Shown here: in pieces, positions 1 to 56,392 of the stretch
Layout of the letters: each line of letters opens with the position of its first letter
Numbering within the stretch: position 1 is the stretch's first letter
Source of the DNA: Bdellovibrionota bacterium
GTDB taxonomy: Bacteria > Bdellovibrionota_C > UBA2361 > CAKMMH01
Length of the DNA: 56,392 bases
NCBI GenBank assembly: GCA_050952645.1
Contig: JBMNLI010000016.1
Location: 1 to 56,392 of the forward strand
Direction of reading: 5' to 3'
Notes under the pieces: generated by a model
Database searches by the model: none
Told to the model about the DNA's origin: nothing
The model's input: only the letters and a program-made list of their open reading frames with translations
Translations under genes and position numbers: made by a program

Positions 1-470
1 AAAGCATGCAAGCTAATGAAAAAACACCTGCAGCTATATCATCTGCCATAATCCCATATCCCCTAGGGAGCTGTTCTGCTTTACTTATAATCCAAGGCTT
101 TAAAATATCGAACAATCTAAAAAATAAAAATCCTACACAAACCTCAAATAGAGATGTAGAAAATAAAATAGTAATATAATATCCTGCCCATTCATCAATA
201 ACTATAAATTGTGGGTCTTTTACATTCTTATTTTCCTCCTTATCTTTCTCAAACTCTAATATCTTATTCGATAAATAAGTCCCAACGATAACGCTATATA
301 AACATAAAGTGCATATAATATATTGCTCATCTGCAAAGCTTATATCTAATAAATAAACTAGGCACACGTAAACTAATAACGCACTTAAAGTGCCGAAAGT
401 TCCTGGCAATTTAGGTAAAAAAACCTGCTCCTAAACCACTAGCTAAAAAATAACAAATTTTTTTATTCAT
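1..470 (-). CDS. pgpA: Phosphatidylglycerophosphatase A (3' end outside window; apparent +1 frameshift at ~417-423)
   Basis: Manual translation: MNKKICYFLASGLGAGF then, after a 7-T run, LPKLPGTFGT...KDPQFIVIDEWAG...FLFFRLFDILKPWII...GIWDMADDIAAG, the PgpA motifs. Confidence 0.85.
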
Positions 471-528
471 ATTTTTTATCTTTTTTTAAAATAATATTAA
501 ATTTAAATAACATTAAAGCTAATCTAAA

Positions 529-1488
529 CTAATTTCTAATTTCTTTAACCTTTCTTTTAATCTTTGCAAATTGCTTATCTTTATACTCTTTTTTTAATCT
601 TTCTTTTTCTCTTACCTCATCAAAAATTTTTTCTCTTAATGCAGAGTATTGCTTGTAGCTTAGCTCTTCATATTTCCGAGCAGGAAGTGAGCCTAACTTA
701 AAGGGGCCATGCTGCACACGTTTTAGTTTTTCCACAGGGTAGCCTAACTCTCCCATAAGTCTTCTAATAATCCTATTTTTTCCTATCCGCACGGCAATCT
801 TTATCCAAGTGCTGTTTGCTTGCTCTTTAATTATCTCTAGCCTTGCTTGCACTAAACCATCATCTAATTTAACCCCATGCCTAATTTTAGAAATATCTGC
901 TAATGTTAGTTTTCCCTTAACCTTTACCTCATAAACTCTTATAAAATTATACCTAGGATGCATTAGCACTTGTGCTAAATCTCCATCATTAGTCATAATC
1001 ACTAGCCCCGTTGACTCAAAGTCTAAACGTCCAACAGGAAAATAATTTTCAAACTTTCTAGGGAGCAAATCGGACACCACCTTTCTTTCTTCCGCTTCCG
1101 TCGCACGTGCCGTAATTACAGACCTTGGCTTATGGAGTATAACAACGCCCTTAGAGGGGAGTTCTAGCACCTTATTGTTAAATTTAACTTTATCTATAAA
1201 TGCATCGACATTCGTAGCAACGTCGAGAACTACGATATCATTAACCTTTACTCGCCCCTCTTCTATAAGCTCCTCAGATTTTCTTCTAGAGGCTATGCCA
1301 CATTCGGCTAAAAACTTTGCTAGTCTTATGCTACTTTTTGATTTACTATTTGATTTATTTTTCGATTTATTATTTGTTTTATTTTCTACTCTATTATTTT
1401 TTTTATTATTTATTTTATTATTCACTTTCTTATTGAGCCTCCTTAAAGCTCTCATTACTCTCTTTACTAATCTCTTCATCTTCTTCAA
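529..1488 (-). CDS. rluB: Ribosomal large-subunit pseudouridine synthase (RluB/RsuA family), S4 domain, low-complexity N/K N-terminus
   Basis: RLAKFLAECGIASRRKSEELI S4 domain, PVGRLDFESTGL catalytic motif, GKNRIIRR; follows scpA-scpB. Confidence 0.85.
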   Translation of the reverse strand: MKKMKRLVKRVMRALRRLNKKVNNKINNKKNNRVENKTNNKSKNKSNSKSKSSIRLAKFLAECGIASRRKSEELIEEGRVKVNDIVVLDVATNVDAFIDKVKFNNKVLELPSKGVVILHKPRSVITARATEAEERKVVSDLLPRKFENYFPVGRLDFESTGLVIMTNDGDLAQVLMHPRYNFIRVYEVKVKGKLTLADISKIRHGVKLDDGLVQARLEIIKEQANSTWIKIAVRIGKNRIIRRLMGELGYPVEKLKRVQHGPFKLGSLPARKYEELSYKQYSALREKIFDEVREKERLKKEYKDKQFAKIKRKVKEIRN

Positions 1489-2302
1489 ACTCTTCAGGCT
1501 CTTCGCTTATGCTTATAACCTCCCTTAAATTAGGCAAATCTGCTAAAGATTTTAAACTAAACACTTTTAAAAAATCATCGGTAGTGCCATATAAAGCAGG
1601 TTGCCCTATCTTATCTGCATGTCCTATGATTTTTATTAAATTTCTAGAGATAAGCGTTTTTATAGTAGGACTAGCATCTACGCCTTTTATCCTTTCTATT
1701 TCACTTTTCATAACTGGTTGCCTATAAGCTACAATAGATAAAGTCTCAAGCGCAGAGCTGCTTAACTTTCTAGGCCTTTGTATCTTTAGTCTTCTTATAT
1801 AAGCACTATACATATCCTTAGTTCTAAGTTGATAACCTGAACTTAACTTTACTAATTCAAACGACGAAAGGTCGCTATTATATTTCTTACTAAGCTCTTC
1901 TATCCAATACAAAACTTGCTCTTTAGAAACGCTAAGCACCTCTACTAACTTATCTAAGGATATCTCTTCGCCACTAGTAAAAAGTAGCGCCTCTACTACT
2001 TGCGCATTTAACTCTATATCTAATTTTTCATTATCTAAATTTTCATTATCTAATTTTTCATCGTCTAATTTTTCATCGTCATCTTCATTATTTATTTTTT
2101 CACTACCGTCTATACTATCTTTTATATCTTCTATATCTTTTATATCTTCTACATTACCTTTAAAACTAAACTGTCCATAATATTTGCCATCTTCTTTGAT
2201 ATTTTCAAGTTTAATATTTTCCAACTCTCCTTTACCACTTAAATCATAATTTTCTTTTTCATTAAAATCATTTGCATTATAATAATTTTCACTATTCGAC
2301 AT
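1430..2302 (-). CDS. scpB: SMC-Scp complex subunit ScpB with acidic N-terminal extension
   Basis: VEALLF, LSSSALETLSIVAYRQPV, LYGTTDDFLKVFSLKSLADLP motifs. Confidence 0.93.
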   Translation of the reverse strand: MSNSENYYNANDFNEKENYDLSGKGELENIKLENIKEDGKYYGQFSFKGNVEDIKDIEDIKDSIDGSEKINNEDDDEKLDDEKLDNENLDNEKLDIELNAQVVEALLFTSGEEISLDKLVEVLSVSKEQVLYWIEELSKKYNSDLSSFELVKLSSGYQLRTKDMYSAYIRRLKIQRPRKLSSSALETLSIVAYRQPVMKSEIERIKGVDASPTIKTLISRNLIKIIGHADKIGQPALYGTTDDFLKVFSLKSLADLPNLREVISISEEPEEFEEDEEISKESNESFKEAQ

Positions 2303-2329
2303 ATATCAACAATTCCTTTTAAATAATAT

Positions 2330-3169
2330 CTAAACTGCTTCTTCTAAGTGAGACTCGGCTATATACGCCTTCTTAAATTTTTCTTCATCAAAATCTATTT
2401 TTTCAAGCCCAAGCATAATATCCTCGTAGGCTTCTTTTTGATATACTTTTACGATATGTCTTCTACAAAGCTCTAGTATCGCACAAAAATAACCTACTAC
2501 ATCGACGACCGTTTCGGCGTCCGATACTAAATCCGAAAAATTTATATTCCCCCCTCTTTCCTTTATTTTATAAAGCACGCTCATCATTCTATCAACAATT
2601 GAAACATTATCGACACTAATAACATACTCACCCTTGTTTTTTAAATTTTTTATAGCCTTTCCAAAAGCTATCGCTAGTAGCGTCGTGTCCTCATTAGAAA
2701 GAGAGGCTCGCACTTCTTCAAACTCTTTTAGACTTGATGGTCTAGCAAAAACATCGATGCCTAGTATTTTAGCTTTAGAAAGCTCTTTAGCGCCCTGTTT
2801 ATAAATCTCAGCCTCTCTAAGTCTCCTTAATAATTCTTCCGATGGATCGACTAGGTCGCCATCTTCATTTAACTCTAACTCTACTGGTTCAGAGAGCATC
2901 ACTGATGCCTTTATTGAAAGTAGCGTTGTAGCCATTACGAGATATTCGCCAGCTATTTCTAAATCTATTCTCTTCATAGCTTCGAGACATTCAAGATATT
3001 GGTTAGCGACTTGTGCTAGAGATAGTTTTTCTATTTCTAACTCATTTTTCTTAACTAAATGGAGTAATAAATCTATAGGGCCAGAGAAACAATCTAAGCT
3101 TATTTCAAAGGGAAGCTCCTTAGATGCTAACGAATTTTGATTTTGCTTATTATTAGAATTTTCTAACAT
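2330..3169 (-). CDS. scpA: Segregation/condensation protein ScpA (kleisin)
   Basis: FSGPIDLLLHLV, AGEYLVMATTLLSIKA, FCAILEL motifs; adjacent to scpB. Confidence 0.93.
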   Translation of the reverse strand: MLENSNNKQNQNSLASKELPFEISLDCFSGPIDLLLHLVKKNELEIEKLSLAQVANQYLECLEAMKRIDLEIAGEYLVMATTLLSIKASVMLSEPVELELNEDGDLVDPSEELLRRLREAEIYKQGAKELSKAKILGIDVFARPSSLKEFEEVRASLSNEDTTLLAIAFGKAIKNLKNKGEYVISVDNVSIVDRMMSVLYKIKERGGNINFSDLVSDAETVVDVVGYFCAILELCRRHIVKVYQKEAYEDIMLGLEKIDFDEEKFKKAYIAESHLEEAV

Positions 3170-3401
3170 TTCTTTTTTATTTATAATTTATTTATAATTT
3201 ATTTATAATTTATTTATAAAATCATTTTTTTTGATACACACTTACGACTTATGAGATTTTTTTCACACTTTACGTTTTAAGAAGGTTTTAAATTTTTAAA
3301 AATTAGCGCCAGCCTTCTTAAAGAAGCCTAAAAGAAAACTATTTTTCTTAAGGGGTTCACTTAAAACGTTAAGAACCAAAAAAATAAAAACGATAGGCTC
3401 T

Positions 3402-3430
3402 AGTTTATACATTTAATGCAATATAGTCAA
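3402..3430 (-). promoter_or_regulatory. Putative sigma70 promoter for scpA-scpB-rluB-pgpA
   Basis: Minus strand TTGACT-N17-TAAACT, about 230 bp upstream of scpA. Confidence 0.5.
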
Positions 3431-3434
3431 AGGC

Positions 3435-4241
3435 TTATAAGCACATCATTTGATATAATATAACAGCGGTAGCTTGAGAAACATTTAGAGAGTCTATTTT
3501 ACCAACTTGAGGAATTTTTACGATAAAATCCGCTTCTTCTTTTAAGATTTTTTTAACCCCAGTCCCTTCAGCACCAACTATTAAAACCGCTTTATTAGGG
3601 CTCTCAAAATCGTTTAATGAGATCGCATCTTTGCTTACATCTGCTACAACGCACCAAAAGCCGTGTTTTTTTAGTTCTCTTATCGCCGTAAGCATATTGC
3701 TAACCTCTGCATAATCTACTAGCTCAGTTGCCCCAACTGCCGCCTTAGTAGTAGCAGGCGTTATAGAAACTCCTCTATTTTTACAAAGAAGCACCCCACT
3801 TGCTCCAAAACATTCAGAAGCTCTAAAAATAGTTCCTAAATTATGTGGGTCTTCAACGCCATCGACTGCAACGACGCAAATTTTACTTTTTTCTTCTTTC
3901 GTGTTTTCTAATTTATTTATAAACGACTTTAAACTATGGTCTAAATCATCCCTTACCACTGCTACAAAGCCTTGATGATTTTCTACTTTCGTTAATTTTT
4001 GAATATCTTGTTTAAAAGCATATTCTAAATTTACGTTATTTTGCTTTGCTAAATTTAATATTTCGTTATTTCTTTTGTCCCCTCTATCGGTAGAATAATA
4101 TATTTTTTCTATTCTCTTAGGGGCATATCTTAAAACTTCAAACACAGAGTTTCTTCCTACGACAAACCTAGTATTAGCTTCTTGATTTTGATTTTTATTT
4201 TTATTTTGATTTAACTTTTTCGAGTTAAGACTTTTTTTCAT
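3435..4241 (-). CDS. rlmB: 23S rRNA Gm2251 2'-O-methyltransferase (TrmH/SpoU family)
   Basis: HQGFVA, DGVEDPHNLGTIFR, GAEGTG, IDSLNVSQA SPOUT motifs. Confidence 0.9.
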   Translation of the reverse strand: MKKSLNSKKLNQNKNKNQNQEANTRFVVGRNSVFEVLRYAPKRIEKIYYSTDRGDKRNNEILNLAKQNNVNLEYAFKQDIQKLTKVENHQGFVAVVRDDLDHSLKSFINKLENTKEEKSKICVVAVDGVEDPHNLGTIFRASECFGASGVLLCKNRGVSITPATTKAAVGATELVDYAEVSNMLTAIRELKKHGFWCVVADVSKDAISLNDFESPNKAVLIVGAEGTGVKKILKEEADFIVKIPQVGKIDSLNVSQATAVILYQMMCL

Positions 4242-4338
4242 CTTTTTATTTTAACTTAAATACATTAAAAATTTAATATTTTATTTTTGATTTTTTTTTA
4301 ATTTAAAATTTATCTATGTTGAAAATTAAAGTTATAAA

Positions 4339-5511
4339 TTAAAGCAGAGCCTTATATAAGTCTACAAAATGGATAGCAGTATTCTTAAAATTTAAAACTT
4401 TTCTTACGAAAGATGCGACTGTTTGTCTTTTCTCAGCTCTTTGAATTAAACTTACTACTCTTTGCATAGCATTTCCTATCGATTCGCAAGAATACGGGTC
4501 GCATTCTATAACAAACGGACGCACCTCTACTCTTATTTGCTCTATCGTTAAATTGCTCGATGCGACTACGGCTACACCTTGTGAAAGCGCTTCATATATA
4601 GGAAAACCAAAACCCTCTGCAAGAGATGGGAAAACTACTCCTCTAGCGTTCATGTATAATTCTTGCATCTCGGAATCTGAAACTTGCGTAAGCACCTCTA
4701 TATTAGATATATTATTAGTTTCTAAAAAATCATCTAGCTTATTTTTCACCGTATCGGAGCAAGCGACAATTTTAAGTGAAACATCTTCTAAAAAACGCTC
4801 GTTTAAAAATGCTTGAATAACTTTAGTAATATTTTTTCTAGGGTCTAACGCTGCAAAAGCTACTAGGTACTGACCTTTATTTTCTACTAAAGGAAGTGGT
4901 GAATTAAGATACACAGATTTTAACCCAGGAAGAACCGTATAAACATTATTTATCTCATATCTAGCCTCGATACTCTCTTTAACCAAGCTAAGATCGCTAA
5001 CGATCATATCCGCACGCTTGCATTGTAAAAAAAATAGGCATCTATAGACTAGCACTCTTAAGCGTGCATAAATACCTTTTAGCTCGATTACTGGATATGC
5101 TTGAAATAAATCGTGAAGAGTTAAAATTTTTTTAGACCTTCCAAATAAAGGCAAAACATTTGCCGTTCCGTGCAAAATTTTCGTGTCGTTAAATCTTTTA
5201 AAAAAATCGCTAACCATTCCTAGCTTTCTATGATTTTTAAAATTTTCTAATCGGACTATATCTATTAGAAGTTCGGCATATTTCATTTTTATTTTTTCAA
5301 GTTCCTCAAGTTGTTCGTCTAAACCTGAGAAAACGACACGCATCGGAAAAATTAAATCTTTTATCTCTTTTCTCTCTTGAGTAAGCTCACACAAAGTATT
5401 TAAAAGTTCGACTGAATAAACCCAAACACCTGCAGAACGTGTTTTATATCTTCCAAAAAATAATGTTAATTGATACTGCTTTACATTCATTTTATTTCCA
5501 CAATCACACAC
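4339..5511 (-). CDS. Glycosyltransferase family 4 (GT-B)
   Basis: TLHDL, DPRKNI, VFPSLAEGFGFPIYEA (ExxxxxxxE motif). Confidence 0.85.
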   Translation of the reverse strand: MCDCGNKMNVKQYQLTLFFGRYKTRSAGVWVYSVELLNTLCELTQERKEIKDLIFPMRVVFSGLDEQLEELEKIKMKYAELLIDIVRLENFKNHRKLGMVSDFFKRFNDTKILHGTANVLPLFGRSKKILTLHDLFQAYPVIELKGIYARLRVLVYRCLFFLQCKRADMIVSDLSLVKESIEARYEINNVYTVLPGLKSVYLNSPLPLVENKGQYLVAFAALDPRKNITKVIQAFLNERFLEDVSLKIVACSDTVKNKLDDFLETNNISNIEVLTQVSDSEMQELYMNARGVVFPSLAEGFGFPIYEALSQGVAVVASSNLTIEQIRVEVRPFVIECDPYSCESIGNAMQRVVSLIQRAEKRQTVASFVRKVLNFKNTAIHFVDLYKALL

Positions 5512-5748
5512 TGTTTTATTTACATTAAATTTAATTTAAAATTTTCTTTCAAGTTAAGAGTATAGAGATTATTTAGCTATAAAAAAAGGCTTAATATGAA
5601 AAAAACTCTGTTGCTCATATCGCAATATATTATTATAGTATATTTATAAATAATGTAAAATTATAACATATTTATAATATATAACATATTTATATAGTGT
5701 AGCTAAATTGTAATACCCTTAATTTATTAAATTTTATATGAATTTTAT

Positions 5749-7230
5749 ATGAAAAAGTCAAATTCAAAAAAACGTCTAAAAGACTTAGAAAATATGTTAA
5801 TCGTGCAATGCCCCGAGTGTCATACTAAATTTTCAATAGATAGAGATAAGCTTGAAAATATCGAAGGCGTAGCACAATTTCACTGTTCTAAATGCGATAA
5901 TTTATTTTCTCTTAGTAAAAAAGATCTAAAACTTAACGAAGAAGATGATAATATACAAACCGAGGATGCATACTATATCGATGAAGATTATAGAAATAAT
6001 AAAAAATATCAAGAAGAATATGTAGATGAAGATGTAAATGAATACGACGAAGAAGAATATCAAGAAGAATATAATGTAGAAGAATATAATGTAGAAGAAA
6101 ATAGTGAAGAATTTTACGCCGAAACAGATAACGAAACAGATAACGAAACATATGAAGATAGTAAAAGTGCTAGTAGTGGCTATTACTTAGGAGATACTAA
6201 TAAAAAAACTAGGCACACAAGAGCGAAAAACTACGATTTTATTATAGATAGCAAGAAAAAAAATAACGATGAAAGCATAGATAACGACTCAAGCGATGAT
6301 CCATTTTTTGAAGATGTTAAAGAACAAGATAATCAATACAAAAGAAAAAGTGCTTTTCTAAAAAGTGAGTATTCACAAAATAATAATTTTAAAACCTCTA
6401 GAGATGGCTTAAAGACGTCTCAATACAGATCTCCAAGCGATAAGTTTAGTGATACATCGGGCGATAACTTTGATTCTTGGCTAAGTGATAATTCAAATGA
6501 GTTTGATAAAAATTTATCATCTTATCACAATAATTATCATAATAATAATTCTAACAATAATTCTTACGACGACCTTTTCGGGGCGCCAAAGAAAGCCTCT
6601 CAAAATCATAGTAGAGGTTTAAGCAATGATTTTGAACATACATCTTATGATTTTAAAAATAAAATTTCCAATGTAGCTAGCACTAAACAAGTTCAAAAAA
6701 TAAGGTCTTGGGAAGCAGTTTTTAGACTAAGCATGCCTTTTTTATTTTTTCTTCTTATTCTATTTTTCTCAGGTTTTTATTTGCAAACTAACAATAAATT
6801 ATTTAAAAAATTAGACTTATCTATTTTTAAAACTGGCAATATCGCTCCAGCTGGGCTTTTTTTAAAAAATGTAAAAATCATTCCTAAAACTTTAAATAAT
6901 GGGGAAAACATACTGCTAGTTACGGGCAGAGTTTTAAACGACACGACTAACGTTGTAGATAACATTTTACTTGAAAGCGTCTTGTTTGATGATGATAATA
7001 ATATCGTTACAAATAAAAAAATAAAAGCAAGCTCGCAACTTGGACTCTATAAGATGCGTGAACTCTTAGCTTTAGAGAGTGATTTAATAGAAAAAATACA
7101 AAACTCTAACACTCAAAAAAAACAAAGACTAGCCCCAGGGGAACAGGTAAAATTTACTATAGCCTTTACAGATGCAACAAAGATAAAAGATGCTACAAAA
7201 TATGTAGCTAGAATTTATTCAGTTGATTAA
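5749..7230 (+). CDS. Zinc-ribbon (MJ0042-type) protein with acidic linker, single TM helix and DUF3426-like C-terminal domain
   Basis: CPECHTKF...CSKCDNLF Zn ribbon; D/E/N-rich linker; TM segment FLFFLLILFFSGFYL; LLVTGRVLN...LAPGEQVKFTI. Confidence 0.7.
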   Translation: MKKSNSKKRLKDLENMLIVQCPECHTKFSIDRDKLENIEGVAQFHCSKCDNLFSLSKKDLKLNEEDDNIQTEDAYYIDEDYRNNKKYQEEYVDEDVNEYDEEEYQEEYNVEEYNVEENSEEFYAETDNETDNETYEDSKSASSGYYLGDTNKKTRHTRAKNYDFIIDSKKKNNDESIDNDSSDDPFFEDVKEQDNQYKRKSAFLKSEYSQNNNFKTSRDGLKTSQYRSPSDKFSDTSGDNFDSWLSDNSNEFDKNLSSYHNNYHNNNSNNNSYDDLFGAPKKASQNHSRGLSNDFEHTSYDFKNKISNVASTKQVQKIRSWEAVFRLSMPFLFFLLILFFSGFYLQTNNKLFKKLDLSIFKTGNIAPAGLFLKNVKIIPKTLNNGENILLVTGRVLNDTTNVVDNILLESVLFDDDNNIVTNKKIKASSQLGLYKMRELLALESDLIEKIQNSNTQKKQRLAPGEQVKFTIAFTDATKIKDATKYVARIYSVD

Positions 7231-8230
7231 AAGAAAAAAAATAATAAAAAAAATTAGCAGTAAAAAATTAGCAGTAAAAAATAGTAGTAAAAAAGTAGTA
7301 GTAAAAAGTAGTATGGAAAAAGAAAATTTTGATAATTTAAAAATCTATATGCAAAAGATAGCTACGTTTGCAGGCAATATCGCATCATCGAACAGCACTT
7401 TTATCTTTTTACCTAAAAGGCATGAAGATTTTCAAAAAAATTCTGAAAATATTTTAGAACTCGTTTCGTATTCTTCAAAAGTAGAGATAAAAAATACTAA
7501 TATTACTATTAGCACAAATTCCAGCATTATTGGATACGTAGCTAGACATAAACAACCTATACATATCTCACCTTTCGATAAAGATAGCAAGCATATCGGG
7601 CTAAATTATACCGAAGAAAAACTTCAAAGCATCCTAGCTTTGCCTATAATTATAGATGAGTATGTAGATAATGTAGGAGTGCTTTACTCAGATAGTAAAG
7701 AGCCTTTTGCTTTTTCTAACAAGCAATGTGCACTTTTAAACGAACTAACATACCAAATAGCAAGCTTTTACAAACTTCATCGCTTAAATATGACTGCTAC
7801 TAAAAAATTAGATTGGCATTCATTTATAAAAAAATCAAACGAACTAATTGCCACATTAAAGCCTAATTGCATAGATATTTTAAGAATGAAATTAACGAAC
7901 TTAGTAGAGATTGAAGCACATCTAGGCACTGGAAAAACTATCGCCATTATAGAAATGATAGAAAGGCTTATAGCTCAAAGCATCCCCCCAGAGTCTACAA
8001 TGTTTCGTTTGCCATCTGGCGATATAGTTGTTATCTTAGATAATATGATTACAGAGCATATCAAAAACAAGATCTCTGCTATTATTAAGAAAATATCATT
8101 TTCGCAAAAAACCAATATAGCATTAGAATTTAGCAAGCGTTCTTGCAAGGCTTTAAAACATCAAGAATATAAATTAGAGGATTTAATTTCAGGATGCAGG
8201 AAAAACTCGACTACAAAAAACCAAAAATAA
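7223..8230 (+). CDS. GAF-domain protein with degenerate GGDEF-like C-terminal domain
   Basis: SIIGYVARHKQPI, SILALPI, VGVLYSDSKEPFAFS GAF motifs; FRLPSGDIVVIL in place of RxGGDEF. Confidence 0.65.
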   Translation: MIKRKKIIKKISSKKLAVKNSSKKVVVKSSMEKENFDNLKIYMQKIATFAGNIASSNSTFIFLPKRHEDFQKNSENILELVSYSSKVEIKNTNITISTNSSIIGYVARHKQPIHISPFDKDSKHIGLNYTEEKLQSILALPIIIDEYVDNVGVLYSDSKEPFAFSNKQCALLNELTYQIASFYKLHRLNMTATKKLDWHSFIKKSNELIATLKPNCIDILRMKLTNLVEIEAHLGTGKTIAIIEMIERLIAQSIPPESTMFRLPSGDIVVILDNMITEHIKNKISAIIKKISFSQKTNIALEFSKRSCKALKHQEYKLEDLISGCRKNSTTKNQK

Positions 8231-8289
8231 AATTTAAATTTCTTAGAAAGGAAAAAATTAGATCTAAAAAAAGGATCTTATAAAATATT

Positions 8290-9399
8290 ATGAAAAACTC
8301 AAACTCACCATTTATTATATTACCTAAAAAACCATTTTTTAATATAAATATAAAAGACGTATTTATATTAGATATAGGCACGAATAGCATTAAAATTTAT
8401 AGCAAAAATAAGGATACTATAATTAAAGAAGCAAGCCTTTTAGTTTCAAAAGCACATTCTAATAAAGTCCTAGCCTTTGGAAATGCTGGAAAAACTATTT
8501 ACAATAAACTTCCTAAAGATTACGTATGCTCTATGCCTATTCAAAACGGCAAAGTGCAAGACGTAAGAGTAGCTACTCTTTTATTAAAATACACTCTTAA
8601 CTTAGCTACTAGCAAATGGAATCTATCGAAAGGCACTTGCTATTGCATCATAAATAACAATGTATCAGCAAAAGATAGGGAAACTATAAATGCAATTTTA
8701 AAAAATTTAAAAATAGGAAAAACTATATTTATAAACTCCACAGACTTATACGCCTTAACGCTTACAAATAATGAAGAAAACAAAGAAAGGATATTTTTAC
8801 TAGCTAAGTTAGGGGCTGGATATTCAGAGATTTCAATAATTAAAAATGGGGTAGCGGTAGCCTCAAAAGAACTTTCATTTACAGGACGCAATTTAGATTT
8901 GCAAATAATAAACTACATATCTACAAATTTTAATATGTTTATAGGAGAGTTTGAAGCACAAAGGATAAAAGAAGAAATAATAAAAGAAATAAAAGAAAAA
9001 ACAAAGGAAATAATAAAAGAAAAAAAAGAAGAAGAAACTTTTGAAGTTTATGGAAAAGATTTAATTACTAGTTATCATAAAAAATTTACTCTTTCTACTA
9101 CCGATATCCATCTAGCTCTTAGAGAAAGCATTGAGAACTTCGCTAGTGAGATTATCTCATTTTTAATTAACCAAGACGATAAGTTAAAGTGCGAGTTGCA
9201 GACCTCACTTAACACATTATACCTAGTAGGCGGCACATCGAAGCTTACTAATCTTTCTAAAGCCTTAGAAGAGATTTTAGAAATACAAGTAATTAAAAGC
9301 GATAAAGGAAATGAAGAGATAAGTAGCCTTATAAATTTAAAAAATATTTTACACGATAAAGAACTAGTAAAAACGCTTGCTAGCAAAAATGCTTCTTAA
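8290..9399 (+). CDS. Divergent MreB/Mbl-like actin-fold protein
   Basis: LDIGTNS phosphate-1 motif, PIQNG, IGEFEAQRIKEEI, GKDL, LVGGTSKL adenosine motif. Confidence 0.75.
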   Translation: MKNSNSPFIILPKKPFFNINIKDVFILDIGTNSIKIYSKNKDTIIKEASLLVSKAHSNKVLAFGNAGKTIYNKLPKDYVCSMPIQNGKVQDVRVATLLLKYTLNLATSKWNLSKGTCYCIINNNVSAKDRETINAILKNLKIGKTIFINSTDLYALTLTNNEENKERIFLLAKLGAGYSEISIIKNGVAVASKELSFTGRNLDLQIINYISTNFNMFIGEFEAQRIKEEIIKEIKEKTKEIIKEKKEEETFEVYGKDLITSYHKKFTLSTTDIHLALRESIENFASEIISFLINQDDKLKCELQTSLNTLYLVGGTSKLTNLSKALEEILEIQVIKSDKGNEEISSLINLKNILHDKELVKTLASKNAS

Positions 9400-9480
9400 A
9401 ATTACTAACTTAAAATTACAAATTTAAAATTATAAGTGTAATTTATTGACCAAGATTATAAAAAGCTTTATTCTAACACA

Positions 9481-11532
9481 ATGGAAAAAAATCAAACGTC
9501 TTTAATGATTGAGAGCAACTATAATATTATAAATATAGGAGATTTCGTATCTTATGAGCAAAATAGTAAAAACTATTTAGCAAAGGTTATGAATTTTAAA
9601 AATAATAAATTTATAGTATTAAATAATGTTCAAAAAGAAATAGAGATTCAAGCACAAAGATTATACAAACTCCCTTTTCCTAAAAACAAAGAATTAAGTC
9701 TTGAAGAACTTTATAAAATTTCAGTAGAAAATTCTAAAAATATTAATCTAGAAGAAATTTGGGAATTAATTCACAGCGATTATACCAAAATAACTGAAAG
9801 AGAATTAACTAAGCTCTATTATGGAAGCGATGAACTTGAAAATCATTTTGCTTTAAGACTTTCTCTAATAAACGATAAGATTTATTTTAAGCGCCTAAAA
9901 GATGGCTTTGAGCCAAGAAAAGATAGTAGCATTCAAGAATTAAAAAAGGCAGCCCTAGCGGAAGAAAGGAAAAAATATATATCGAATTTAACTACACAAT
10001 TTTTTTATGAGCGAGTAGTAAATAAAAATATTATCGAAGCCCCGAAAGAAATTCAAAACCAACTTAGAATTCTTTCAGAGTACGCATCTAATAAAGAGGG
10101 GTTTTCAAATAATGAGTTAAAGGAACTAAAAAATTTAATCACAGACATTAACTCTGCATGCAAGTTTGACACTCCGAACACCTCTCCTAAGCAAGCATTC
10201 TTTTTATTAAGGCAAGCAGATATTTTTTCTAAACATGAAAACGTTTTCTTCTATAAATACTCATACCCTAAAGAATTCTCAGAAGCTGCGAAAGATAGCA
10301 TAAAAGAGGTGCAAAATCTCACGTTTGAAGACAGCACTAGAGAAGACTTAACACACTTAGATGCGTTTTCGGTAGATGATATAACTACAAAAAACATAGA
10401 TGATGCTATTTCAATAGTAAGAAAACAAAATGGCAATTATCTTATAGGAATACACATTACCGATTTAAGTGATACCATTTTAGAAGATAGCGTTTTGTAT
10501 AAGAGTGCATTAGATAGGGGGACATCAATATTTCTTCCTGAAAAAACTTACGATATGTTTCCAGATACCATTTCTAATGATACATTAAGTTTAGTAAAAG
10601 GAGAAAAACGTTTTTCTTTAAGTTTACTTTTAGAGGTAGATGATAAGTTTAATATTATCGAAAATAGATTTACTCGCTCGACGATAGTCGTTAAAACACG
10701 AATGACTTATGAAGAGTTAGACAATATTTTAGAAACTACTAACGATGAAAAGCTTTTATTTTTAAATTCTTTTATTTCAGAATGTGAGTTAAAACGTATT
10801 CAAGCTGGTGCTTTCTCTATTACTAAAAAAGATGTTTCAATAAAACTCGATGAAAAATTTAACGTTTCATTAGTAGAAAACGATGCGCAATCGCCTGCTC
10901 AAAACATTATAGGCGAGCTTATGATTTTGTATAATTTTTATTTTTCTAATTTTGCAAAGGAAAATAATATTCCAATATATTTTAGGGGACAAGGAAAACC
11001 TGCGGAACTTAGCGAGGACATCTACAATATGCCAGATGGTCCCGTTAAAAACTATTTAATACGCTCAAATATGGCTCCATCGGAAACTTTAACCGTGGCT
11101 ACCCCACATTCTGGCATAGGTTTATCTTCTTATACTCAAGCCACTTCTCCATTAAGACGAATGATGGATTTAATAAATCAAAAAATGATCACCACATTTT
11201 TGAAAACTAAAACTATTTTGTTTTCTAGTGAAGAACTTTTAAAAACACTTGCTCTGCTAGATGAGCCTTTAAAAACTGCAAACCAGATAATGAGAGAAAC
11301 TAAGCGTTATTGGCTAATAGAATATCTAAGACAAAGAAAGGCAACGAACGATATTATTTATGGCACTGTGCTTCGAGTCGATATGAGGTTTCCATTAGTA
11401 GAGATTGAAGAGGTTTATATGAATTACGTAGTAAAGGCCCAAAACCCATTAGCGGTAGGAGATAGAGTAAAATTAAAAATAAGCAACGCAAACCCGAGAG
11501 AAGATATGCTAAGCTTAGAGGTTATAGATTAA
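9481..11532 (+). CDS. RNB-domain exoribonuclease (RNase II/R family)
   Basis: FSVDDITTKNIDDAISI, GIHITD, HSGIGLSSYTQATSPLRRMMDL. Confidence 0.9.
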   Translation: MEKNQTSLMIESNYNIINIGDFVSYEQNSKNYLAKVMNFKNNKFIVLNNVQKEIEIQAQRLYKLPFPKNKELSLEELYKISVENSKNINLEEIWELIHSDYTKITERELTKLYYGSDELENHFALRLSLINDKIYFKRLKDGFEPRKDSSIQELKKAALAEERKKYISNLTTQFFYERVVNKNIIEAPKEIQNQLRILSEYASNKEGFSNNELKELKNLITDINSACKFDTPNTSPKQAFFLLRQADIFSKHENVFFYKYSYPKEFSEAAKDSIKEVQNLTFEDSTREDLTHLDAFSVDDITTKNIDDAISIVRKQNGNYLIGIHITDLSDTILEDSVLYKSALDRGTSIFLPEKTYDMFPDTISNDTLSLVKGEKRFSLSLLLEVDDKFNIIENRFTRSTIVVKTRMTYEELDNILETTNDEKLLFLNSFISECELKRIQAGAFSITKKDVSIKLDEKFNVSLVENDAQSPAQNIIGELMILYNFYFSNFAKENNIPIYFRGQGKPAELSEDIYNMPDGPVKNYLIRSNMAPSETLTVATPHSGIGLSSYTQATSPLRRMMDLINQKMITTFLKTKTILFSSEELLKTLALLDEPLKTANQIMRETKRYWLIEYLRQRKATNDIIYGTVLRVDMRFPLVEIEEVYMNYVVKAQNPLAVGDRVKLKISNANPREDMLSLEVID

Positions 11533-11603
11533 AACCCTAGCTGTTATGCAGAACTATTATATAAAACTAATATATACAAAACTATGAGCTAAAAAAATAA
11601 GTA

Positions 11604-12314
11604 ATGAAAACAGATATTTCAAAAAAACAGATAATTGGAATTACGGGAGAAATCGGCTCTGGAAAATCTTATATTTCAAATATTATAAAAAAGATTTGTG
11701 ATAAAAAAGGCATTTTGTGCCACACTCTAGAGTTTGACCACATAGGGCATGAAATTTTAGGAACGCTTGAAGCTGCTTATTATAAGGAGATAAGAAAAAA
11801 GCTTATAGAAACTTTTGGAAATAGCATAAGAAAAGATAATGATTTTATAGATAGAAGAGAGCTAAGCAAAATAGTTTTTAAAGATAAGAAAGCTTTAGAG
11901 ACATTAAATAAAATAATGAGAGAGCCACTTATAAAAAGGCTTAATGAGCTTATAGAAAATTTAAACGGGCTTATTTTAATCATCGGAGCACTTATTATAG
12001 ATTTTGATCTCCCTTGGCTTTGTGATAATAATATTATTTTAGTAGAAACATCAAAGGAACTTCAGCAAGAAAGGCTTTTAGAAAGGAATTTAACGAAAGA
12101 GGAAATAGAGAAACGAAAAGACTCACAGCTAAGCAATAAAGAAAAATATAATAAAATGTTAAAAATTATTAAAAAAGATGGCTTTGGGAAAATAGTAAAT
12201 TTTAAAAATAATAATGCTAGTGAAAGTGAGATTGAGGAGTTATTAAGCGAAATATTAAAAAAAGAAGAAAGCAGAGGGAGAGAAGAGAGAGAGAAGAAGA
12301 GAGAGAAGCCCTAA
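11604..12314 (+). CDS. coaE: Dephospho-CoA kinase
   Basis: IIGITGEIGSGKS P-loop, DHIGHEI, IDRRELSKIVF, RLLER...SQLS. Confidence 0.88.
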   Translation: MKTDISKKQIIGITGEIGSGKSYISNIIKKICDKKGILCHTLEFDHIGHEILGTLEAAYYKEIRKKLIETFGNSIRKDNDFIDRRELSKIVFKDKKALETLNKIMREPLIKRLNELIENLNGLILIIGALIIDFDLPWLCDNNIILVETSKELQQERLLERNLTKEEIEKRKDSQLSNKEKYNKMLKIIKKDGFGKIVNFKNNNASESEIEELLSEILKKEESRGREEREKKREKP

Positions 12315-13030
12315 CTCGTAAAACATTCTAAAAAAGCAATGCCTGTTAAGAAATCTTGCAAGGGACTTGAGTTAAGATAAAGCATCGCAACGTATGCATC
12401 ATTGTAATTATCAAAACATATAAAATAACTCGTATCATCTACCATCACAGGTTTTTTATTAGTCGTATACAACAATGAAAATAAAGGCGTTTTGTAAAAT
12501 CCACTAACTCCTACTTTAAATAATGAATATGAATAATCACCAACACCAAACATAGAAAAGTCTGGAGCATTTTTGTAAATTAAACTTTTACGATTCCTAA
12601 ATAATTCAATGTTTTTATACAAATATTCCCAAGCTTTCGGCATACTAAATGAAATATAATTAGTATCTTCTTTTAATTTTTTTTGAGTGACTATTACATA
12701 TTTTGAAAAATCTTTTATAACCGCTCTCTTAAACATACTACTTTTTACTAGTGGATAAAGAATTTCATTTTCAACTTGAACATTTTCATTAAATCCATTT
12801 ATAAATTTTCCATTCTCAAAAGAAAGCTCCATTATCTTTGCACAATCATGTTTTATGCCTTGTCTCCATTCAAAACAACAATCGCCATCAAAATCTTTTG
12901 TAAAACTACTTAAATTACTATAAAATAAATTTTCCCTATAACCAAATGATGATAAAAGTTTAAAATTATCTAATGAATAAATATCACATTTCTTAGGGGC
13001 AATTTTTGTTTTATTTAATTTTATTAACTT
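12311..13030 (-). pseudogene. Internal fragment of a DNA methyltransferase (restriction-modification remnant)
   Basis: The frame is open upstream of the called ATG (..FDGDCCFEWRQGIKHDCAKIMEL..YPLVKSS..FSMFGVGDYSYSLFKVGVSGFYK..PVMVDDTSYF). This resembles the C-terminal half of adenine DNA methyltransferases; no SAM-binding or NPP motifs and no proper start. Confidence 0.65.
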
Positions 13031-13090
13031 TAAAATTAAAACTAACTATAGGTTATAATATGCTAAAAAAAGCAAAACGACAACTAGCAT

Positions 13091-13969
13091 CTAACTAAAC
13101 TTTCCATCACTCTCCTTAAAAACCTTTAATACTCTTGGAAGCTTTGCTAAATCATTTATAAATTCATAATTTTTAAAATTAGTATTTTCCTTTAAAAACT
13201 TTTCTATCTCTTCTTTTTGGTTATAGCCAAACTCACAAAGAAAAATTCCGCCATCATTTAAAAAACTAGAAACATTAGTAAGTAAAAATTTTATATCTGC
13301 TAGGCCATCTTCTTTTGAATAGATAGCCTCAGCGGGTTCATGCGTAAGATTAGGAAAATTTTTTTTATCCGTCCCTTTTACGTAAGGAGGATTAGATACG
13401 ATACAATCAAACTTTTCATTTATATTTTCAAACCAATCACTTTCCTTAAATTGAATTTGCGATTTTACCTTATTATTTGTAGCATTTCTTCTAGCAATTT
13501 TTATAGCACTAAAACTCTTATCTACGGCTACTACCTTAAATTTTGCTTCGCTATACTTAAATAAGTTTGCTAACGCTATCGCTATGCACCCACTACCTGT
13601 TCCTAAATCTAATAAAGAAAAATCGCTTTTAAATTTTAAAAAGTTATACGCCTCTTCAACTAGCATTTCAGTTTCAGGGCGAGGAATAAGCACCGATCTG
13701 TCGACATAAAAATTAAGTCCATAAAACTCTTTATTATGTGTTGTGTATTCTAAAGGATACCCCTTTTCACGCTTCTTAATAAAACTACTTAGCTTACTAA
13801 CTAATTCATCGGGAATTTTCTCATCAGGATTTTTTATAAAATATATCCTATCTTTTTTAGTTAAAAACTCTATTAGTATCTCAATCTCCCTTTCAGGGAT
13901 ACTAGAAACATTTTTTAGCGTCTCTTTAAACTCTAAAACAAGATCTTTATACGTAAAACTCATAAACAC
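13091..13969 (-). CDS. prmC: Release factor glutamine methyltransferase
   Basis: VLIPRPETEMLVE, LDLGTGSGCIAIALA, IVSNPPY. Confidence 0.95.
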   Translation of the reverse strand: MFMSFTYKDLVLEFKETLKNVSSIPEREIEILIEFLTKKDRIYFIKNPDEKIPDELVSKLSSFIKKREKGYPLEYTTHNKEFYGLNFYVDRSVLIPRPETEMLVEEAYNFLKFKSDFSLLDLGTGSGCIAIALANLFKYSEAKFKVVAVDKSFSAIKIARRNATNNKVKSQIQFKESDWFENINEKFDCIVSNPPYVKGTDKKNFPNLTHEPAEAIYSKEDGLADIKFLLTNVSSFLNDGGIFLCEFGYNQKEEIEKFLKENTNFKNYEFINDLAKLPRVLKVFKESDGKFS

Positions 13970-13982
13970 CTAATAAAAACTT

Positions 13983-16361
13983 TTACCATCTTCTCCAAGA
14001 TTTAGTAAAAAAATCAGAAATTTTTTCATTATTAGTTTCTGCTATTTTCCCTTCGCTTTTTAAACGCAAGTTTTTTTCATGTGCTTTTATATCATCTTTC
14101 TTTAATGAAAATATTGTAAGCGTAGGATTGTGAAAAGCATTAGTCCCTGATGAAGCTTTAATTTCATTTATAATAGGAATATTTATAAAAACCTCTCTAA
14201 AATGCTGCCTTAAAGCTTTATCAGCAGGCTGAGAAAAATATCTATCATAAAACAAACTTGAAAGAACTAAATAATCGTACTCAGACCTTTTAAGTGCAGG
14301 CACATGAAGCTTTGGTATAATCTTAGCTCTTAATATATATTGAATATTATAATCTTCTTCATTTAAATAAGGCCCATATCTCTTCCAATCTATGCAAACC
14401 GTAGAGCCTTTAGGGATATTCTCGTTTATCCAAGTTGCCATAAGCTCTCTAGTGTCGGGGTTAAGGTCTCTTGCTAACTCTACGCTTCTATTTAATGGAA
14501 AAAATAAAGCCACTATAAAAAGAATATAAGATGTTATAGCGTATTTAGATTTGCCAAGAACTCTAATAAACTCGGCACCAGCGAGAGCTAGAAAAGGAAT
14601 ACAAGGCAAAATATACCTATCAGGTTGAGGGGCAGGCTTTGATTTTACGTATTCTATCGGAATATAAAAAAATAAAATTAGACCTACTAAATATAAATCG
14701 CTCATTCGCTTTCTTTTAAGCAAAAAACCTAAACCTAAAAGCGCTAGTGCAGTGAAAATATAGCCAAAGTTTGGAACGATACTCTCACGCAAATGGTACA
14801 TCCAATATTCACTATTTGCAGTAACAACGATCGTATGACCTCTAGTTGCATGATTTCTTTCGGAATTAAAATCCGCTGAAAATTTTTCAAAGTTTAAAAC
14901 CGAATACGGCGTAAAGGCAATAAAAGTAATGGGAACTAGCAAAACGACTAAGAAAAAGTATTTTAAATATCTCCCATTTGGCTTTAGTGAAAAAGTTTTA
15001 TTAGCAAAAAATGGAGCTGAGAATAAAATGCCAATACTTAAAAGCCCTGTGTATTTAGTAGCGCAAGCTAGACCTGCCATTACAGCCGCTAGAAAATAAT
15101 ATTTCATCTTATCTTCTTTTACAGATTTTATAACGAAAGCTACCGTTAAAAGAAGAAAGCAAACTAGCAGAGCATCTTCTTTTAAATACCTACTACAAGT
15201 AATATGAAGCGGAGAAAGCGCTAAGAAGATAGCTGCCATTAAACCTGTCATTCTAGTAAAAAGTTTTTTACCAATATAATAAACTGCATAAATAGAAACC
15301 ATGCCAGCAAAAAAACTTACAAACCTACCACCTAAACAAGTAATCTCTCTAAAGTCTCCTGCAAATAGATTTAACGCTCTAAATATAGCGCTCATTAAAT
15401 ACGTCGAATAGAGAAGCAAAGATGGGTGTAAAAAATAATCAGGGTCGAAAGGATGCGGTGCGCCTTGCAAGAACTTAGCGTGCATTCTTTCTATGGCGTT
15501 AACTTTCGGAACTTCATCTGGATGAAAATTAAAAGGAAGCCCAAAGTCGATATCGTAAAGCCTTATTAGTGCGCCACCTATAAGAACTAAAATCATCGAA
15601 AGTGTATAAAATATATTTTTATTATTATTACTTTCTTCATCGACATAAGAATATTTATTATTTTTAAGTAGTGTATTATATAAGGCTACCCCAGATAAAA
15701 ACCAAAAAAGAAAAGTACTAAGTGAATACATTTTTCTTAAATCAAAATTATCTACATTGTAAAATAAGATAAGTAGCAATATTGGAGTTATAAAAGAAGC
15801 GTAAAATGAAAAATTATAAAACAATGCGTAATAAGAAACTAGAGTAATTAGAAAAACGAAAATAGTAGAAATAGCCACATATTTATAATCTACAAAAACT
15901 GCTTTCGCTCTAGAGGTTATATTTGCACTTATTAGTTGCGCCCCGATTTGTCTACTATCAGTGTTAGATGCCCTTAACGGATTTAAAACCTTAAAAGAAA
16001 CTACTCTTGGCTCACAGCTTCCATCTAGAGATAGAGTTTTTATATCATCGCTTTCTACCACAAATCTTCCTACCTCTTTTCCGCATACTTTAACGACTAG
16101 CCCAGCGCTACTTCCATCAGGACGCCAAGGATTAAACTTTAATTCTAGCCTATTTAGCTTAGGTGAAAGATTGCTAAGCTCTATTCTAGATAAGTTAGTT
16201 ATCCAACCATCACCACTAATGTTTTGCAGCTCTCCCTCTGAGGATCTTGGCATTATGAAACTATGATAAGAAAAAGATAGTCCGTAAATTGAAACTACAA
16301 AAGAAACTATTAGTAATATAATTATATTTATAAAATTAAGTTTTCTACTGATATTAACCAT
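13983..16361 (-). CDS. Membrane glycosyltransferase, GT39/ArnT-PMT-like
   Basis: RLYDIDFGLP..HPDE, multiple TM helices, GLACATKY, DRYILP. Confidence 0.8.
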   Translation of the reverse strand: MVNISRKLNFINIIILLIVSFVVSIYGLSFSYHSFIMPRSSEGELQNISGDGWITNLSRIELSNLSPKLNRLELKFNPWRPDGSSAGLVVKVCGKEVGRFVVESDDIKTLSLDGSCEPRVVSFKVLNPLRASNTDSRQIGAQLISANITSRAKAVFVDYKYVAISTIFVFLITLVSYYALFYNFSFYASFITPILLLILFYNVDNFDLRKMYSLSTFLFWFLSGVALYNTLLKNNKYSYVDEESNNNKNIFYTLSMILVLIGGALIRLYDIDFGLPFNFHPDEVPKVNAIERMHAKFLQGAPHPFDPDYFLHPSLLLYSTYLMSAIFRALNLFAGDFREITCLGGRFVSFFAGMVSIYAVYYIGKKLFTRMTGLMAAIFLALSPLHITCSRYLKEDALLVCFLLLTVAFVIKSVKEDKMKYYFLAAVMAGLACATKYTGLLSIGILFSAPFFANKTFSLKPNGRYLKYFFLVVLLVPITFIAFTPYSVLNFEKFSADFNSERNHATRGHTIVVTANSEYWMYHLRESIVPNFGYIFTALALLGLGFLLKRKRMSDLYLVGLILFFYIPIEYVKSKPAPQPDRYILPCIPFLALAGAEFIRVLGKSKYAITSYILFIVALFFPLNRSVELARDLNPDTRELMATWINENIPKGSTVCIDWKRYGPYLNEEDYNIQYILRAKIIPKLHVPALKRSEYDYLVLSSLFYDRYFSQPADKALRQHFREVFINIPIINEIKASSGTNAFHNPTLTIFSLKKDDIKAHEKNLRLKSEGKIAETNNEKISDFFTKSWRRW

Positions 16362-16444
16362 AATTTAGTCCTTTACTTATTTTAATTTTTTTTACTCGTT
16401 TTGCATTTTACTTACATCTTACTTTTTATTATTTATTTTATTAT

Positions 16445-18346
16445 TTATTTTTTATTTATAGCTTCGCTCTTGTTTTTATCGTTATTAACTTCATTATTAT
16501 CATTAGTCTTATCATTAGTCTTATCATTAGTTTTAAGATATTCTTTTAAAGCTTTCATATCTACTAGTGCCATAAACTTATCTTTAAATGGCATAAATGG
16601 ATATTTCTCGATATCTACCTCTACTGGAAGTTCTCTATACGCAAACTCATTCCACGGTCTATTAGATATCTCTTTAACAAATTCTCTAAAAGGAGCAGTA
16701 TATCCTGCCCCTTTATTTTCATAAGAGTAAGGCTTACTAGGGTCTCCATATCCAAGTTTATTAGGATAAAACATTGCTCTTTCAAAAATAAAGTAATCGA
16801 TATTATAAGGCTCTAAAATTTCCACAAGCTCTTTTAACGTTTTTGCGTAAGTAGCTCTTAAAGAGATCTCTAAACGCTTTTCAACCTCTTTGTAAAATTT
16901 TGGATAAAAGGGATGTGCCATTTCAGTGCTTATAAAAACTTTTCTAATTCCCAAAAGTGGCACAGGGTCTACGGCGGTTGGGTGTCCTCCTATAAGTGCA
17001 TCTTTAGGAGTATTATCTCTTATCCACTCATACACGTGTCCTTTTTTATACAAGTGCCAATTAAAGTTTGCATCACCTGAAAGACCGTCTCCAGATGAAA
17101 GATAAACAAAGGTGCCAATTAAAATATAAACGATTAAACAGCCACATGAGCCTTTAAGCCCAGCGCCTTGCACCCATCTATTAGAATTGTTTTCAGTATC
17201 TTCTTTTCCATTACCAAAGGCACGCCAAATAGCGATGCTATAAAATAGAAAGAAAAAGAAAGCCATCGGAAATTGCAAGTGTCTATCGGGGACGTAAAGT
17301 TTAAATGCAAATTGTCTAGATAGCAAATAGACTATCCATATCGAAATAAAATAAGTAGTATATTCTAATGGAAAGAATTTTTTTCTTCTAGCTAGACCTA
17401 CTAAAGATATTAAAATAATTGAAATAAAAATTGTTGATATAATCTTACCTCTTAAAAATCTTGGAGGTTTATGAAATCTTCCGTAGAAAGCTTGAAGTGC
17501 AAAAGTTTTTAGCTCTTTTTCAATTTTTAACAAAGGTACGAATGGAAAGCGTCCGCCATTATTTCTATCGAATGCAGGCATTTTCTCTGCTTCTTCAAGC
17601 GTTACCATATCGCCTAAGTAATCGGGTTTTTTTATAACGTTATACGTTAATATGATATAAAAAGGAGATAATAAGAGTAAGGCTAAAAGTATTTTTTGGT
17701 ATCGCACTTTATTTTTACCGAAAATGCTTTTAATTACGATAAACATACCGTAAGCGACTGCGATCATAAAAGTTGCAGGTGGGTGTAAAAGAGCGCCTAC
17801 TAAGAATAAAACGAAAATTCCTTTATGATATCCTTTTGCTATAAGAAAAAAATAGCAGGTAAAAACAACTGGTGCCCAACCACGAGGAAGCCCAGCTGTG
17901 ATGCGTTGAACGATATATCTAGTATGCAAAAACCAAGTAATTGCTAAAAAGGCTGGAGCAGTGCCTGCAAAATGTTTAACCGCTAAAAATAAGAATAAAC
18001 ACGATAAAAATATTTGTATAAACATTACGTAATGACCAGCTAAAATCGGATCGCCTACTAAGTAAGTTATAACGTAAGTAATTCCCCAATGAATAGGGGC
18101 TAGGTAGCCTTTCATTACATCTGTAAGAACGTCTCCTTTAAAAATATCAGGGTAGCGGATTTCATGAAATGGGAATGTCTGCTGAAAGGCATCATCTGTG
18201 GTATATGCTCTATTAAATAAGAATTCTGATAAGTCGTTATAAAGAATTACACAATAAAAAACAAATAGCAAAAAAGCTAATATGGTAGTTATCGGAAAAT
18301 TAGATTTAAAAATCTTTTTTATAAAATTAACCTTTGAATCTTTCAT
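16445..18346 (-). CDS. Polytopic membrane protein, possibly GT-C fold glycosyltransferase
   Basis: 633 aa, many TM segments, DD after the first TM (TTDDAFQQ), WIRDNTPKDA C-terminal domain; co-oriented with the GT39 gene. Confidence 0.55.
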   Translation of the reverse strand: MKDSKVNFIKKIFKSNFPITTILAFLLFVFYCVILYNDLSEFLFNRAYTTDDAFQQTFPFHEIRYPDIFKGDVLTDVMKGYLAPIHWGITYVITYLVGDPILAGHYVMFIQIFLSCLFLFLAVKHFAGTAPAFLAITWFLHTRYIVQRITAGLPRGWAPVVFTCYFFLIAKGYHKGIFVLFLVGALLHPPATFMIAVAYGMFIVIKSIFGKNKVRYQKILLALLLLSPFYIILTYNVIKKPDYLGDMVTLEEAEKMPAFDRNNGGRFPFVPLLKIEKELKTFALQAFYGRFHKPPRFLRGKIISTIFISIILISLVGLARRKKFFPLEYTTYFISIWIVYLLSRQFAFKLYVPDRHLQFPMAFFFFLFYSIAIWRAFGNGKEDTENNSNRWVQGAGLKGSCGCLIVYILIGTFVYLSSGDGLSGDANFNWHLYKKGHVYEWIRDNTPKDALIGGHPTAVDPVPLLGIRKVFISTEMAHPFYPKFYKEVEKRLEISLRATYAKTLKELVEILEPYNIDYFIFERAMFYPNKLGYGDPSKPYSYENKGAGYTAPFREFVKEISNRPWNEFAYRELPVEVDIEKYPFMPFKDKFMALVDMKALKEYLKTNDKTNDKTNDNNEVNNDKNKSEAINKK

Positions 18347-18590
18347 AATTTTAATCTTTCTTAATGCGTAGTATTAAACTAATAAAATCAATGTAAAAAA
18401 TATCAAATAAATATTAAATAAATAATGTCAAATAAATAATATCAAACAAACAAAGAAACGCTTTTAAAATATAAATTTTTTAGCTATATGTTATTAAAAA
18501 GCCTCTTTTATTCTAACTAAGTATTTGATAAAATAAAAGAGTTTTAATTTAAAGTGTTTTAAATAAATCAAAAATATAACAAAAATAAGA

Positions 18591-19190
18591 ATGAAAAGTG
18601 CAAAAATATCAAGAACTATAACAGGAACTATAACTAAAACAAGGGAAGCTAAAAGACTAACTTTCTTGCTTTTATTCTTATTTTCGCTAGCAACCATCTT
18701 AACATTTTCTGCTTGTGGAAGTAGCGATGATGATGATGATAGTGAGTATGTAGGTTCTGCGATAATAGACACTAAAGTTAGACCAAGCACTATCGATACG
18801 AGCGATAGAGTTCAAGTGGCTATCGATATATATCAAATTCATGAAAATGGGATTTTATTAAAAGTGCGTTTTGAAAAAGCGTTGCAATACGTTCCTAATT
18901 CTTCATTTATTACGGCAAAGCAAGACAATATGAGAGAAGAGTTGATACCTCTTTTCGTTGATGACGACCCAAAATATACGTATTTAATCTTCTTTTTATC
19001 TCGCTCTCAATTTGGTGAAGCTAACGAGGGGAAGGTCTTTTTTGAGTTAAAGGGCATTAGAGCTCAAAAAGACGTAAAGTTAGAGGTAGACCCAGATGTA
19101 GACGACCCGAATATTCCAAACGATGTCGAGTTTAGTATTCATAAACCTGAATTTACAGCAGATACCGTTTCTTATATAACGATAAGATAG
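18591..19190 (+). CDS. Putative lipoprotein
   Basis: Hydrophobic stretch then FSAC lipobox followed by GSSDDDDD. Confidence 0.7.
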   Translation: MKSAKISRTITGTITKTREAKRLTFLLLFLFSLATILTFSACGSSDDDDDSEYVGSAIIDTKVRPSTIDTSDRVQVAIDIYQIHENGILLKVRFEKALQYVPNSSFITAKQDNMREELIPLFVDDDPKYTYLIFFLSRSQFGEANEGKVFFELKGIRAQKDVKLEVDPDVDDPNIPNDVEFSIHKPEFTADTVSYITIR

Positions 19191-19257
19191 AGAAAGTAAA
19201 GAAAAAGAAAAAGGAAGTAAGGAAAAAGAAAGAAATAAAAAATTTATTAAATATCTC

Positions 19258-21216
19258 CTATTCATATCTTAAAGCTATTATAGGTTTTAACTTAGCTGCT
19301 TTTAGTGCTGGATATACGCCAAAGAACAATCCAATGCATAATGAAAAACCTAGAGCTAAAATTATAGATGATATTGAAACTACCGTAGTCCAACCTGCAA
19401 AATAAGAAAGCATTACGCTTGCCCCTACTCCTAGGACTACTCCTAATAGACCACCTATAATGCTTAGGACGAAAGACTCAGTTAAAAATTGTAGCAAAAT
19501 ATCTCTTTTTTTAGCACCTATGGCTTTTCTTATACCTATTTCTTTAGTCCGTTCCGTAACCGATACGAGCATTATATTCATAATCCCTATTCCACCTACT
19601 AGAAGAGAAATGCCTGCTATCGATGCTAAAAGCATAGACATTACGCTTCCCATCTCTGACATCATTTTTTGCATTTCTGCCATATTCATAATTCTAAAAG
19701 CATTGTCCCTTTGAGATAACGCTACATTATGTCTTGAAAACAAAAACTCTTTTATACTTTCTTCGGCAGATTTAGTATCTGCGTCTTTTACTAATTCTAC
19801 ATCTATCGAATCGATATAGGTCTTTCCGTACATTTTTTTCATAGCGGTAGTGTAAGGAACGATTATAACATCATCTTGATCTCTAGGACCAGCTACACCT
19901 TTTTCGGGAAGCACTCCTATTACTCTAAAATTTATTTTATCTATTTTAATATTTTTTCCTATCGGATTTTTATTTCCAAAAAGCTCTTTAATAACCGTTC
20001 GCCCAAGAAGAGCGACGGTAGCACGTCTTGCTTCTTCATTTTTAGTAAAGAAGCGTCCCATCGTAGGTCTTGACGACCTAATGCTTTCATATTCGGCAGA
20101 TGTTCCTACAACGAGCGTTCTTTTATTTTTATTTAAGTAAGCCACTTGGCTATTTCCTCTAACGGTAGGAGAAGCGTTATTAACCTCAGTTATACTATTT
20201 TTTATAGCCTCTACATCACTTACATTTAATCTAGTAGCTAGACCATCTTCCATGGCAACGCCCCCTATTCTAAAAGTTCCTGGCATTACCATTAAAAGAT
20301 TTGAGCCCATATTTTCTATTCGATTCTTAAGTTCTAATTTTGCGCCATTTCCTAAAGCTAGCATTGCTACAACGGCTCCTACTCCAATAAGGATTCCTAG
20401 CATCGATAAAAATGAACGCACTTTATTTGATACGATAGACTGCATTCCTTGTTTTAAGTGTTCTTTAATTTCGTAAAAAAATGTGGATCGTCTTTTAAGA
20501 GTATTATTTTTAAAAGTGTTTTCGTTTTCATTATTTATCTTAGAATCAAAATTTAATACGTCTGAAACTATTTTTCCATCTCTCATTCTAATAACACGCC
20601 TAGCTCTTTCTCCTATTTCCCCTTCGTGAGTTACTATGATAACGGTCATTCCTGCATCGTTTAATTCTTTTAAAAGGGATAAGATTTCTTTTTCACTAGC
20701 TGAGTCTAAATTTCCAGTAGGTTCATCTGCTAATATAATGCTTGGATTATTTATAAGGGCTCTAGCGATAGCGACACGTTGTTGTTGTCCTCCTGAAAGC
20801 TCGGTAGGTTTATGGTTTTGTCTTTCGCCGATACCTACTCTATCTAAAAGTAGAGAAGCGTTTTTTTTATTTTCTGAATGCCCTGAATATATTAGCGGAA
20901 GTTCGACATTTGCCTTAGCGTCTAGTCTAGAAAGCAAGTTAAATTGCTGGAATATAAATCCTATGGTATTTCTTCTAAGTTCTGCTAGAGTATCTTCGGA
21001 GATTTTGCTAATTTCATTTCCATCTAGAAAATACTCGCCGCTATCTGGCGTATCTAGAAGTCCTATCATATTCATAAGGGTAGATTTTCCCGAACCAGAG
21101 GCCCCCATAATAGCGACAAACTCTCCTTGTTTTATAGTTAGAGATACATCGCAAAGAGCGTGAACTTTATTAGTCCCTAATGTATAAGTTTTTCTTAAAT
21201 TTTTTAATTCAATCAT
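19258..21216 (-). CDS. macB: MacB-family ABC transporter ATPase/permease
   Basis: GASGSGKS, LSGGQQQR, ILADEPTGNLD fused to an FtsX-type permease (GGIGIMNIMLVSVTERTKEIGIR). Confidence 0.93.
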   Translation of the reverse strand: MIELKNLRKTYTLGTNKVHALCDVSLTIKQGEFVAIMGASGSGKSTLMNMIGLLDTPDSGEYFLDGNEISKISEDTLAELRRNTIGFIFQQFNLLSRLDAKANVELPLIYSGHSENKKNASLLLDRVGIGERQNHKPTELSGGQQQRVAIARALINNPSIILADEPTGNLDSASEKEILSLLKELNDAGMTVIIVTHEGEIGERARRVIRMRDGKIVSDVLNFDSKINNENENTFKNNTLKRRSTFFYEIKEHLKQGMQSIVSNKVRSFLSMLGILIGVGAVVAMLALGNGAKLELKNRIENMGSNLLMVMPGTFRIGGVAMEDGLATRLNVSDVEAIKNSITEVNNASPTVRGNSQVAYLNKNKRTLVVGTSAEYESIRSSRPTMGRFFTKNEEARRATVALLGRTVIKELFGNKNPIGKNIKIDKINFRVIGVLPEKGVAGPRDQDDVIIVPYTTAMKKMYGKTYIDSIDVELVKDADTKSAEESIKEFLFSRHNVALSQRDNAFRIMNMAEMQKMMSEMGSVMSMLLASIAGISLLVGGIGIMNIMLVSVTERTKEIGIRKAIGAKKRDILLQFLTESFVLSIIGGLLGVVLGVGASVMLSYFAGWTTVVSISSIILALGFSLCIGLFFGVYPALKAAKLKPIIALRYE

Positions 21217-21332
21217 TTAAAAGTTTCTTTATATTTTTTTTATATTTTATTTATACTTTCTTACTTTTTTTACTATATTTTTTTTATTATATTCTTTATA
21301 ATATTTTTTATTATATTTTATCTTTAAATTTT

Positions 21333-22295
21333 TTATCTTCTCCCCATAGGCATAAAGGGGCTTCTTTTTTTATTTTCGTTAGTAGAAATTATATTTTTTT
21401 CTATTAAGATTTTATCACCTTCGTTTAAGCCTGATTTAATTTCTACATTTTCATCATCAGAATCTCCTATAGCCACTTTCTTTTTAATTATTTCATTTTT
21501 TTCATTTTTTATTTCTACAAAAGACAGTCCGTCTTTATATTTTATTGCAGATTCTGGAACGGTTAAAAGGTTTGCTTTTTCTTTAATATAGAAAGTTACG
21601 TTTGCGGTCATACCGCTTCGCATAATATCGCTACTATCTTGCGGTTCGACATCGACTAAGTAAGTAGTGACGTTATTTACGGTAGTAGAGTCGAAAGCTA
21701 TGTGGACTACTTTTCCTTTTATTTTATCGTTTGAGTAGGAGTCTAATAGGATATTAGTTTCTTGTCCTATTTTAATATTTCCTAGGTCTGTTTCATCTAC
21801 TTGTGCTTTTACTACTAATCTATCTGACAAGATAAATACCGATTCTTGGTTAGCGAAAGTTTGCCCAGGTTCTACGGCTCTTAATATTACGGTTCCATCG
21901 ATAGGGGCATATATTGGAGTTGGCTTATAATATTCTTGCCATTTTTTCAACTCGTTTTTACTTTTTGCTCTAGCAGCATCTAGCAGAGCGGCACGTTCGG
22001 AGGAGCTCATCCAAGCAAGGAGTTCACCTTTTTGAACATTATCACCTTCATTTACTAAAATTTCTTCTACTCTACCAGCGATAGGAGGCTTTATAGAAAG
22101 TCTATTTTGTGGTTGCACAGTGCCAGTAGTTAGCACTGTTATTTTTATAACGCCTTTTTTAACTATGTAGCTATCGTAATTACTAAAATTTTCTTTTTTA
22201 ACATATGAGCTAGTAGGCCATTTAAAGCCTAAGAAAGCGATAGTAAAAATAATTAAGATAGTTATAACTTTTTTATTGAAGATTTTTCTAATCAT
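21333..22295 (-). CDS. macA: MacA-like efflux periplasmic adaptor subunit
   Basis: N-terminal TM, GRVEEILVNEGD and IYAPIDGTV lipoyl halves, RSGMTANV. Confidence 0.8.
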   Translation of the reverse strand: MIRKIFNKKVITILIIFTIAFLGFKWPTSSYVKKENFSNYDSYIVKKGVIKITVLTTGTVQPQNRLSIKPPIAGRVEEILVNEGDNVQKGELLAWMSSSERAALLDAARAKSKNELKKWQEYYKPTPIYAPIDGTVILRAVEPGQTFANQESVFILSDRLVVKAQVDETDLGNIKIGQETNILLDSYSNDKIKGKVVHIAFDSTTVNNVTTYLVDVEPQDSSDIMRSGMTANVTFYIKEKANLLTVPESAIKYKDGLSFVEIKNEKNEIIKKKVAIGDSDDENVEIKSGLNEGDKILIEKNIISTNENKKRSPFMPMGRR

Positions 22296-23667
22296 TTAGT
22301 ACTCCTAAACCTAAAGCCTGTTCAAAGTTTGCTTCAGATACTATTAAATTATGTTTCCCTTTTAACTCGGATTTTTGGTATGATATAAGATCGTTTTCTA
22401 TGATATCCCAGTTTTCAAAAGTTAGCAGACCGATATTATATTTATTTCTTCCAATTTCTGCACGAACCTCTGAGGCTTCTCTCGACATTTTATCTACCAT
22501 AACTTTTTCTTTTGCAGACAAGTAGTTGCTAGTAGCGAGTTTTACGTTGCTTTTAATTTCTTGTTTTGAAAGTGTTTCTCTAGCTTTCATAGATGACAAA
22601 TTAGACTCTGCTTCTAGTATATTATTTTTATTTCTTCCAAAAGTTAAGAGTGGAGCGGTAGCGTTTATACCGATGCTATGGTCTATTTCTTTATTTATGC
22701 TACCGCCTCTTGTGCTAGATTTTACTGCCGCATCGATTTTAGGGTAATCTGAAGCGTTAGATATTTTTACGTTTGCTAAAGCTAAAGCTACGTTTGCTTT
22801 AGCTAGTAGGAGTTTAGGGTGTGTTTCTAAGTAAATTTTAGTATTTGAGATTTTTATTTTTGTATGAGGCACGGAGCCTTTTACATTTAAGTTATCTATG
22901 GAGTTTCTTCCTAAAATTTTAGCTAAATTATATTTTGAAGCTTCTAAGGTTCTTTTTGCTTGTTTAAGTTCAAACTCTGCTTCGTTTAATTGTGCTTTAG
23001 ATTTTAGGAATGAGCCTTTATTTTCGTTTCCTGCTTCGTATCTAAGTTTTACTACTTCAAAATTTTCTTTTCTTCTTTGGACTATTTTTTTAGAAAGTTG
23101 CAAGTAATTTTTATAGTATACGATTTCAGAGAAAGCTTGTTTAAGTTCTGCGCTTATTTTAGCTTCTGCGACTAAAATATTTGCGAGATTTTGTGCTTCA
23201 TTTGCGTAAGCTAAATTTAGGGTAGCTTCATCTTTAAAACCGTTAAAAAGGTTTTGTGATAAGGATATTCCCCAATTGTAGGAGTCTTCGTTATTTCCTT
23301 TACCTTTATCTACTTTATTTGAGGCAGCTCCTATGTTAGCGTCTAAGCTTGGATAGAAGTTTGCTTTCGAGGCTTTTATTTTATGTATAGCGGCTTTTTT
23401 TTCAAAATTAAGAGCGACTAGTTCGCTATTATTTTCTTTTAGTTCCTTTATGCAATCTTTAAAGGAGAGTTCATGGCTTTTAGCGCTAGCGTTAAGTGGA
23501 AAAATCAAAAAGCTAGCGATTAGTAGCAGCAAAACGTTTAACGATACGAGCGAGTTAAGATTATTTTTACTAAATTTTTTATGTTTTAGTATTTTAATTC
23601 TTAGTATTTTACTTCTTAGTATTTTAAGTTTTAAGTTATGTTTTATATTAAAATTTAAGTTATTCAT
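22288..23667 (-). CDS. TolC-family outer membrane efflux protein (true start possibly ~100 bp downstream of the called one)
   Basis: Signal peptide, ASKANFYPSLD, LSQNLFNGF, RYEAG repeats; in operon with macAB. Confidence 0.85.
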   Translation of the reverse strand: MNNLNFNIKHNLKLKILRSKILRIKILKHKKFSKNNLNSLVSLNVLLLLIASFLIFPLNASAKSHELSFKDCIKELKENNSELVALNFEKKAAIHKIKASKANFYPSLDANIGAASNKVDKGKGNNEDSYNWGISLSQNLFNGFKDEATLNLAYANEAQNLANILVAEAKISAELKQAFSEIVYYKNYLQLSKKIVQRRKENFEVVKLRYEAGNENKGSFLKSKAQLNEAEFELKQAKRTLEASKYNLAKILGRNSIDNLNVKGSVPHTKIKISNTKIYLETHPKLLLAKANVALALANVKISNASDYPKIDAAVKSSTRGGSINKEIDHSIGINATAPLLTFGRNKNNILEAESNLSSMKARETLSKQEIKSNVKLATSNYLSAKEKVMVDKMSREASEVRAEIGRNKYNIGLLTFENWDIIENDLISYQKSELKGKHNLIVSEANFEQALGLGVLND

Positions 23668-24254
23668 TATGTATTACGCTATTATTTATGCTTATAGTCC
23701 ATGTTTATAAATATATAAATATTGTATTAAAGATTTATGGGGCAGACAAACTAGCTTATAAACTAGCTTACAGACTAGCTTACAAAGTGGAAGATATTTT
23801 AGCAATGTAATAAAAAATTTACAATAAAAAATAGTAATAGTTGCAGTAATATTAGCAATAATAATAGAAATAGTAATAATAATAGCGATAATAATATTAA
23901 TAGTTTTTATTGTTCTAGCTTTTGACTTAAATGGAGTTCGACTAGAATGAAATTTGACTAGAATTGGCAAAAGAGATTTTTTAGTTCTTTATGTTTTAAG
24001 CTTTTAAAATTAGCATCAATTTTAATGTGTGTGTTGTGGGGGCTAATTTTTAAGAATTTAAAACCGTCTTTAAAGCGTTGAAGAACTAATAATTTTAAGA
24101 AAAGCTAAGGAACGCTTATATAAATTATTAGAATAGCGGAGTAAATACGCATTCTTTAAGAAACGACAAATAGCGAGTCTTTAAGCTTTAGTTTTGAGTT
24201 TTTAAAAAACATAGTGTATGTAAAACAAGGAAAAGTTTTAGTTTAAGTTTGTAT

Positions 24255-24848
24255 TTACCAAATGCTTCCTTGTTGTCTGAATGCGATTTTTATGGAGCCA
24301 GGACCGTTTGGGAGCCATACGTCTTGAAATTGGTAGTTAGTATTATCGAACAAGTATTTATTGATATTTTCTTCTAGGAATTTTTTTGTGATGGTATTAT
24401 TAAATTTTATTATTTCGGTATTATTTTTGTAGATGCCGAAGTATTTTTTATCGTTTGAGATTAGGAGGATATTTTTATTAGTTAAGTTAAGCATATTGTT
24501 TATAAAGCTTTTATCGTTTTCGTAGTTTAGGATGGCGTATATTTTTGGGTAAGCATCGATTTTAGTAAAATTATTTTCTTTATTAGTTTCATTATTTGTG
24601 AATGCGACTTTGTAGAAACCGTTTTTAGTTTTTCTTGCGTATAGTGTTAGGGGTATTTCGTGAATGTTTGGTAGGATGCAGAGGTCGTAATTCCTATTTA
24701 TTATTTTAGGGATAAATTCATCTATATTTCCGTTTATGGAGAAGAATGGCAAATTAAAATCTATTTTATTAGTGTTAATTTCTTTTAGGAGTTCTTCTTC
24801 TGTAATTTCTTTATTTTCAAATTTTTTATCTGTAATTTCATTATCCAC
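24255..24848 (-). CDS. Hypothetical protein, directly downstream of the type III array
   Basis: 197-aa ORF with GTG start preceded by an AAGGA RBS; no recognised motif. Confidence 0.6.
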   Translation of the reverse strand: MDNEITDKKFENKEITEEELLKEINTNKIDFNLPFFSINGNIDEFIPKIINRNYDLCILPNIHEIPLTLYARKTKNGFYKVAFTNNETNKENNFTKIDAYPKIYAILNYENDKSFINNMLNLTNKNILLISNDKKYFGIYKNNTEIIKFNNTITKKFLEENINKYLFDNTNYQFQDVWLPNGPGSIKIAFRQQGSIW

Positions 24849-25073
24849 AAGATCTGTTCCTTTTTAAACTTTTATTTAAATTTTAAAACTTTTATTTAAA
24901 AATGCATTCCTTCAAAACCAACTTCTGAAACAAACTTTATCTCTCTATATAAATTTTACTACACGTAGCAGCAAATTGTAAAATGGGAAATGGCGTGAGT
25001 AAAGTTATCTTCAAGTTTTTCTGGTAAATTTATATTGACATTAACAAACTGCAATCGGGACACCTCCCTTATT

Positions 25074-28000
25074 GTCTTAATCCCCTTACTAATTCGGGTC
25101 GTTTTTTCACGAGGATGTAAAACGTCAAAAAGTTTTTGATTGCATCGGTCTTAATCCCCTTACTAATTCGGGTCGTTTTTTCAATGTAAATGAAAAAACG
25201 ACAGCAAGAAATAAAGACGCTGTTTGTCTTAATCCCCTTACTAATTCGGGTCGTTTTTTCAGAGCGGGGATTAATACAAGAGGGTGGTTATGAATTAGTC
25301 TTAATCCCCTTACTAATTCGGGTCGTTTTTTCTTTAAGAAAGAAATTTGGTTTATTAAGACCGGTGCAGGAGTCCAAGTCTTAATCCCCTTACTAATTCG
25401 GGTCGTTTTTTCCCCAATCCTAGAAGCAATTAATAACAATAAAATAAAAGGTCTTAATCCCCTTACTAATTCGGGTCGTTTTTTCCCTGAAGATGTAGCA
25501 GGGAAGGATGTGATTGGCGTCCTTCCAGTCTTAATCCCCTTACTAATTCGGGTCGTTTTTTCCCGTGAACCAATACATTAAGTATGACCACGACGCAAGG
25601 GTCTTAATCCCCTTACTAATTCGGGTCGTTTTTTCTTCTAAATTTTATGATAGGGATTTAGAGACTGAAATCTCGTCTTAATCCCCTTACTAATTCGGGT
25701 CGTTTTTTCAGAAAAAAAATGAACATACAAAACATTAAAAAATTAAGTCTTAATCCCCTTACTAATTCGGGTCGTTTTTTCTCAGACAGGTGGATTTAAG
25801 TCTGATTTAATATTTTATAATCAAGTCTTAATCCCCTTACTAATTCGGGTCGTTTTTTCTTTCCTTTTTTTAAAAGTTTATTTGCTTCTTTAATCTGCTT
25901 CGTCTTAATCCCCTTACTAATTCGGGTCGTTTTTTCTGTAAGTAAGTATATTCCTTGTTATCCCTCATACAAATGTCTTAATCCCCTTACTAATTCGGGT
26001 CGTTTTTTCTAAAAAGGAGAAAAAAATGAAAGTACAAACAGTAAAAAAGTCTTAATCCCCTTACTAATTCGGGTCGTTTTTTCAAATAACACAGAGGCTT
26101 ATCCAAGTCTTCTAAGGGTTTGTCTTAATCCCCTTACTAATTCGGGTCGTTTTTTCAAGACAGGTGGATTTAACGTTTGGTAACTCTGAAGAGTCTTAAT
26201 CCCCTTACTAATTCGGGTCGTTTTTTCAAAATTACAAGATCGAGATTTTGAGACTAAAATCTCGTATGAGTCTTAATCCCCTTACTAATTCGGGTCGTTT
26301 TTTCTTGGCAATATATGCCAACAGCGTGACGGAAATTCCGTTGGGTCTTAATCCCCTTACTAATTCGGGTCGTTTTTTCAAAATAATATTCGCATCTTTA
26401 CTTTTAACTTGCTCTGCTTGGTCTTAATCCCCTTACTAATTCGGGTCGTTTTTTCATTGATCGATCCTGTCCGTTTTTATATCGACGAGTCTTAATCCCC
26501 TTACTAATTCGGGTCGTTTTTTCTATAGACAGAGAAGTCCCACAACTTAAGACTTGCGAAGTTAAAGGTCTTAATCCCCTTACTAATTCGGGTCGTTTTT
26601 TCAAGCAATAGAGTTGATTTCACCTGTCTGCTACTACATGTCTTAATCCCCTTACTAATTCGGGTCGTTTTTTCAAGAAACAGGCGAGAAAGTGCAATGT
26701 TTGTCGTTGCACTGGGTCTTAATCCCCTTACTAATTCGGGTCGTTTTTTCGAAGATGTAGCAGGAAAAGACATCATCGGCGTGTTGCCAAGTCTTAATCC
26801 CCTTACTAATTCGGGTCGTTTTTTCCCACCACGGGGATAATGGGGACTGCAGTCGAGTTGCTTTCAGTCTTAATCCCCTTACTAATTCGGGTCGTTTTTT
26901 CAGTTTCTTGTTTTTTCTGAAAATTTAAAAGACGAAGAAGCTAGTCTTAATCCCCTTACTAATTCGGGTCGTTTTTTCTAAAAAAGCTGTCATAAATAAA
27001 ATTGCGAAATGTCTTGGTCTTAATCCCCTTACTAATTCGGGTCGTTTTTTCTTTGAGAAAATTTTAGAAAAAGTGTCTATTTGGGCAGTCTTAATCCCCT
27101 TACTAATTCGGGTCGTTTTTTCAAGAAGGTAATAGGGTGCAATGCTTGTCGTTGCACTGGTTGGTCTTAATCCCCTTACTAATTCGGGTCGTTTTTTCTT
27201 TGTCCAAATTAAAAAATCGAGATTTTGAGACTGAGTCTTAATCCCCTTACTAATTCGGGTCGTTTTTTCCTGGGAAAATAACAGCAAGAAATCGAGTTGC
27301 TGTGATCAAGTCTTAATCCCCTTACTAATTCGGGTCGTTTTTTCAGTTAAAGATGATTAATTATTACAAGGAGATAGGTCTTAATCCCCTTACTAATTCG
27401 GGTCGTTTTTTCTCAGACAAGCGCGCCTTTTGATGTTGTTGAGTATGTCTTAATCCCCTTACTAATTCGGGTCGTTTTTTCTATATTGATGCAGGGACTA
27501 ATAACAATCGGGCTTATGATGTCTTAATCCCCTTACTAATTCGGGTCGTTTTTTCTTTGTGCGCCCATACATCAAGTATGACAACGACGCTCGTGTCTTA
27601 ATCCCCTTACTAATTCGGGTCGTTTTTTCTTAACTGCTACAGAAAACTATACAATGATCGCCAAGAATCGTCTTAATCCCCTTACTAATTCGGGTCGTTT
27701 TTTCTTTTTTGAAAAAATGACGATAATATAATTATAAGATAAAGTCTTAATCCCCTTACTAATTCGGGTCGTTTTTTCTTTGTAGCCAATATATTGAATT
27801 TGACAACGACGCTCGTCGGTCTTAATCCCCTTACTAATTCGGGTCGTTTTTTCTCGAGTTGCTGTTTTAAAAAAAATCGTTAAATGTCTTGATGTGTCTT
27901 AATCCCCTTACTAATTCGGGTCGTTTTTTCTTGGATTTAATTTGTAGAAGTTTCTAAGGAGAACATCAAGGTCTTAATCCCCTTACTAATTCGGGTCGTT

Positions 28001-31000
28001 TTTTCCGTTAAATGTCTTGATGTATTGGCACAAGATGAGTTTTGTAGGTCTTAATCCCCTTACTAATTCGGGTCGTTTTTTCTGGCGTCCTTCCAATGGC
28101 GTTAGCAAGTGCAGCTAACACCAGTCTTAATCCCCTTACTAATTCGGGTCGTTTTTTCGAAATCGAGGAGCGGTCTTAAATAAGATTGTCAAGAGTCTTA
28201 GTCTTAATCCCCTTACTAATTCGGGTCGTTTTTTCTCATAGGCGTATTACCAATCGCGTTGGCATCACTGTGCAATGTCTTAATCCCCTTACTAATTCGG
28301 GTCGTTTTTTCCAGGAGGCTCAAGTAATTGATGAAAGAACCAAGTCCGTCTTAATCCCCTTACTAATTCGGGTCGTTTTTTCCATCAAAGACGGTGAGTT
28401 TAAATTAATTACTCACGCAACGTCTTAATCCCCTTACTAATTCGGGTCGTTTTTTCCTATTTGTCTATGGCGAAAATGATTGAGATGTTTGGGTCTTAAT
28501 CCCCTTACTAATTCGGGTCGTTTTTTCTCCAAATTAGAAAACCGAGATTTAGAAGTTGAAATCTCGGTCTTAATCCCCTTACTAATTCGGGTCGTTTTTT
28601 CACGTGCTTATCTTTCAGGAATAATCCATAGCAAGTTGGGGTCTTAATCCCCTTACTAATTCGGGTCGTTTTTTCACCTGTACTGTATATCGCAAGGACA
28701 GAAAATACCCAAGCGAGTCTTAATCCCCTTACTAATTCGGGTCGTTTTTTCGAGATGTTTCTTGAGTTCTGCAAAAGCACGGGACTAAACCCGTCTTAAT
28801 CCCCTTACTAATTCGGGTCGTTTTTTCTTGCAAGGCGTTAAAGAAGAAATGGCAAGCTATTGGTCTTAATCCCCTTACTAATTCGGGTCGTTTTTTCAGG
28901 AGATGGAGTCCGGTTGACTCCAATACAGGAGTTATGGGGTCTTAATCCCCTTACTAATTCGGGTCGTTTTTTCTTAAATTAATTACTCACGCAACAATAG
29001 AAGATATTAAGGTCTTAATCCCCTTACTAATTCGGGTCGTTTTTTCACATCATCTTCATTGATGGCAAGCCGGCTTATAGGTCTTAATCCCCTTACTAAT
29101 TCGGGTCGTTTTTTCAATAAATTATTTGAAAAATGTAAATAAAAAAATGAATACAGGTCTTAATCCCCTTACTAATTCGGGTCGTTTTTTCTTTTTTATG
29201 GAGGTTTTATTATGAAAAAACTATTATTTTGTCTTAATCCCCTTACTAATTCGGGTCGTTTTTTCAGGCAAAAGATATCTGGGTATCCACAGCGGATACT
29301 ACTAGTCTTAATCCCCTTACTAATTCGGGTCGTTTTTTCATTATAGAAAATGTGTCTATTTGGGCAGAAAATATAATGTCCAGTCTTAATCCCCTTACTA
29401 ATTCGGGTCGTTTTTTCAATTGTTAGAGAAGCTGAAAATTGGTTGGCTGATGAAAACCAGGTCTTAATCCCCTTACTAATTCGGGTCGTTTTTTCTTTCT
29501 TGTATGGAAGACAGGTGGATTTAACGTTAGCTAAAGAGTCTTAATCCCCTTACTAATTCGGGTCGTTTTTTCTTACAAAGGAGATTAAAAATGAAAAAAG
29601 AATTGAGTCTTAATCCCCTTACTAATTCGGGTCGTTTTTTCATGGAAGGTTTGAGAGGGCGTTAAAAAACGCCCTAAAAGACACCTGTCTTAATCCCCTT
29701 ACTAATTCGGGTCGTTTTTTCTTTTGAAATCACCGCTTCACTTTCAGACTGCCAGAGTAAGTCTTAATCCCCTTACTAATTCGGGTCGTTTTTTCTGGCC
29801 AGGAAGTATTGACAGCGAAAAAATAAGAAAAGAGCAGGTCTTAATCCCCTTACTAATTCGGGTCGTTTTTTCCTTCGCGTTACGGGATTAAAATGGTATG
29901 ACCCGACATTGGTCTTAATCCCCTTACTAATTCGGGTCGTTTTTTCATAAGCGTGGGCGAATATAAACTAATAACTCACGCTACTGCAGGTCTTAATCCC
30001 CTTACTAATTCGGGTCGTTTTTTCCTGGATGCACAAAACCTATGTAAACAACATTGAAAATGTCTTAATCCCCTTACTAATTCGGGTCGTTTTTTCAGCA
30101 GTATGTTTACGATGTATCTTTATACCATGACCAACGTCTTAATCCCCTTACTAATTCGGGTCGTTTTTTCCGACTATTTCGAGAAAAACAACATTTCTGT
30201 TAATAGTCTTAATCCCCTTACTAATTCGGGTCGTTTTTTCAAAAGTAGCCCTTAAAGGAACCTCATATGAAGATAGGGTATGGGTCTTAATCCCCTTACT
30301 AATTCGGGTCGTTTTTTCTTGGCTCGGCTAAGAGATCGTTTAAGACGAATGCGACAAGGAGTAAGTCTTAATCCCCTTACTAATTCGGGTCGTTTTTTCA
30401 GGATTAAGATGAAAGAAAAAATAGTAGTAACAAGACATAGTCTTAATCCCCTTACTAATTCGGGTCGTTTTTTCTAATGGGGGAAGCAATAGAATTGCTC
30501 GACCCAATCTGTGTGTCTTAATCCCCTTACTAATTCGGGTCGTTTTTTCCTTCCTAAAAAAAATTTAAAATTATTAGTTAGCTATCTTTTTTAGTCTTAA
30601 TCCCCTTACTAATTCGGGTCGTTTTTTCCGTTGCACTGGTTGCAACACCTTTCATATGACGTGGAAAAGTCTTAATCCCCTTACTAATTCGGGTCGTTTT
30701 TTCTTTAATAAGTGTGAATAAAAAAATGACTGCAAGAAACAGAAAAGTCTTAATCCCCTTACTAATTCGGGTCGTTTTTTCATGAAAAAATTTTGAAGTA
30801 CGTGTCGATTTGGGCATCTTCCGGTCTTAATCCCCTTACTAATTCGGGTCGTTTTTTCCCTAACTCTGTGTGCGAAATTGCAATGCACAGGGCAGGAGGT
30901 CTTAATCCCCTTACTAATTCGGGTCGTTTTTTCGGGCTATTGCCCAATAAGTTTAAGGAAAAAGATTGTCTTAATCCCCTTACTAATTCGGGTCGTTTTT

Positions 31001-33351
31001 TCTTTTTCTAAAATGTGGAGCAGAGAAGAGTTAGAAAACCTTTCGTCTTAATCCCCTTACTAATTCGGGTCGTTTTTTCTGAAAAGGTTATGAAATGTTT
31101 GAATGTATTGGCTAACGATGAGGTCTTAATCCCCTTACTAATTCGGGTCGTTTTTTCTTATACAGAAATCGAAGGAGATCTTAGCCGTGATAAAATTATG
31201 GTCTTAATCCCCTTACTAATTCGGGTCGTTTTTTCATAGTCAGATAACAAATGGAAATTTTGAGAGGGCATTAAAAAACGTCTTAATCCCCTTACTAATT
31301 CGGGTCGTTTTTTCACGACCAAGCTGGAAGAATCAACCTTTCAGCAGATGAAAAGTCTTAATCCCCTTACTAATTCGGGTCGTTTTTTCAGACGTTTTAA
31401 GAGAGATATCATCATCTGGAAACTGTCTTAATCCCCTTACTAATTCGGGTCGTTTTTTCATTTTTGGAAATATTTTGAAATTAAAAAACCACAAACGTCT
31501 TAATCCCCTTACTAATTCGGGTCGTTTTTTCATTAAGACTGGGCAAGGCGTTCAAATGATGACCGGAAGTCTTAATCCCCTTACTAATTCGGGTCGTTTT
31601 TTCAATTATGAAAAGTCTTGATATATTGGCTAACAATGAGTTCGGTCTTAATCCCCTTACTAATTCGGGTCGTTTTTTCAAAAGGAAAAGCTAGAGAATA
31701 TTCACCTTTAGCTTTAAGTCTTAATCCCCTTACTAATTCGGGTCGTTTTTTCACACACAGGTATCCATAGCGGTTATTATTATGGTGTAACCGGTCTTAA
31801 TCCCCTTACTAATTCGGGTCGTTTTTTCATTATGAAAGCTTTTCCTATTTTGTCAAAAGATGATTTCGTCTTAATCCCCTTACTAATTCGGGTCGTTTTT
31901 TCGAAATAAATTATTTAAGAAGTGTTAATGGGAAGATGACGTCTTAATCCCCTTACTAATTCGGGTCGTTTTTTCTGTATTGGCTCACGACGAGTTCGTA
32001 AGCCAATATAGTCTTAATCCCCTTACTAATTCGGGTCGTTTTTTCTATGAAAGCTTTTCCTATTTTGTCAAAAGATGATTTCGTCTTAATCCCCTTACTA
32101 ATTCGGGTCGTTTTTTCTAAAATATGGAAAAAATAAACAACGGAATTTTGAAAGGTCTTAATCCCCTTACTAATTCGGGTCGTTTTTTCTAGGAAAGCTG
32201 AAAATTGGTTGGCTGATGAACAGATAACCAGTCTTAATCCCCTTACTAATTCGGGTCGTTTTTTCATGAACAGACGGGTGAAAGGGTGCAAGATTTATTA
32301 TTGGTCTTAATCCCCTTACTAATTCGGGTCGTTTTTTCGAAATTAATATGTAAAAGAATTGATGCAATTGAGGGTCTTAATCCCCTTACTAATTCGGGTC
32401 GTTTTTTCATTATAAGATAAAAAATCAATTATTTATGGAGGTAAAAAATGGGTCTTAATCCCCTTACTAATTCGGGTCGTTTTTTCGACGAGTTCGTAAG
32501 CCAATATATTGGCTACGATCGTGTCTTAATCCCCTTACTAATTCGGGTCGTTTTTTCTCTCCATAGAGGCTTTTTTGCTTCCGCACTTGAAATAAAGGTC
32601 TTAATCCCCTTACTAATTCGGGTCGTTTTTTCTCATCAAAAAGATTATTAAGAGTCTTGATGTATTGGCTCACGAGTCTTAATCCCCTTACTAATTCGGG
32701 TCGTTTTTTCAAGCCAATATATTGGCTACGTTACTGGTGCAAGACGAGTCTTAATCCCCTTACTAATTCGGGTCGTTTTTTCAGAATTATTGATAATAGG
32801 AAGTAGTTTAAACACAATTTCTGTCTTAATCCCCTTACTAATTCGGGTCGTTTTTTCCAATGCTTGTCTTTTCATTGGCTTCAGTGCCTTTCTGTCTTAA
32901 TCCCCTTACTAATTCGGGTCGTTTTTTCGTGGCTTTAGAAGTTTCTAAGGAGAACATCAAGGTGGTCTTAATCCCCTTACTAATTCGGGTCGTTTTTTTC
33001 TAAAAAACAATTCCATGATTAGCCCATTCGGGCATTCGTGTCTTAATCCCCTTACTAATTCGGGTCGTTTTTTCTTATTTGGGAAAAGGAGATAAAATAT
33101 GGAAAAATTAAGTCTTAATCCCCTTACTAATTCGGGTCGTTTTTTCTGGCTACGATCGTGATGCTAGACGATTAAGTCCCTTTGACTGTCTTAATCCCCT
33201 TACTAATTCGGGTCGTTTTTTCATATTGATGGGAAACTTGAAAAGTTTACATCTGAAACGTTAAGGTCTTAATCCCCTTACTAATTCGGGTCGTTTTTTC
33301 TTATCAGCGTTATGATACTGCAATCCCCTTACTAATTCGGGTCGTTTTTTC
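25074..33351 (-). CRISPR. Type III CRISPR array; 35-bp repeat, about 111 full repeats plus one truncated, about 111 spacers (mostly 33-46 nt)
   Basis: Repeat on + is GTCTTAATCCCCTTACTAATTCGGGTCGTTTTTTC; transcribed strand GAAAAAACGACCCGAATTAGTAAGGGGATTAAGAC (8-nt tag ATTAAGAC). Leader lies next to cas2. Counts are manual. Confidence 0.98.
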
Positions 33352-33611
33352 CGCGTCTCTTTTTTACACTGGTTTTTCCAGTATAAAAACTCCTCTTTTC
33401 GCAGACCTTAAAGACATTCTTATAAATTACTCCTTTTTAAATTAAAAAACAAGAAAAATCTTTTATAACTTATTAGATTTTCAATGTTTCTTAATAATCG
33501 CAGACCTAAATATATTTCAATAATAGTAAACCCTTACTTCTACCCTTATTCTATTGTGTAAAAACACTTTTCGGGCTTCCGTAAATAAAAACAAACAATA
33601 GGTCTGCGATC
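33352..33611 (-). promoter_or_regulatory. Leader of the type III array
   Basis: AT-rich non-coding region between cas2 and the first repeat, with three copies of TCGCAGACCT. Confidence 0.8.
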
Positions 33612-33890
33612 CTATAAAATTATATATGTTTTACTAAAATCTATATATTCTCCTAGACCTATTATATCATTCTTTTTACTACATTCACCACAAAGTGGAA
33701 ATAATTTTACTCCATCTAAATCTGGTTCTATTTCTTTTTTTATTCGTTTAGTCATCGCTAAAAAACTTTTCGGACTTAACGAAACCTCAAAAATCGATCT
33801 CTGGACTCTCTTTCCAAAATCCTCCATCACTTTAGCAATACGCCTTAAACGTCCCGGGTTCGCTATATCATAACAAACTAACACTATCAT
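33612..33890 (-). CDS. cas2: CRISPR-associated endonuclease Cas2
   Basis: LVCYDIA..RLRRIAK, RVQRSIFE. Confidence 0.95.
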   Translation of the reverse strand: MIVLVCYDIANPGRLRRIAKVMEDFGKRVQRSIFEVSLSPKSFLAMTKRIKKEIEPDLDGVKLFPLCGECSKKNDIIGLGEYIDFSKTYIIL

Positions 33891-33912
33891 AATATAAACT
33901 TATCCCCCATTT

Positions 33913-34188
33913 TTAAAAAATCTGATAATTAACATTCGTAACTTTTAATCCCTTGCCTAAAATAATCTCATTTTCAATGCAAGTCGAACATATCCTATAA
34001 ATTCTAAAAGAATCTTTCTTCAAATTTAAATTCATAGCAGCATAAGCTCTAATTTCTCCTAACTGCTCTAAAGTAATATCACACTCAAATACAGACTTTT
34101 GAGTATTCTGTCCGTAGCCTAATAAAAACTTATGCATCTTTATTAATCTTTTCGGACTCGCTATATCATACGTAATAACCGTTATCAT
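33913..34188 (-). CDS. cas2: CRISPR-associated endonuclease Cas2 (second paralog)
   Basis: VITYDIA, QKSVFEC, DSFRIYRIC. Confidence 0.93.
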   Translation of the reverse strand: MITVITYDIASPKRLIKMHKFLLGYGQNTQKSVFECDITLEQLGEIRAYAAMNLNLKKDSFRIYRICSTCIENEIILGKGLKVTNVNYQIF

Positions 34189-34249
34189 AACTTCCTAACT
34201 TTACTTCTAATACTACAATTATTTTAATACTAAAATTGTCTTTTAAACA

Positions 34250-35410
34250 TTACCTTAATAATAATGGCACATACTCACCAACATCACCCTCAATTACTCT
34301 TCTATAATATCTAGCTTGAAAATTAATAGCATCTAAATATGTAAGCTCCTTTCCTGCTAATGAGTGGTAAAACTTAGTTGATAATTTCTTTTCAAAAGCT
34401 TCAATAACTTTTCTAATCGAAGTATCTACTATCTTTATTGGATACTTGCCAGTCGTGTTTATATTTTCTTCTAATATTTCAGAAACTCTATGTTCAGGAA
34501 GTGGCGTGAAATCATCATCAAGAGTATAAGGTCTCATAAGCCCGATAGGGTCATTTACAACTTTACTTAAATCACTTATCTCTCCTTCTTCCTTAGCTTC
34601 TTCAATAGGAGACACCTCCTCTCTTTCAAAAGAAGAATCGTTTAAAATTTCTAAATTCAAAATAGAAAGCATTAAAGTATCAGCTATTATCGGTCTAAAC
34701 TCTTCCATTAAATCAAATACTAAAGAATATCTTCCATAATCGAGAGTGTGAAGAGTTCCTACATAAGGCTCTAATGATGCAAGTCTTATAGCAATATAAA
34801 CCTTGTTCATTAAAAAAGTATATAATAATGATAGAAGCGAATTTACAGGATCCGTCGGCGGTCTTCTTACTCTCTTTGTAAATCCCCAATCTTTTGTTAA
34901 ACCGTATTGCAAAGCAGAAAAATATAGTGCAGAACCTCTACCCTCATAACCTCTTACGCTATCTACACTCTTTGCTTCACCTATATCATTTAAAAGCATT
35001 CTTATTTGCCCAGCTTTATCCTTGGCTATCGATGATTTTTTTGTGCGTGAAATTCGCATTAGCACTGTAATTAAATTAGTTAATTTTCCTATTACTATAC
35101 TTTTAGATGTTTTTAAACAAAACTCTTTATCTTCAGACAGTAAAAATTGCTTTCGTCTTAAAAATATATTTTTAGGTTCTTCTTGTGCTAATCTTCCTAT
35201 ATATTTACCATTTTGAGCTAGGAACACTGCATCGATACCAAACTTAAAAATAAGAACTATTGCAGGATGTGTAATTTTTATATTACCTATTATTACTATT
35301 TGAGAAACTGCGTGAGTGAAAATTGTATGAGAATACTCTCCTTTTTTTATTACTAGATTGCGACCTACTTTTACAAGCTCAGAGCCTTGCTCCGTTAGGT
35401 AAACTATCAT
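34250..35410 (-). CDS. cas1: CRISPR-associated endonuclease Cas1 (type III-associated, with acidic insertion)
   Basis: RGYEG, RRPPTDPVNSLLS, GTLH, SLVFDLMEEFRP. Confidence 0.97.
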   Translation of the reverse strand: MIVYLTEQGSELVKVGRNLVIKKGEYSHTIFTHAVSQIVIIGNIKITHPAIVLIFKFGIDAVFLAQNGKYIGRLAQEEPKNIFLRRKQFLLSEDKEFCLKTSKSIVIGKLTNLITVLMRISRTKKSSIAKDKAGQIRMLLNDIGEAKSVDSVRGYEGRGSALYFSALQYGLTKDWGFTKRVRRPPTDPVNSLLSLLYTFLMNKVYIAIRLASLEPYVGTLHTLDYGRYSLVFDLMEEFRPIIADTLMLSILNLEILNDSSFEREEVSPIEEAKEEGEISDLSKVVNDPIGLMRPYTLDDDFTPLPEHRVSEILEENINTTGKYPIKIVDTSIRKVIEAFEKKLSTKFYHSLAGKELTYLDAINFQARYYRRVIEGDVGEYVPLLLR

Positions 35411-36946
35411 TTAATCACCTAAATATTTTTTTACATCTTCTATCATTGCTTTAGTTTCTTTTGAAAAAAACCATCCTTTACTTCCATTGCCTTTTTCAAT
35501 GTTACTCTTTTTTTCATTTATCGCTTCAATAAAAAAAGGAGCAAGTATTTTTTTATATTTATCACTTTGCTTCCTAAAATCACTCTTATATGTTTTATCT
35601 ATTGCATTTGCATACTTACACTTATCAACTATCTTTTTTAAATCATCAGGCATATTTGCTATTTGCTTTTCTTGCTCTTCTTTAATTTTTTTTTGCTCTT
35701 CTTCAATCTTCTTTTGTGCTAACTCCTCTTTTTCTCGCTCTTTTAAAATTTCCTGCATTTTTAATTTTTCTTGTTTTAAATTTTCTTCCATTTTTGCTTG
35801 CTCTTTTTTTATGCTCTCAGATAATTTTTTCATTTCATCTAAAGACAATTCCTTCAAAGAAGCCCAAGAATAAAATTCAAGACTATTTTGATTTCTTATT
35901 TCATACGTTTCATTTGCACACCAAATCGTAGTCGTTCCCGAAAGACTTTTTTTGATTTGTCCTATTTCTATACTTCTACTATTTTTTATAGTCACTCCTT
36001 CTGCACCTGAATGTCTTCCAATTTGCATAGGATATTCATCATTTGGAATAGCACTTTTAAGCTTTATTTGATACGATCTTCCATCTATATAATACGGTCT
36101 ATTTTCAAGATTAGTTAACATTTCACCATAAAACCGATTTGTAGAATTAAATAATATTTTTTTATCTATAGTTTTTTTTACAATATTATTATCGATAGGT
36201 TGCATAATCGTAATTTGACCTAAAAACTTACTCCCAGTAGGGATAACTTCTAACCGTTGCTTAGACGTTAAGTTTTTACCACTATTTTTTTTCTTAAAAT
36301 TCCTTAAGTAAACGATTTTTGTTTTTATATCGCCTATAGGAAGAAAATCTGAAACCTTTACTAGTCTAAAAGGATCTGTTTCTGTTTCATTTTTATTACA
36401 ATTTAACAATCTACATTCAAAACCTTTTGAATCCTTGTTTTTTTCTTGTTGAGTTGCAGACTTATTCTCCTTATCTGCAATCAGATTTAAATAAGCCGTT
36501 CTTAAACTTCCTTTCACAGATGAACCAGGAATATAAGGTTTCCCAGTCTTTTTTAAAAACGCAGTCCTATCGATTACAAATTGATCATATGATTTAGCAT
36601 TTTCGTATTCTTTTTTATATTCTTTTGCAATCCCTATTTTTTTATAATTTAACGATTCGACATTAAGCTTTTGTATATAATCACAAACTTTCTTTATGCC
36701 ATTCTTTTCATTTATCTTTTCATCTAATAAAAGCTTAGAAAGTTCTTTTCTTTGCGATTTATCCATAAGCCTTGCAAGTTCTAATGGATCGTAAACTAAT
36801 ATTTCACCATCACCGACCTTATAACTAATAGGATCATAAATCTCATCACAACCAATATGTATAGGAGAACGTGTCGTTAATATAACATCTATTACTTGCA
36901 TTGCTTGCTTACTTTCATTTATCATAAACTTAACTCTCCTTCCCAA
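35411..36946 (-). CDS. csm5: Type III-A RAMP Csm5 with charged C-terminal extension
   Basis: TRSPIHIG, PYIPGSSVKGSLRTA, DPFRLVKVSD, IGRHSGAE. Confidence 0.9.
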   Translation of the reverse strand: MGRRVKFMINESKQAMQVIDVILTTRSPIHIGCDEIYDPISYKVGDGEILVYDPLELARLMDKSQRKELSKLLLDEKINEKNGIKKVCDYIQKLNVESLNYKKIGIAKEYKKEYENAKSYDQFVIDRTAFLKKTGKPYIPGSSVKGSLRTAYLNLIADKENKSATQQEKNKDSKGFECRLLNCNKNETETDPFRLVKVSDFLPIGDIKTKIVYLRNFKKKNSGKNLTSKQRLEVIPTGSKFLGQITIMQPIDNNIVKKTIDKKILFNSTNRFYGEMLTNLENRPYYIDGRSYQIKLKSAIPNDEYPMQIGRHSGAEGVTIKNSRSIEIGQIKKSLSGTTTIWCANETYEIRNQNSLEFYSWASLKELSLDEMKKLSESIKKEQAKMEENLKQEKLKMQEILKEREKEELAQKKIEEEQKKIKEEQEKQIANMPDDLKKIVDKCKYANAIDKTYKSDFRKQSDKYKKILAPFFIEAINEKKSNIEKGNGSKGWFFSKETKAMIEDVKKYLGD

Positions 36947-37902
36947 GGTACTACTATTGAAAAAGCTTGTTGAAGCACATTGCCATCGTACTGCTTAGAA
37001 ACACCTTGCAATGCACTTCCTATAAAAGGCTTGCTTAATCTTTTATCATTTTTTACCTTAAAAACTGCACTCTCGTCTATCATTAAAATCGGATTCTTAA
37101 AAGGGTTTCCTTTAAATACAGACGCATCTCCATGTTTTCCAAACTTAGTAATAGGTTGATAATATATTTCTTCAAAACAATCATTTTCGCCATAAACAAA
37201 AGGAGATAGTGTATAATAATTATCTTTTTCTAAACTAGGAAGTTGGCACTCAAAATGATTTTCTATATTAAATTTTCCCATACCTATCGAAGCATCTTTT
37301 CCAAATCCAAACTTTCCTATATTTGTTAATGCTTTGGTGATGCCATCTAAGCTTGTTTTATTTTCATCAAATAAAATAAATATAGCTAATTTATACTCAG
37401 GCGATATGTAAGTTTTTTCTGCTCCATAAGGCGCAAACTCTTCGCTAGTAGTAGTAAAAGTTTCTCTATTTATTTTATTATGCATAGCATTTTCTTTTTT
37501 TAAAATATTTTTATGCTCTTCATAATTTTCAATACTACTAATAGTAAAGTTTTTTTCTATATCTTCTTTAGCTACTGAAAAATATCGCTTTTCTTTTTCT
37601 GCTTTTCTATATTTTACATCATCAGACTTAGGAATTTTTTCGACATCTATATTACTTAGAAGCGATGGCTTTTTAAAAATATACTTATCGTCTTTATAAT
37701 AAAAAGCTGATGAAAAAATTATGCTTGGGTTTTGCCCATTATAATCTTTAATAAAATCATCAAACGAGACTTTTAAAATATCTTTATTATAAACACACTG
37801 CCAACAAAAAGAACCAAAAAGCGTATCACCTCTTAGCTTTGTAGAAAAAGCAGATATTGGTTTTAAAATAAAACTGTATAACTTATAGTTATTATTATCC
37901 AT
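36922..37902 (-). CDS. csm4: Type III-A RAMP Csm4
   Basis: RGDTLFG, HNKINR, GFGKDASIGMGKF. Confidence 0.92.
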   Translation of the reverse strand: MDNNNYKLYSFILKPISAFSTKLRGDTLFGSFCWQCVYNKDILKVSFDDFIKDYNGQNPSIIFSSAFYYKDDKYIFKKPSLLSNIDVEKIPKSDDVKYRKAEKEKRYFSVAKEDIEKNFTISSIENYEEHKNILKKENAMHNKINRETFTTTSEEFAPYGAEKTYISPEYKLAIFILFDENKTSLDGITKALTNIGKFGFGKDASIGMGKFNIENHFECQLPSLEKDNYYTLSPFVYGENDCFEEIYYQPITKFGKHGDASVFKGNPFKNPILMIDESAVFKVKNDKRLSKPFIGSALQGVSKQYDGNVLQQAFSIVVPWEGELSL

Positions 37903-37925
37903 TCATAGCTTCCTGTATTTTTAAA

Positions 37926-38705
37926 TTATTTTTTTCTTTCTTTACTTAACTTATTTTGCATATTCTCATCATCAAAAGTAAACTCGACTTTTCCATAGCC
38001 TCTACTACCAGAAGCACCCAAAGCATCTTTTTCCAATAAAGCTATACCTTCGATAAGTTTTTTTTCATATTTATTTAACTCTCCTTTATCCCCATCTCCT
38101 TTATTCTTATCTTCTTGATTATCTTCTTCACTTCCTTTATTTATATTAGTCGAAAAGATTTTTAATGAAATATTAAACTTAAATTTAACTCCAGCTACAA
38201 CCCTCTCAATAAATCTAGGATTTTCAGCAGTGCCTTTTATTCTATTTATTGAATTTTCAGCTTTTACTTCATACAAATTTTCTTCATCATTAGATTCAGC
38301 CAAATTACAATCAGAAAAAATAAGCCTCGTAGGACCTCCTGTATATTTATCAGAGCTATCTGCTCCTGCACCAAAAAGCTCGATTATTAAATCTATATCT
38401 TCTTGATCATCATATTTTTTTCTATTCTCATCATCATTCTTACTAGGTTGGAGGACACTACTATGAAAATTATGACCTAAAGGCTTTCCATTTGTAGAAG
38501 TTATAGCAGATGTTTTTAACTCTAATAAAGAGCGAATTTTCCCTTTTAGCGATGAGCCAGGTATATAAGGTTTTCCTGTTTTAGAGTTTTTTATAACTGG
38601 CGAATCTGTTCCACCTATATGCATAGCAACATCACCAGCACCAATATGTAAACCACTTTTTAATTCTATCGTTCCTGTGTATTCTTTAATTTCTTTTAAT
38701 TGCAT
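37926..38705 (-). CDS. csm3: Type III-A RAMP Csm3
   Basis: GLHIGAG, GGTDSPV (catalytic Asp retained), PYIPGSSLKGK, NPRFIERV, LGASGSRGYGKV. Confidence 0.95.
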   Translation of the reverse strand: MQLKEIKEYTGTIELKSGLHIGAGDVAMHIGGTDSPVIKNSKTGKPYIPGSSLKGKIRSLLELKTSAITSTNGKPLGHNFHSSVLQPSKNDDENRKKYDDQEDIDLIIELFGAGADSSDKYTGGPTRLIFSDCNLAESNDEENLYEVKAENSINRIKGTAENPRFIERVVAGVKFKFNISLKIFSTNINKGSEEDNQEDKNKGDGDKGELNKYEKKLIEGIALLEKDALGASGSRGYGKVEFTFDDENMQNKLSKERKK

Positions 38706-38738
38706 AATTACCTCTCTTTGAAATTTTATTTTTAAACG

Positions 38739-39158
38739 TTAATCTTCTTTTGGGCAGTAAAACTTATAAAATGCTATAAAAGATTCAAAAAACAATGTAG
38801 CATTTTTTAAATCTTTATAATCTTTAATTTGCCCTATAATATTTTTTAAAAAATTATAAAAATTAATTGATATCAAATTACGTCCTCTAGCGTATGCAGC
38901 TTTTGCAACAATCATATTTACTAAGGGTAAACACTCGTCAAATTTCGCTTCTTTATTATCTGAATTATTTACTATGTCATTATATTTTAATAATTCATCA
39001 AAGAATTTTCTTATTTGGCTCTGCTTATCTATATCTTTTGCACTCTTTTTTCTATCATCTGCTATACATTTTGCTTTTCCCTCAGCCACATCAGAAAATA
39101 ATGTTGAACGTATTTTTTTATTATTTTTATCATCATAAAATTTAAAATTTTCTTCCAT
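38739..39158 (-). CDS. csm2: Type III-A small subunit Csm2
   Basis: SQIRKFFDE, AKAAYARGR, FFESFIAFYK. Confidence 0.92.
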   Translation of the reverse strand: MEENFKFYDDKNNKKIRSTLFSDVAEGKAKCIADDRKKSAKDIDKQSQIRKFFDELLKYNDIVNNSDNKEAKFDECLPLVNMIVAKAAYARGRNLISINFYNFLKNIIGQIKDYKDLKNATLFFESFIAFYKFYCPKED

Positions 39159-39163
39159 ATTCT

Positions 39164-41890
39164 CTACCTATTCCCCCTTATATTATATAAAATTGTCCAA
39201 AGTGAAATCCTTAGTTTTGAACGATTTTCGCTAATCGTGTCGACTAAAAATCCATATAACTCTTTAATATCTTCATCACTAAGCTCTACATCACCAATTT
39301 TTCTTTTTACATTTCTAGTGCATTGGTATGCTAAATGAGATTTCCATCTCATACATTCGCACGATTTAATATCACACCTATCTTCACTCATAAGCTTCTT
39401 TTCATCTTCACTCATTCTAATATAATTATTTAAACTATATAAAAATGAAGTCGATATGCGACCTTCATTATATAATTCACACACTTTATCATTAAACTTA
39501 TCTAGTGCTTTTAAATCTTTTTTATTAAAAGAAACAGTTTCATTAAAAACCGTTAAAGCATTTTTCCCTGTATTGTCTTTTGATTGATTTAATGCTTCTT
39601 CTACATTGTATCTCATCATAGGAACTGGGATATTATCTTTACATATAAAAATACCTGCAGAAAAATGTAAGAAAGTGTTGTTTCCAACATAGCTTTTAAA
39701 TTTTTCGCTTAAGTCTCTAGCTAAATCTATAATTACATTCCAAGGACCTATTAAAAATAAATCATCACCACCACCAAACACCGTATAAACGGCTTTGTAA
39801 AGCTCTTTATCTTTACTATCACCGCCATTTTGTAAATAATACGGCAGATAATATGCAAAAAAGAAATTCAACTGCCTGCTTAAAGTTGCCATACGTGAAA
39901 CCGTATATCTATCATCTTTTAACCCACACGCCATTATCGCACCTAAATCATCAACGTCAGCCTTTAAAACTCCAAGTGCATTTATAGGACCATCATCATT
40001 TTCTTTTTTAATTTTTATTCCTGTTGCTTCATACAAATTCGCTTCTTCTGCAATCGCTTCAAATGTTCGAACATCTTCTTCATCAATTGGTTTATATTTA
40101 GGCACATAACCGCTTATAAATTTCTTTGCAACAAAAACCTTATTTGTATCTTGCGCACTACTAGCAACGCTTTTAGTATCAGCATCTTCATAAATACCAT
40201 AATCCCAAACCTTATATAAAAAATCACACTTTAATAAATCTTTAATAACCTGCTCAATATTTACGGTACAAATAGCAAAGTCTTCAAAAACATCTATTAA
40301 GCTTACTTGTTTTTTTGAGCTTTCACGTAATCTTTCACCGTAATCTTCTCTATATCCTTTATTTACAACTACTAAATATCTATTTTTAACGAATTCTTTA
40401 CCAAAACTTTCAAAGTCTTTACAAATCTTACACTTCCCATCTGCTTTTATAGGTCTTTTACCACAATAACTACAAACATTTTGAGCATTTTCAAATTTAT
40501 CTAAATAATCTGTAAATACTCCAAAATCTTCACGCTCAAATTTCTGATTTTTCTCTTTATCCATTTCTTTATGCAATCTATTATTTAATATTCTATAAGA
40601 ACCAGATTCTGCAAAATCATTTGAGCTAGCTTCTACAAAAGTTAAACCAAAATAACATTCACCATAAAAATTTTCTTTAAGCCAATCGTTTATTTCTTTT
40701 CTTATAGCTTTAACTTTTTCCTTAGCCTCGTCAATATTCGGTGCTAAAATCTTAAAGTTAGCCCCAGCATTAAAGATAACGCTCGTATGTGGCAAACCTA
40801 ATTCACTGCAAATCTTACTAGCAGCAAGTTCTGCATAAATACTTACCATAACTGAGCGAGCTCTTAAAATCTTTGATGCATTCTTATTACTTTCGCCTGA
40901 AAAATCACCAAAAATAAAATTTTGAATTCCGAAAAAATCACCAGCAATCAAAATAAACTTATTCTTCTCTCTCTCTTGCTTACTACTTAAATCTACCTTT
41001 CCTAAATCTTTAAATGGGTCTTTCTCAGTTTCAGATTTTTTATGATATAGATATAATGCGGTAGAAAAAGCAGAGGTTGCTAAACTATGATCGTATAGCG
41101 AAGTGTCTTTTAAATTTCCACGTGCTCTTGCTTCAGGGATATTGCATGCATACTTTAGCCATAAACTATCAAACGCCTCAAACCATAATCTTTCAGCCCC
41201 CTCTCCCTTTACACAATTCGATTTCTCTCTTACTTCTTTTTTAAAATCTTCTAATAACTTTTCATAATCTGAAATCGCTTGATCTTTTTCAATTTTATCT
41301 AAGACTTGCGGAAAGATACTCTTAGGCGTCATTTTATTTAACTCAAACTTGTATTTATCATCGCTGTTTGAATCGATATTATTTTCTTTATTAATTTCTC
41401 CATTATTTTTTTCAACATTTTTTAATTCAACTTCCGATAATACAGAAATAAGTCTAGTGCTTAAATAATCTTTTGGATAAACGTAATCTTCAGAGTTGAC
41501 TCTTTCTCTTTTACTTGATAAGCAATCTGCCTCTTTAATAATATTTACATACGGCGTTAAAAAAGTATCAATTCCATTATTATTATTTAAATGATGTCTT
41601 GCAGACATATAAACTAACGGTTCGCCATCACCCCAATCTTTACTCGTTAAAAACTTTGGGAATCCAAAATTCTCATCTTCTATCGCTAAGCAAGTATATA
41701 GTGCATGTTTGTGGGTATAATTTCCATTTTTATTAGGTAAGATATGCGTTTCAGAAGCTTTATATTTTTCATCATAGTCATTTCTTGTCTTTTCATCAAT
41801 TTCTACAAGCTTTCCTAAGTCATGCATAAATCCTGCAATCGCTACTTTTAATGTTGTTTTATCTAGCTCTATATTTTTCATACGCTCCAT
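39164..41890 (-). CDS. cas10: Type III-A Cas10/Csm1 with HD nuclease and cyclase palm
   Basis: MHDLGK HD motif, SLYDH, CSYC..CKIC, LKADVDDLG, GGGDDLF (GGDD intact). Confidence 0.97.
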   Translation of the reverse strand: MERMKNIELDKTTLKVAIAGFMHDLGKLVEIDEKTRNDYDEKYKASETHILPNKNGNYTHKHALYTCLAIEDENFGFPKFLTSKDWGDGEPLVYMSARHHLNNNNGIDTFLTPYVNIIKEADCLSSKRERVNSEDYVYPKDYLSTRLISVLSEVELKNVEKNNGEINKENNIDSNSDDKYKFELNKMTPKSIFPQVLDKIEKDQAISDYEKLLEDFKKEVREKSNCVKGEGAERLWFEAFDSLWLKYACNIPEARARGNLKDTSLYDHSLATSAFSTALYLYHKKSETEKDPFKDLGKVDLSSKQEREKNKFILIAGDFFGIQNFIFGDFSGESNKNASKILRARSVMVSIYAELAASKICSELGLPHTSVIFNAGANFKILAPNIDEAKEKVKAIRKEINDWLKENFYGECYFGLTFVEASSNDFAESGSYRILNNRLHKEMDKEKNQKFEREDFGVFTDYLDKFENAQNVCSYCGKRPIKADGKCKICKDFESFGKEFVKNRYLVVVNKGYREDYGERLRESSKKQVSLIDVFEDFAICTVNIEQVIKDLLKCDFLYKVWDYGIYEDADTKSVASSAQDTNKVFVAKKFISGYVPKYKPIDEEDVRTFEAIAEEANLYEATGIKIKKENDDGPINALGVLKADVDDLGAIMACGLKDDRYTVSRMATLSRQLNFFFAYYLPYYLQNGGDSKDKELYKAVYTVFGGGDDLFLIGPWNVIIDLARDLSEKFKSYVGNNTFLHFSAGIFICKDNIPVPMMRYNVEEALNQSKDNTGKNALTVFNETVSFNKKDLKALDKFNDKVCELYNEGRISTSFLYSLNNYIRMSEDEKKLMSEDRCDIKSCECMRWKSHLAYQCTRNVKRKIGDVELSDEDIKELYGFLVDTISENRSKLRISLWTILYNIRGNR

Positions 41891-41926
41891 TATAAAAAAT
41901 TTTTTAACTTTTTAACAGCCTTTTAA

Positions 41927-41957
41927 AAAATATCAACGTTGACACTTTTTATTGCAA
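41927..41957 (-). promoter_or_regulatory. Putative cas10-operon promoter with internal palindrome
   Basis: Minus strand TTGCAA-N19-TATTTT; palindrome TCAACGTTGA at 41933-41942. Confidence 0.4.
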
Positions 41958-41979
41958 ACTTTTTCTTTAAAATTACTAC

Positions 41980-43068
41980 TTAACCCTCTAATATTTCAAA
42001 CAAATTCTTTGACAAACTTATTCCACATTTAGTATCTTTACCCTTACTAACACTACTTATACATATTTGATTAACCGTTGAAAATTCAAAATGTTCTAAA
42101 AATTTCTTTTTAATTTTACTTTTATATGAATTAAAATTTTCTTTAGAAATATCTTTAATTCCAGTAGTTGATAAATTATATTTTTTATTTGAGATTTTAT
42201 CATAAGTTTTTGATGCATTTTTACAAAAATCATTTAAACTTTCAGACCTATTTAAATAGCAATCAAAACAGTTTTCGCATTCTTTATTTTTACAATTAAA
42301 TTTTATTTTCTTATACACAAAATATAAATAAAATGCAAAAAGCGATGATTGAAGTCTGCAAGATATATCACCTATGCTTATCGTTTGATCTGGAATATTT
42401 ATAATGACTTTTTGTTTTTTATAATCATTAGTATTATTTACTAGCTCATTAACTGGCAAATTTAAAATCGTAGCTAAATTAAGATTAGATGAAAGTTTTA
42501 CATAAGGCATCTTTATTAAAGAAAAATGCTCTTCTTTATCTTTAGAAACTATATCTTGCAAGTATTTAGGAAGACTTTTTATTTTATCTTTAGGCAATTT
42601 TCCTGACGGACTTAATGTGTAAATCGTATCTTGTTCTCTTCCGAACAACTGTGCGGATAATGAAAGACAAGAACTCATACCTTTCATTCCACCTGTAATT
42701 AAAAATGATATTCTAGAATTTTTATTTAAATATTTTTTCGTAATTTCAAAACATTCTTTTAAAAATAGCTTATTATCATCTTCCGTTAAAATAGTTTCTA
42801 TGGGCTTTCCTTTTTTATTTTTAGGAACGATTAGACACTTATTATCGAAATCAAAATCTAGCTTGTATTCTTTTTTAAATTTTTCTAATGCACCATTTTT
42901 TAATAAATTATTTACGAATACTTCTTTTCCTTTATTCGTAGTTATTATATACACTTTATTTATTTTAACCGTCTTATCTATTACAAAAGACTTTAGTGCA
43001 GATAACAGGACTTTATATTCTAGCCCAATAGTTGCAATTAATATGTTTTCCATAAAAAAACACCTCAA
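41980..43068 (-). CDS. NE0113/Csx14-family CARF protein with Cys-rich, putative DNA-binding C-terminal domain
   Basis: ILIATIG, IITTNKG, ITGGMKGMS..LSAQLFGREQD CARF motifs; CKNKECENCFDC; FNSYKSKIKK helix. Confidence 0.8.
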   Translation of the reverse strand: MRCFFMENILIATIGLEYKVLLSALKSFVIDKTVKINKVYIITTNKGKEVFVNNLLKNGALEKFKKEYKLDFDFDNKCLIVPKNKKGKPIETILTEDDNKLFLKECFEITKKYLNKNSRISFLITGGMKGMSSCLSLSAQLFGREQDTIYTLSPSGKLPKDKIKSLPKYLQDIVSKDKEEHFSLIKMPYVKLSSNLNLATILNLPVNELVNNTNDYKKQKVIINIPDQTISIGDISCRLQSSLFAFYLYFVYKKIKFNCKNKECENCFDCYLNRSESLNDFCKNASKTYDKISNKKYNLSTTGIKDISKENFNSYKSKIKKKFLEHFEFSTVNQICISSVSKGKDTKCGISLSKNLFEILEG

Positions 43069-43095
43069 CTTTAATAAAAAAGCAACTCTTTAAAA

Positions 43096-44139
43096 CTAAG
43101 ATATAACTTCTATTTTTCCTAGTCCAAATGAGGTTTGCTTTCCTAAATGTATAATTTTTGCTACTTCAAGAAGTGGCATAAAAATTTCTAAATCTCCCTT
43201 ATACTTTATTTCTCCTAGAAGCCCACCTAGGAACATCGAGCGTTCTTGTCTTAATGAATATCTTTTTCTATCTTCCCAGTAAGTATTATCTTCTATTATC
43301 TCTACTGCCTCCGCCTCTTTAAGGAGCGTTTCAGTGTCGATTAACGAAACTTCGCTTCCGTACATTTTAAATAAAGTATCTATTCGCCTTAGTATAACTA
43401 TAATAAGCGTTTTGAAACTTAATTTATTGTTTAAAAAACTTTTTTGTTTAAATCTTAGTGGAGTTTCTAAAATTACATTTATTATATTAGTTTTATTGTT
43501 TAAAAATTTTTCGAAAAACTCTTTATCGATAACGATAAGCTCATCTTTTACGATTCCATTATTTATTTCTTTACTTATCTCTGAATATACCTGTTTTTGA
43601 TTTATTAAAACTTGAGAAAGAGTAAAGGAAGTTCTTTTCCCATCTCTATCTTTTTTTCCGAAACCAATCTTACCCATTTCTATAATAGCATAAATAAAGT
43701 ATGAAATATTAAATATATATTCACCAAAAAGAATTAAATTAAATATAAAATAATCTCCTTTTTGGAATCTAGTTCTTTCATTATCTAAAGTGTCAATTAT
43801 ATATGGAGGCGATGAGGAATATATTCCTTGTTTTTTTAATTCTTCGTCATCTCGTTCAAAAATTTTTGCATATAAACAATTTTTTTTTATTAAACACCCT
43901 TCGCAATCTTTATCTTCTAAGCCACAAGAGATTCTTTGAAGTGCACGACCAAAAACTCCCCTAAATGTAGAGCCTTTAAACTTTGGCAAAATACAATCTC
44001 TATCGAACTTACATTTAAAAGTAAACTTAGCTACATTTAGAGATTGGGCTATATTTCCATAAATATTTTTACTAGTTTCTTTACTTGTATCTAAACTTAT
44101 ATTTTCTTTCATAAATTTATCATATTTTATATTGTTCAT
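43096..44139 (-). CDS. cas6: CRISPR RNA-processing endoribonuclease Cas6
   Basis: FKGSTFRGVFG, Cys cluster, RYSLRQ, HLGKQTSFGLGK G-loop. Confidence 0.93.
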   Translation of the reverse strand: MNNIKYDKFMKENISLDTSKETSKNIYGNIAQSLNVAKFTFKCKFDRDCILPKFKGSTFRGVFGRALQRISCGLEDKDCEGCLIKKNCLYAKIFERDDEELKKQGIYSSSPPYIIDTLDNERTRFQKGDYFIFNLILFGEYIFNISYFIYAIIEMGKIGFGKKDRDGKRTSFTLSQVLINQKQVYSEISKEINNGIVKDELIVIDKEFFEKFLNNKTNIINVILETPLRFKQKSFLNNKLSFKTLIIVILRRIDTLFKMYGSEVSLIDTETLLKEAEAVEIIEDNTYWEDRKRYSLRQERSMFLGGLLGEIKYKGDLEIFMPLLEVAKIIHLGKQTSFGLGKIEVIS

Positions 44140-44521
44140 ATTTTCTAAACATTACGTGTTTGAAAATGCGACTAATTTTTATTTCACCAGTTTCTAGAGT
44201 TTCCTCTATAGCTTCTCTTTTCGTTGTAGCATAGATGGGAATTAGTCCTAATTTAAAAGCACATTCAACCATATAAAAAGTAGCCCCGAAATCTCCTTGG
44301 ACGAGTAAAAAATCCTTCTCTTTTCCTATATTTTTTAGCCAACTAATTATAGGGGACAAGTAATTTTTTAATGATATTACATTTGCAGGAACTTCTCCCC
44401 AAGCTTTTTGAATTTCACTATTAGGATAAATAAAGTTATCTACTAGCAGATGTTCTTTAGCATCGAGTTCTTGCTCTAAAGTTAAGTGATGATTAAATAA
44501 AGTTATAAAAGATCTTTTCAC
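44120..44521 (-). CDS. csx20: CRISPR-associated protein Csx20 (putative cOA ring nuclease)
   Basis: LFNHHLTLEQ, LVQGDFGATFYMV, PIYATTKR, FKHVMFRKY match the Csx20 pattern; downstream of the CARF effector. Confidence 0.85.
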   Translation of the reverse strand: MKRSFITLFNHHLTLEQELDAKEHLLVDNFIYPNSEIQKAWGEVPANVISLKNYLSPIISWLKNIGKEKDFLLVQGDFGATFYMVECAFKLGLIPIYATTKREAIEETLETGEIKISRIFKHVMFRKYEQYKI

Positions 44522-45999
44522 TACTTTTCTAACTCCATTATCTCATAACGTATTTTTTCAAATATTAAATTGTATAAAGTAAAAATATCATCATCTTTAC
44601 TTTGTTTTATATTTTCAGTGCCATAATTTTCATTTATAAATTTATAGATACCACTTCCTAACGAACCTGTAATATTTTCACTATCTTTAGCATGATTTAT
44701 ATGATTTCTTATTTGACCTAAAAAAGAATATAGCTTACATATGTTTATATGAGAAGTAGCAAAATCTTGTCTTAATTTTTCACATTCAAATATTCCATTT
44801 TTATTTAAATCTGAATTTTCGAAATCTTCATTTTTAGAAGCAATACTTAAAACTCCAGAAATAACACCTCTTTTTATTTTTTGTTTACGGCTTTTACTCT
44901 TAGTCGTTTCTTTTAGATTTTTAACTATTTCATCTAGTTTTTTACTATATTTATTTACAAAATAAGTAATTAAGACTTCATATAATATGGTAATAGATGA
45001 TTGGTATAAATCGTGTTCTTTACACCATTTTACTAATTCTAAATAACTTTCTATATTATCATCAATAATATTTACAAATTCTTTTTCTATTTGATAAATC
45101 GTATCTAAAATTACTATAGACTGTGGGTTTTCATTACTTACATTTTCTAAAACTTTAGAATTTTCAGTTCTATATTCATTTATTTTTGCTTTTATTTCTA
45201 ATACGTTCTTTATCGCATCGCTAACATTTGAAAGAGCAACGGCTTTTGAGAAATTGTCTATAGTTTTTTTTATATCTTTTAAAAAACTTTTAAATTTAAT
45301 TTTATTATTTAAAGCCGCATCTTTTGTATTCGTTTTACTATCAGAAGGTAGTTCATCTATAGTATATTCTAAATCTAGTAATTCTATTAATTTTTTAGCA
45401 TTTCCAGATTGTTTAAAAGTATTTAGTGCTATAGACCAATCGAACCAATGGTCAAGGAGAGATAGTTCATAAATAGGTGCTGTTTTCATAGGTGCTGTTT
45501 TTGTTTTCTCTTCTCCTGCTTCAAATGCGCCGTAATTTATATGTTTTATAGATATATTTTTTTGAATTCTTGCAAAATTTAGAAGGTATGATGAAAGCAT
45601 TGGGATATATCTAAATGCGTGAGTAATATCTAAGTATAACTCATCATTATCTTTTATTTCATTATTTACGGTATTAAAAATCTCCCATAGTTCATTTTGT
45701 GTTTGTCCGCTTTTAATAAGGATATAATCTATATCGTTTTTATACTTTTCTAAACGCTTTTGAATTTTATCGAAGTTTGATTCTTCTATTTTCTTTGTTT
45801 CTTTATTTTCTCTAGGCTTAGTCGTTTCTATGGTGTAGAAAATTTTTATTCTATGTTCGCTATTTTTCCATTCTTTTCGTTTATAATATTTTATTAGTGC
45901 TTCTTGAATAAAATCTGTTTCGCATTCAAAGTTATCTAATTTGTATATACATTCTTTATAGTCCCCAATTCCTAGAAATGAAATAAAGAGTTTTCTCAT
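44521..45999 (-). CDS. csx1: Csx1-like CARF-HEPN effector (TM1812/TIGR02221 family)
   Basis: FISFLG...Y, LDITHAFRYIP, YGAFEA, W...F...G CARF motifs; C-terminal RNHINH (RxxxxH) HEPN motif. Confidence 0.85.
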   Translation of the reverse strand: MRKLFISFLGIGDYKECIYKLDNFECETDFIQEALIKYYKRKEWKNSEHRIKIFYTIETTKPRENKETKKIEESNFDKIQKRLEKYKNDIDYILIKSGQTQNELWEIFNTVNNEIKDNDELYLDITHAFRYIPMLSSYLLNFARIQKNISIKHINYGAFEAGEEKTKTAPMKTAPIYELSLLDHWFDWSIALNTFKQSGNAKKLIELLDLEYTIDELPSDSKTNTKDAALNNKIKFKSFLKDIKKTIDNFSKAVALSNVSDAIKNVLEIKAKINEYRTENSKVLENVSNENPQSIVILDTIYQIEKEFVNIIDDNIESYLELVKWCKEHDLYQSSITILYEVLITYFVNKYSKKLDEIVKNLKETTKSKSRKQKIKRGVISGVLSIASKNEDFENSDLNKNGIFECEKLRQDFATSHINICKLYSFLGQIRNHINHAKDSENITGSLGSGIYKFINENYGTENIKQSKDDDIFTLYNLIFEKIRYEIMELEK

Positions 46000-46010
46000 A
46001 GCGCAGGTTC

Positions 46011-46121
46011 TCCTTTTAAAAAATAAATGTTTATTACACTTTCTAATTCTTTATAGAAAATACCATTTTTTAGAACCACTTTGCAAGCCATGACACAAAC
46101 TAGCCACGTTGCTAGTTTTTT
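46011..46121 (-). repeat. Direct repeat copy 1 (hairpin + promoter + 5' UTR) upstream of csx1
   Basis: Near-identical to 55265-55371, including TTTATAGAAAATACCATTTTTTAGAACCACTTTGCAAGCC. Confidence 0.92.
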
Positions 46122-46186
46122 ATCTCATTTTTTCCTTATTTTCTGCCTTATTTCTAATGGCTAAAGGCAGTAAATTAAATATAGGC

Positions 46187-47240
46187 ATTGAATATTGCAC
46201 CCCGCGTGGAGTGCGACGTTTGTCTGGCTCGCTAGACTCTACATTTCGCTAATTTCAACTCACGCACCCGCACGGGGTGCGACTTTTAGTTTTCGATAAT
46301 GATATAATGGGGTGGCGTGAATTTCAACTCACGCACCCGCACGGGGTGCGACAAGCTCTTGAAGAGAAAACAAGATTCTTAGTGGCTTCAATTTCAACTC
46401 ACGCACCCGCACGGGGTGCGACACTTAATGACGATGAAATCAATTCCGATGTGGGTATTTCAACTCACGCACCCGCACGGGGTGCGACTGATTTGGAAGG
46501 TTATCTAGACCTTGCATTATTTATTTCAACTCACGCACCCGCACGGGGTGCGACTTTTATCTATTATCATATTACTTATACTCTAAACATTTCAACTCAC
46601 GCACCCGCGCGGGGTGCGACATTTTATTCATTGATTTTAGAACGAACCAAATACACGCATTTCAACTCACGCACCCGCGCGGGGTGCGACAGCTGCTGTT
46701 GACGCTCCTGGTCGTTAGTTTTGTTCCAGCAGTTAATTTCAACTCACGCACCCGCGCGGGGTGCGACATCAGTTAGTGTTGTTGTTACGAACTGATAAGC
46801 AGATTTCAACTCACGCACCCGCGCGGGGTGCGACGGTTTTTATAAATATGAATGTGTAAAAGATTATGATTTCAACTCACGCACCCGCGCGGGGTGCGAC
46901 GTCTTGCTTATTTTGATATAACAGATGCACAGAATTTCAACTCACGCACCCGCGCGGGGTGCGACAATTTAACAGGGAAATTTATTTTAGCTTGTCCAAA
47001 TTTCAACTCACGCACCCGCGCGGGGTGCGACCATCAAGACATCCAGGGGTGCGGTGTGATTTCAACTCACGCACCGCGCGGGGTGCGACTACGGTACACC
47101 ATCCCAGGCGAATTTCAACTCACGCACCCGCGCGGGGTGCGACTGGCCTGATCGGGCTTGATTTCAACTCACGCACCCGCGCGGGGTGCGACCCGCATTG
47201 CCCATGAAATTTCAACTCACGCACCCGCGCGGGGTGCGAC
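46187..47240 (-). CRISPR. Type I-C CRISPR array; 32-bp repeat, 16 repeats plus one degenerate trailer repeat, 16 spacers
   Basis: Transcribed repeat GTCGCACCCCGCGCGGGTGCGTGAGTTGAAAT; the five oldest full repeats carry a single-base variant; degenerate repeat at ~46187-46217. Confidence 0.97.
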
Positions 47241-47439
47241 CACAATATATTGAATATTTCAATATACTATAGACAATATATTGTGCTTTGCAGGAAAACA
47301 CAACTTACTATTAAAAAAAATATCTAATGATTTTGAACGGAAATTAGGCGAACCTACTAAATATTTAACATCACATTAGGTTCGCATAGAAGTAATACTC
47401 AATCTTTTTTAAATTTATCAACCTACATTATAACAATTT
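47241..47439 (-). promoter_or_regulatory. Leader of the type I-C array
   Basis: AT-rich; inverted repeats CACAATATATTG/CAATATATTGTG (47241-47285) and GCGAACCTA/TAGGTTCGC (47348-47385). Confidence 0.8.
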
Positions 47440-47730
47440 TTACACTATCAAAACACCCTCAGAATCATACGTTTGTTTTGCACCAATATGCTCTATTCTT
47501 CGTTGCCAGTTATTCCCCAAATAATAAAATCTTAAACTATCTTTCTCCTTATCTATTATTTTTATTAAATCATCTTTTAATTTTAAAAATTTTGAATAAT
47601 CCAAATTCGCTTCAAATACTGAGTTTTGCACCCTTTGAGCATGATTTTGACATTTTTTAGCTACTCGCCTTAATCTTTTTCTACCATCGGCATCAACAGT
47701 AGAAACATCATAACTTATCAATACCATCAT
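47440..47730 (-). CDS. cas2: Cas2 (type I-C)
   Basis: MMVLISYDV...GRKRLRRVAKKC, RVQNSVFE, DSLRFYYLG. Confidence 0.97.
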   Translation of the reverse strand: MMVLISYDVSTVDADGRKRLRRVAKKCQNHAQRVQNSVFEANLDYSKFLKLKDDLIKIIDKEKDSLRFYYLGNNWQRRIEHIGAKQTYDSEGVLIV

Positions 47731-47763
47731 TTTACTATATCTCCTATCACTTTACAATCACTC

Positions 47764-48789
47764 TTACTGCGACACTAATAATGACGGATACTCCTCAATA
47801 TCCCCTCTTATATATTTTGCTAATAAACTACACTGAACATACGGCAACAATCCAAATGGAATTTTTTCCTTTATATAAGGATGCATAAAATCACTCCTCT
47901 TCTTTTCTTGCCACTTAGTTATAACCTTTTTTCTACCATCATCATTTAACCACACAGCTCCAGAAATCTGCTTTTCAAAATCATTTATATTCAATATTTT
48001 TAAATTAAATAATGTAATAACTAGCCTTTCAATTATACACCTAGTCTCTTCTACTAAATCACACGCAAGCGACACCCTACCACTTCTTAAAGTATGATAA
48101 TATCCAATATAACTATCTAAACCAACGGTTTCTAATGCAGAAGCATAATCTAAGGTAAGCATAGTATATAAAAATGATAACGTAGCATTAATCGGGTCTA
48201 ATGGCGGACGCTTTTCTCTTTGAACAAATTTAAAATCATCACTAGTCGAAGTAAATAGCTTATTAAAAATCTCAAAATAACTTTTTGCACAACTCCCTTC
48301 AATGCCTAATATGCTTTCAACACTATTTGCTTTATATAAACTGTCTATCCCCTTTGTTAGCTGATCTAAGGTTTTTAATATGTCTTCATCAGCTCTTAAA
48401 CTTTCATTGTCGTGTAGCGTTCTTTTAATAAGCTGCTTAGTATTACTCAACTTCGCAGCTATAGTATTTTGCGTTAATAATAAATTGTTTCTCTTAAAAC
48501 ATTCAATTTGCGAAACTCTTAAAAATACATTCCCTTTGGTTTCACCACAAACTTTTGCTAAAAACCTACCACTTGGAGATACAAAATTTAACGCGATTAC
48601 TTTTTCTACACATTTTCCCATTAATTTAGGAGAACAGCCTAAATAATTAAAACAAACTATATTTTCAATATTATCAAATGGAATCCTAAGCTTTATCTTA
48701 TCCTCTACTTTACAAACTAGATTTTCACCATCAAGAGATAAATAAGCCAACTCATCCGTAACATACACCGTATTTAAAAGTTTTCTCAT
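47764..48789 (-). CDS. cas1: Cas1 (type I-C)
   Basis: MRKLLNTVYVT, LGIEG, RPPLDPINA, SLACDLVEE. Confidence 0.97.
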   Translation of the reverse strand: MRKLLNTVYVTDELAYLSLDGENLVCKVEDKIKLRIPFDNIENIVCFNYLGCSPKLMGKCVEKVIALNFVSPSGRFLAKVCGETKGNVFLRVSQIECFKRNNLLLTQNTIAAKLSNTKQLIKRTLHDNESLRADEDILKTLDQLTKGIDSLYKANSVESILGIEGSCAKSYFEIFNKLFTSTSDDFKFVQREKRPPLDPINATLSFLYTMLTLDYASALETVGLDSYIGYYHTLRSGRVSLACDLVEETRCIIERLVITLFNLKILNINDFEKQISGAVWLNDDGRKKVITKWQEKKRSDFMHPYIKEKIPFGLLPYVQCSLLAKYIRGDIEEYPSLLVSQ

Positions 48790-48794
48790 GCATA

Positions 48795-49436
48795 CTAATC
48801 TAATAAATTAATTCTATCTTTTACCTTAACTGCTTTATGCTTCTTAGGCATACATACATCCTTAAAAGAACAGCCAGAACATTTTTGACCTTTAACAATT
48901 TGAGGAATTGTTCCATTAGTCATGCATTCTCTCATGTTAATTAAAAGTTCTTTTAATTTATTATTATATTCGTCATAAGTTTCCGCAAAATTTAGACTTT
49001 GACGCTTTTTTTTATCTGCATAATAAATTACTGCATCACAATTTGTCTTAAACAAATAATCAACACATATCTTTTGTGCGAAACCTTGCATTGCATTTTC
49101 AAAATTAAATGGCTTATTTTTAGGTGCTGTCGGCTTGTATTCTACTATACAAAACCTTAACTCATTAGAACTTTTAGGATTTAAAGTTTCTTCTATGCAG
49201 TCCGTTACTCCATATAAATTATATTCAGGTAAATCATTATAAACTGAAACAGACGTCCAAACTTTTTTTCCTCTTATTGAATAATCATTATTTTGACCAT
49301 GAACTCTCTCATGCATTAACTGCGATTTAGTTACGAAATAATTTTCCTCCCAGATGCGACCTATTTCAATTAAGCCCCATCTGTGAGGACAATATAAATA
49401 ATGCTGAACTTGCCTAATGCTAATTACTTGACTCAT
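48795..49436 (-). CDS. cas4: Cas4 exonuclease
   Basis: HYLYCPHRW, D-x-E..VEYK, CSGCSFKDVC Fe-S cysteines. Confidence 0.95.
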   Translation of the reverse strand: MSQVISIRQVQHYLYCPHRWGLIEIGRIWEENYFVTKSQLMHERVHGQNNDYSIRGKKVWTSVSVYNDLPEYNLYGVTDCIEETLNPKSSNELRFCIVEYKPTAPKNKPFNFENAMQGFAQKICVDYLFKTNCDAVIYYADKKKRQSLNFAETYDEYNNKLKELLINMRECMTNGTIPQIVKGQKCSGCSFKDVCMPKKHKAVKVKDRINLLD

Positions 49437-50349
49437 TTGACTTAAAGATGTCTTCTAAATTTTCTAAATCAACATTATCAAAAATAGTTACTCCTTTATG
49501 AGTCTCCCTATCATTAGACACCTCAATATTATAATCATCGTAACTTCTAGGAGGAACTCCATAGTTTTTTAAAGCAACTTTTACTTTATCAAATAACTTA
49601 TACGATTGACAATTTCCTAGCTTGCTTTCGTGTTTAAAAACTATAAGCCTTCTCATACTCATTTTGCCACGAGCTGCACTATGATCATCTTCAAACATAT
49701 TTAATATAGCTTCAAAGAAAAGCTTCAAATCATCTTCAGTCAATCCCGTTTGTTCACCAAGAGATGCTGAGATATACCCTTCAGCTCTATACAAACCGTA
49801 TGGAATAAAATTCTTTTTACCCATTTCATTTAACTTACTTTTTGCTTCTTTTCCATTAAAATCGGTTACATCAGTTATTGCTAATCTTGTTATAGTAATT
49901 TCGGTAGGATTTACAGGAGAACAGCTTCTAGCAAAATTTATTTGAATTGGGCCTCTAATAACTCCGCAAGGATTTTTTCCAGTCGACATTACCGCTCCAA
50001 ATGCTCTGATATCAAAATATTTTTTGCACATAAACTCCTTTTTATCTTGTGCTTTATCTTGTGCATCTTTCTTCTTAGCTTCGTTAGCACTAGCCTCATC
50101 AATTTTAGTATTAAGTGCTTTATCCATTTTTATAAAGATATCATAACCCTTTACACCACCTTTAACGGTCTCTACATAATTTCTAATTTTTCTTTTTAAA
50201 CATACGTCCGTTACGTATCCATAGCCCGTTTCTATATCGGTTCTAGGAGCATTTCCAGCATCTGGGTCTCCATTTGGATTTCCATTTTCTACATCAAATA
50301 ACATTATAAAATCATATCTATTTTTAATTACATTATTTTCCATAATCAA
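49420..50349 (-). CDS. cas7: Type I-C Cas7/Csd2
   Basis: NGNPNGDPDAGNAPR, TDVCLKRKIRNYV, FDIRAFGAV, DHSAARG. Confidence 0.96.
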   Translation of the reverse strand: MIMENNVIKNRYDFIMLFDVENGNPNGDPDAGNAPRTDIETGYGYVTDVCLKRKIRNYVETVKGGVKGYDIFIKMDKALNTKIDEASANEAKKKDAQDKAQDKKEFMCKKYFDIRAFGAVMSTGKNPCGVIRGPIQINFARSCSPVNPTEITITRLAITDVTDFNGKEAKSKLNEMGKKNFIPYGLYRAEGYISASLGEQTGLTEDDLKLFFEAILNMFEDDHSAARGKMSMRRLIVFKHESKLGNCQSYKLFDKVKVALKNYGVPPRSYDDYNIEVSNDRETHKGVTIFDNVDLENLEDIFKSNESSN

Positions 50350-50399
50350 TATTCCTTTTTAAAAAATACAAAAAATTTATAAACTTGCTCTAATTTGTC

Positions 50400-52169
50400 T
50401 TACTCTTCAATAGCGTTAGTATCCTCGTCTTCAGGGGGACTAACTTTTTTACTAGAATACAAATCTTGTTTTTGTTGATAATAACCAACCACAAATTTTC
50501 CTTGTTCTATAAGACCTAATCTTAAAGGAAACTCATTGTTTAATTTATCAATAATTTCTTGAATCAATTTTTCACAATATACTTTTGAACTATCGGCTAA
50601 TTTTTCTATGCGATGCACGTTCAAATTAAGTATTTTAGGAAAAACTAAAGCTGGCTGTGTTGATGCCGTAGCAAAATACCCTCTTCTTAATGAATCGGTA
50701 TTATCGATCTTCTCACAAACGGCAAACAGCCTACCACATACGTATGCAGGATTATTATTTTCTTTATTTAATGACATATCTATCTCCTCTTTTTTATTAT
50801 TAAATCTACAATCTCTATTTATATAAGCCTTTAATATTGAAAGACGTGTATCATCACTTATAAACCTCCAAGCACTTTCATCTTTTGATATCTTACTATC
50901 TTTCTTTATACGCATTACAATGCATTGCAAAAGTCCTTGTGGGAATCTACCATTATTCAATACAGAGCTTATTAAATCTACTATTAAATCTTGTTGCACT
51001 TGATCATTTTTTATCTTTGGAGACTTTAATTGATATACTATTTTTGCAAACGTTAAAGGTTTAGAATATTCTTTTTTAGAATTTATAAAAGCTAAATCTT
51101 TTTGAAACACCATTAGATTATCAAATATATCTCCGAATTTATTTTTATATAAATACTTAAGCGACAATCTAGCAGTACCAACTAATCCAAATATATAAAA
51201 ATTAACATTAGGGTCGATATCAATATTTTTAAGCATTTCACTAGAAAAGTCCCCCCTCCTAACTTTCTCTACTATAGCACCAAGCCCATCTTCTATCTTC
51301 TCTTGAGTTTGAGAATCGTCTTCCCCATACATAAGCATCGCATACAAATCTTCGCTTTTTTTATTACAATCTGTAGCAAAATAAATATTATGAATATCGT
51401 GTTTAAATTTATCATTATTTTTTAAAAGATGATTTAAAGAGGTAGTATACTTTATCATCACATCTTCAGAAATATTACTATTAAAAGCTTCCGTTTTTTC
51501 ATAAGATTGATAGGCAGATTCTCTAAACGATACTAGTGCTGCTCCTTTGCCAATATTAATTTTGTCGTGTATACGAGATATCTCTTTTTTTTCTCCAGTT
51601 ATCGCACATATCGCTTTGTTTTTATCTTGGTCGCTCTTTTCATCTTCATTAATAGATAAGAGTTCTTCACATTTTTGTTTTACAAACTTATCATTATGAA
51701 GCAACTCATTTACTTTACCTTCGAAACAAAATACAAAGTGTTTAGTTAAATCAATACCATCTAAGATCTCATTTTTATTATCTATTACATCTTCTGGCTT
51801 CCAAGTATTTATAAAATTTCTAAAAGCATTTACTATTAGAGAATCTACTCCTTCTAAAAGCCCATTATGTGCTTCCTTAAACTTATCAAATTTTTGTTTG
51901 TTTAATTTACGCTTTTGCCCTTTTCCTTCTATTCCAAAGAGATACACGCCTCTTGTTTCTATAATATACGACATTATTTTTGGTGATTGTTTATAAACCT
52001 CAGGGATTATCTCTTCTCTTCCTTTATCTAATGGAATTATTTCTTTTATACTTCCATCATTATTTAAACATACAAGATAAGCTACATTAATTTTTTTATA
52101 CCCTTTACTAATTAACTTACCTTGCTCCTTTAACTCGTCATAATAATCACATAAAGCACTAATTAACAT
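50400..52169 (-). CDS. cas8c: Type I-C Cas8c/Csd1
   Basis: MLISALCDYYDEL, CAITG..RIH, AYVCGRLFAV, EQGKFVVGYYQQ. Confidence 0.93.
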   Translation of the reverse strand: MLISALCDYYDELKEQGKLISKGYKKINVAYLVCLNNDGSIKEIIPLDKGREEIIPEVYKQSPKIMSYIIETRGVYLFGIEGKGQKRKLNKQKFDKFKEAHNGLLEGVDSLIVNAFRNFINTWKPEDVIDNKNEILDGIDLTKHFVFCFEGKVNELLHNDKFVKQKCEELLSINEDEKSDQDKNKAICAITGEKKEISRIHDKINIGKGAALVSFRESAYQSYEKTEAFNSNISEDVMIKYTTSLNHLLKNNDKFKHDIHNIYFATDCNKKSEDLYAMLMYGEDDSQTQEKIEDGLGAIVEKVRRGDFSSEMLKNIDIDPNVNFYIFGLVGTARLSLKYLYKNKFGDIFDNLMVFQKDLAFINSKKEYSKPLTFAKIVYQLKSPKIKNDQVQQDLIVDLISSVLNNGRFPQGLLQCIVMRIKKDSKISKDESAWRFISDDTRLSILKAYINRDCRFNNKKEEIDMSLNKENNNPAYVCGRLFAVCEKIDNTDSLRRGYFATASTQPALVFPKILNLNVHRIEKLADSSKVYCEKLIQEIIDKLNNEFPLRLGLIEQGKFVVGYYQQKQDLYSSKKVSPPEDEDTNAIEE

Positions 52170-52876
52170 CTCACATCCTCCGCATATTTTGCTACATCAA
52201 TTTGACCATTTACCATTTTAGGGCGATAATATGATGCATTCGCCTTATCGGAAGCAGTCTCTCGTTCTCCTTTTACTTTTTTCCAATAATCTAGCTTTCT
52301 ATTTTGCGAGTCTTCAAAAGTTAAACCATAAACCATAAACCCTAAATCGATTTCTCCAGATTCTTTTATTTTCTTATCTTGCAAAGATAAATCAAAATCT
52401 TCCCCTTCGGCTAATAAATCAATCTTTTTTGCCGGGAACTCTGCACATCCTAAACATGGAACTTTAAAAAATTGTCCTTTCTCTAAACGCCTTTTTATAA
52501 TATTATAATGCTTTTCATTAGCATTATCTTCTATCTCCATAGCTTCACCCGTTAACTCAAAATGAAATTCTACCCCATATTTTACGTCTTTTAATATCAT
52601 TGCCGACCTTTGTGTGCGATCTTCAGATGTATATATAGGACTAGTAGAGCCTTTAGACTTAACCTCATTTCTTTTTATGTTCATATATTTAATATCATTA
52701 AACACGATTATTCTATCGATAACATATTTAATAGCAGGCTTCCAATATATACTTTTTAAAAGTCCTTCTAATGCGCTCGGTGTAGGAACATCATACGTTG
52801 TTCGTTCAACTTTTAATTCAGGTCGTGTAAAACAAGCGTAATCCCCCTCTACTATAATTTTAAATCCATAACTCAT
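52163..52876 (-). CDS. cas5: Type I-C Cas5c
   Basis: GDYACFTRPELKVERTTYDVPTPSA, IYWKP, LGCAEF. Confidence 0.96.
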   Translation of the reverse strand: MSYGFKIIVEGDYACFTRPELKVERTTYDVPTPSALEGLLKSIYWKPAIKYVIDRIIVFNDIKYMNIKRNEVKSKGSTSPIYTSEDRTQRSAMILKDVKYGVEFHFELTGEAMEIEDNANEKHYNIIKRRLEKGQFFKVPCLGCAEFPAKKIDLLAEGEDFDLSLQDKKIKESGEIDLGFMVYGLTFEDSQNRKLDYWKKVKGERETASDKANASYYRPKMVNGQIDVAKYAEDVRC

Positions 52877-52960
52877 TTAAGATATTCCTTTAAAAATATT
52901 TTTAAAAACTATTAAGTAAAATTTTTCTAAATAAATTAACAAAAGATTATATTATATAAA

Positions 52961-55256
52961 TCATACTATATAATCTAACCCTTCAAACTTTATTCCAATA
53001 TCATGATCATAATAATCAATATTAGTTAAATACCAAATGCCAGTTCCATGATCTTCTAAAGCACCTTCTTTTCTTAACTTTTCAAATTCATTTGGGTAAA
53101 TTGAACAAGCGTAAACTTGTAGCTTTCTAACGATATCTATAGTGCTCATTTTTAGTTTATTCTCACCTATTATTCGTAATTTTTCAACTAATTCACGACT
53201 TTTTTTATCTTGTGGAACGATTATAGATAGTTGCCTATCGTCGATAATCTTAAAAATTTCTTCACTATACGATCTAAATCGAGCAGAATCTAAACTACAA
53301 CTCTTATTATTATCATCACAAAAGAAAGATTTTTTTAAAATTCCTTCTTTATTATACTCAAAGATTTCATCATAATATTTTTCTATACATTCTTTTGAGT
53401 CGATATTATCTCCATAACTATCGAGCAAACTTGACGTAACGCTTATTTTTTATATCTAAATCATTGAACTTTTTTTTATCTGAATCTTTAGACGCTTTTT
53501 CTTTATCTGCTAGTTTAAAAACGTACACATTACAATTATCAAAACTACCTTCTCTATTGCACCTTCCACCAGCTTGTAAAATACTATCTAATCCAGATAT
53601 TTCCCTATAAACAGTATAAAAAATCTAAGTCGACTCCTGCTTCAATTAAAGATGTAGAAACAACTTTTACTTGCCTTTCTTTTGGAATATCTTTTATATC
53701 TTTAAACTCTTTTTTAAGAAGACTTAATTCATTCTTAATTTCAGATATCACTCTTTTTCTATCATATGCAGTCATATAAGTCGATAAATGATATTTTTTT
53801 CCACCTAACATATTATAGAACTCCCTAGCAGTAGCCCTTTTATTGACTACTATAAGAAGAGATGGCTCATTTTGAAAATCATTAAGTAAAGAATCAAATG
53901 TTTTCGTTCCTAAATTATTATATTCACACTTTCTAAACACATTTAAGAAAGCATCATCTATCTTATTTAAATCTAATATTTGTAAATCACTTTTACTATT
54001 TATATTTAAAAATTTATCAAATAAATTTCTGTAATTTGGCATTGTTGCCGTTAAAAATAAGATTTCATTATTAAAATATTTAGATAAATAGAAGATTGCC
54101 TCTAAACAAGGTTGTAATAACTTCTGTGGCATTAATTGCACTTCATCAAATACAATAATACTATTTTGCATATTGTGAAGCTTTCCTTAATTTTCCTCTT
54201 TTGTTTGAATAGATTGATTCAAAAAATTGCACGGTTGTCGTTATTATAAAATCTGCGTTCCAATTTTCAGTAGCTAATTTTACATTATAAATTTCTTCCT
54301 TACTACTTTCTTCATCGAGTAAAAATGTTGATTGGTGCCTTAAAATATCAGCACTTTCGCCAAATATGCTTTCTAGAACACTCGCAGTTTGATCTATAAT
54401 ACTATTGTAAGGAATAACATATATAACTCTTTCTTTGTTATTTTTTATAGCTTTTTCTAATGCATATTTAACGGAACATAACGTTTTTCCACTTCCAGTT
54501 GGCATATTCATTAAATAAATTTCAGAATCAGTAGATCTTTTTGAAAACACCTCCGATTGTATTTTGCTTCTAGTTTTTTGAAGTTTTGTAAAAGCATTTA
54601 AATTTTTATCTTTTAGATATTTATTGACTTTTTTTAAACATTCATGAAAATCAGTCTTTAATTTTTGTGGAAGCATTTGGCTAAAAGACGCCGCATCTAA
54701 ACTATCTGCATCTACAAGGCATGAAAAACAGTATCTCGTTATAAATGCAAATTTATTTAATAATTTCTCTTTACTATTATTACAATCTTTAAGTAAAAAA
54801 TTAACTAGTTGTTCTTTTTTTTCTTTAGTTAATTTCGTTTTTTCTATTAAATCTTTAAGGTCTTCTTTGTAAAATGAGTAATCTTCAGTTTCTCTTTTTA
54901 ATCTTCCATTTAAAGTCGTTTCATGCTCAGCATCGTCGATAATTCCGCCATTTGGTATACCTGTATGATGCCCAATAATACAATAGGCAGGAACCAATAT
55001 AGGAGGAAAATCTTTATATTCATTATGTATTTCTTTAGCACCACAAGAAGAGTGTTCTATAGCTACATTCTCACCATTTACTCTTTTTTGAAAAGTAGAT
55101 TGATATTTTCCTATATCATGAAAAAGTCCTATTAAATAATTTAGAATCTTTTAATTCTTCAATTGAAAAACTCGATGATAAATTTGCAACATTTTCAGAA
55201 TGCTCTCTAATAGTTTGGATATCTCCTTCTTCTGTAATGCGTGCTATATAGTTCAA
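52961..55256 (-). CDS. cas3: Cas3 HD-nuclease/helicase, split by four apparent +1 frameshifts
   Basis: TTG start with [58 protein letters not shown] found across frames; shifts near 55145, 54180, 53615, 53445. Confidence 0.9.
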
Positions 55257-55264
55257 AGAATATT

Positions 55265-55371
55265 TCCTTTAAAATAAATGTTTATTACACTTTTTAATCT
55301 TTATAGAAAATACCATTTTTTAGAACCACTTTGCAAGCCCTGACACAAACTAGCAATGTTGCTAGTTTTTT
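55265..55371 (-). repeat. Direct repeat copy 2 (hairpin + promoter + 5' UTR) upstream of cas3
   Basis: Near-identical to 46011-46121; minus strand TTGCAA-N18-TATTTT with TGn extension. Confidence 0.92.
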
Positions 55372-55373
55372 TT
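55347..55373. terminator. Hairpin directly after the psd stop codon (putative terminator)
   Basis: AAACTAGCAATGTTGCTAGTTT followed by a T run on the + strand. Confidence 0.5.
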
Positions 55374-56192
55374 AAAGGCTCTCTCCTACCTTAATATCGC
55401 CTTTATTATTTAAAATTTATTTTGTTTTTAAAATTCTTGTCTAAAATTAAAACTACCGTGGAACCTAGCCTAAATGCACCCAATCTTTTCCATAATCGAA
55501 ACTTCCCTTCCTATCGGGAAATCTCTTGCCACTCTTGCATTTAAATTATTAGTTTTAAAATCTAAAAACTTAGAACTCATCTTGCCTACATTCGTAGCAC
55601 CTACCATCACTAAAAACATCTCCCCAAACTCACTCTCAATATCAAACACTAACCTTTCATTTATAGAAAAAAGATCCTCCACAGTATTTAACGACCAATC
55701 CGTCACAGGCCAAAGCTTCCCTGGAATATACCTTACCCCACTTATAACACCACTTACAGGACTATGAACATTGTGATAATCCTTAGGAGAAAGATATAAA
55801 TTTATAAAATATCCCCCATCAAACTTTTTAACATCCTCATCACTACCTATAAACTTAGCTAAATCATAACTCTTGCCCTTTACCACCTCTAACGATAACT
55901 TATCTAACTTCTCCGCATTCCTTAAACGTGCATCAACAGGGCTTACAAAATCACCTTGTAAAGGCCTAGCACCAGCCTTTAAATCCCTGTTAAAAAACTC
56001 CCCTAGCGACTTAAAGTCCTTTATATCCTTTGCCACTTCATCAGTATTTATCTTATAAAATTTAATAAAACACTTTGTTATTAAACGTACTAAAAACTTT
56101 GGAGATTTTATATTCGCTACCTTACCTACTATAAAACTTAAATGATTCTTTGGAACAAATAAAAATATCCAATACAACAACCTAGCTTTCAT
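55372..56192 (-). CDS. psd: Phosphatidylserine decarboxylase proenzyme (two apparent +1 frameshifts near the 3' end)
   Basis: FFNRDLK..RP, SPVD, YLSPKDYHNVHSP, NER, VGATNVG; the FRLGSTVV self-cleavage motif and KVGESL end appear in shifted frames. Confidence 0.9.
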
Positions 56193-56392
56193 AAAAAAAA
56201 TCCCCTTAATATTCCATCAAATAATATACTCTAATAAAATACTCCCATTAAAACAAATTATCCTCATTAAAGCTATAAAAAATTAACTTTATTTGTAATA
56301 AAAAGAATCTTATTTTAACTTCAAAATCATAATTAAAGATTAAGAGAAATTAGTATATTATAAATTTCATAAATTACATAAAAACTAAAAAT

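Follow-up and report, generated by a model that had tools for sequence, protein, structure and literature searches.

Cellular Csx16 (PF09652/TIGR02620) is a ring nuclease of type III CRISPR loci that cleaves cA4 specifically, and Csx16 from two phage genomes is already in print (PMC12409355). As far as the available portions of the reports go, a phage Csx16 would resemble AcrIII-1 (DUF1874), AcrIII-2/Crn5 and phage Crn4b, as a small enzyme of mobile elements expected to silence Csx1 by destroying cA4 (PMC8284326, PMC13148439, PMC12830947). AcrIII-1 belongs to a different family, and no sequence match was found between solved AcrIII-1 and the Csx16 proteins described below.

A second group of related observations concerns spacer hot spots in type III-A arrays. 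In S. thermophilus, acquisition is reported to peak downstream of early promoters (at 10-50 bp) regardless of the gene located there, and 25 of 125 early-gene spacers fall on ORF31 (PMC13575424). For Thermus, the part of the report that is available ascribes the spacer bias to selection instead of acquisition (PMC7515739).

The array analyzed here lies in a 56,392-nt contig of a Bdellovibrionota bacterium, the whole of which is referred to as the window. With the hot spots of S. thermophilus and T. thermophilus, as seen in the available parts of the two reports, it shares a strong one-strand bias and the piling of spacers on few small genes. It differs from them in being one natural array, with at least six variants of an orphan gene, covered over nearly the full length, and three of a gene of a ring-nuclease family. 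In contrast to cellular Csx16, the target protein is known here through host spacers alone, and its relatives are found on viral contigs and plasmids rather than within CRISPR loci.

The array and the host type III-A locus

The array and the genes that follow it are on the same strand.

25074..33351, minus strand: type III-A CRISPR array, with 111 full repeats, 110 spacers and one partial repeat adjoining the leader
33352..33611, minus strand: putative AT-rich leader (from sequence), in the gap between cas2 and the array
33612..35410, minus strand: cas2, cas2 and cas1, the adaptation module (Pfam)
35411..39158, minus strand: csm5, csm4 and csm3 (Pfam RAMPs, named from size and order) and csm2 (Csm2_III-A)
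39164..41890, minus strand: cas10/csm1 (TIGR02578, 573 bits), with HD and GGDD motifs at 23 and 707
41980..43068, minus strand: CARF protein of the CARF5/NE0113 type (profile match)
43096..44139, minus strand: cas6 (profile match)
44120..44521, minus strand: csx20, the host ring nuclease (NF040559, 146 bits against a cut-off of 70)
44521..45999, minus strand: csx1, a CARF-HEPN effector (profile match, DxTH and RxxxxH motifs)

The 35-nt full repeats span 25074-33300, and the 30-nt partial repeat ends at 33351. The order repeats-leader-cas2-cas2-cas1 is common to this array and a locus in a sister genome (L002). No sigma-70-like site was found in the leader. The crRNA would be read from the minus strand, and hence the plus-strand text of the spacers would have the sense of the target mRNA. 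Strong overlaps between spacers (score of at least 36) comprise 30 same-strand pairs versus 0 opposite-strand pairs.

The host locus is an intact Cas10-Csx1-Csx20 III-A system of the cA4 type, the use of cA4 being deduced from the effector family (PMC12409355). No csx16 was found elsewhere in the host genome, which is 93.75% complete, and no array spacer has a full-length target in its own genome.

Spacers encoding pieces of a Csx16-like protein

On the plus strand, ten of the 110 spacers score at least 14 bits (all of them at least 17) against a Csx16 position-specific scoring matrix (PSSM), compared to one on the minus strand and a chance expectation of 1.4 per 110 spacers (2200 shuffles). 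At 20 bits or more there are seven spacers on the plus strand and none on the minus strand, with 0.05 expected. The PSSM was built from 112 of 120 Csx16-like homologues, with eight near-copies of a truncated protein from the sister genome G001 left out. The ten spacers, all on the plus strand, are as follows.

30400..30439, plus strand: spacer 72, residues 1-10, the start codon region with the T-R-H motif (29.4 bits; 9/13 identical to P0037)
25261..25297, plus strand: spacer 3, residues 19-30 (17.0 bits; 9/12 identical to the L023 protein)
29947..29989, plus strand: spacer 66, residues 23-36 (18.1 bits; 11/14 identical to P0010)
28383..28421, plus strand: spacer 45, residues 23-34 (17.1 bits; 11/12 identical to P0032)
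28974..29011, plus strand: spacer 53, residues 29-40 (23.8 bits; 11/12 identical to P0060)
25486..25527, plus strand: spacer 6, residues 36-49 (43.8 bits)
26751..26790, plus strand: spacer 23, residues 37-49 (36.8 bits)
28236..28276, plus strand: spacer 43, residues 45-57 (31.8 bits; 13/13 identical to P0032)
28083..28123, plus strand: spacer 41, residues 46-58 (29.5 bits; 13/13 identical to P0010)
26305..26344, plus strand: spacer 17, residues 52-64 (28.9 bits; 10/13 identical to P0040)

The original prediction had also listed ten csx16 spacers, and all ten peptides are encoded on the plus strand where it placed them. Nine are supported by the PSSM. The remaining one, spacer 69 (30171-30205, given as weaker), is not: it ranks outside the top 30, has 4 of 11 residues identical to the nearest clade and is out of register with the spacer at 29947. 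Spacer 3, at 25261-25297, had been overlooked. Spacer 78 (30859) was rejected as a csx16 piece after PSSM scoring and peptide comparison. The peptides share 3-5 identities each with the host Csx20, and the spacers do not match this gene, as had been stated.

The spacers cover residues 1-64 of about 95, and none falls on residues 65-95. As a result, R9, H10, H33, G46 and P49 are visible in them, and R71-G72 lie outside their coverage. Spacers 45 and 53 belong to one variant (22-nt exact overlap), as do spacers 6 and 41 (13-nt exact overlap), while spacer 23 differs from spacer 6 by six synonymous codons and one replacement codon. At residues 23-30, 37-40, 46-49 and 52-57, the overlapping spacers include three that all differ from one another, which bears out the claim of at least three alleles. 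In several overlaps, 25-40% of the bases differ between variants, and the differences by codon position are 27/21/51, mostly third. Because of this distribution, and because the proteins that they match are only 64% identical to each other, the variants look, from their sequences, like separate lineages rather than successive escape mutants.

Chance resemblance has a negligible probability as an explanation. The peptides are short (10-15 residues) and had been part of the query used to gather the homologues, a choice that made the closest clade easier to find, but the homologues are still independent database records. The strand and shuffle counts of the PSSM and the codon-position differences refute this explanation, and the two 13/13 matches, both to metagenome proteins, and the consistent register also stand against it.

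A phage-type branch of Csx16 and its donor

The assignment of the target to the Csx16 family, and the HMM search suggested for checking it, are upheld by five of the nearest full-length proteins, which score 60-66 bits with PF09652 (cut-off 25); the target itself is known from spacers alone. The PADLOC Csx16 match has an E value of 6.6e-17. With TIGR02620, four proteins of the clade reach 22.7-28.2 bits, under the cut-off of 46.35. In the alignment by hhalign to CRISPR-linked Csx16 (L076, the single comparator used), the probability is 99.1 over 96 columns, and the R-H, H, G-x-L-P and E-L-R-G-x-E-L motifs are kept. Residues R9, H10, G46, P49, R71 and G72 are invariant in 71 sequences and aligned with those of the CRISPR-linked protein. 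The identity to this copy is 32-34%, and it matches the spacer peptides at only 3-6 residues. In a quickly built and weakly supported tree of the 120 homologues, the fork of the clade has a value of 81 and takes in three other proteins; the tree carries no weight in what follows. Judged by sequence, the spacer-matched clade is a divergent branch of the family, which shares with cellular Csx16 its length of about 95 residues, the R-H, H, G-x-L-P and R-G-x-E-L motifs, a predicted dimer and the family of its top structural neighbour.

The model of P0010 has five strands and a pLDDT of 91.6. The fold that ranks closest to it is viral AFV3-109 (Z 4.6, rmsd 2.7, 73 residues aligned), in agreement with the Z of 4.8 to 2J6B reported for Csx16 (PMC12409355). 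In this structure comparison, of the kind proposed in the original prediction, no Z reaches 5, and the program warns that values under 8 may reflect a common arrangement. There is also weak likeness to the Crn2 part of 8Y7G. The predicted homodimer scores 0.82 versus 0.00 for the best control. In the calibration of this test, 20 of 30 solved pairs attained the mark, as did 1 of 23 single chains; the runs on the homodimer agree in 100% of contacts, with pLDDT of at least 92. When PDB sequences were searched with the Csx16 profile, the 60 matches listed were all designed ankyrin repeats, which we regard as a motif artefact.

The branch stands alone on 47 distinct IMG/VR contigs, far more than the two phage genomes reported, and at 12 metagenome loci. 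None of 17 host Cas proteins matches these 59 loci, and the same test detects cas1/cas2 in L076 and L002. Among 132 ORFs neighbouring the branch csx16, none has a Cas Pfam match and 34 match other Pfam families (terminase, portal, polymerase and integrase among them); PHROG phage genes adjoin it as well. Two of the 59 loci contain array-like repeats, which are a tandem repeat and no CRISPR (L066) and a stretch within a pentapeptide-like repeat gene (L022). In a search for CRISPR-linked Csx16 among 251 genomes around G124, six have matches, none with cas genes in the 3-kb loci. No Csx16 was found by tblastn in 50,697 cultured-phage records, though two have been reported by HMM (PMC12409355).

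An invader Csx16 is likely, from its sequence, to be a ring-nuclease anti-CRISPR, because the host has an intact cA4-type III-A locus. It is fairly unlikely that the phage-type protein is no anti-type-III enzyme and instead acts on a different nucleotide signal, by binding or cleavage, or as a sponge. The scores under the TIGR02620 cut-off and the low identity to the CRISPR-linked copy would fit such a role, and the related Csx15 is described, in the available part of the report, as acting mostly as a cA4 sponge (PMC13148439). However, the branch retains the polar residues conserved in the family as well as the predicted dimer, and the host that was encountered has a cA4-type effector.

The donor is rather unlikely to have been a plasmid, another non-viral element or cellular DNA from other bacteria. 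Stand-alone csx16 is present on three of four plasmid records matched, a GC-rich, internally shortened copy is found in the G001 chromosome, and the orphan gene introduced below is on no viral contig (59 IMG/VR stretches). On the other hand, P0010 has 27-46% identity to the nearest plasmid copies, compared to up to 66% to viral ones, and the CRISPR-linked protein shares few residues with the peptides. A GTDB scan with the close clade gave 0 of 462 stretches; with a broader set it gave 2 of 27, both in phage-like surroundings by our own reading of the ORFs.

Mapping the spacers to phage DNA, also suggested as a check, gave no protospacer. A blastn search with positions 25109-33100 of the window against 50,697 phage records yielded two chance-level matches, and three protospacer DNA patterns had no match in IMG/VR. 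Three related genomes gave repeat or low-complexity spacer matches only, and fetched loci had no match to the spacers over 22 nt. Protospacer DNA was not found in these searches, and the phage origin, the early timing and the linkage of csx16 to the orphan gene are therefore inferred.

An orphan gene as the main target

The main target of the array is an orphan gene, and csx16 is the second hot spot, with 36 versus 10 spacers (3.6 times as many).

25183..33187, plus strand: 36 spacers tiling an orphan 145-residue protein, relatives P0130 and P0131 (36/110 on plus, 1 on minus, 0.25 expected); they are spread along the array as numbers 2, 7, 8, 16, 19, 21, 22, 24, 26-30, 34, 37, 38, 40, 42, 47, 52, 55, 58, 73, 75-77, 81, 88, 92, 93, 97, 100, 102, 103, 105 and 109
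29573..29606, plus strand: spacer 61, residues 1-5 of the orphan protein together with a ribosome-binding-like site (under the score threshold)
29496..29537, plus strand: spacer 60, C-terminal residues and stop codon, probably from the orphan gene (under the threshold)
26157 and 25782, plus strand: spacers 15 and 10, grouped with spacer 60 as the likely end of the orphan gene (under the threshold)

The spacers cover 128 of 145 residues, 326 of 450 residues are identical, and at least six variants are present; an upper count gives 42 of the 110 spacers. P0130 and P0131 are the only two relatives in the databases. The protein has no Pfam, PADLOC, PDB or ESM Atlas match, its best PHROG match has an E value of 0.059, and its model has a pLDDT of 44. 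The gene was not found in the phage records, in 123 other genomes of the phylum or in 90 fetched loci outside the array. One plasmid match was dismissed as chance.

The 46 assigned spacers, all on the plus strand with one chance-level minus match in each test, are probably the trace of repeated infections by a number of related mobile elements (phages in all probability), where both genes are likely early and strongly transcribed. For the most part, the Cas1-Cas2 module would take up spacers directly behind early promoters of the invader, and survival would favour guides that catch early mRNA. Target recognition by Csm would activate Cas10, and the cA4 made would turn on Csx1. The invader Csx16 would, with reasonable likelihood, dimerize and, like its cellular counterpart, cleave cA4, which would dampen Csx1. 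A guide that targets csx16 mRNA would trigger the alarm and, through Csm3, also destroy the quencher message, a route for which cA4 is not required. In favour of an early-gene bias are the restriction of the csx16 spacers to residues 1-64, a pattern resembling a ribosome-binding site followed by ATG in 12 spacers on the plus strand versus one on the minus strand, and the single gene that takes a third of the array, which resembles the share of ORF31 in S. thermophilus (PMC13575424). Against an early-promoter peak, the coverage of the orphan gene is broader than the 10-50 bp found there.

The original prediction had read the array as the record of an arms race over the invader Csx16, a claim weakened by the 36 of 110 spacers on the other gene. 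It is quite unlikely that the host was selected specifically against this transcript, with the three variants as successive escape alleles of one invader. Ten of 110 spacers on a 0.3-kb gene with three or more variants would agree with this, and destruction of a quencher mRNA would have special value. Moreover, all ten csx16 spacers fall in the older 72 array positions (p 0.011 post hoc; rank test p 0.054), and later invaders could have lost or changed the gene. However, the orphan gene carries many more spacers, the divergence of the variants is mostly at third positions, and acquisition hot spots track the promoter, not the gene (PMC13575424). The early-promoter bias of III-A acquisition explains the pattern better. 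The double effect of csx16 guides would be a welcome by-product of targeting early genes and does not indicate that the host singles out the anti-CRISPR.

What is new here is the host-side link of phage Csx16 and the orphan gene. In the literature searched, we found no phage Csx16 tied to a host and no anti-CRISPR assay for one. The array links the branch, with P0010 and P0032 as full-length proteins, to a host whose III-A system is of the cA4 type. It also indicates that a type III array can spell most of an invader gene, leading to the candidates P0130 and P0131, which have no known family. A bolder and rather improbable reading is that the array is a ranked list of invader counter-defence genes. 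The orphan protein would then be a new, first-made family for anti-defence or host takeover. It would share an early cassette with a Csx16-type anti-CRISPR, the first shown to encounter a type III host that uses cA4. In that case, such genes could be discovered generally, with no need of a phage genome, by assembling type III spacers into proteins.

Two small genes tiled by the type III-A spacers

The genome of the window, which is its contig C16, has 1.95 Mb and 31% GC. The type III-A locus is organized as follows:

25074-33300: CRISPR array, 111 full 35-nt repeats and 110 spacers; a partial repeat ends at 33351
Beyond the array, in order, all on the − strand: cas2, cas2, cas1, three RAMP genes, csm2, cas10, a gene for a CARF5/NE0113-type protein, cas6, csx20, csx1

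Cas10 has the HD and GGDD motifs, and Csx1 the DxTH and RxxxxH motifs. As in the sister genome G001 (CRISPR-cas locus L002), cas2 and the array flank the leader. This position suggests that the crRNAs are read from the − strand, and that the + strand text of a spacer has the sense of the target mRNA. The − strand end of the repeat resembles a type III 8-nt handle.

The original prediction had ten spacers, read on +, tiling an invader-encoded Csx16-like protein, in at least three alleles and unlike the host Csx20. All ten peptides are found in the sequence, with only 3-5 residues matching Csx20. A search with PF09652 found nothing in the host's own genome and a protein in one of 60 relatives (G001). 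The G001 protein and the spacer peptides, aligned as a query, retrieved 355 proteins; a PSSM was built from 112 of the 120 listed, with eight near-copies of the shortened G001 protein excluded. At 14 bits or above, 10 of the 110 spacers pass on + and one on − (1.4 expected); at 20 bits or above, seven pass on + and none on − (0.05 expected). Nine of the ten predicted spacers are among those passing. Spacer 69 (30171) fails the threshold and was dropped as a csx16 piece, and the tenth place is taken by spacer 3 (25261-25297), absent from the predicted set. The csx16-spacer observation is real.

The csx16 spacers cover 56 residues within positions 1-64 of the 95-residue protein, and none lies past 64. 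At four places, three spacers that all differ from one another overlap, in agreement with the predicted allele number, and three variants suffice. Differences at codon positions 1, 2 and 3 number 27, 21 and 51 (110 shared codon pairs). Spacer 41 is identical to P0010 and spacer 43 to P0032, each at 13 of 13 residues, while a CRISPR-linked Csx16 has just 3-6 residues matching the spacer peptides. P0010 and P0032, two of the nearest full-length metagenome proteins, are 64% identical, so the csx16 variants are about as distant as separate lineages. As the homologue search was seeded with spacer words, it is circular for the apparent closeness of this clade, not for its existence.

Same-strand overlaps cluster 58 of the 110 spacers. 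A profile of 15 spacer peptides identified two proteins, P0130 and P0131, among 1,640 candidates. A search of 1.84 billion representatives gave P0130 only, and P0131 as the query finds just these two. At a score of 33 or above, 36 of the 110 spacers match them on + and one on − (0.25 expected); 22 of the 36 were outside the query. These spacers (25183-33187) cover 128 of the 145 residues of an orphan protein, with 326 of 450 residues identical and differences by codon position of 184/121/304 (725 pairs). There are at least six variants, six overlapping within one five-codon window. Six sub-threshold spacers also agree with the gene: 61 with its start, 10, 15 and 60 with its stop, and 91 and 94 with a variant, so that 36-42 spacers, about one-third of the array, tile this gene from start to stop. 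None of the libraries searched assigns the orphan protein to a family or gives it a structure or a genomic context, and its structure model is unusable (pLDDT 44).

Overlaps on the same strand between spacers 4/87, 9/13, 39/106, 57/90, 59/96, 62/83 and 95/108 point to possible further small target genes.

Identity and surroundings of the csx16 target

The csx16 clade clears Pfam (60-66 bits) and PADLOC, and misses TIGR02620 (23-28 bits against a cut-off of 46.35). Its alignment with a CRISPR-linked Csx16 has a probability of 99.1 and brings the conserved motifs of the two together. The structure model of P0010 is confident (pLDDT 91.6). Its best fold match, a weak one, is viral AFV3-109 (2J6C; Z 4.6, rmsd 2.7, 73 residues aligned); the fourth-best is the Crn2 part of 8Y7G (Z 4.0). 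Fold support is weak, as none of the 48,161 chains reaches Z 5. 2J6B and 2J6C are the same protein, and the match repeats the published one of Csx16 to 2J6B (Z 4.8; PMC12409355). A homodimer prediction scores 0.82, compared to 0.00 for the best control, with all contacts shared between runs (pLDDT at least 92); the mark used is attained by 20 of 30 solved pairs but also by 1 of 23 single chains.

Csx16 loci were found in IMG/VR in 5 of 460 candidate stretches and then in 44 of 58 (47 distinct contigs, several near-duplicates), and at least 12 in JGI metagenomes (597 stretches). The 17 host Cas proteins have no match in 59 Csx16 loci, a test that distant Cas families could escape; cas1 and cas2 were detected in the controls, L002 and the CRISPR-linked comparator L076. 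Among 132 neighbouring ORFs (37 of 44 loci), 34 have a Pfam match, none to Cas. By PHROGs, terminase, portal, capsid, integrase, repressor and lysin genes surround other Csx16 copies. Of four matching plasmid records, three carry a copy with no annotated cas gene in the viewed stretch, and the fourth has CRISPR-linked Csx16 (34% identity). Two GTDB matches have phage-like surroundings, with ORFs judged by eye. Cultured phage records gave no Csx16 match, and the actual protospacers were not found in phage records, IMG/VR or the fetched loci.

In G001, the lone Csx16-like ORF (L001:1396-1677; G001:C27:3249-3530) is a patch of 51-61% GC in surroundings of 15-35%; it lies between AT-rich genes and at a distance from any cas gene. 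Some 16 residues are missing from its centre, as is the Arg conserved in the R-G motif, and its close relatives are on short ENA contigs. Mobile-type Csx16 also occurs as tandem or duplicated domains or long-extension fusions (L080:7000-8294; L082, L083; L077:7007-9022; L040, L053, L063). Stand-alone csx16 is also found on a Deinococcus plasmid (L075) and an archaeal plasmid (L030), in each case amid series of small ORFs; the L075 copy has two ssb genes nearby, an arrangement like that of a plasmid leading region.

Acquisition, selection and the possible role of Csx16

Published work shows that spacers of type III-A systems are taken up most often just past the early promoters of a phage, regardless of the gene there, that one gene accounts for 25 of 125 early-gene spacers, and that early-promoter regions contain anti-CRISPR genes (PMC13575424); strand bias is attributed to selection in PMC7515739. 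Either route yields few small genes, one strand and many variants, the pattern of this array, and csx16 and the orphan gene can be read as early messages of a related invader family, probably phages. The original prediction instead had an arms race in which the host repeatedly targets the anti-CRISPR transcript. Its stronger form, with targeting directed at the anti-CRISPR itself and the csx16 variants as escape alleles, is unneeded and fits the divergence of the variants poorly; its remaining hint is that no csx16 spacer lies outside the 72 older positions of the array (post hoc p 0.011; rank test p 0.054).

The csx16 product is fairly likely to be the invader's cA4 quencher. Guides against csx16 mRNA would also cleave the quencher's message independently of cA4, an mRNA-cutting activity of Csm that is established. 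In PMC12409355, Csx1 is defined as cA4-activated, cA4 cleavage is demonstrated for Csx16 and Csx20, and 2 of 28,114 phage genomes are reported to carry Csx16. Ring nucleases from other families are already well known in viruses (PMC8284326, PMC12830947, PMC13148439). In the literature covered, mostly outside subscription journals, neither an assay of a Csx16 from a phage nor spacers against one came up. New are the link of phage-type Csx16 to a host and, separately, the orphan gene.

Other features of the host locus

The CARF5/NE0113-type protein (41980-43068) shares the locus with Csx20 and Csx1. The leader-most unit of the array (33301-33351) has a 21-nt spacer and a repeat without five bases; it may influence further acquisition or may be an assembly feature. 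Spacer 46 (28457-28492) matches the coding strand of host csm4 (37178-37200) at 22 of 23 nt (E 1.5e-4), a partial match that is perhaps due to chance. To the right of the III-A locus is a separate type I-C locus (46252-47258 and 52961-54997), whose array of 15-16 repeats has irregular, short end spacers. Its spacers have no overlap with those of III-A, and its cas3-like region is split into three ORFs and looks broken.

Follow-up and report, generated by a model that had tools for sequence, protein, structure and literature searches.

One orphan gene, a likely early gene of uncultured phages, is matched in diverged versions by 37 of 110 spacers in a type III-A CRISPR array

Introduction

In Streptococcus thermophilus, the type III-A hotspot gene is ORF31 of phage 2972, which encodes a cro-like repressor. 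Spacers are heaped on this one small gene, in natural arrays too, are complementary to its mRNA and are most frequent shortly after the start codon. With four spacers per array on average, the pattern was pooled across 640 systems and placed on known genomes. Early variable regions of S. thermophilus phages carry anti-CRISPR genes (PMC13575424). In a laboratory infection of Thermus thermophilus with the single phage phiFa, nearly all phage spacers of a type III system without RT-Cas1 were complementary to transcripts, the spacers were concentrated in a small region, spread over ten early genes (40-49), and phages escaped by deletions (PMC7515739). Overlapping spacers from community-wide sets of the Sulfolobales CRISPRome rebuild viral sequence of unknown kind (PMC6858448). 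Csx16 (PF09652), a ring nuclease as are viral proteins such as AcrIII-1, is described as degrading cA4 (PMC12409355).

Here, we describe an array from a Bdellovibrionota bacterium that shares with the first two systems the concentration of transcript-complementary spacers on a small target, with the second also the lack of RT-Cas1, and with the third the overlaps that rebuild viral sequence. A second hotspot of this array aligns to viral PF09652 proteins over roughly their first 60 residues. The window, meaning the whole stretch of DNA analysed, is 56,392 nucleotides long, and all positions refer to it.

Results

The array is flanked by a likely leader and a cas operon:

25074..33300, minus strand: type III-A CRISPR array with 111 repeats of 35 nt and 110 spacers of 33-46 nt
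33301..33620, minus strand: short spacer of 21 nt, repeat with 5 bases missing (33322-33351) and likely leader; conserved in a genome of the same genus (G001)
33612..45999, minus strand: type III-A cas operon in the order two ~92-aa ORFs, cas1, csm5, csm4, csm3, csm2, cas10, NE0113-family CARF gene, cas6, csx20, TIGR02221/Csx1-type CARF gene

The locus is of type III-A by its content of cas10/csm1, csm2 to csm5, cas6 and cas1. Each of cas10/csm1, csm2, csm3, csm4 and csm5 scores above the NCBIfam cut-offs, and cas6 (PF10040, 43096-44139) and Cas1 (34250-35410) adjoin the array. The two ~92-aa ORFs are presumably cas2-like. Cas1 has 386 aa and carries no reverse-transcriptase (RT) domain, and none of the 12 RT matches in the genome lies on the contig of the array, so that no RT was found fused to cas1 or next to it, unlike in RNA-acquiring RT-Cas1 systems. 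The single RT copy that was inspected encodes a protein of a group II intron, and the other copies are near-identical to it. The leader was placed to the right of the array because this flank is conserved with G001 at an equal distance from the last repeat. A 3-bp stem in the folded minus-strand repeat is weak as orientation evidence (z -1.2). The crRNAs are thus probably transcribed from the minus strand. No spacer has a full-length self target in the host genome.

In alignment A7, 37 of the 110 spacers place strongly on one gene of 145 codons, strong placement being a score above 33 (shuffle maximum 30.7; best opposite-strand score 31.7). All 37 lie on one strand and none on the opposite strand at that score. 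Spacer 31829 (score 29.8) was excluded from this set, and about 40 spacers are reached once those on the start and stop codons are added. Cover extends over nearly the whole length of the gene:

29573..29606, plus strand: spacer at the target-gene start with its ribosome-binding site, reading MKKEL as in protein P0002
31903..31940, plus strand: codons ~5-16; same part: 29116-29156, 30704-30746, 25183-25225, 27270-27309
27854..27895, plus strand: codons ~20-32, older allele; same part: 28159-28200, 26979-27016, 28006-28047
32633..32675, plus strand: codons ~24-36, newer allele; same part: 31080-31122, 31604-31644, 31976-32010
32487..32522, plus strand: codons ~38-49, identical to protein P0001; same part: 27556-27594, 25563-25600, 27779-27818, 32711-32747
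33147..33187, plus strand: codons ~45-57, identical to P0001; then, further along the gene, 28898-28938
30475..30514, plus strand: codons ~63-74, new here; same part: 26826-26866, 26603-26639, 26456-26488
26675..26715, plus strand: codons ~80-92, new here; same part: 32266-32303, 27123-27163, 32858-32893, 30629-30668
27052..27087, plus strand: codons ~106-117, new here; same part: 30782-30823, 29340-29382
28528..28566, plus strand: codons ~122-134, new here; same part: 27199-27234, 25636-25674, 26228-26269
29496..29537, plus strand: end of the target gene with its final codons and stop; same end in the DNA of 26157-26192 and 25782-25824
31829..31867, plus strand: more distant variant, weakly placed (score 29.8), with a near-exact repeat at 32046-32082
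27705..27743, plus strand: spacer chained by 11 nt to 32409-32451; by eye, the pair resembles a sigma-70-type promoter, leader and ribosome-binding site

Lines marked as new here were absent from a first-pass annotation of the window, which had described about 20 spacers, nearly a fifth of the array, converging on a single ~60-codon stretch. The convergence is real: all 19 spacers of the kind it named fall on one protein family and not on unrelated loci. Its count was too low, and the whole gene is tiled, with 20 of the 37 spacer midpoints within the first 60 codons (binomial p 0.06; Kolmogorov-Smirnov test against uniform p 0.16). The exact overlaps of 15, 22 and 13 nt that it reported between 32633-32675, 31976-32010, 32487-32522 and 33147-33187 were all recovered. 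Its older-allele chain overlaps by 18 nt at the first junction and by no more than 7 nt at the second, and the N-terminal third of its assembled peptide is a chimera of different alleles, without an exact DNA chain. Across the array, 28 of 5995 spacer pairs overlap on the same strand at a score of at least 11, compared with none on opposite strands and none among shuffled spacers.

At least 37 spacers would fall on a target of 470 nt with a probability of 2e-12 if the element measures 5 kb, and of 3e-32 if it measures 20 kb. A ribosome-binding site followed by ATG is seen in nine plus-strand spacers and in no minus-strand spacer. Given the probable crRNA direction, the spacers are complementary to mRNA and strongly concentrated on one or a few genes, as in a type III hotspot; the earlier reading of one protein-coding invader gene, covered in the mRNA sense, beside a type III-A system is supported. 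The promoter-like chain 27705-27743/32409-32451 has no link to the target gene. It enters a start followed by G, versus ATG then A in spacer 29573, the one spacer on the start of the target gene, and it is therefore possible that another gene comes first.

Searching with a profile built from the spacer peptides retrieved a real protein, P0001, which then led to P0002 and P0003. These three full or near-full sequences have 144-145 aa, and their contigs on record measure 1186, 1235 and 3166 bp. Spacers 30704, 31976, 32487 and 33147 match P0001 exactly over the residues compared. The protein is small, basic in its N-terminal part and acidic in its tail. Full proteins and fragments, when aligned together, were misaligned, and this alignment was not used. 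The profile search of 1.84 billion representatives had the spacer-fragment alignment A6 as its only query and may have overlooked distant relatives. It returned P0001 and P0004, and the latter was rejected as a family member (hhalign probability 3%).

As the first-pass annotation had supposed, the family has no recognised relatives. Pfam and PADLOC gave no match, PDB sequences none at E<=10, ESM Atlas no usable match, and PHROGs nothing significant (best E 0.014, a family of unknown function). Among plasmids, the only match had E 0.8. In IMG/VR, gene motif scans found nothing and two protein-pattern scans gave 3 and 99 pattern matches with none confirmed; in GTDB, none of 37 was confirmed. Array spacers match INPHARED phages no better than chance, and the protein had no match there either. 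In 91 order-level and 124 phylum-level genomes, searches by profile detected nothing but the array itself. A single metagenome scan gave six loci, all unrelated on inspection, and motifs from other spacer groups gave three unrelated loci or nothing. The structure check that had been proposed was unusable: the model has a mean pLDDT of 42, so function gains no structural support, and at that value the lack of Foldseek matches in BFVD (0 at E<=0.001) is meaningless.

At least six alleles, with 72% nucleotide identity, are required to explain the target-gene spacers. In the proposed dN/dS check, pN/pS is 0.33 and Jukes-Cantor dN/dS 0.19, values from spacers picked by protein similarity, with non-independent pairs and synonymous sites near saturation. 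All parts of the gene show a pN/pS of 0.27-0.43. At a depth of at least five, 38 protein columns are invariant, and two columns carry five to six different residues; spacer 29496 was omitted from the column and regional counts because of an alignment gap. Mismatch between alleles grows the further apart their spacers lie in the array (rho 0.37, permutation p 0.001). This bears out the suggestion that older alleles lie further from the leader and fits a succession of related phages. The exact P0001 matches are spacers 76, 93, 100 and 109, all within the newer third of the array. Over all spacers, identity to P0001 does not vary significantly with position (rho 0.29, p 0.10), and one identical 14-nt overlap bridges 47 spacers; both points weigh against the explanation preferred below.

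A second hotspot lies on a Csx16-like gene, to which 7-9 spacers belong:

25486..25527, plus strand: Csx16-like gene spacer; other strong spacers: 26751-26790, 26305-26344, 28083-28123, 28236-28276, 28974-29011, 30400-30439; by overlap: 28383-28421, 29947-29989

Seven spacers reach scores of 33-66 with three viral PF09652 proteins (the best shuffle reaches 27.7), the family motifs being in the right order, two of them not independently, as their motif had been used to find these proteins. The family occurs in viral contigs. The Csx16-type motif found 11 viral loci, namely the three PF09652 proteins and eight other proteins or noise, and the target gene is in none of the 11. The Csx16-like gene has a pN/pS of 0.38 and a synonymous divergence similar to that of the target gene (pS 0.62 vs 0.60).

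Discussion

Our data are best explained if the 145-residue orphan gene, matched in diverged versions and on one strand by a third of the array, is a conserved early gene near a strong promoter in related uncultured phages; we give this reading a probability of about 0.6. An early phage gene is plausible by published precedent (PMC13575424; PMC7515739). Cas1-Cas2 would prefer spacers from DNA transcribed first after injection, and survival would retain those whose crRNA pairs with mRNA. Each arriving relative, with ~28% of its bases different, would escape the older guides and be resampled at the same gene, through which the array would have become a time-ordered record of alleles. The phages may be unable to lose the gene, since its three full versions keep length and frame. 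High expression, as the first-pass annotation had it, is not supported: PMC13575424 describes the bias as independent of absolute transcript abundance.

The many alleles, and the two columns with five to six residues, could suggest hypervariability driven by CRISPR pressure or a diversity-generating retroelement, and the gene had been called hypervariable. This is largely refuted: an excess of amino-acid-changing differences was not found, pN/pS indicates purifying selection throughout the gene and equals that of the Csx16-like comparator, and 38 columns of the target protein are invariant. It is improbable that the alleles are paralogs from a repeated early cassette in one phage genome, as the annotation had also considered. 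At least six incompatible versions at 72% identity, differing sequences after the stop codon and the more distant variant at 31829/32046 would suit paralogs, and the target would then be several times larger than 435 nt and the hotspot partly a copy-number effect. Divergence tracks array distance, however, and the same synonymous divergence in the Csx16-like target points to population-wide diversity, so that a succession of related phages is the likelier source. A very small invader (ssDNA or RNA virus, satellite or mini-plasmid), in which the gene, possibly for a coat protein, is a large share, would need no early-gene bias, and the three database contigs of only 1.2-3.2 kb and the few targets that explain much of the array are in keeping with it. 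We consider it quite improbable: a uniform 5-kb target still leaves a chance of 2e-12, the strand bias is strict, and start patterns in nine spacers suggest many small genes. Moreover, Cas1 has no RT domain, and the host RT is of the group II intron type in the copy inspected, with the other copies near-identical.

Under the preferred reading of a conserved early phage gene, the protein is a candidate for host takeover and would most likely bind DNA or host machinery as infection begins. As its function, takeover or transcription control is tentatively favoured, at slightly below even odds; another function is rather unlikely and anti-defence unlikely, and a role in host takeover or anti-defence as such is a guess. 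An anti-defence protein could share an early anti-CRISPR cassette with the Csx16-like ring nuclease, and guides would persist by removing the inhibitor mRNA before it acts. The second hotspot with its seven strong spacers, the reported cA4 degradation by Csx16, the CARF genes and own csx20 of the host, the anti-CRISPR genes in early variable regions of S. thermophilus phages and the fitting size of 145 aa argue for this. On the other hand, no PDB sequence or named family matches, and presence through the whole array history suggests a core, not an accessory, gene. Transcription-linked acquisition would also create a hotspot independently of gene function, and in the published case the gene is cro-like. 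Doubtful, but far-reaching, is the idea that the protein founds a new anti-type-III or host-shutoff family, kept by all phages of the group and paired with viral Csx16 in one early cassette, with nearly half of the array aimed at both counter-defence mRNAs. If true, long type III arrays could be read as rankings of first-strike phage proteins that await discovery.

The array nominates an orphan protein that is concrete and testable, with three full or near-full sequences, about 40 allele fragments and 38 invariant positions. Its phages infect an uncultured host, and the collections searched gave no phage genome for this host. Spacer peptides by themselves can retrieve a real protein, which is repeatable on other long type III arrays and could lead to early phage genes and anti-CRISPR candidates.

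The target is best read as an extreme example, from nature, of the preference that type III systems are known to have for early phage genes. It points to an orphan family that is new and conserved, and a single array would hold the time-ordered record of six or more related invaders. Compared with Csx16 and AcrIII-1, the Csx16-like version here, known from spacer fragments alone, is the second hotspot and not the focal gene. Where S. thermophilus shows its hotspot through many short arrays, one array here devotes about 40 spacers to a single gene without a known family, and a 5′ peak is not clear. In contrast to the deletions of phiFa, we see point divergence among the alleles with the frame kept. 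Whereas the Sulfolobales study drew on whole communities, a single array here covers one gene several-fold.

Array spacers tile a single orphan gene

Spacers of one CRISPR array tile a 145-codon orphan gene, and this tiling is a real and strong signal. The features concerned are:

25074-33300, CRISPR array, 111 copies of a 35-nt repeat with 110 spacers of 33-46 nt
right of the array, minus strand, complete type III-A operon (cas10, csm2-5, cas6, csx20, two CARF-type genes and Cas1)
29573, spacer over the RBS and start of the orphan gene
25486-30439, Csx16-like second target, its N-terminal two thirds tiled by 7-9 spacers
46041-55371, type I-C locus, cas3 split across several ORFs

A profile built from 12 staggered spacer peptides retrieved a single protein, P0001 (133 aa, E 1.5e-12), among 635 candidates. 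P0001 as query led to P0002 (145 aa) and P0003 (144 aa), with 65-69% identity to P0001, and a three-way profile yielded no further family members among 541 candidates. All three proteins form singleton clusters and are encoded on short contigs. When the spacers were placed on the alignment of the three proteins, 38 of 110 exceeded the 99th percentile of shuffles, as did four opposite-strand frames. Scores above 33 were reached by 37 of 110 spacers, compared with a maximum of 30.7 in 1100 shuffles and 31.7 for the best opposite-strand frame. The stop is covered by three spacers, and once start and stop spacers are added the gene accounts for about 40. The first-pass annotation had assigned about 20 spacers to one stretch of about 60 codons. 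Its single gene was recovered, but the count was too low and the first 60 codons carry no significant excess of spacers; the spacer groups it did not link up correspond to the protein's middle and C-terminal parts. The overlaps it gave for the newer chain (15, 22 and 13 nt) are exact, and its older-allele chain is held by joins of 18 nt and 7 nt. Among all 5995 spacer pairs, 28 overlap on the same strand and none on opposite strands; shuffled spacers gave no overlaps.

Searches of Pfam, PHROGs, PADLOC, PDB sequences and the ESM Atlas gave no significant match for the focal protein, and its locus was not found in IMG/VR, GTDB, INPHARED or PLSDB. An AlphaFold model (mean pLDDT 42) was unusable, and a fold search with it was empty. 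P0001-P0003 are hydrophilic, with a net charge of +1 to +11 over the first 55 residues and an acidic stretch (-3 to -5) in the last 30. The tiling exposes a new orphan protein family. That it is a new anti-defence or shutoff family seems unlikely.

Four other spacers (29418-29460, 32190-32230, 31236-31279 and 29642-29686) apparently chain into a third target gene, and further pairs overlap (27931/32929, 29266/31753, 25333/31532 and 32118/33075). No family was found for either set.

Orientation of the array and neighbouring elements

The sequence flanking the array on the right is conserved in G001, a genome of the same genus, and lies equally far from the last repeat there. For this reason we infer that the leader lies on the right, that crRNA is made from the minus strand and that the newest spacers have high coordinates. 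The repeat fold agrees weakly with this direction of crRNA. The plus strand of a spacer would thus be the mRNA sense of its target, in agreement with RBS-ATG patterns in nine spacers on the plus strand and in none on the minus strand. Two pyrimidine-rich spacers (25860-25901 and 26380-26420) read better on the opposite strand and are possibly non-protective, inserted in opposite orientation. Outside the array, the 1.95-Mb host genome contains no full-length match to any spacer. The operon's Cas1 has 386 aa and carries no RT domain. At 33301-33351, the leader-side repeat lacks 5 bases and its spacer has only 21 nt. This may be an assembly error; otherwise the first crRNA, or later acquisition, might be impaired.

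The last spacers of the type I-C array measure 16-17 nt. At each end of the type I-C module lies a copy of an 81-nt direct repeat, the two copies being 93% identical. A group II intron is present in about ten near-identical copies on host contigs C6, C7, C10, C12, C15 and C17 (L037). They are adjoined by a 94-bp element with about 25 further dispersed copies.

A Csx16-like gene is a second target

Seven spacers align collinearly with three viral proteins of the PF09652 (Csx16) family; two others are added by overlap. Csx16 is reported to degrade cA4 and to be present in 2 of 28,114 phage genomes (PMC12409355). The host genome has no PF09652 match and carries csx20. The target is likely a phage-borne ring nuclease acting against cA4 signalling or the host CARF effectors. 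At L020:1396-1677, G001 carries an ORF that resembles Csx16 and has an internal gap; none of the ORFs in this 3-kb locus is an obvious cas gene.

Diversity and acquisition history

Overlapping focal-gene pairs (n=90) share a mean nucleotide identity of 72%. Six spacers are mutually incompatible, therefore at least six alleles were met. The gene had been called hypervariable; however, its pS of 0.60 and pN of 0.20 resemble the 0.62 and 0.23 of the Csx16-like target, bearing in mind that spacers were chosen by protein score, pairs are non-independent and synonymous sites are near saturation. Because the two targets are so similar, the diversity appears to be a property of the invader population and not of the focal gene. 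Regional pN/pS ranges from 0.27 to 0.43, and 38 columns are invariant at a depth of at least 5. Frame and length are kept, which suggests that phages need the gene.

The alleles could stem from paralogs within one genome or from successive related invaders. Mismatch grows with array distance (rho 0.37, permutation p 0.001) and all fifths of the array sample the gene (7, 11, 5, 6 and 8 spacers), so a succession of invaders fits better than paralogs. Spacers 76, 93, 100 and 109 are identical to P0001; taken over all spacers, identity to this protein shows no significant trend along the array (p 0.10).

Comparison with published systems

A keyword search of the literature, which cannot reach an unnamed protein, returned no comparable single-array case. 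Viral contigs have been assembled by spacer tiling (PMC6858448). According to PMC7515739, type III spacers concentrate on early genes, strand bias arises by selection, and escape occurs by large deletions in a non-essential target versus frame-keeping ones in an essential target. The type III-A acquisition maximum described in PMC13575424 lies directly downstream of an early phage promoter and depends neither on interference nor on absolute transcript level; it falls on a cro-like gene or whichever variable-region gene is first, including anti-CRISPR genes. The focal-gene tiling is most simply explained by this known mechanism. The 5′ peak of that hotspot (PMC13575424) is not clear-cut in our array, where the first 60 codons are not significantly favoured; in strand and concentration our array resembles the published hotspot.
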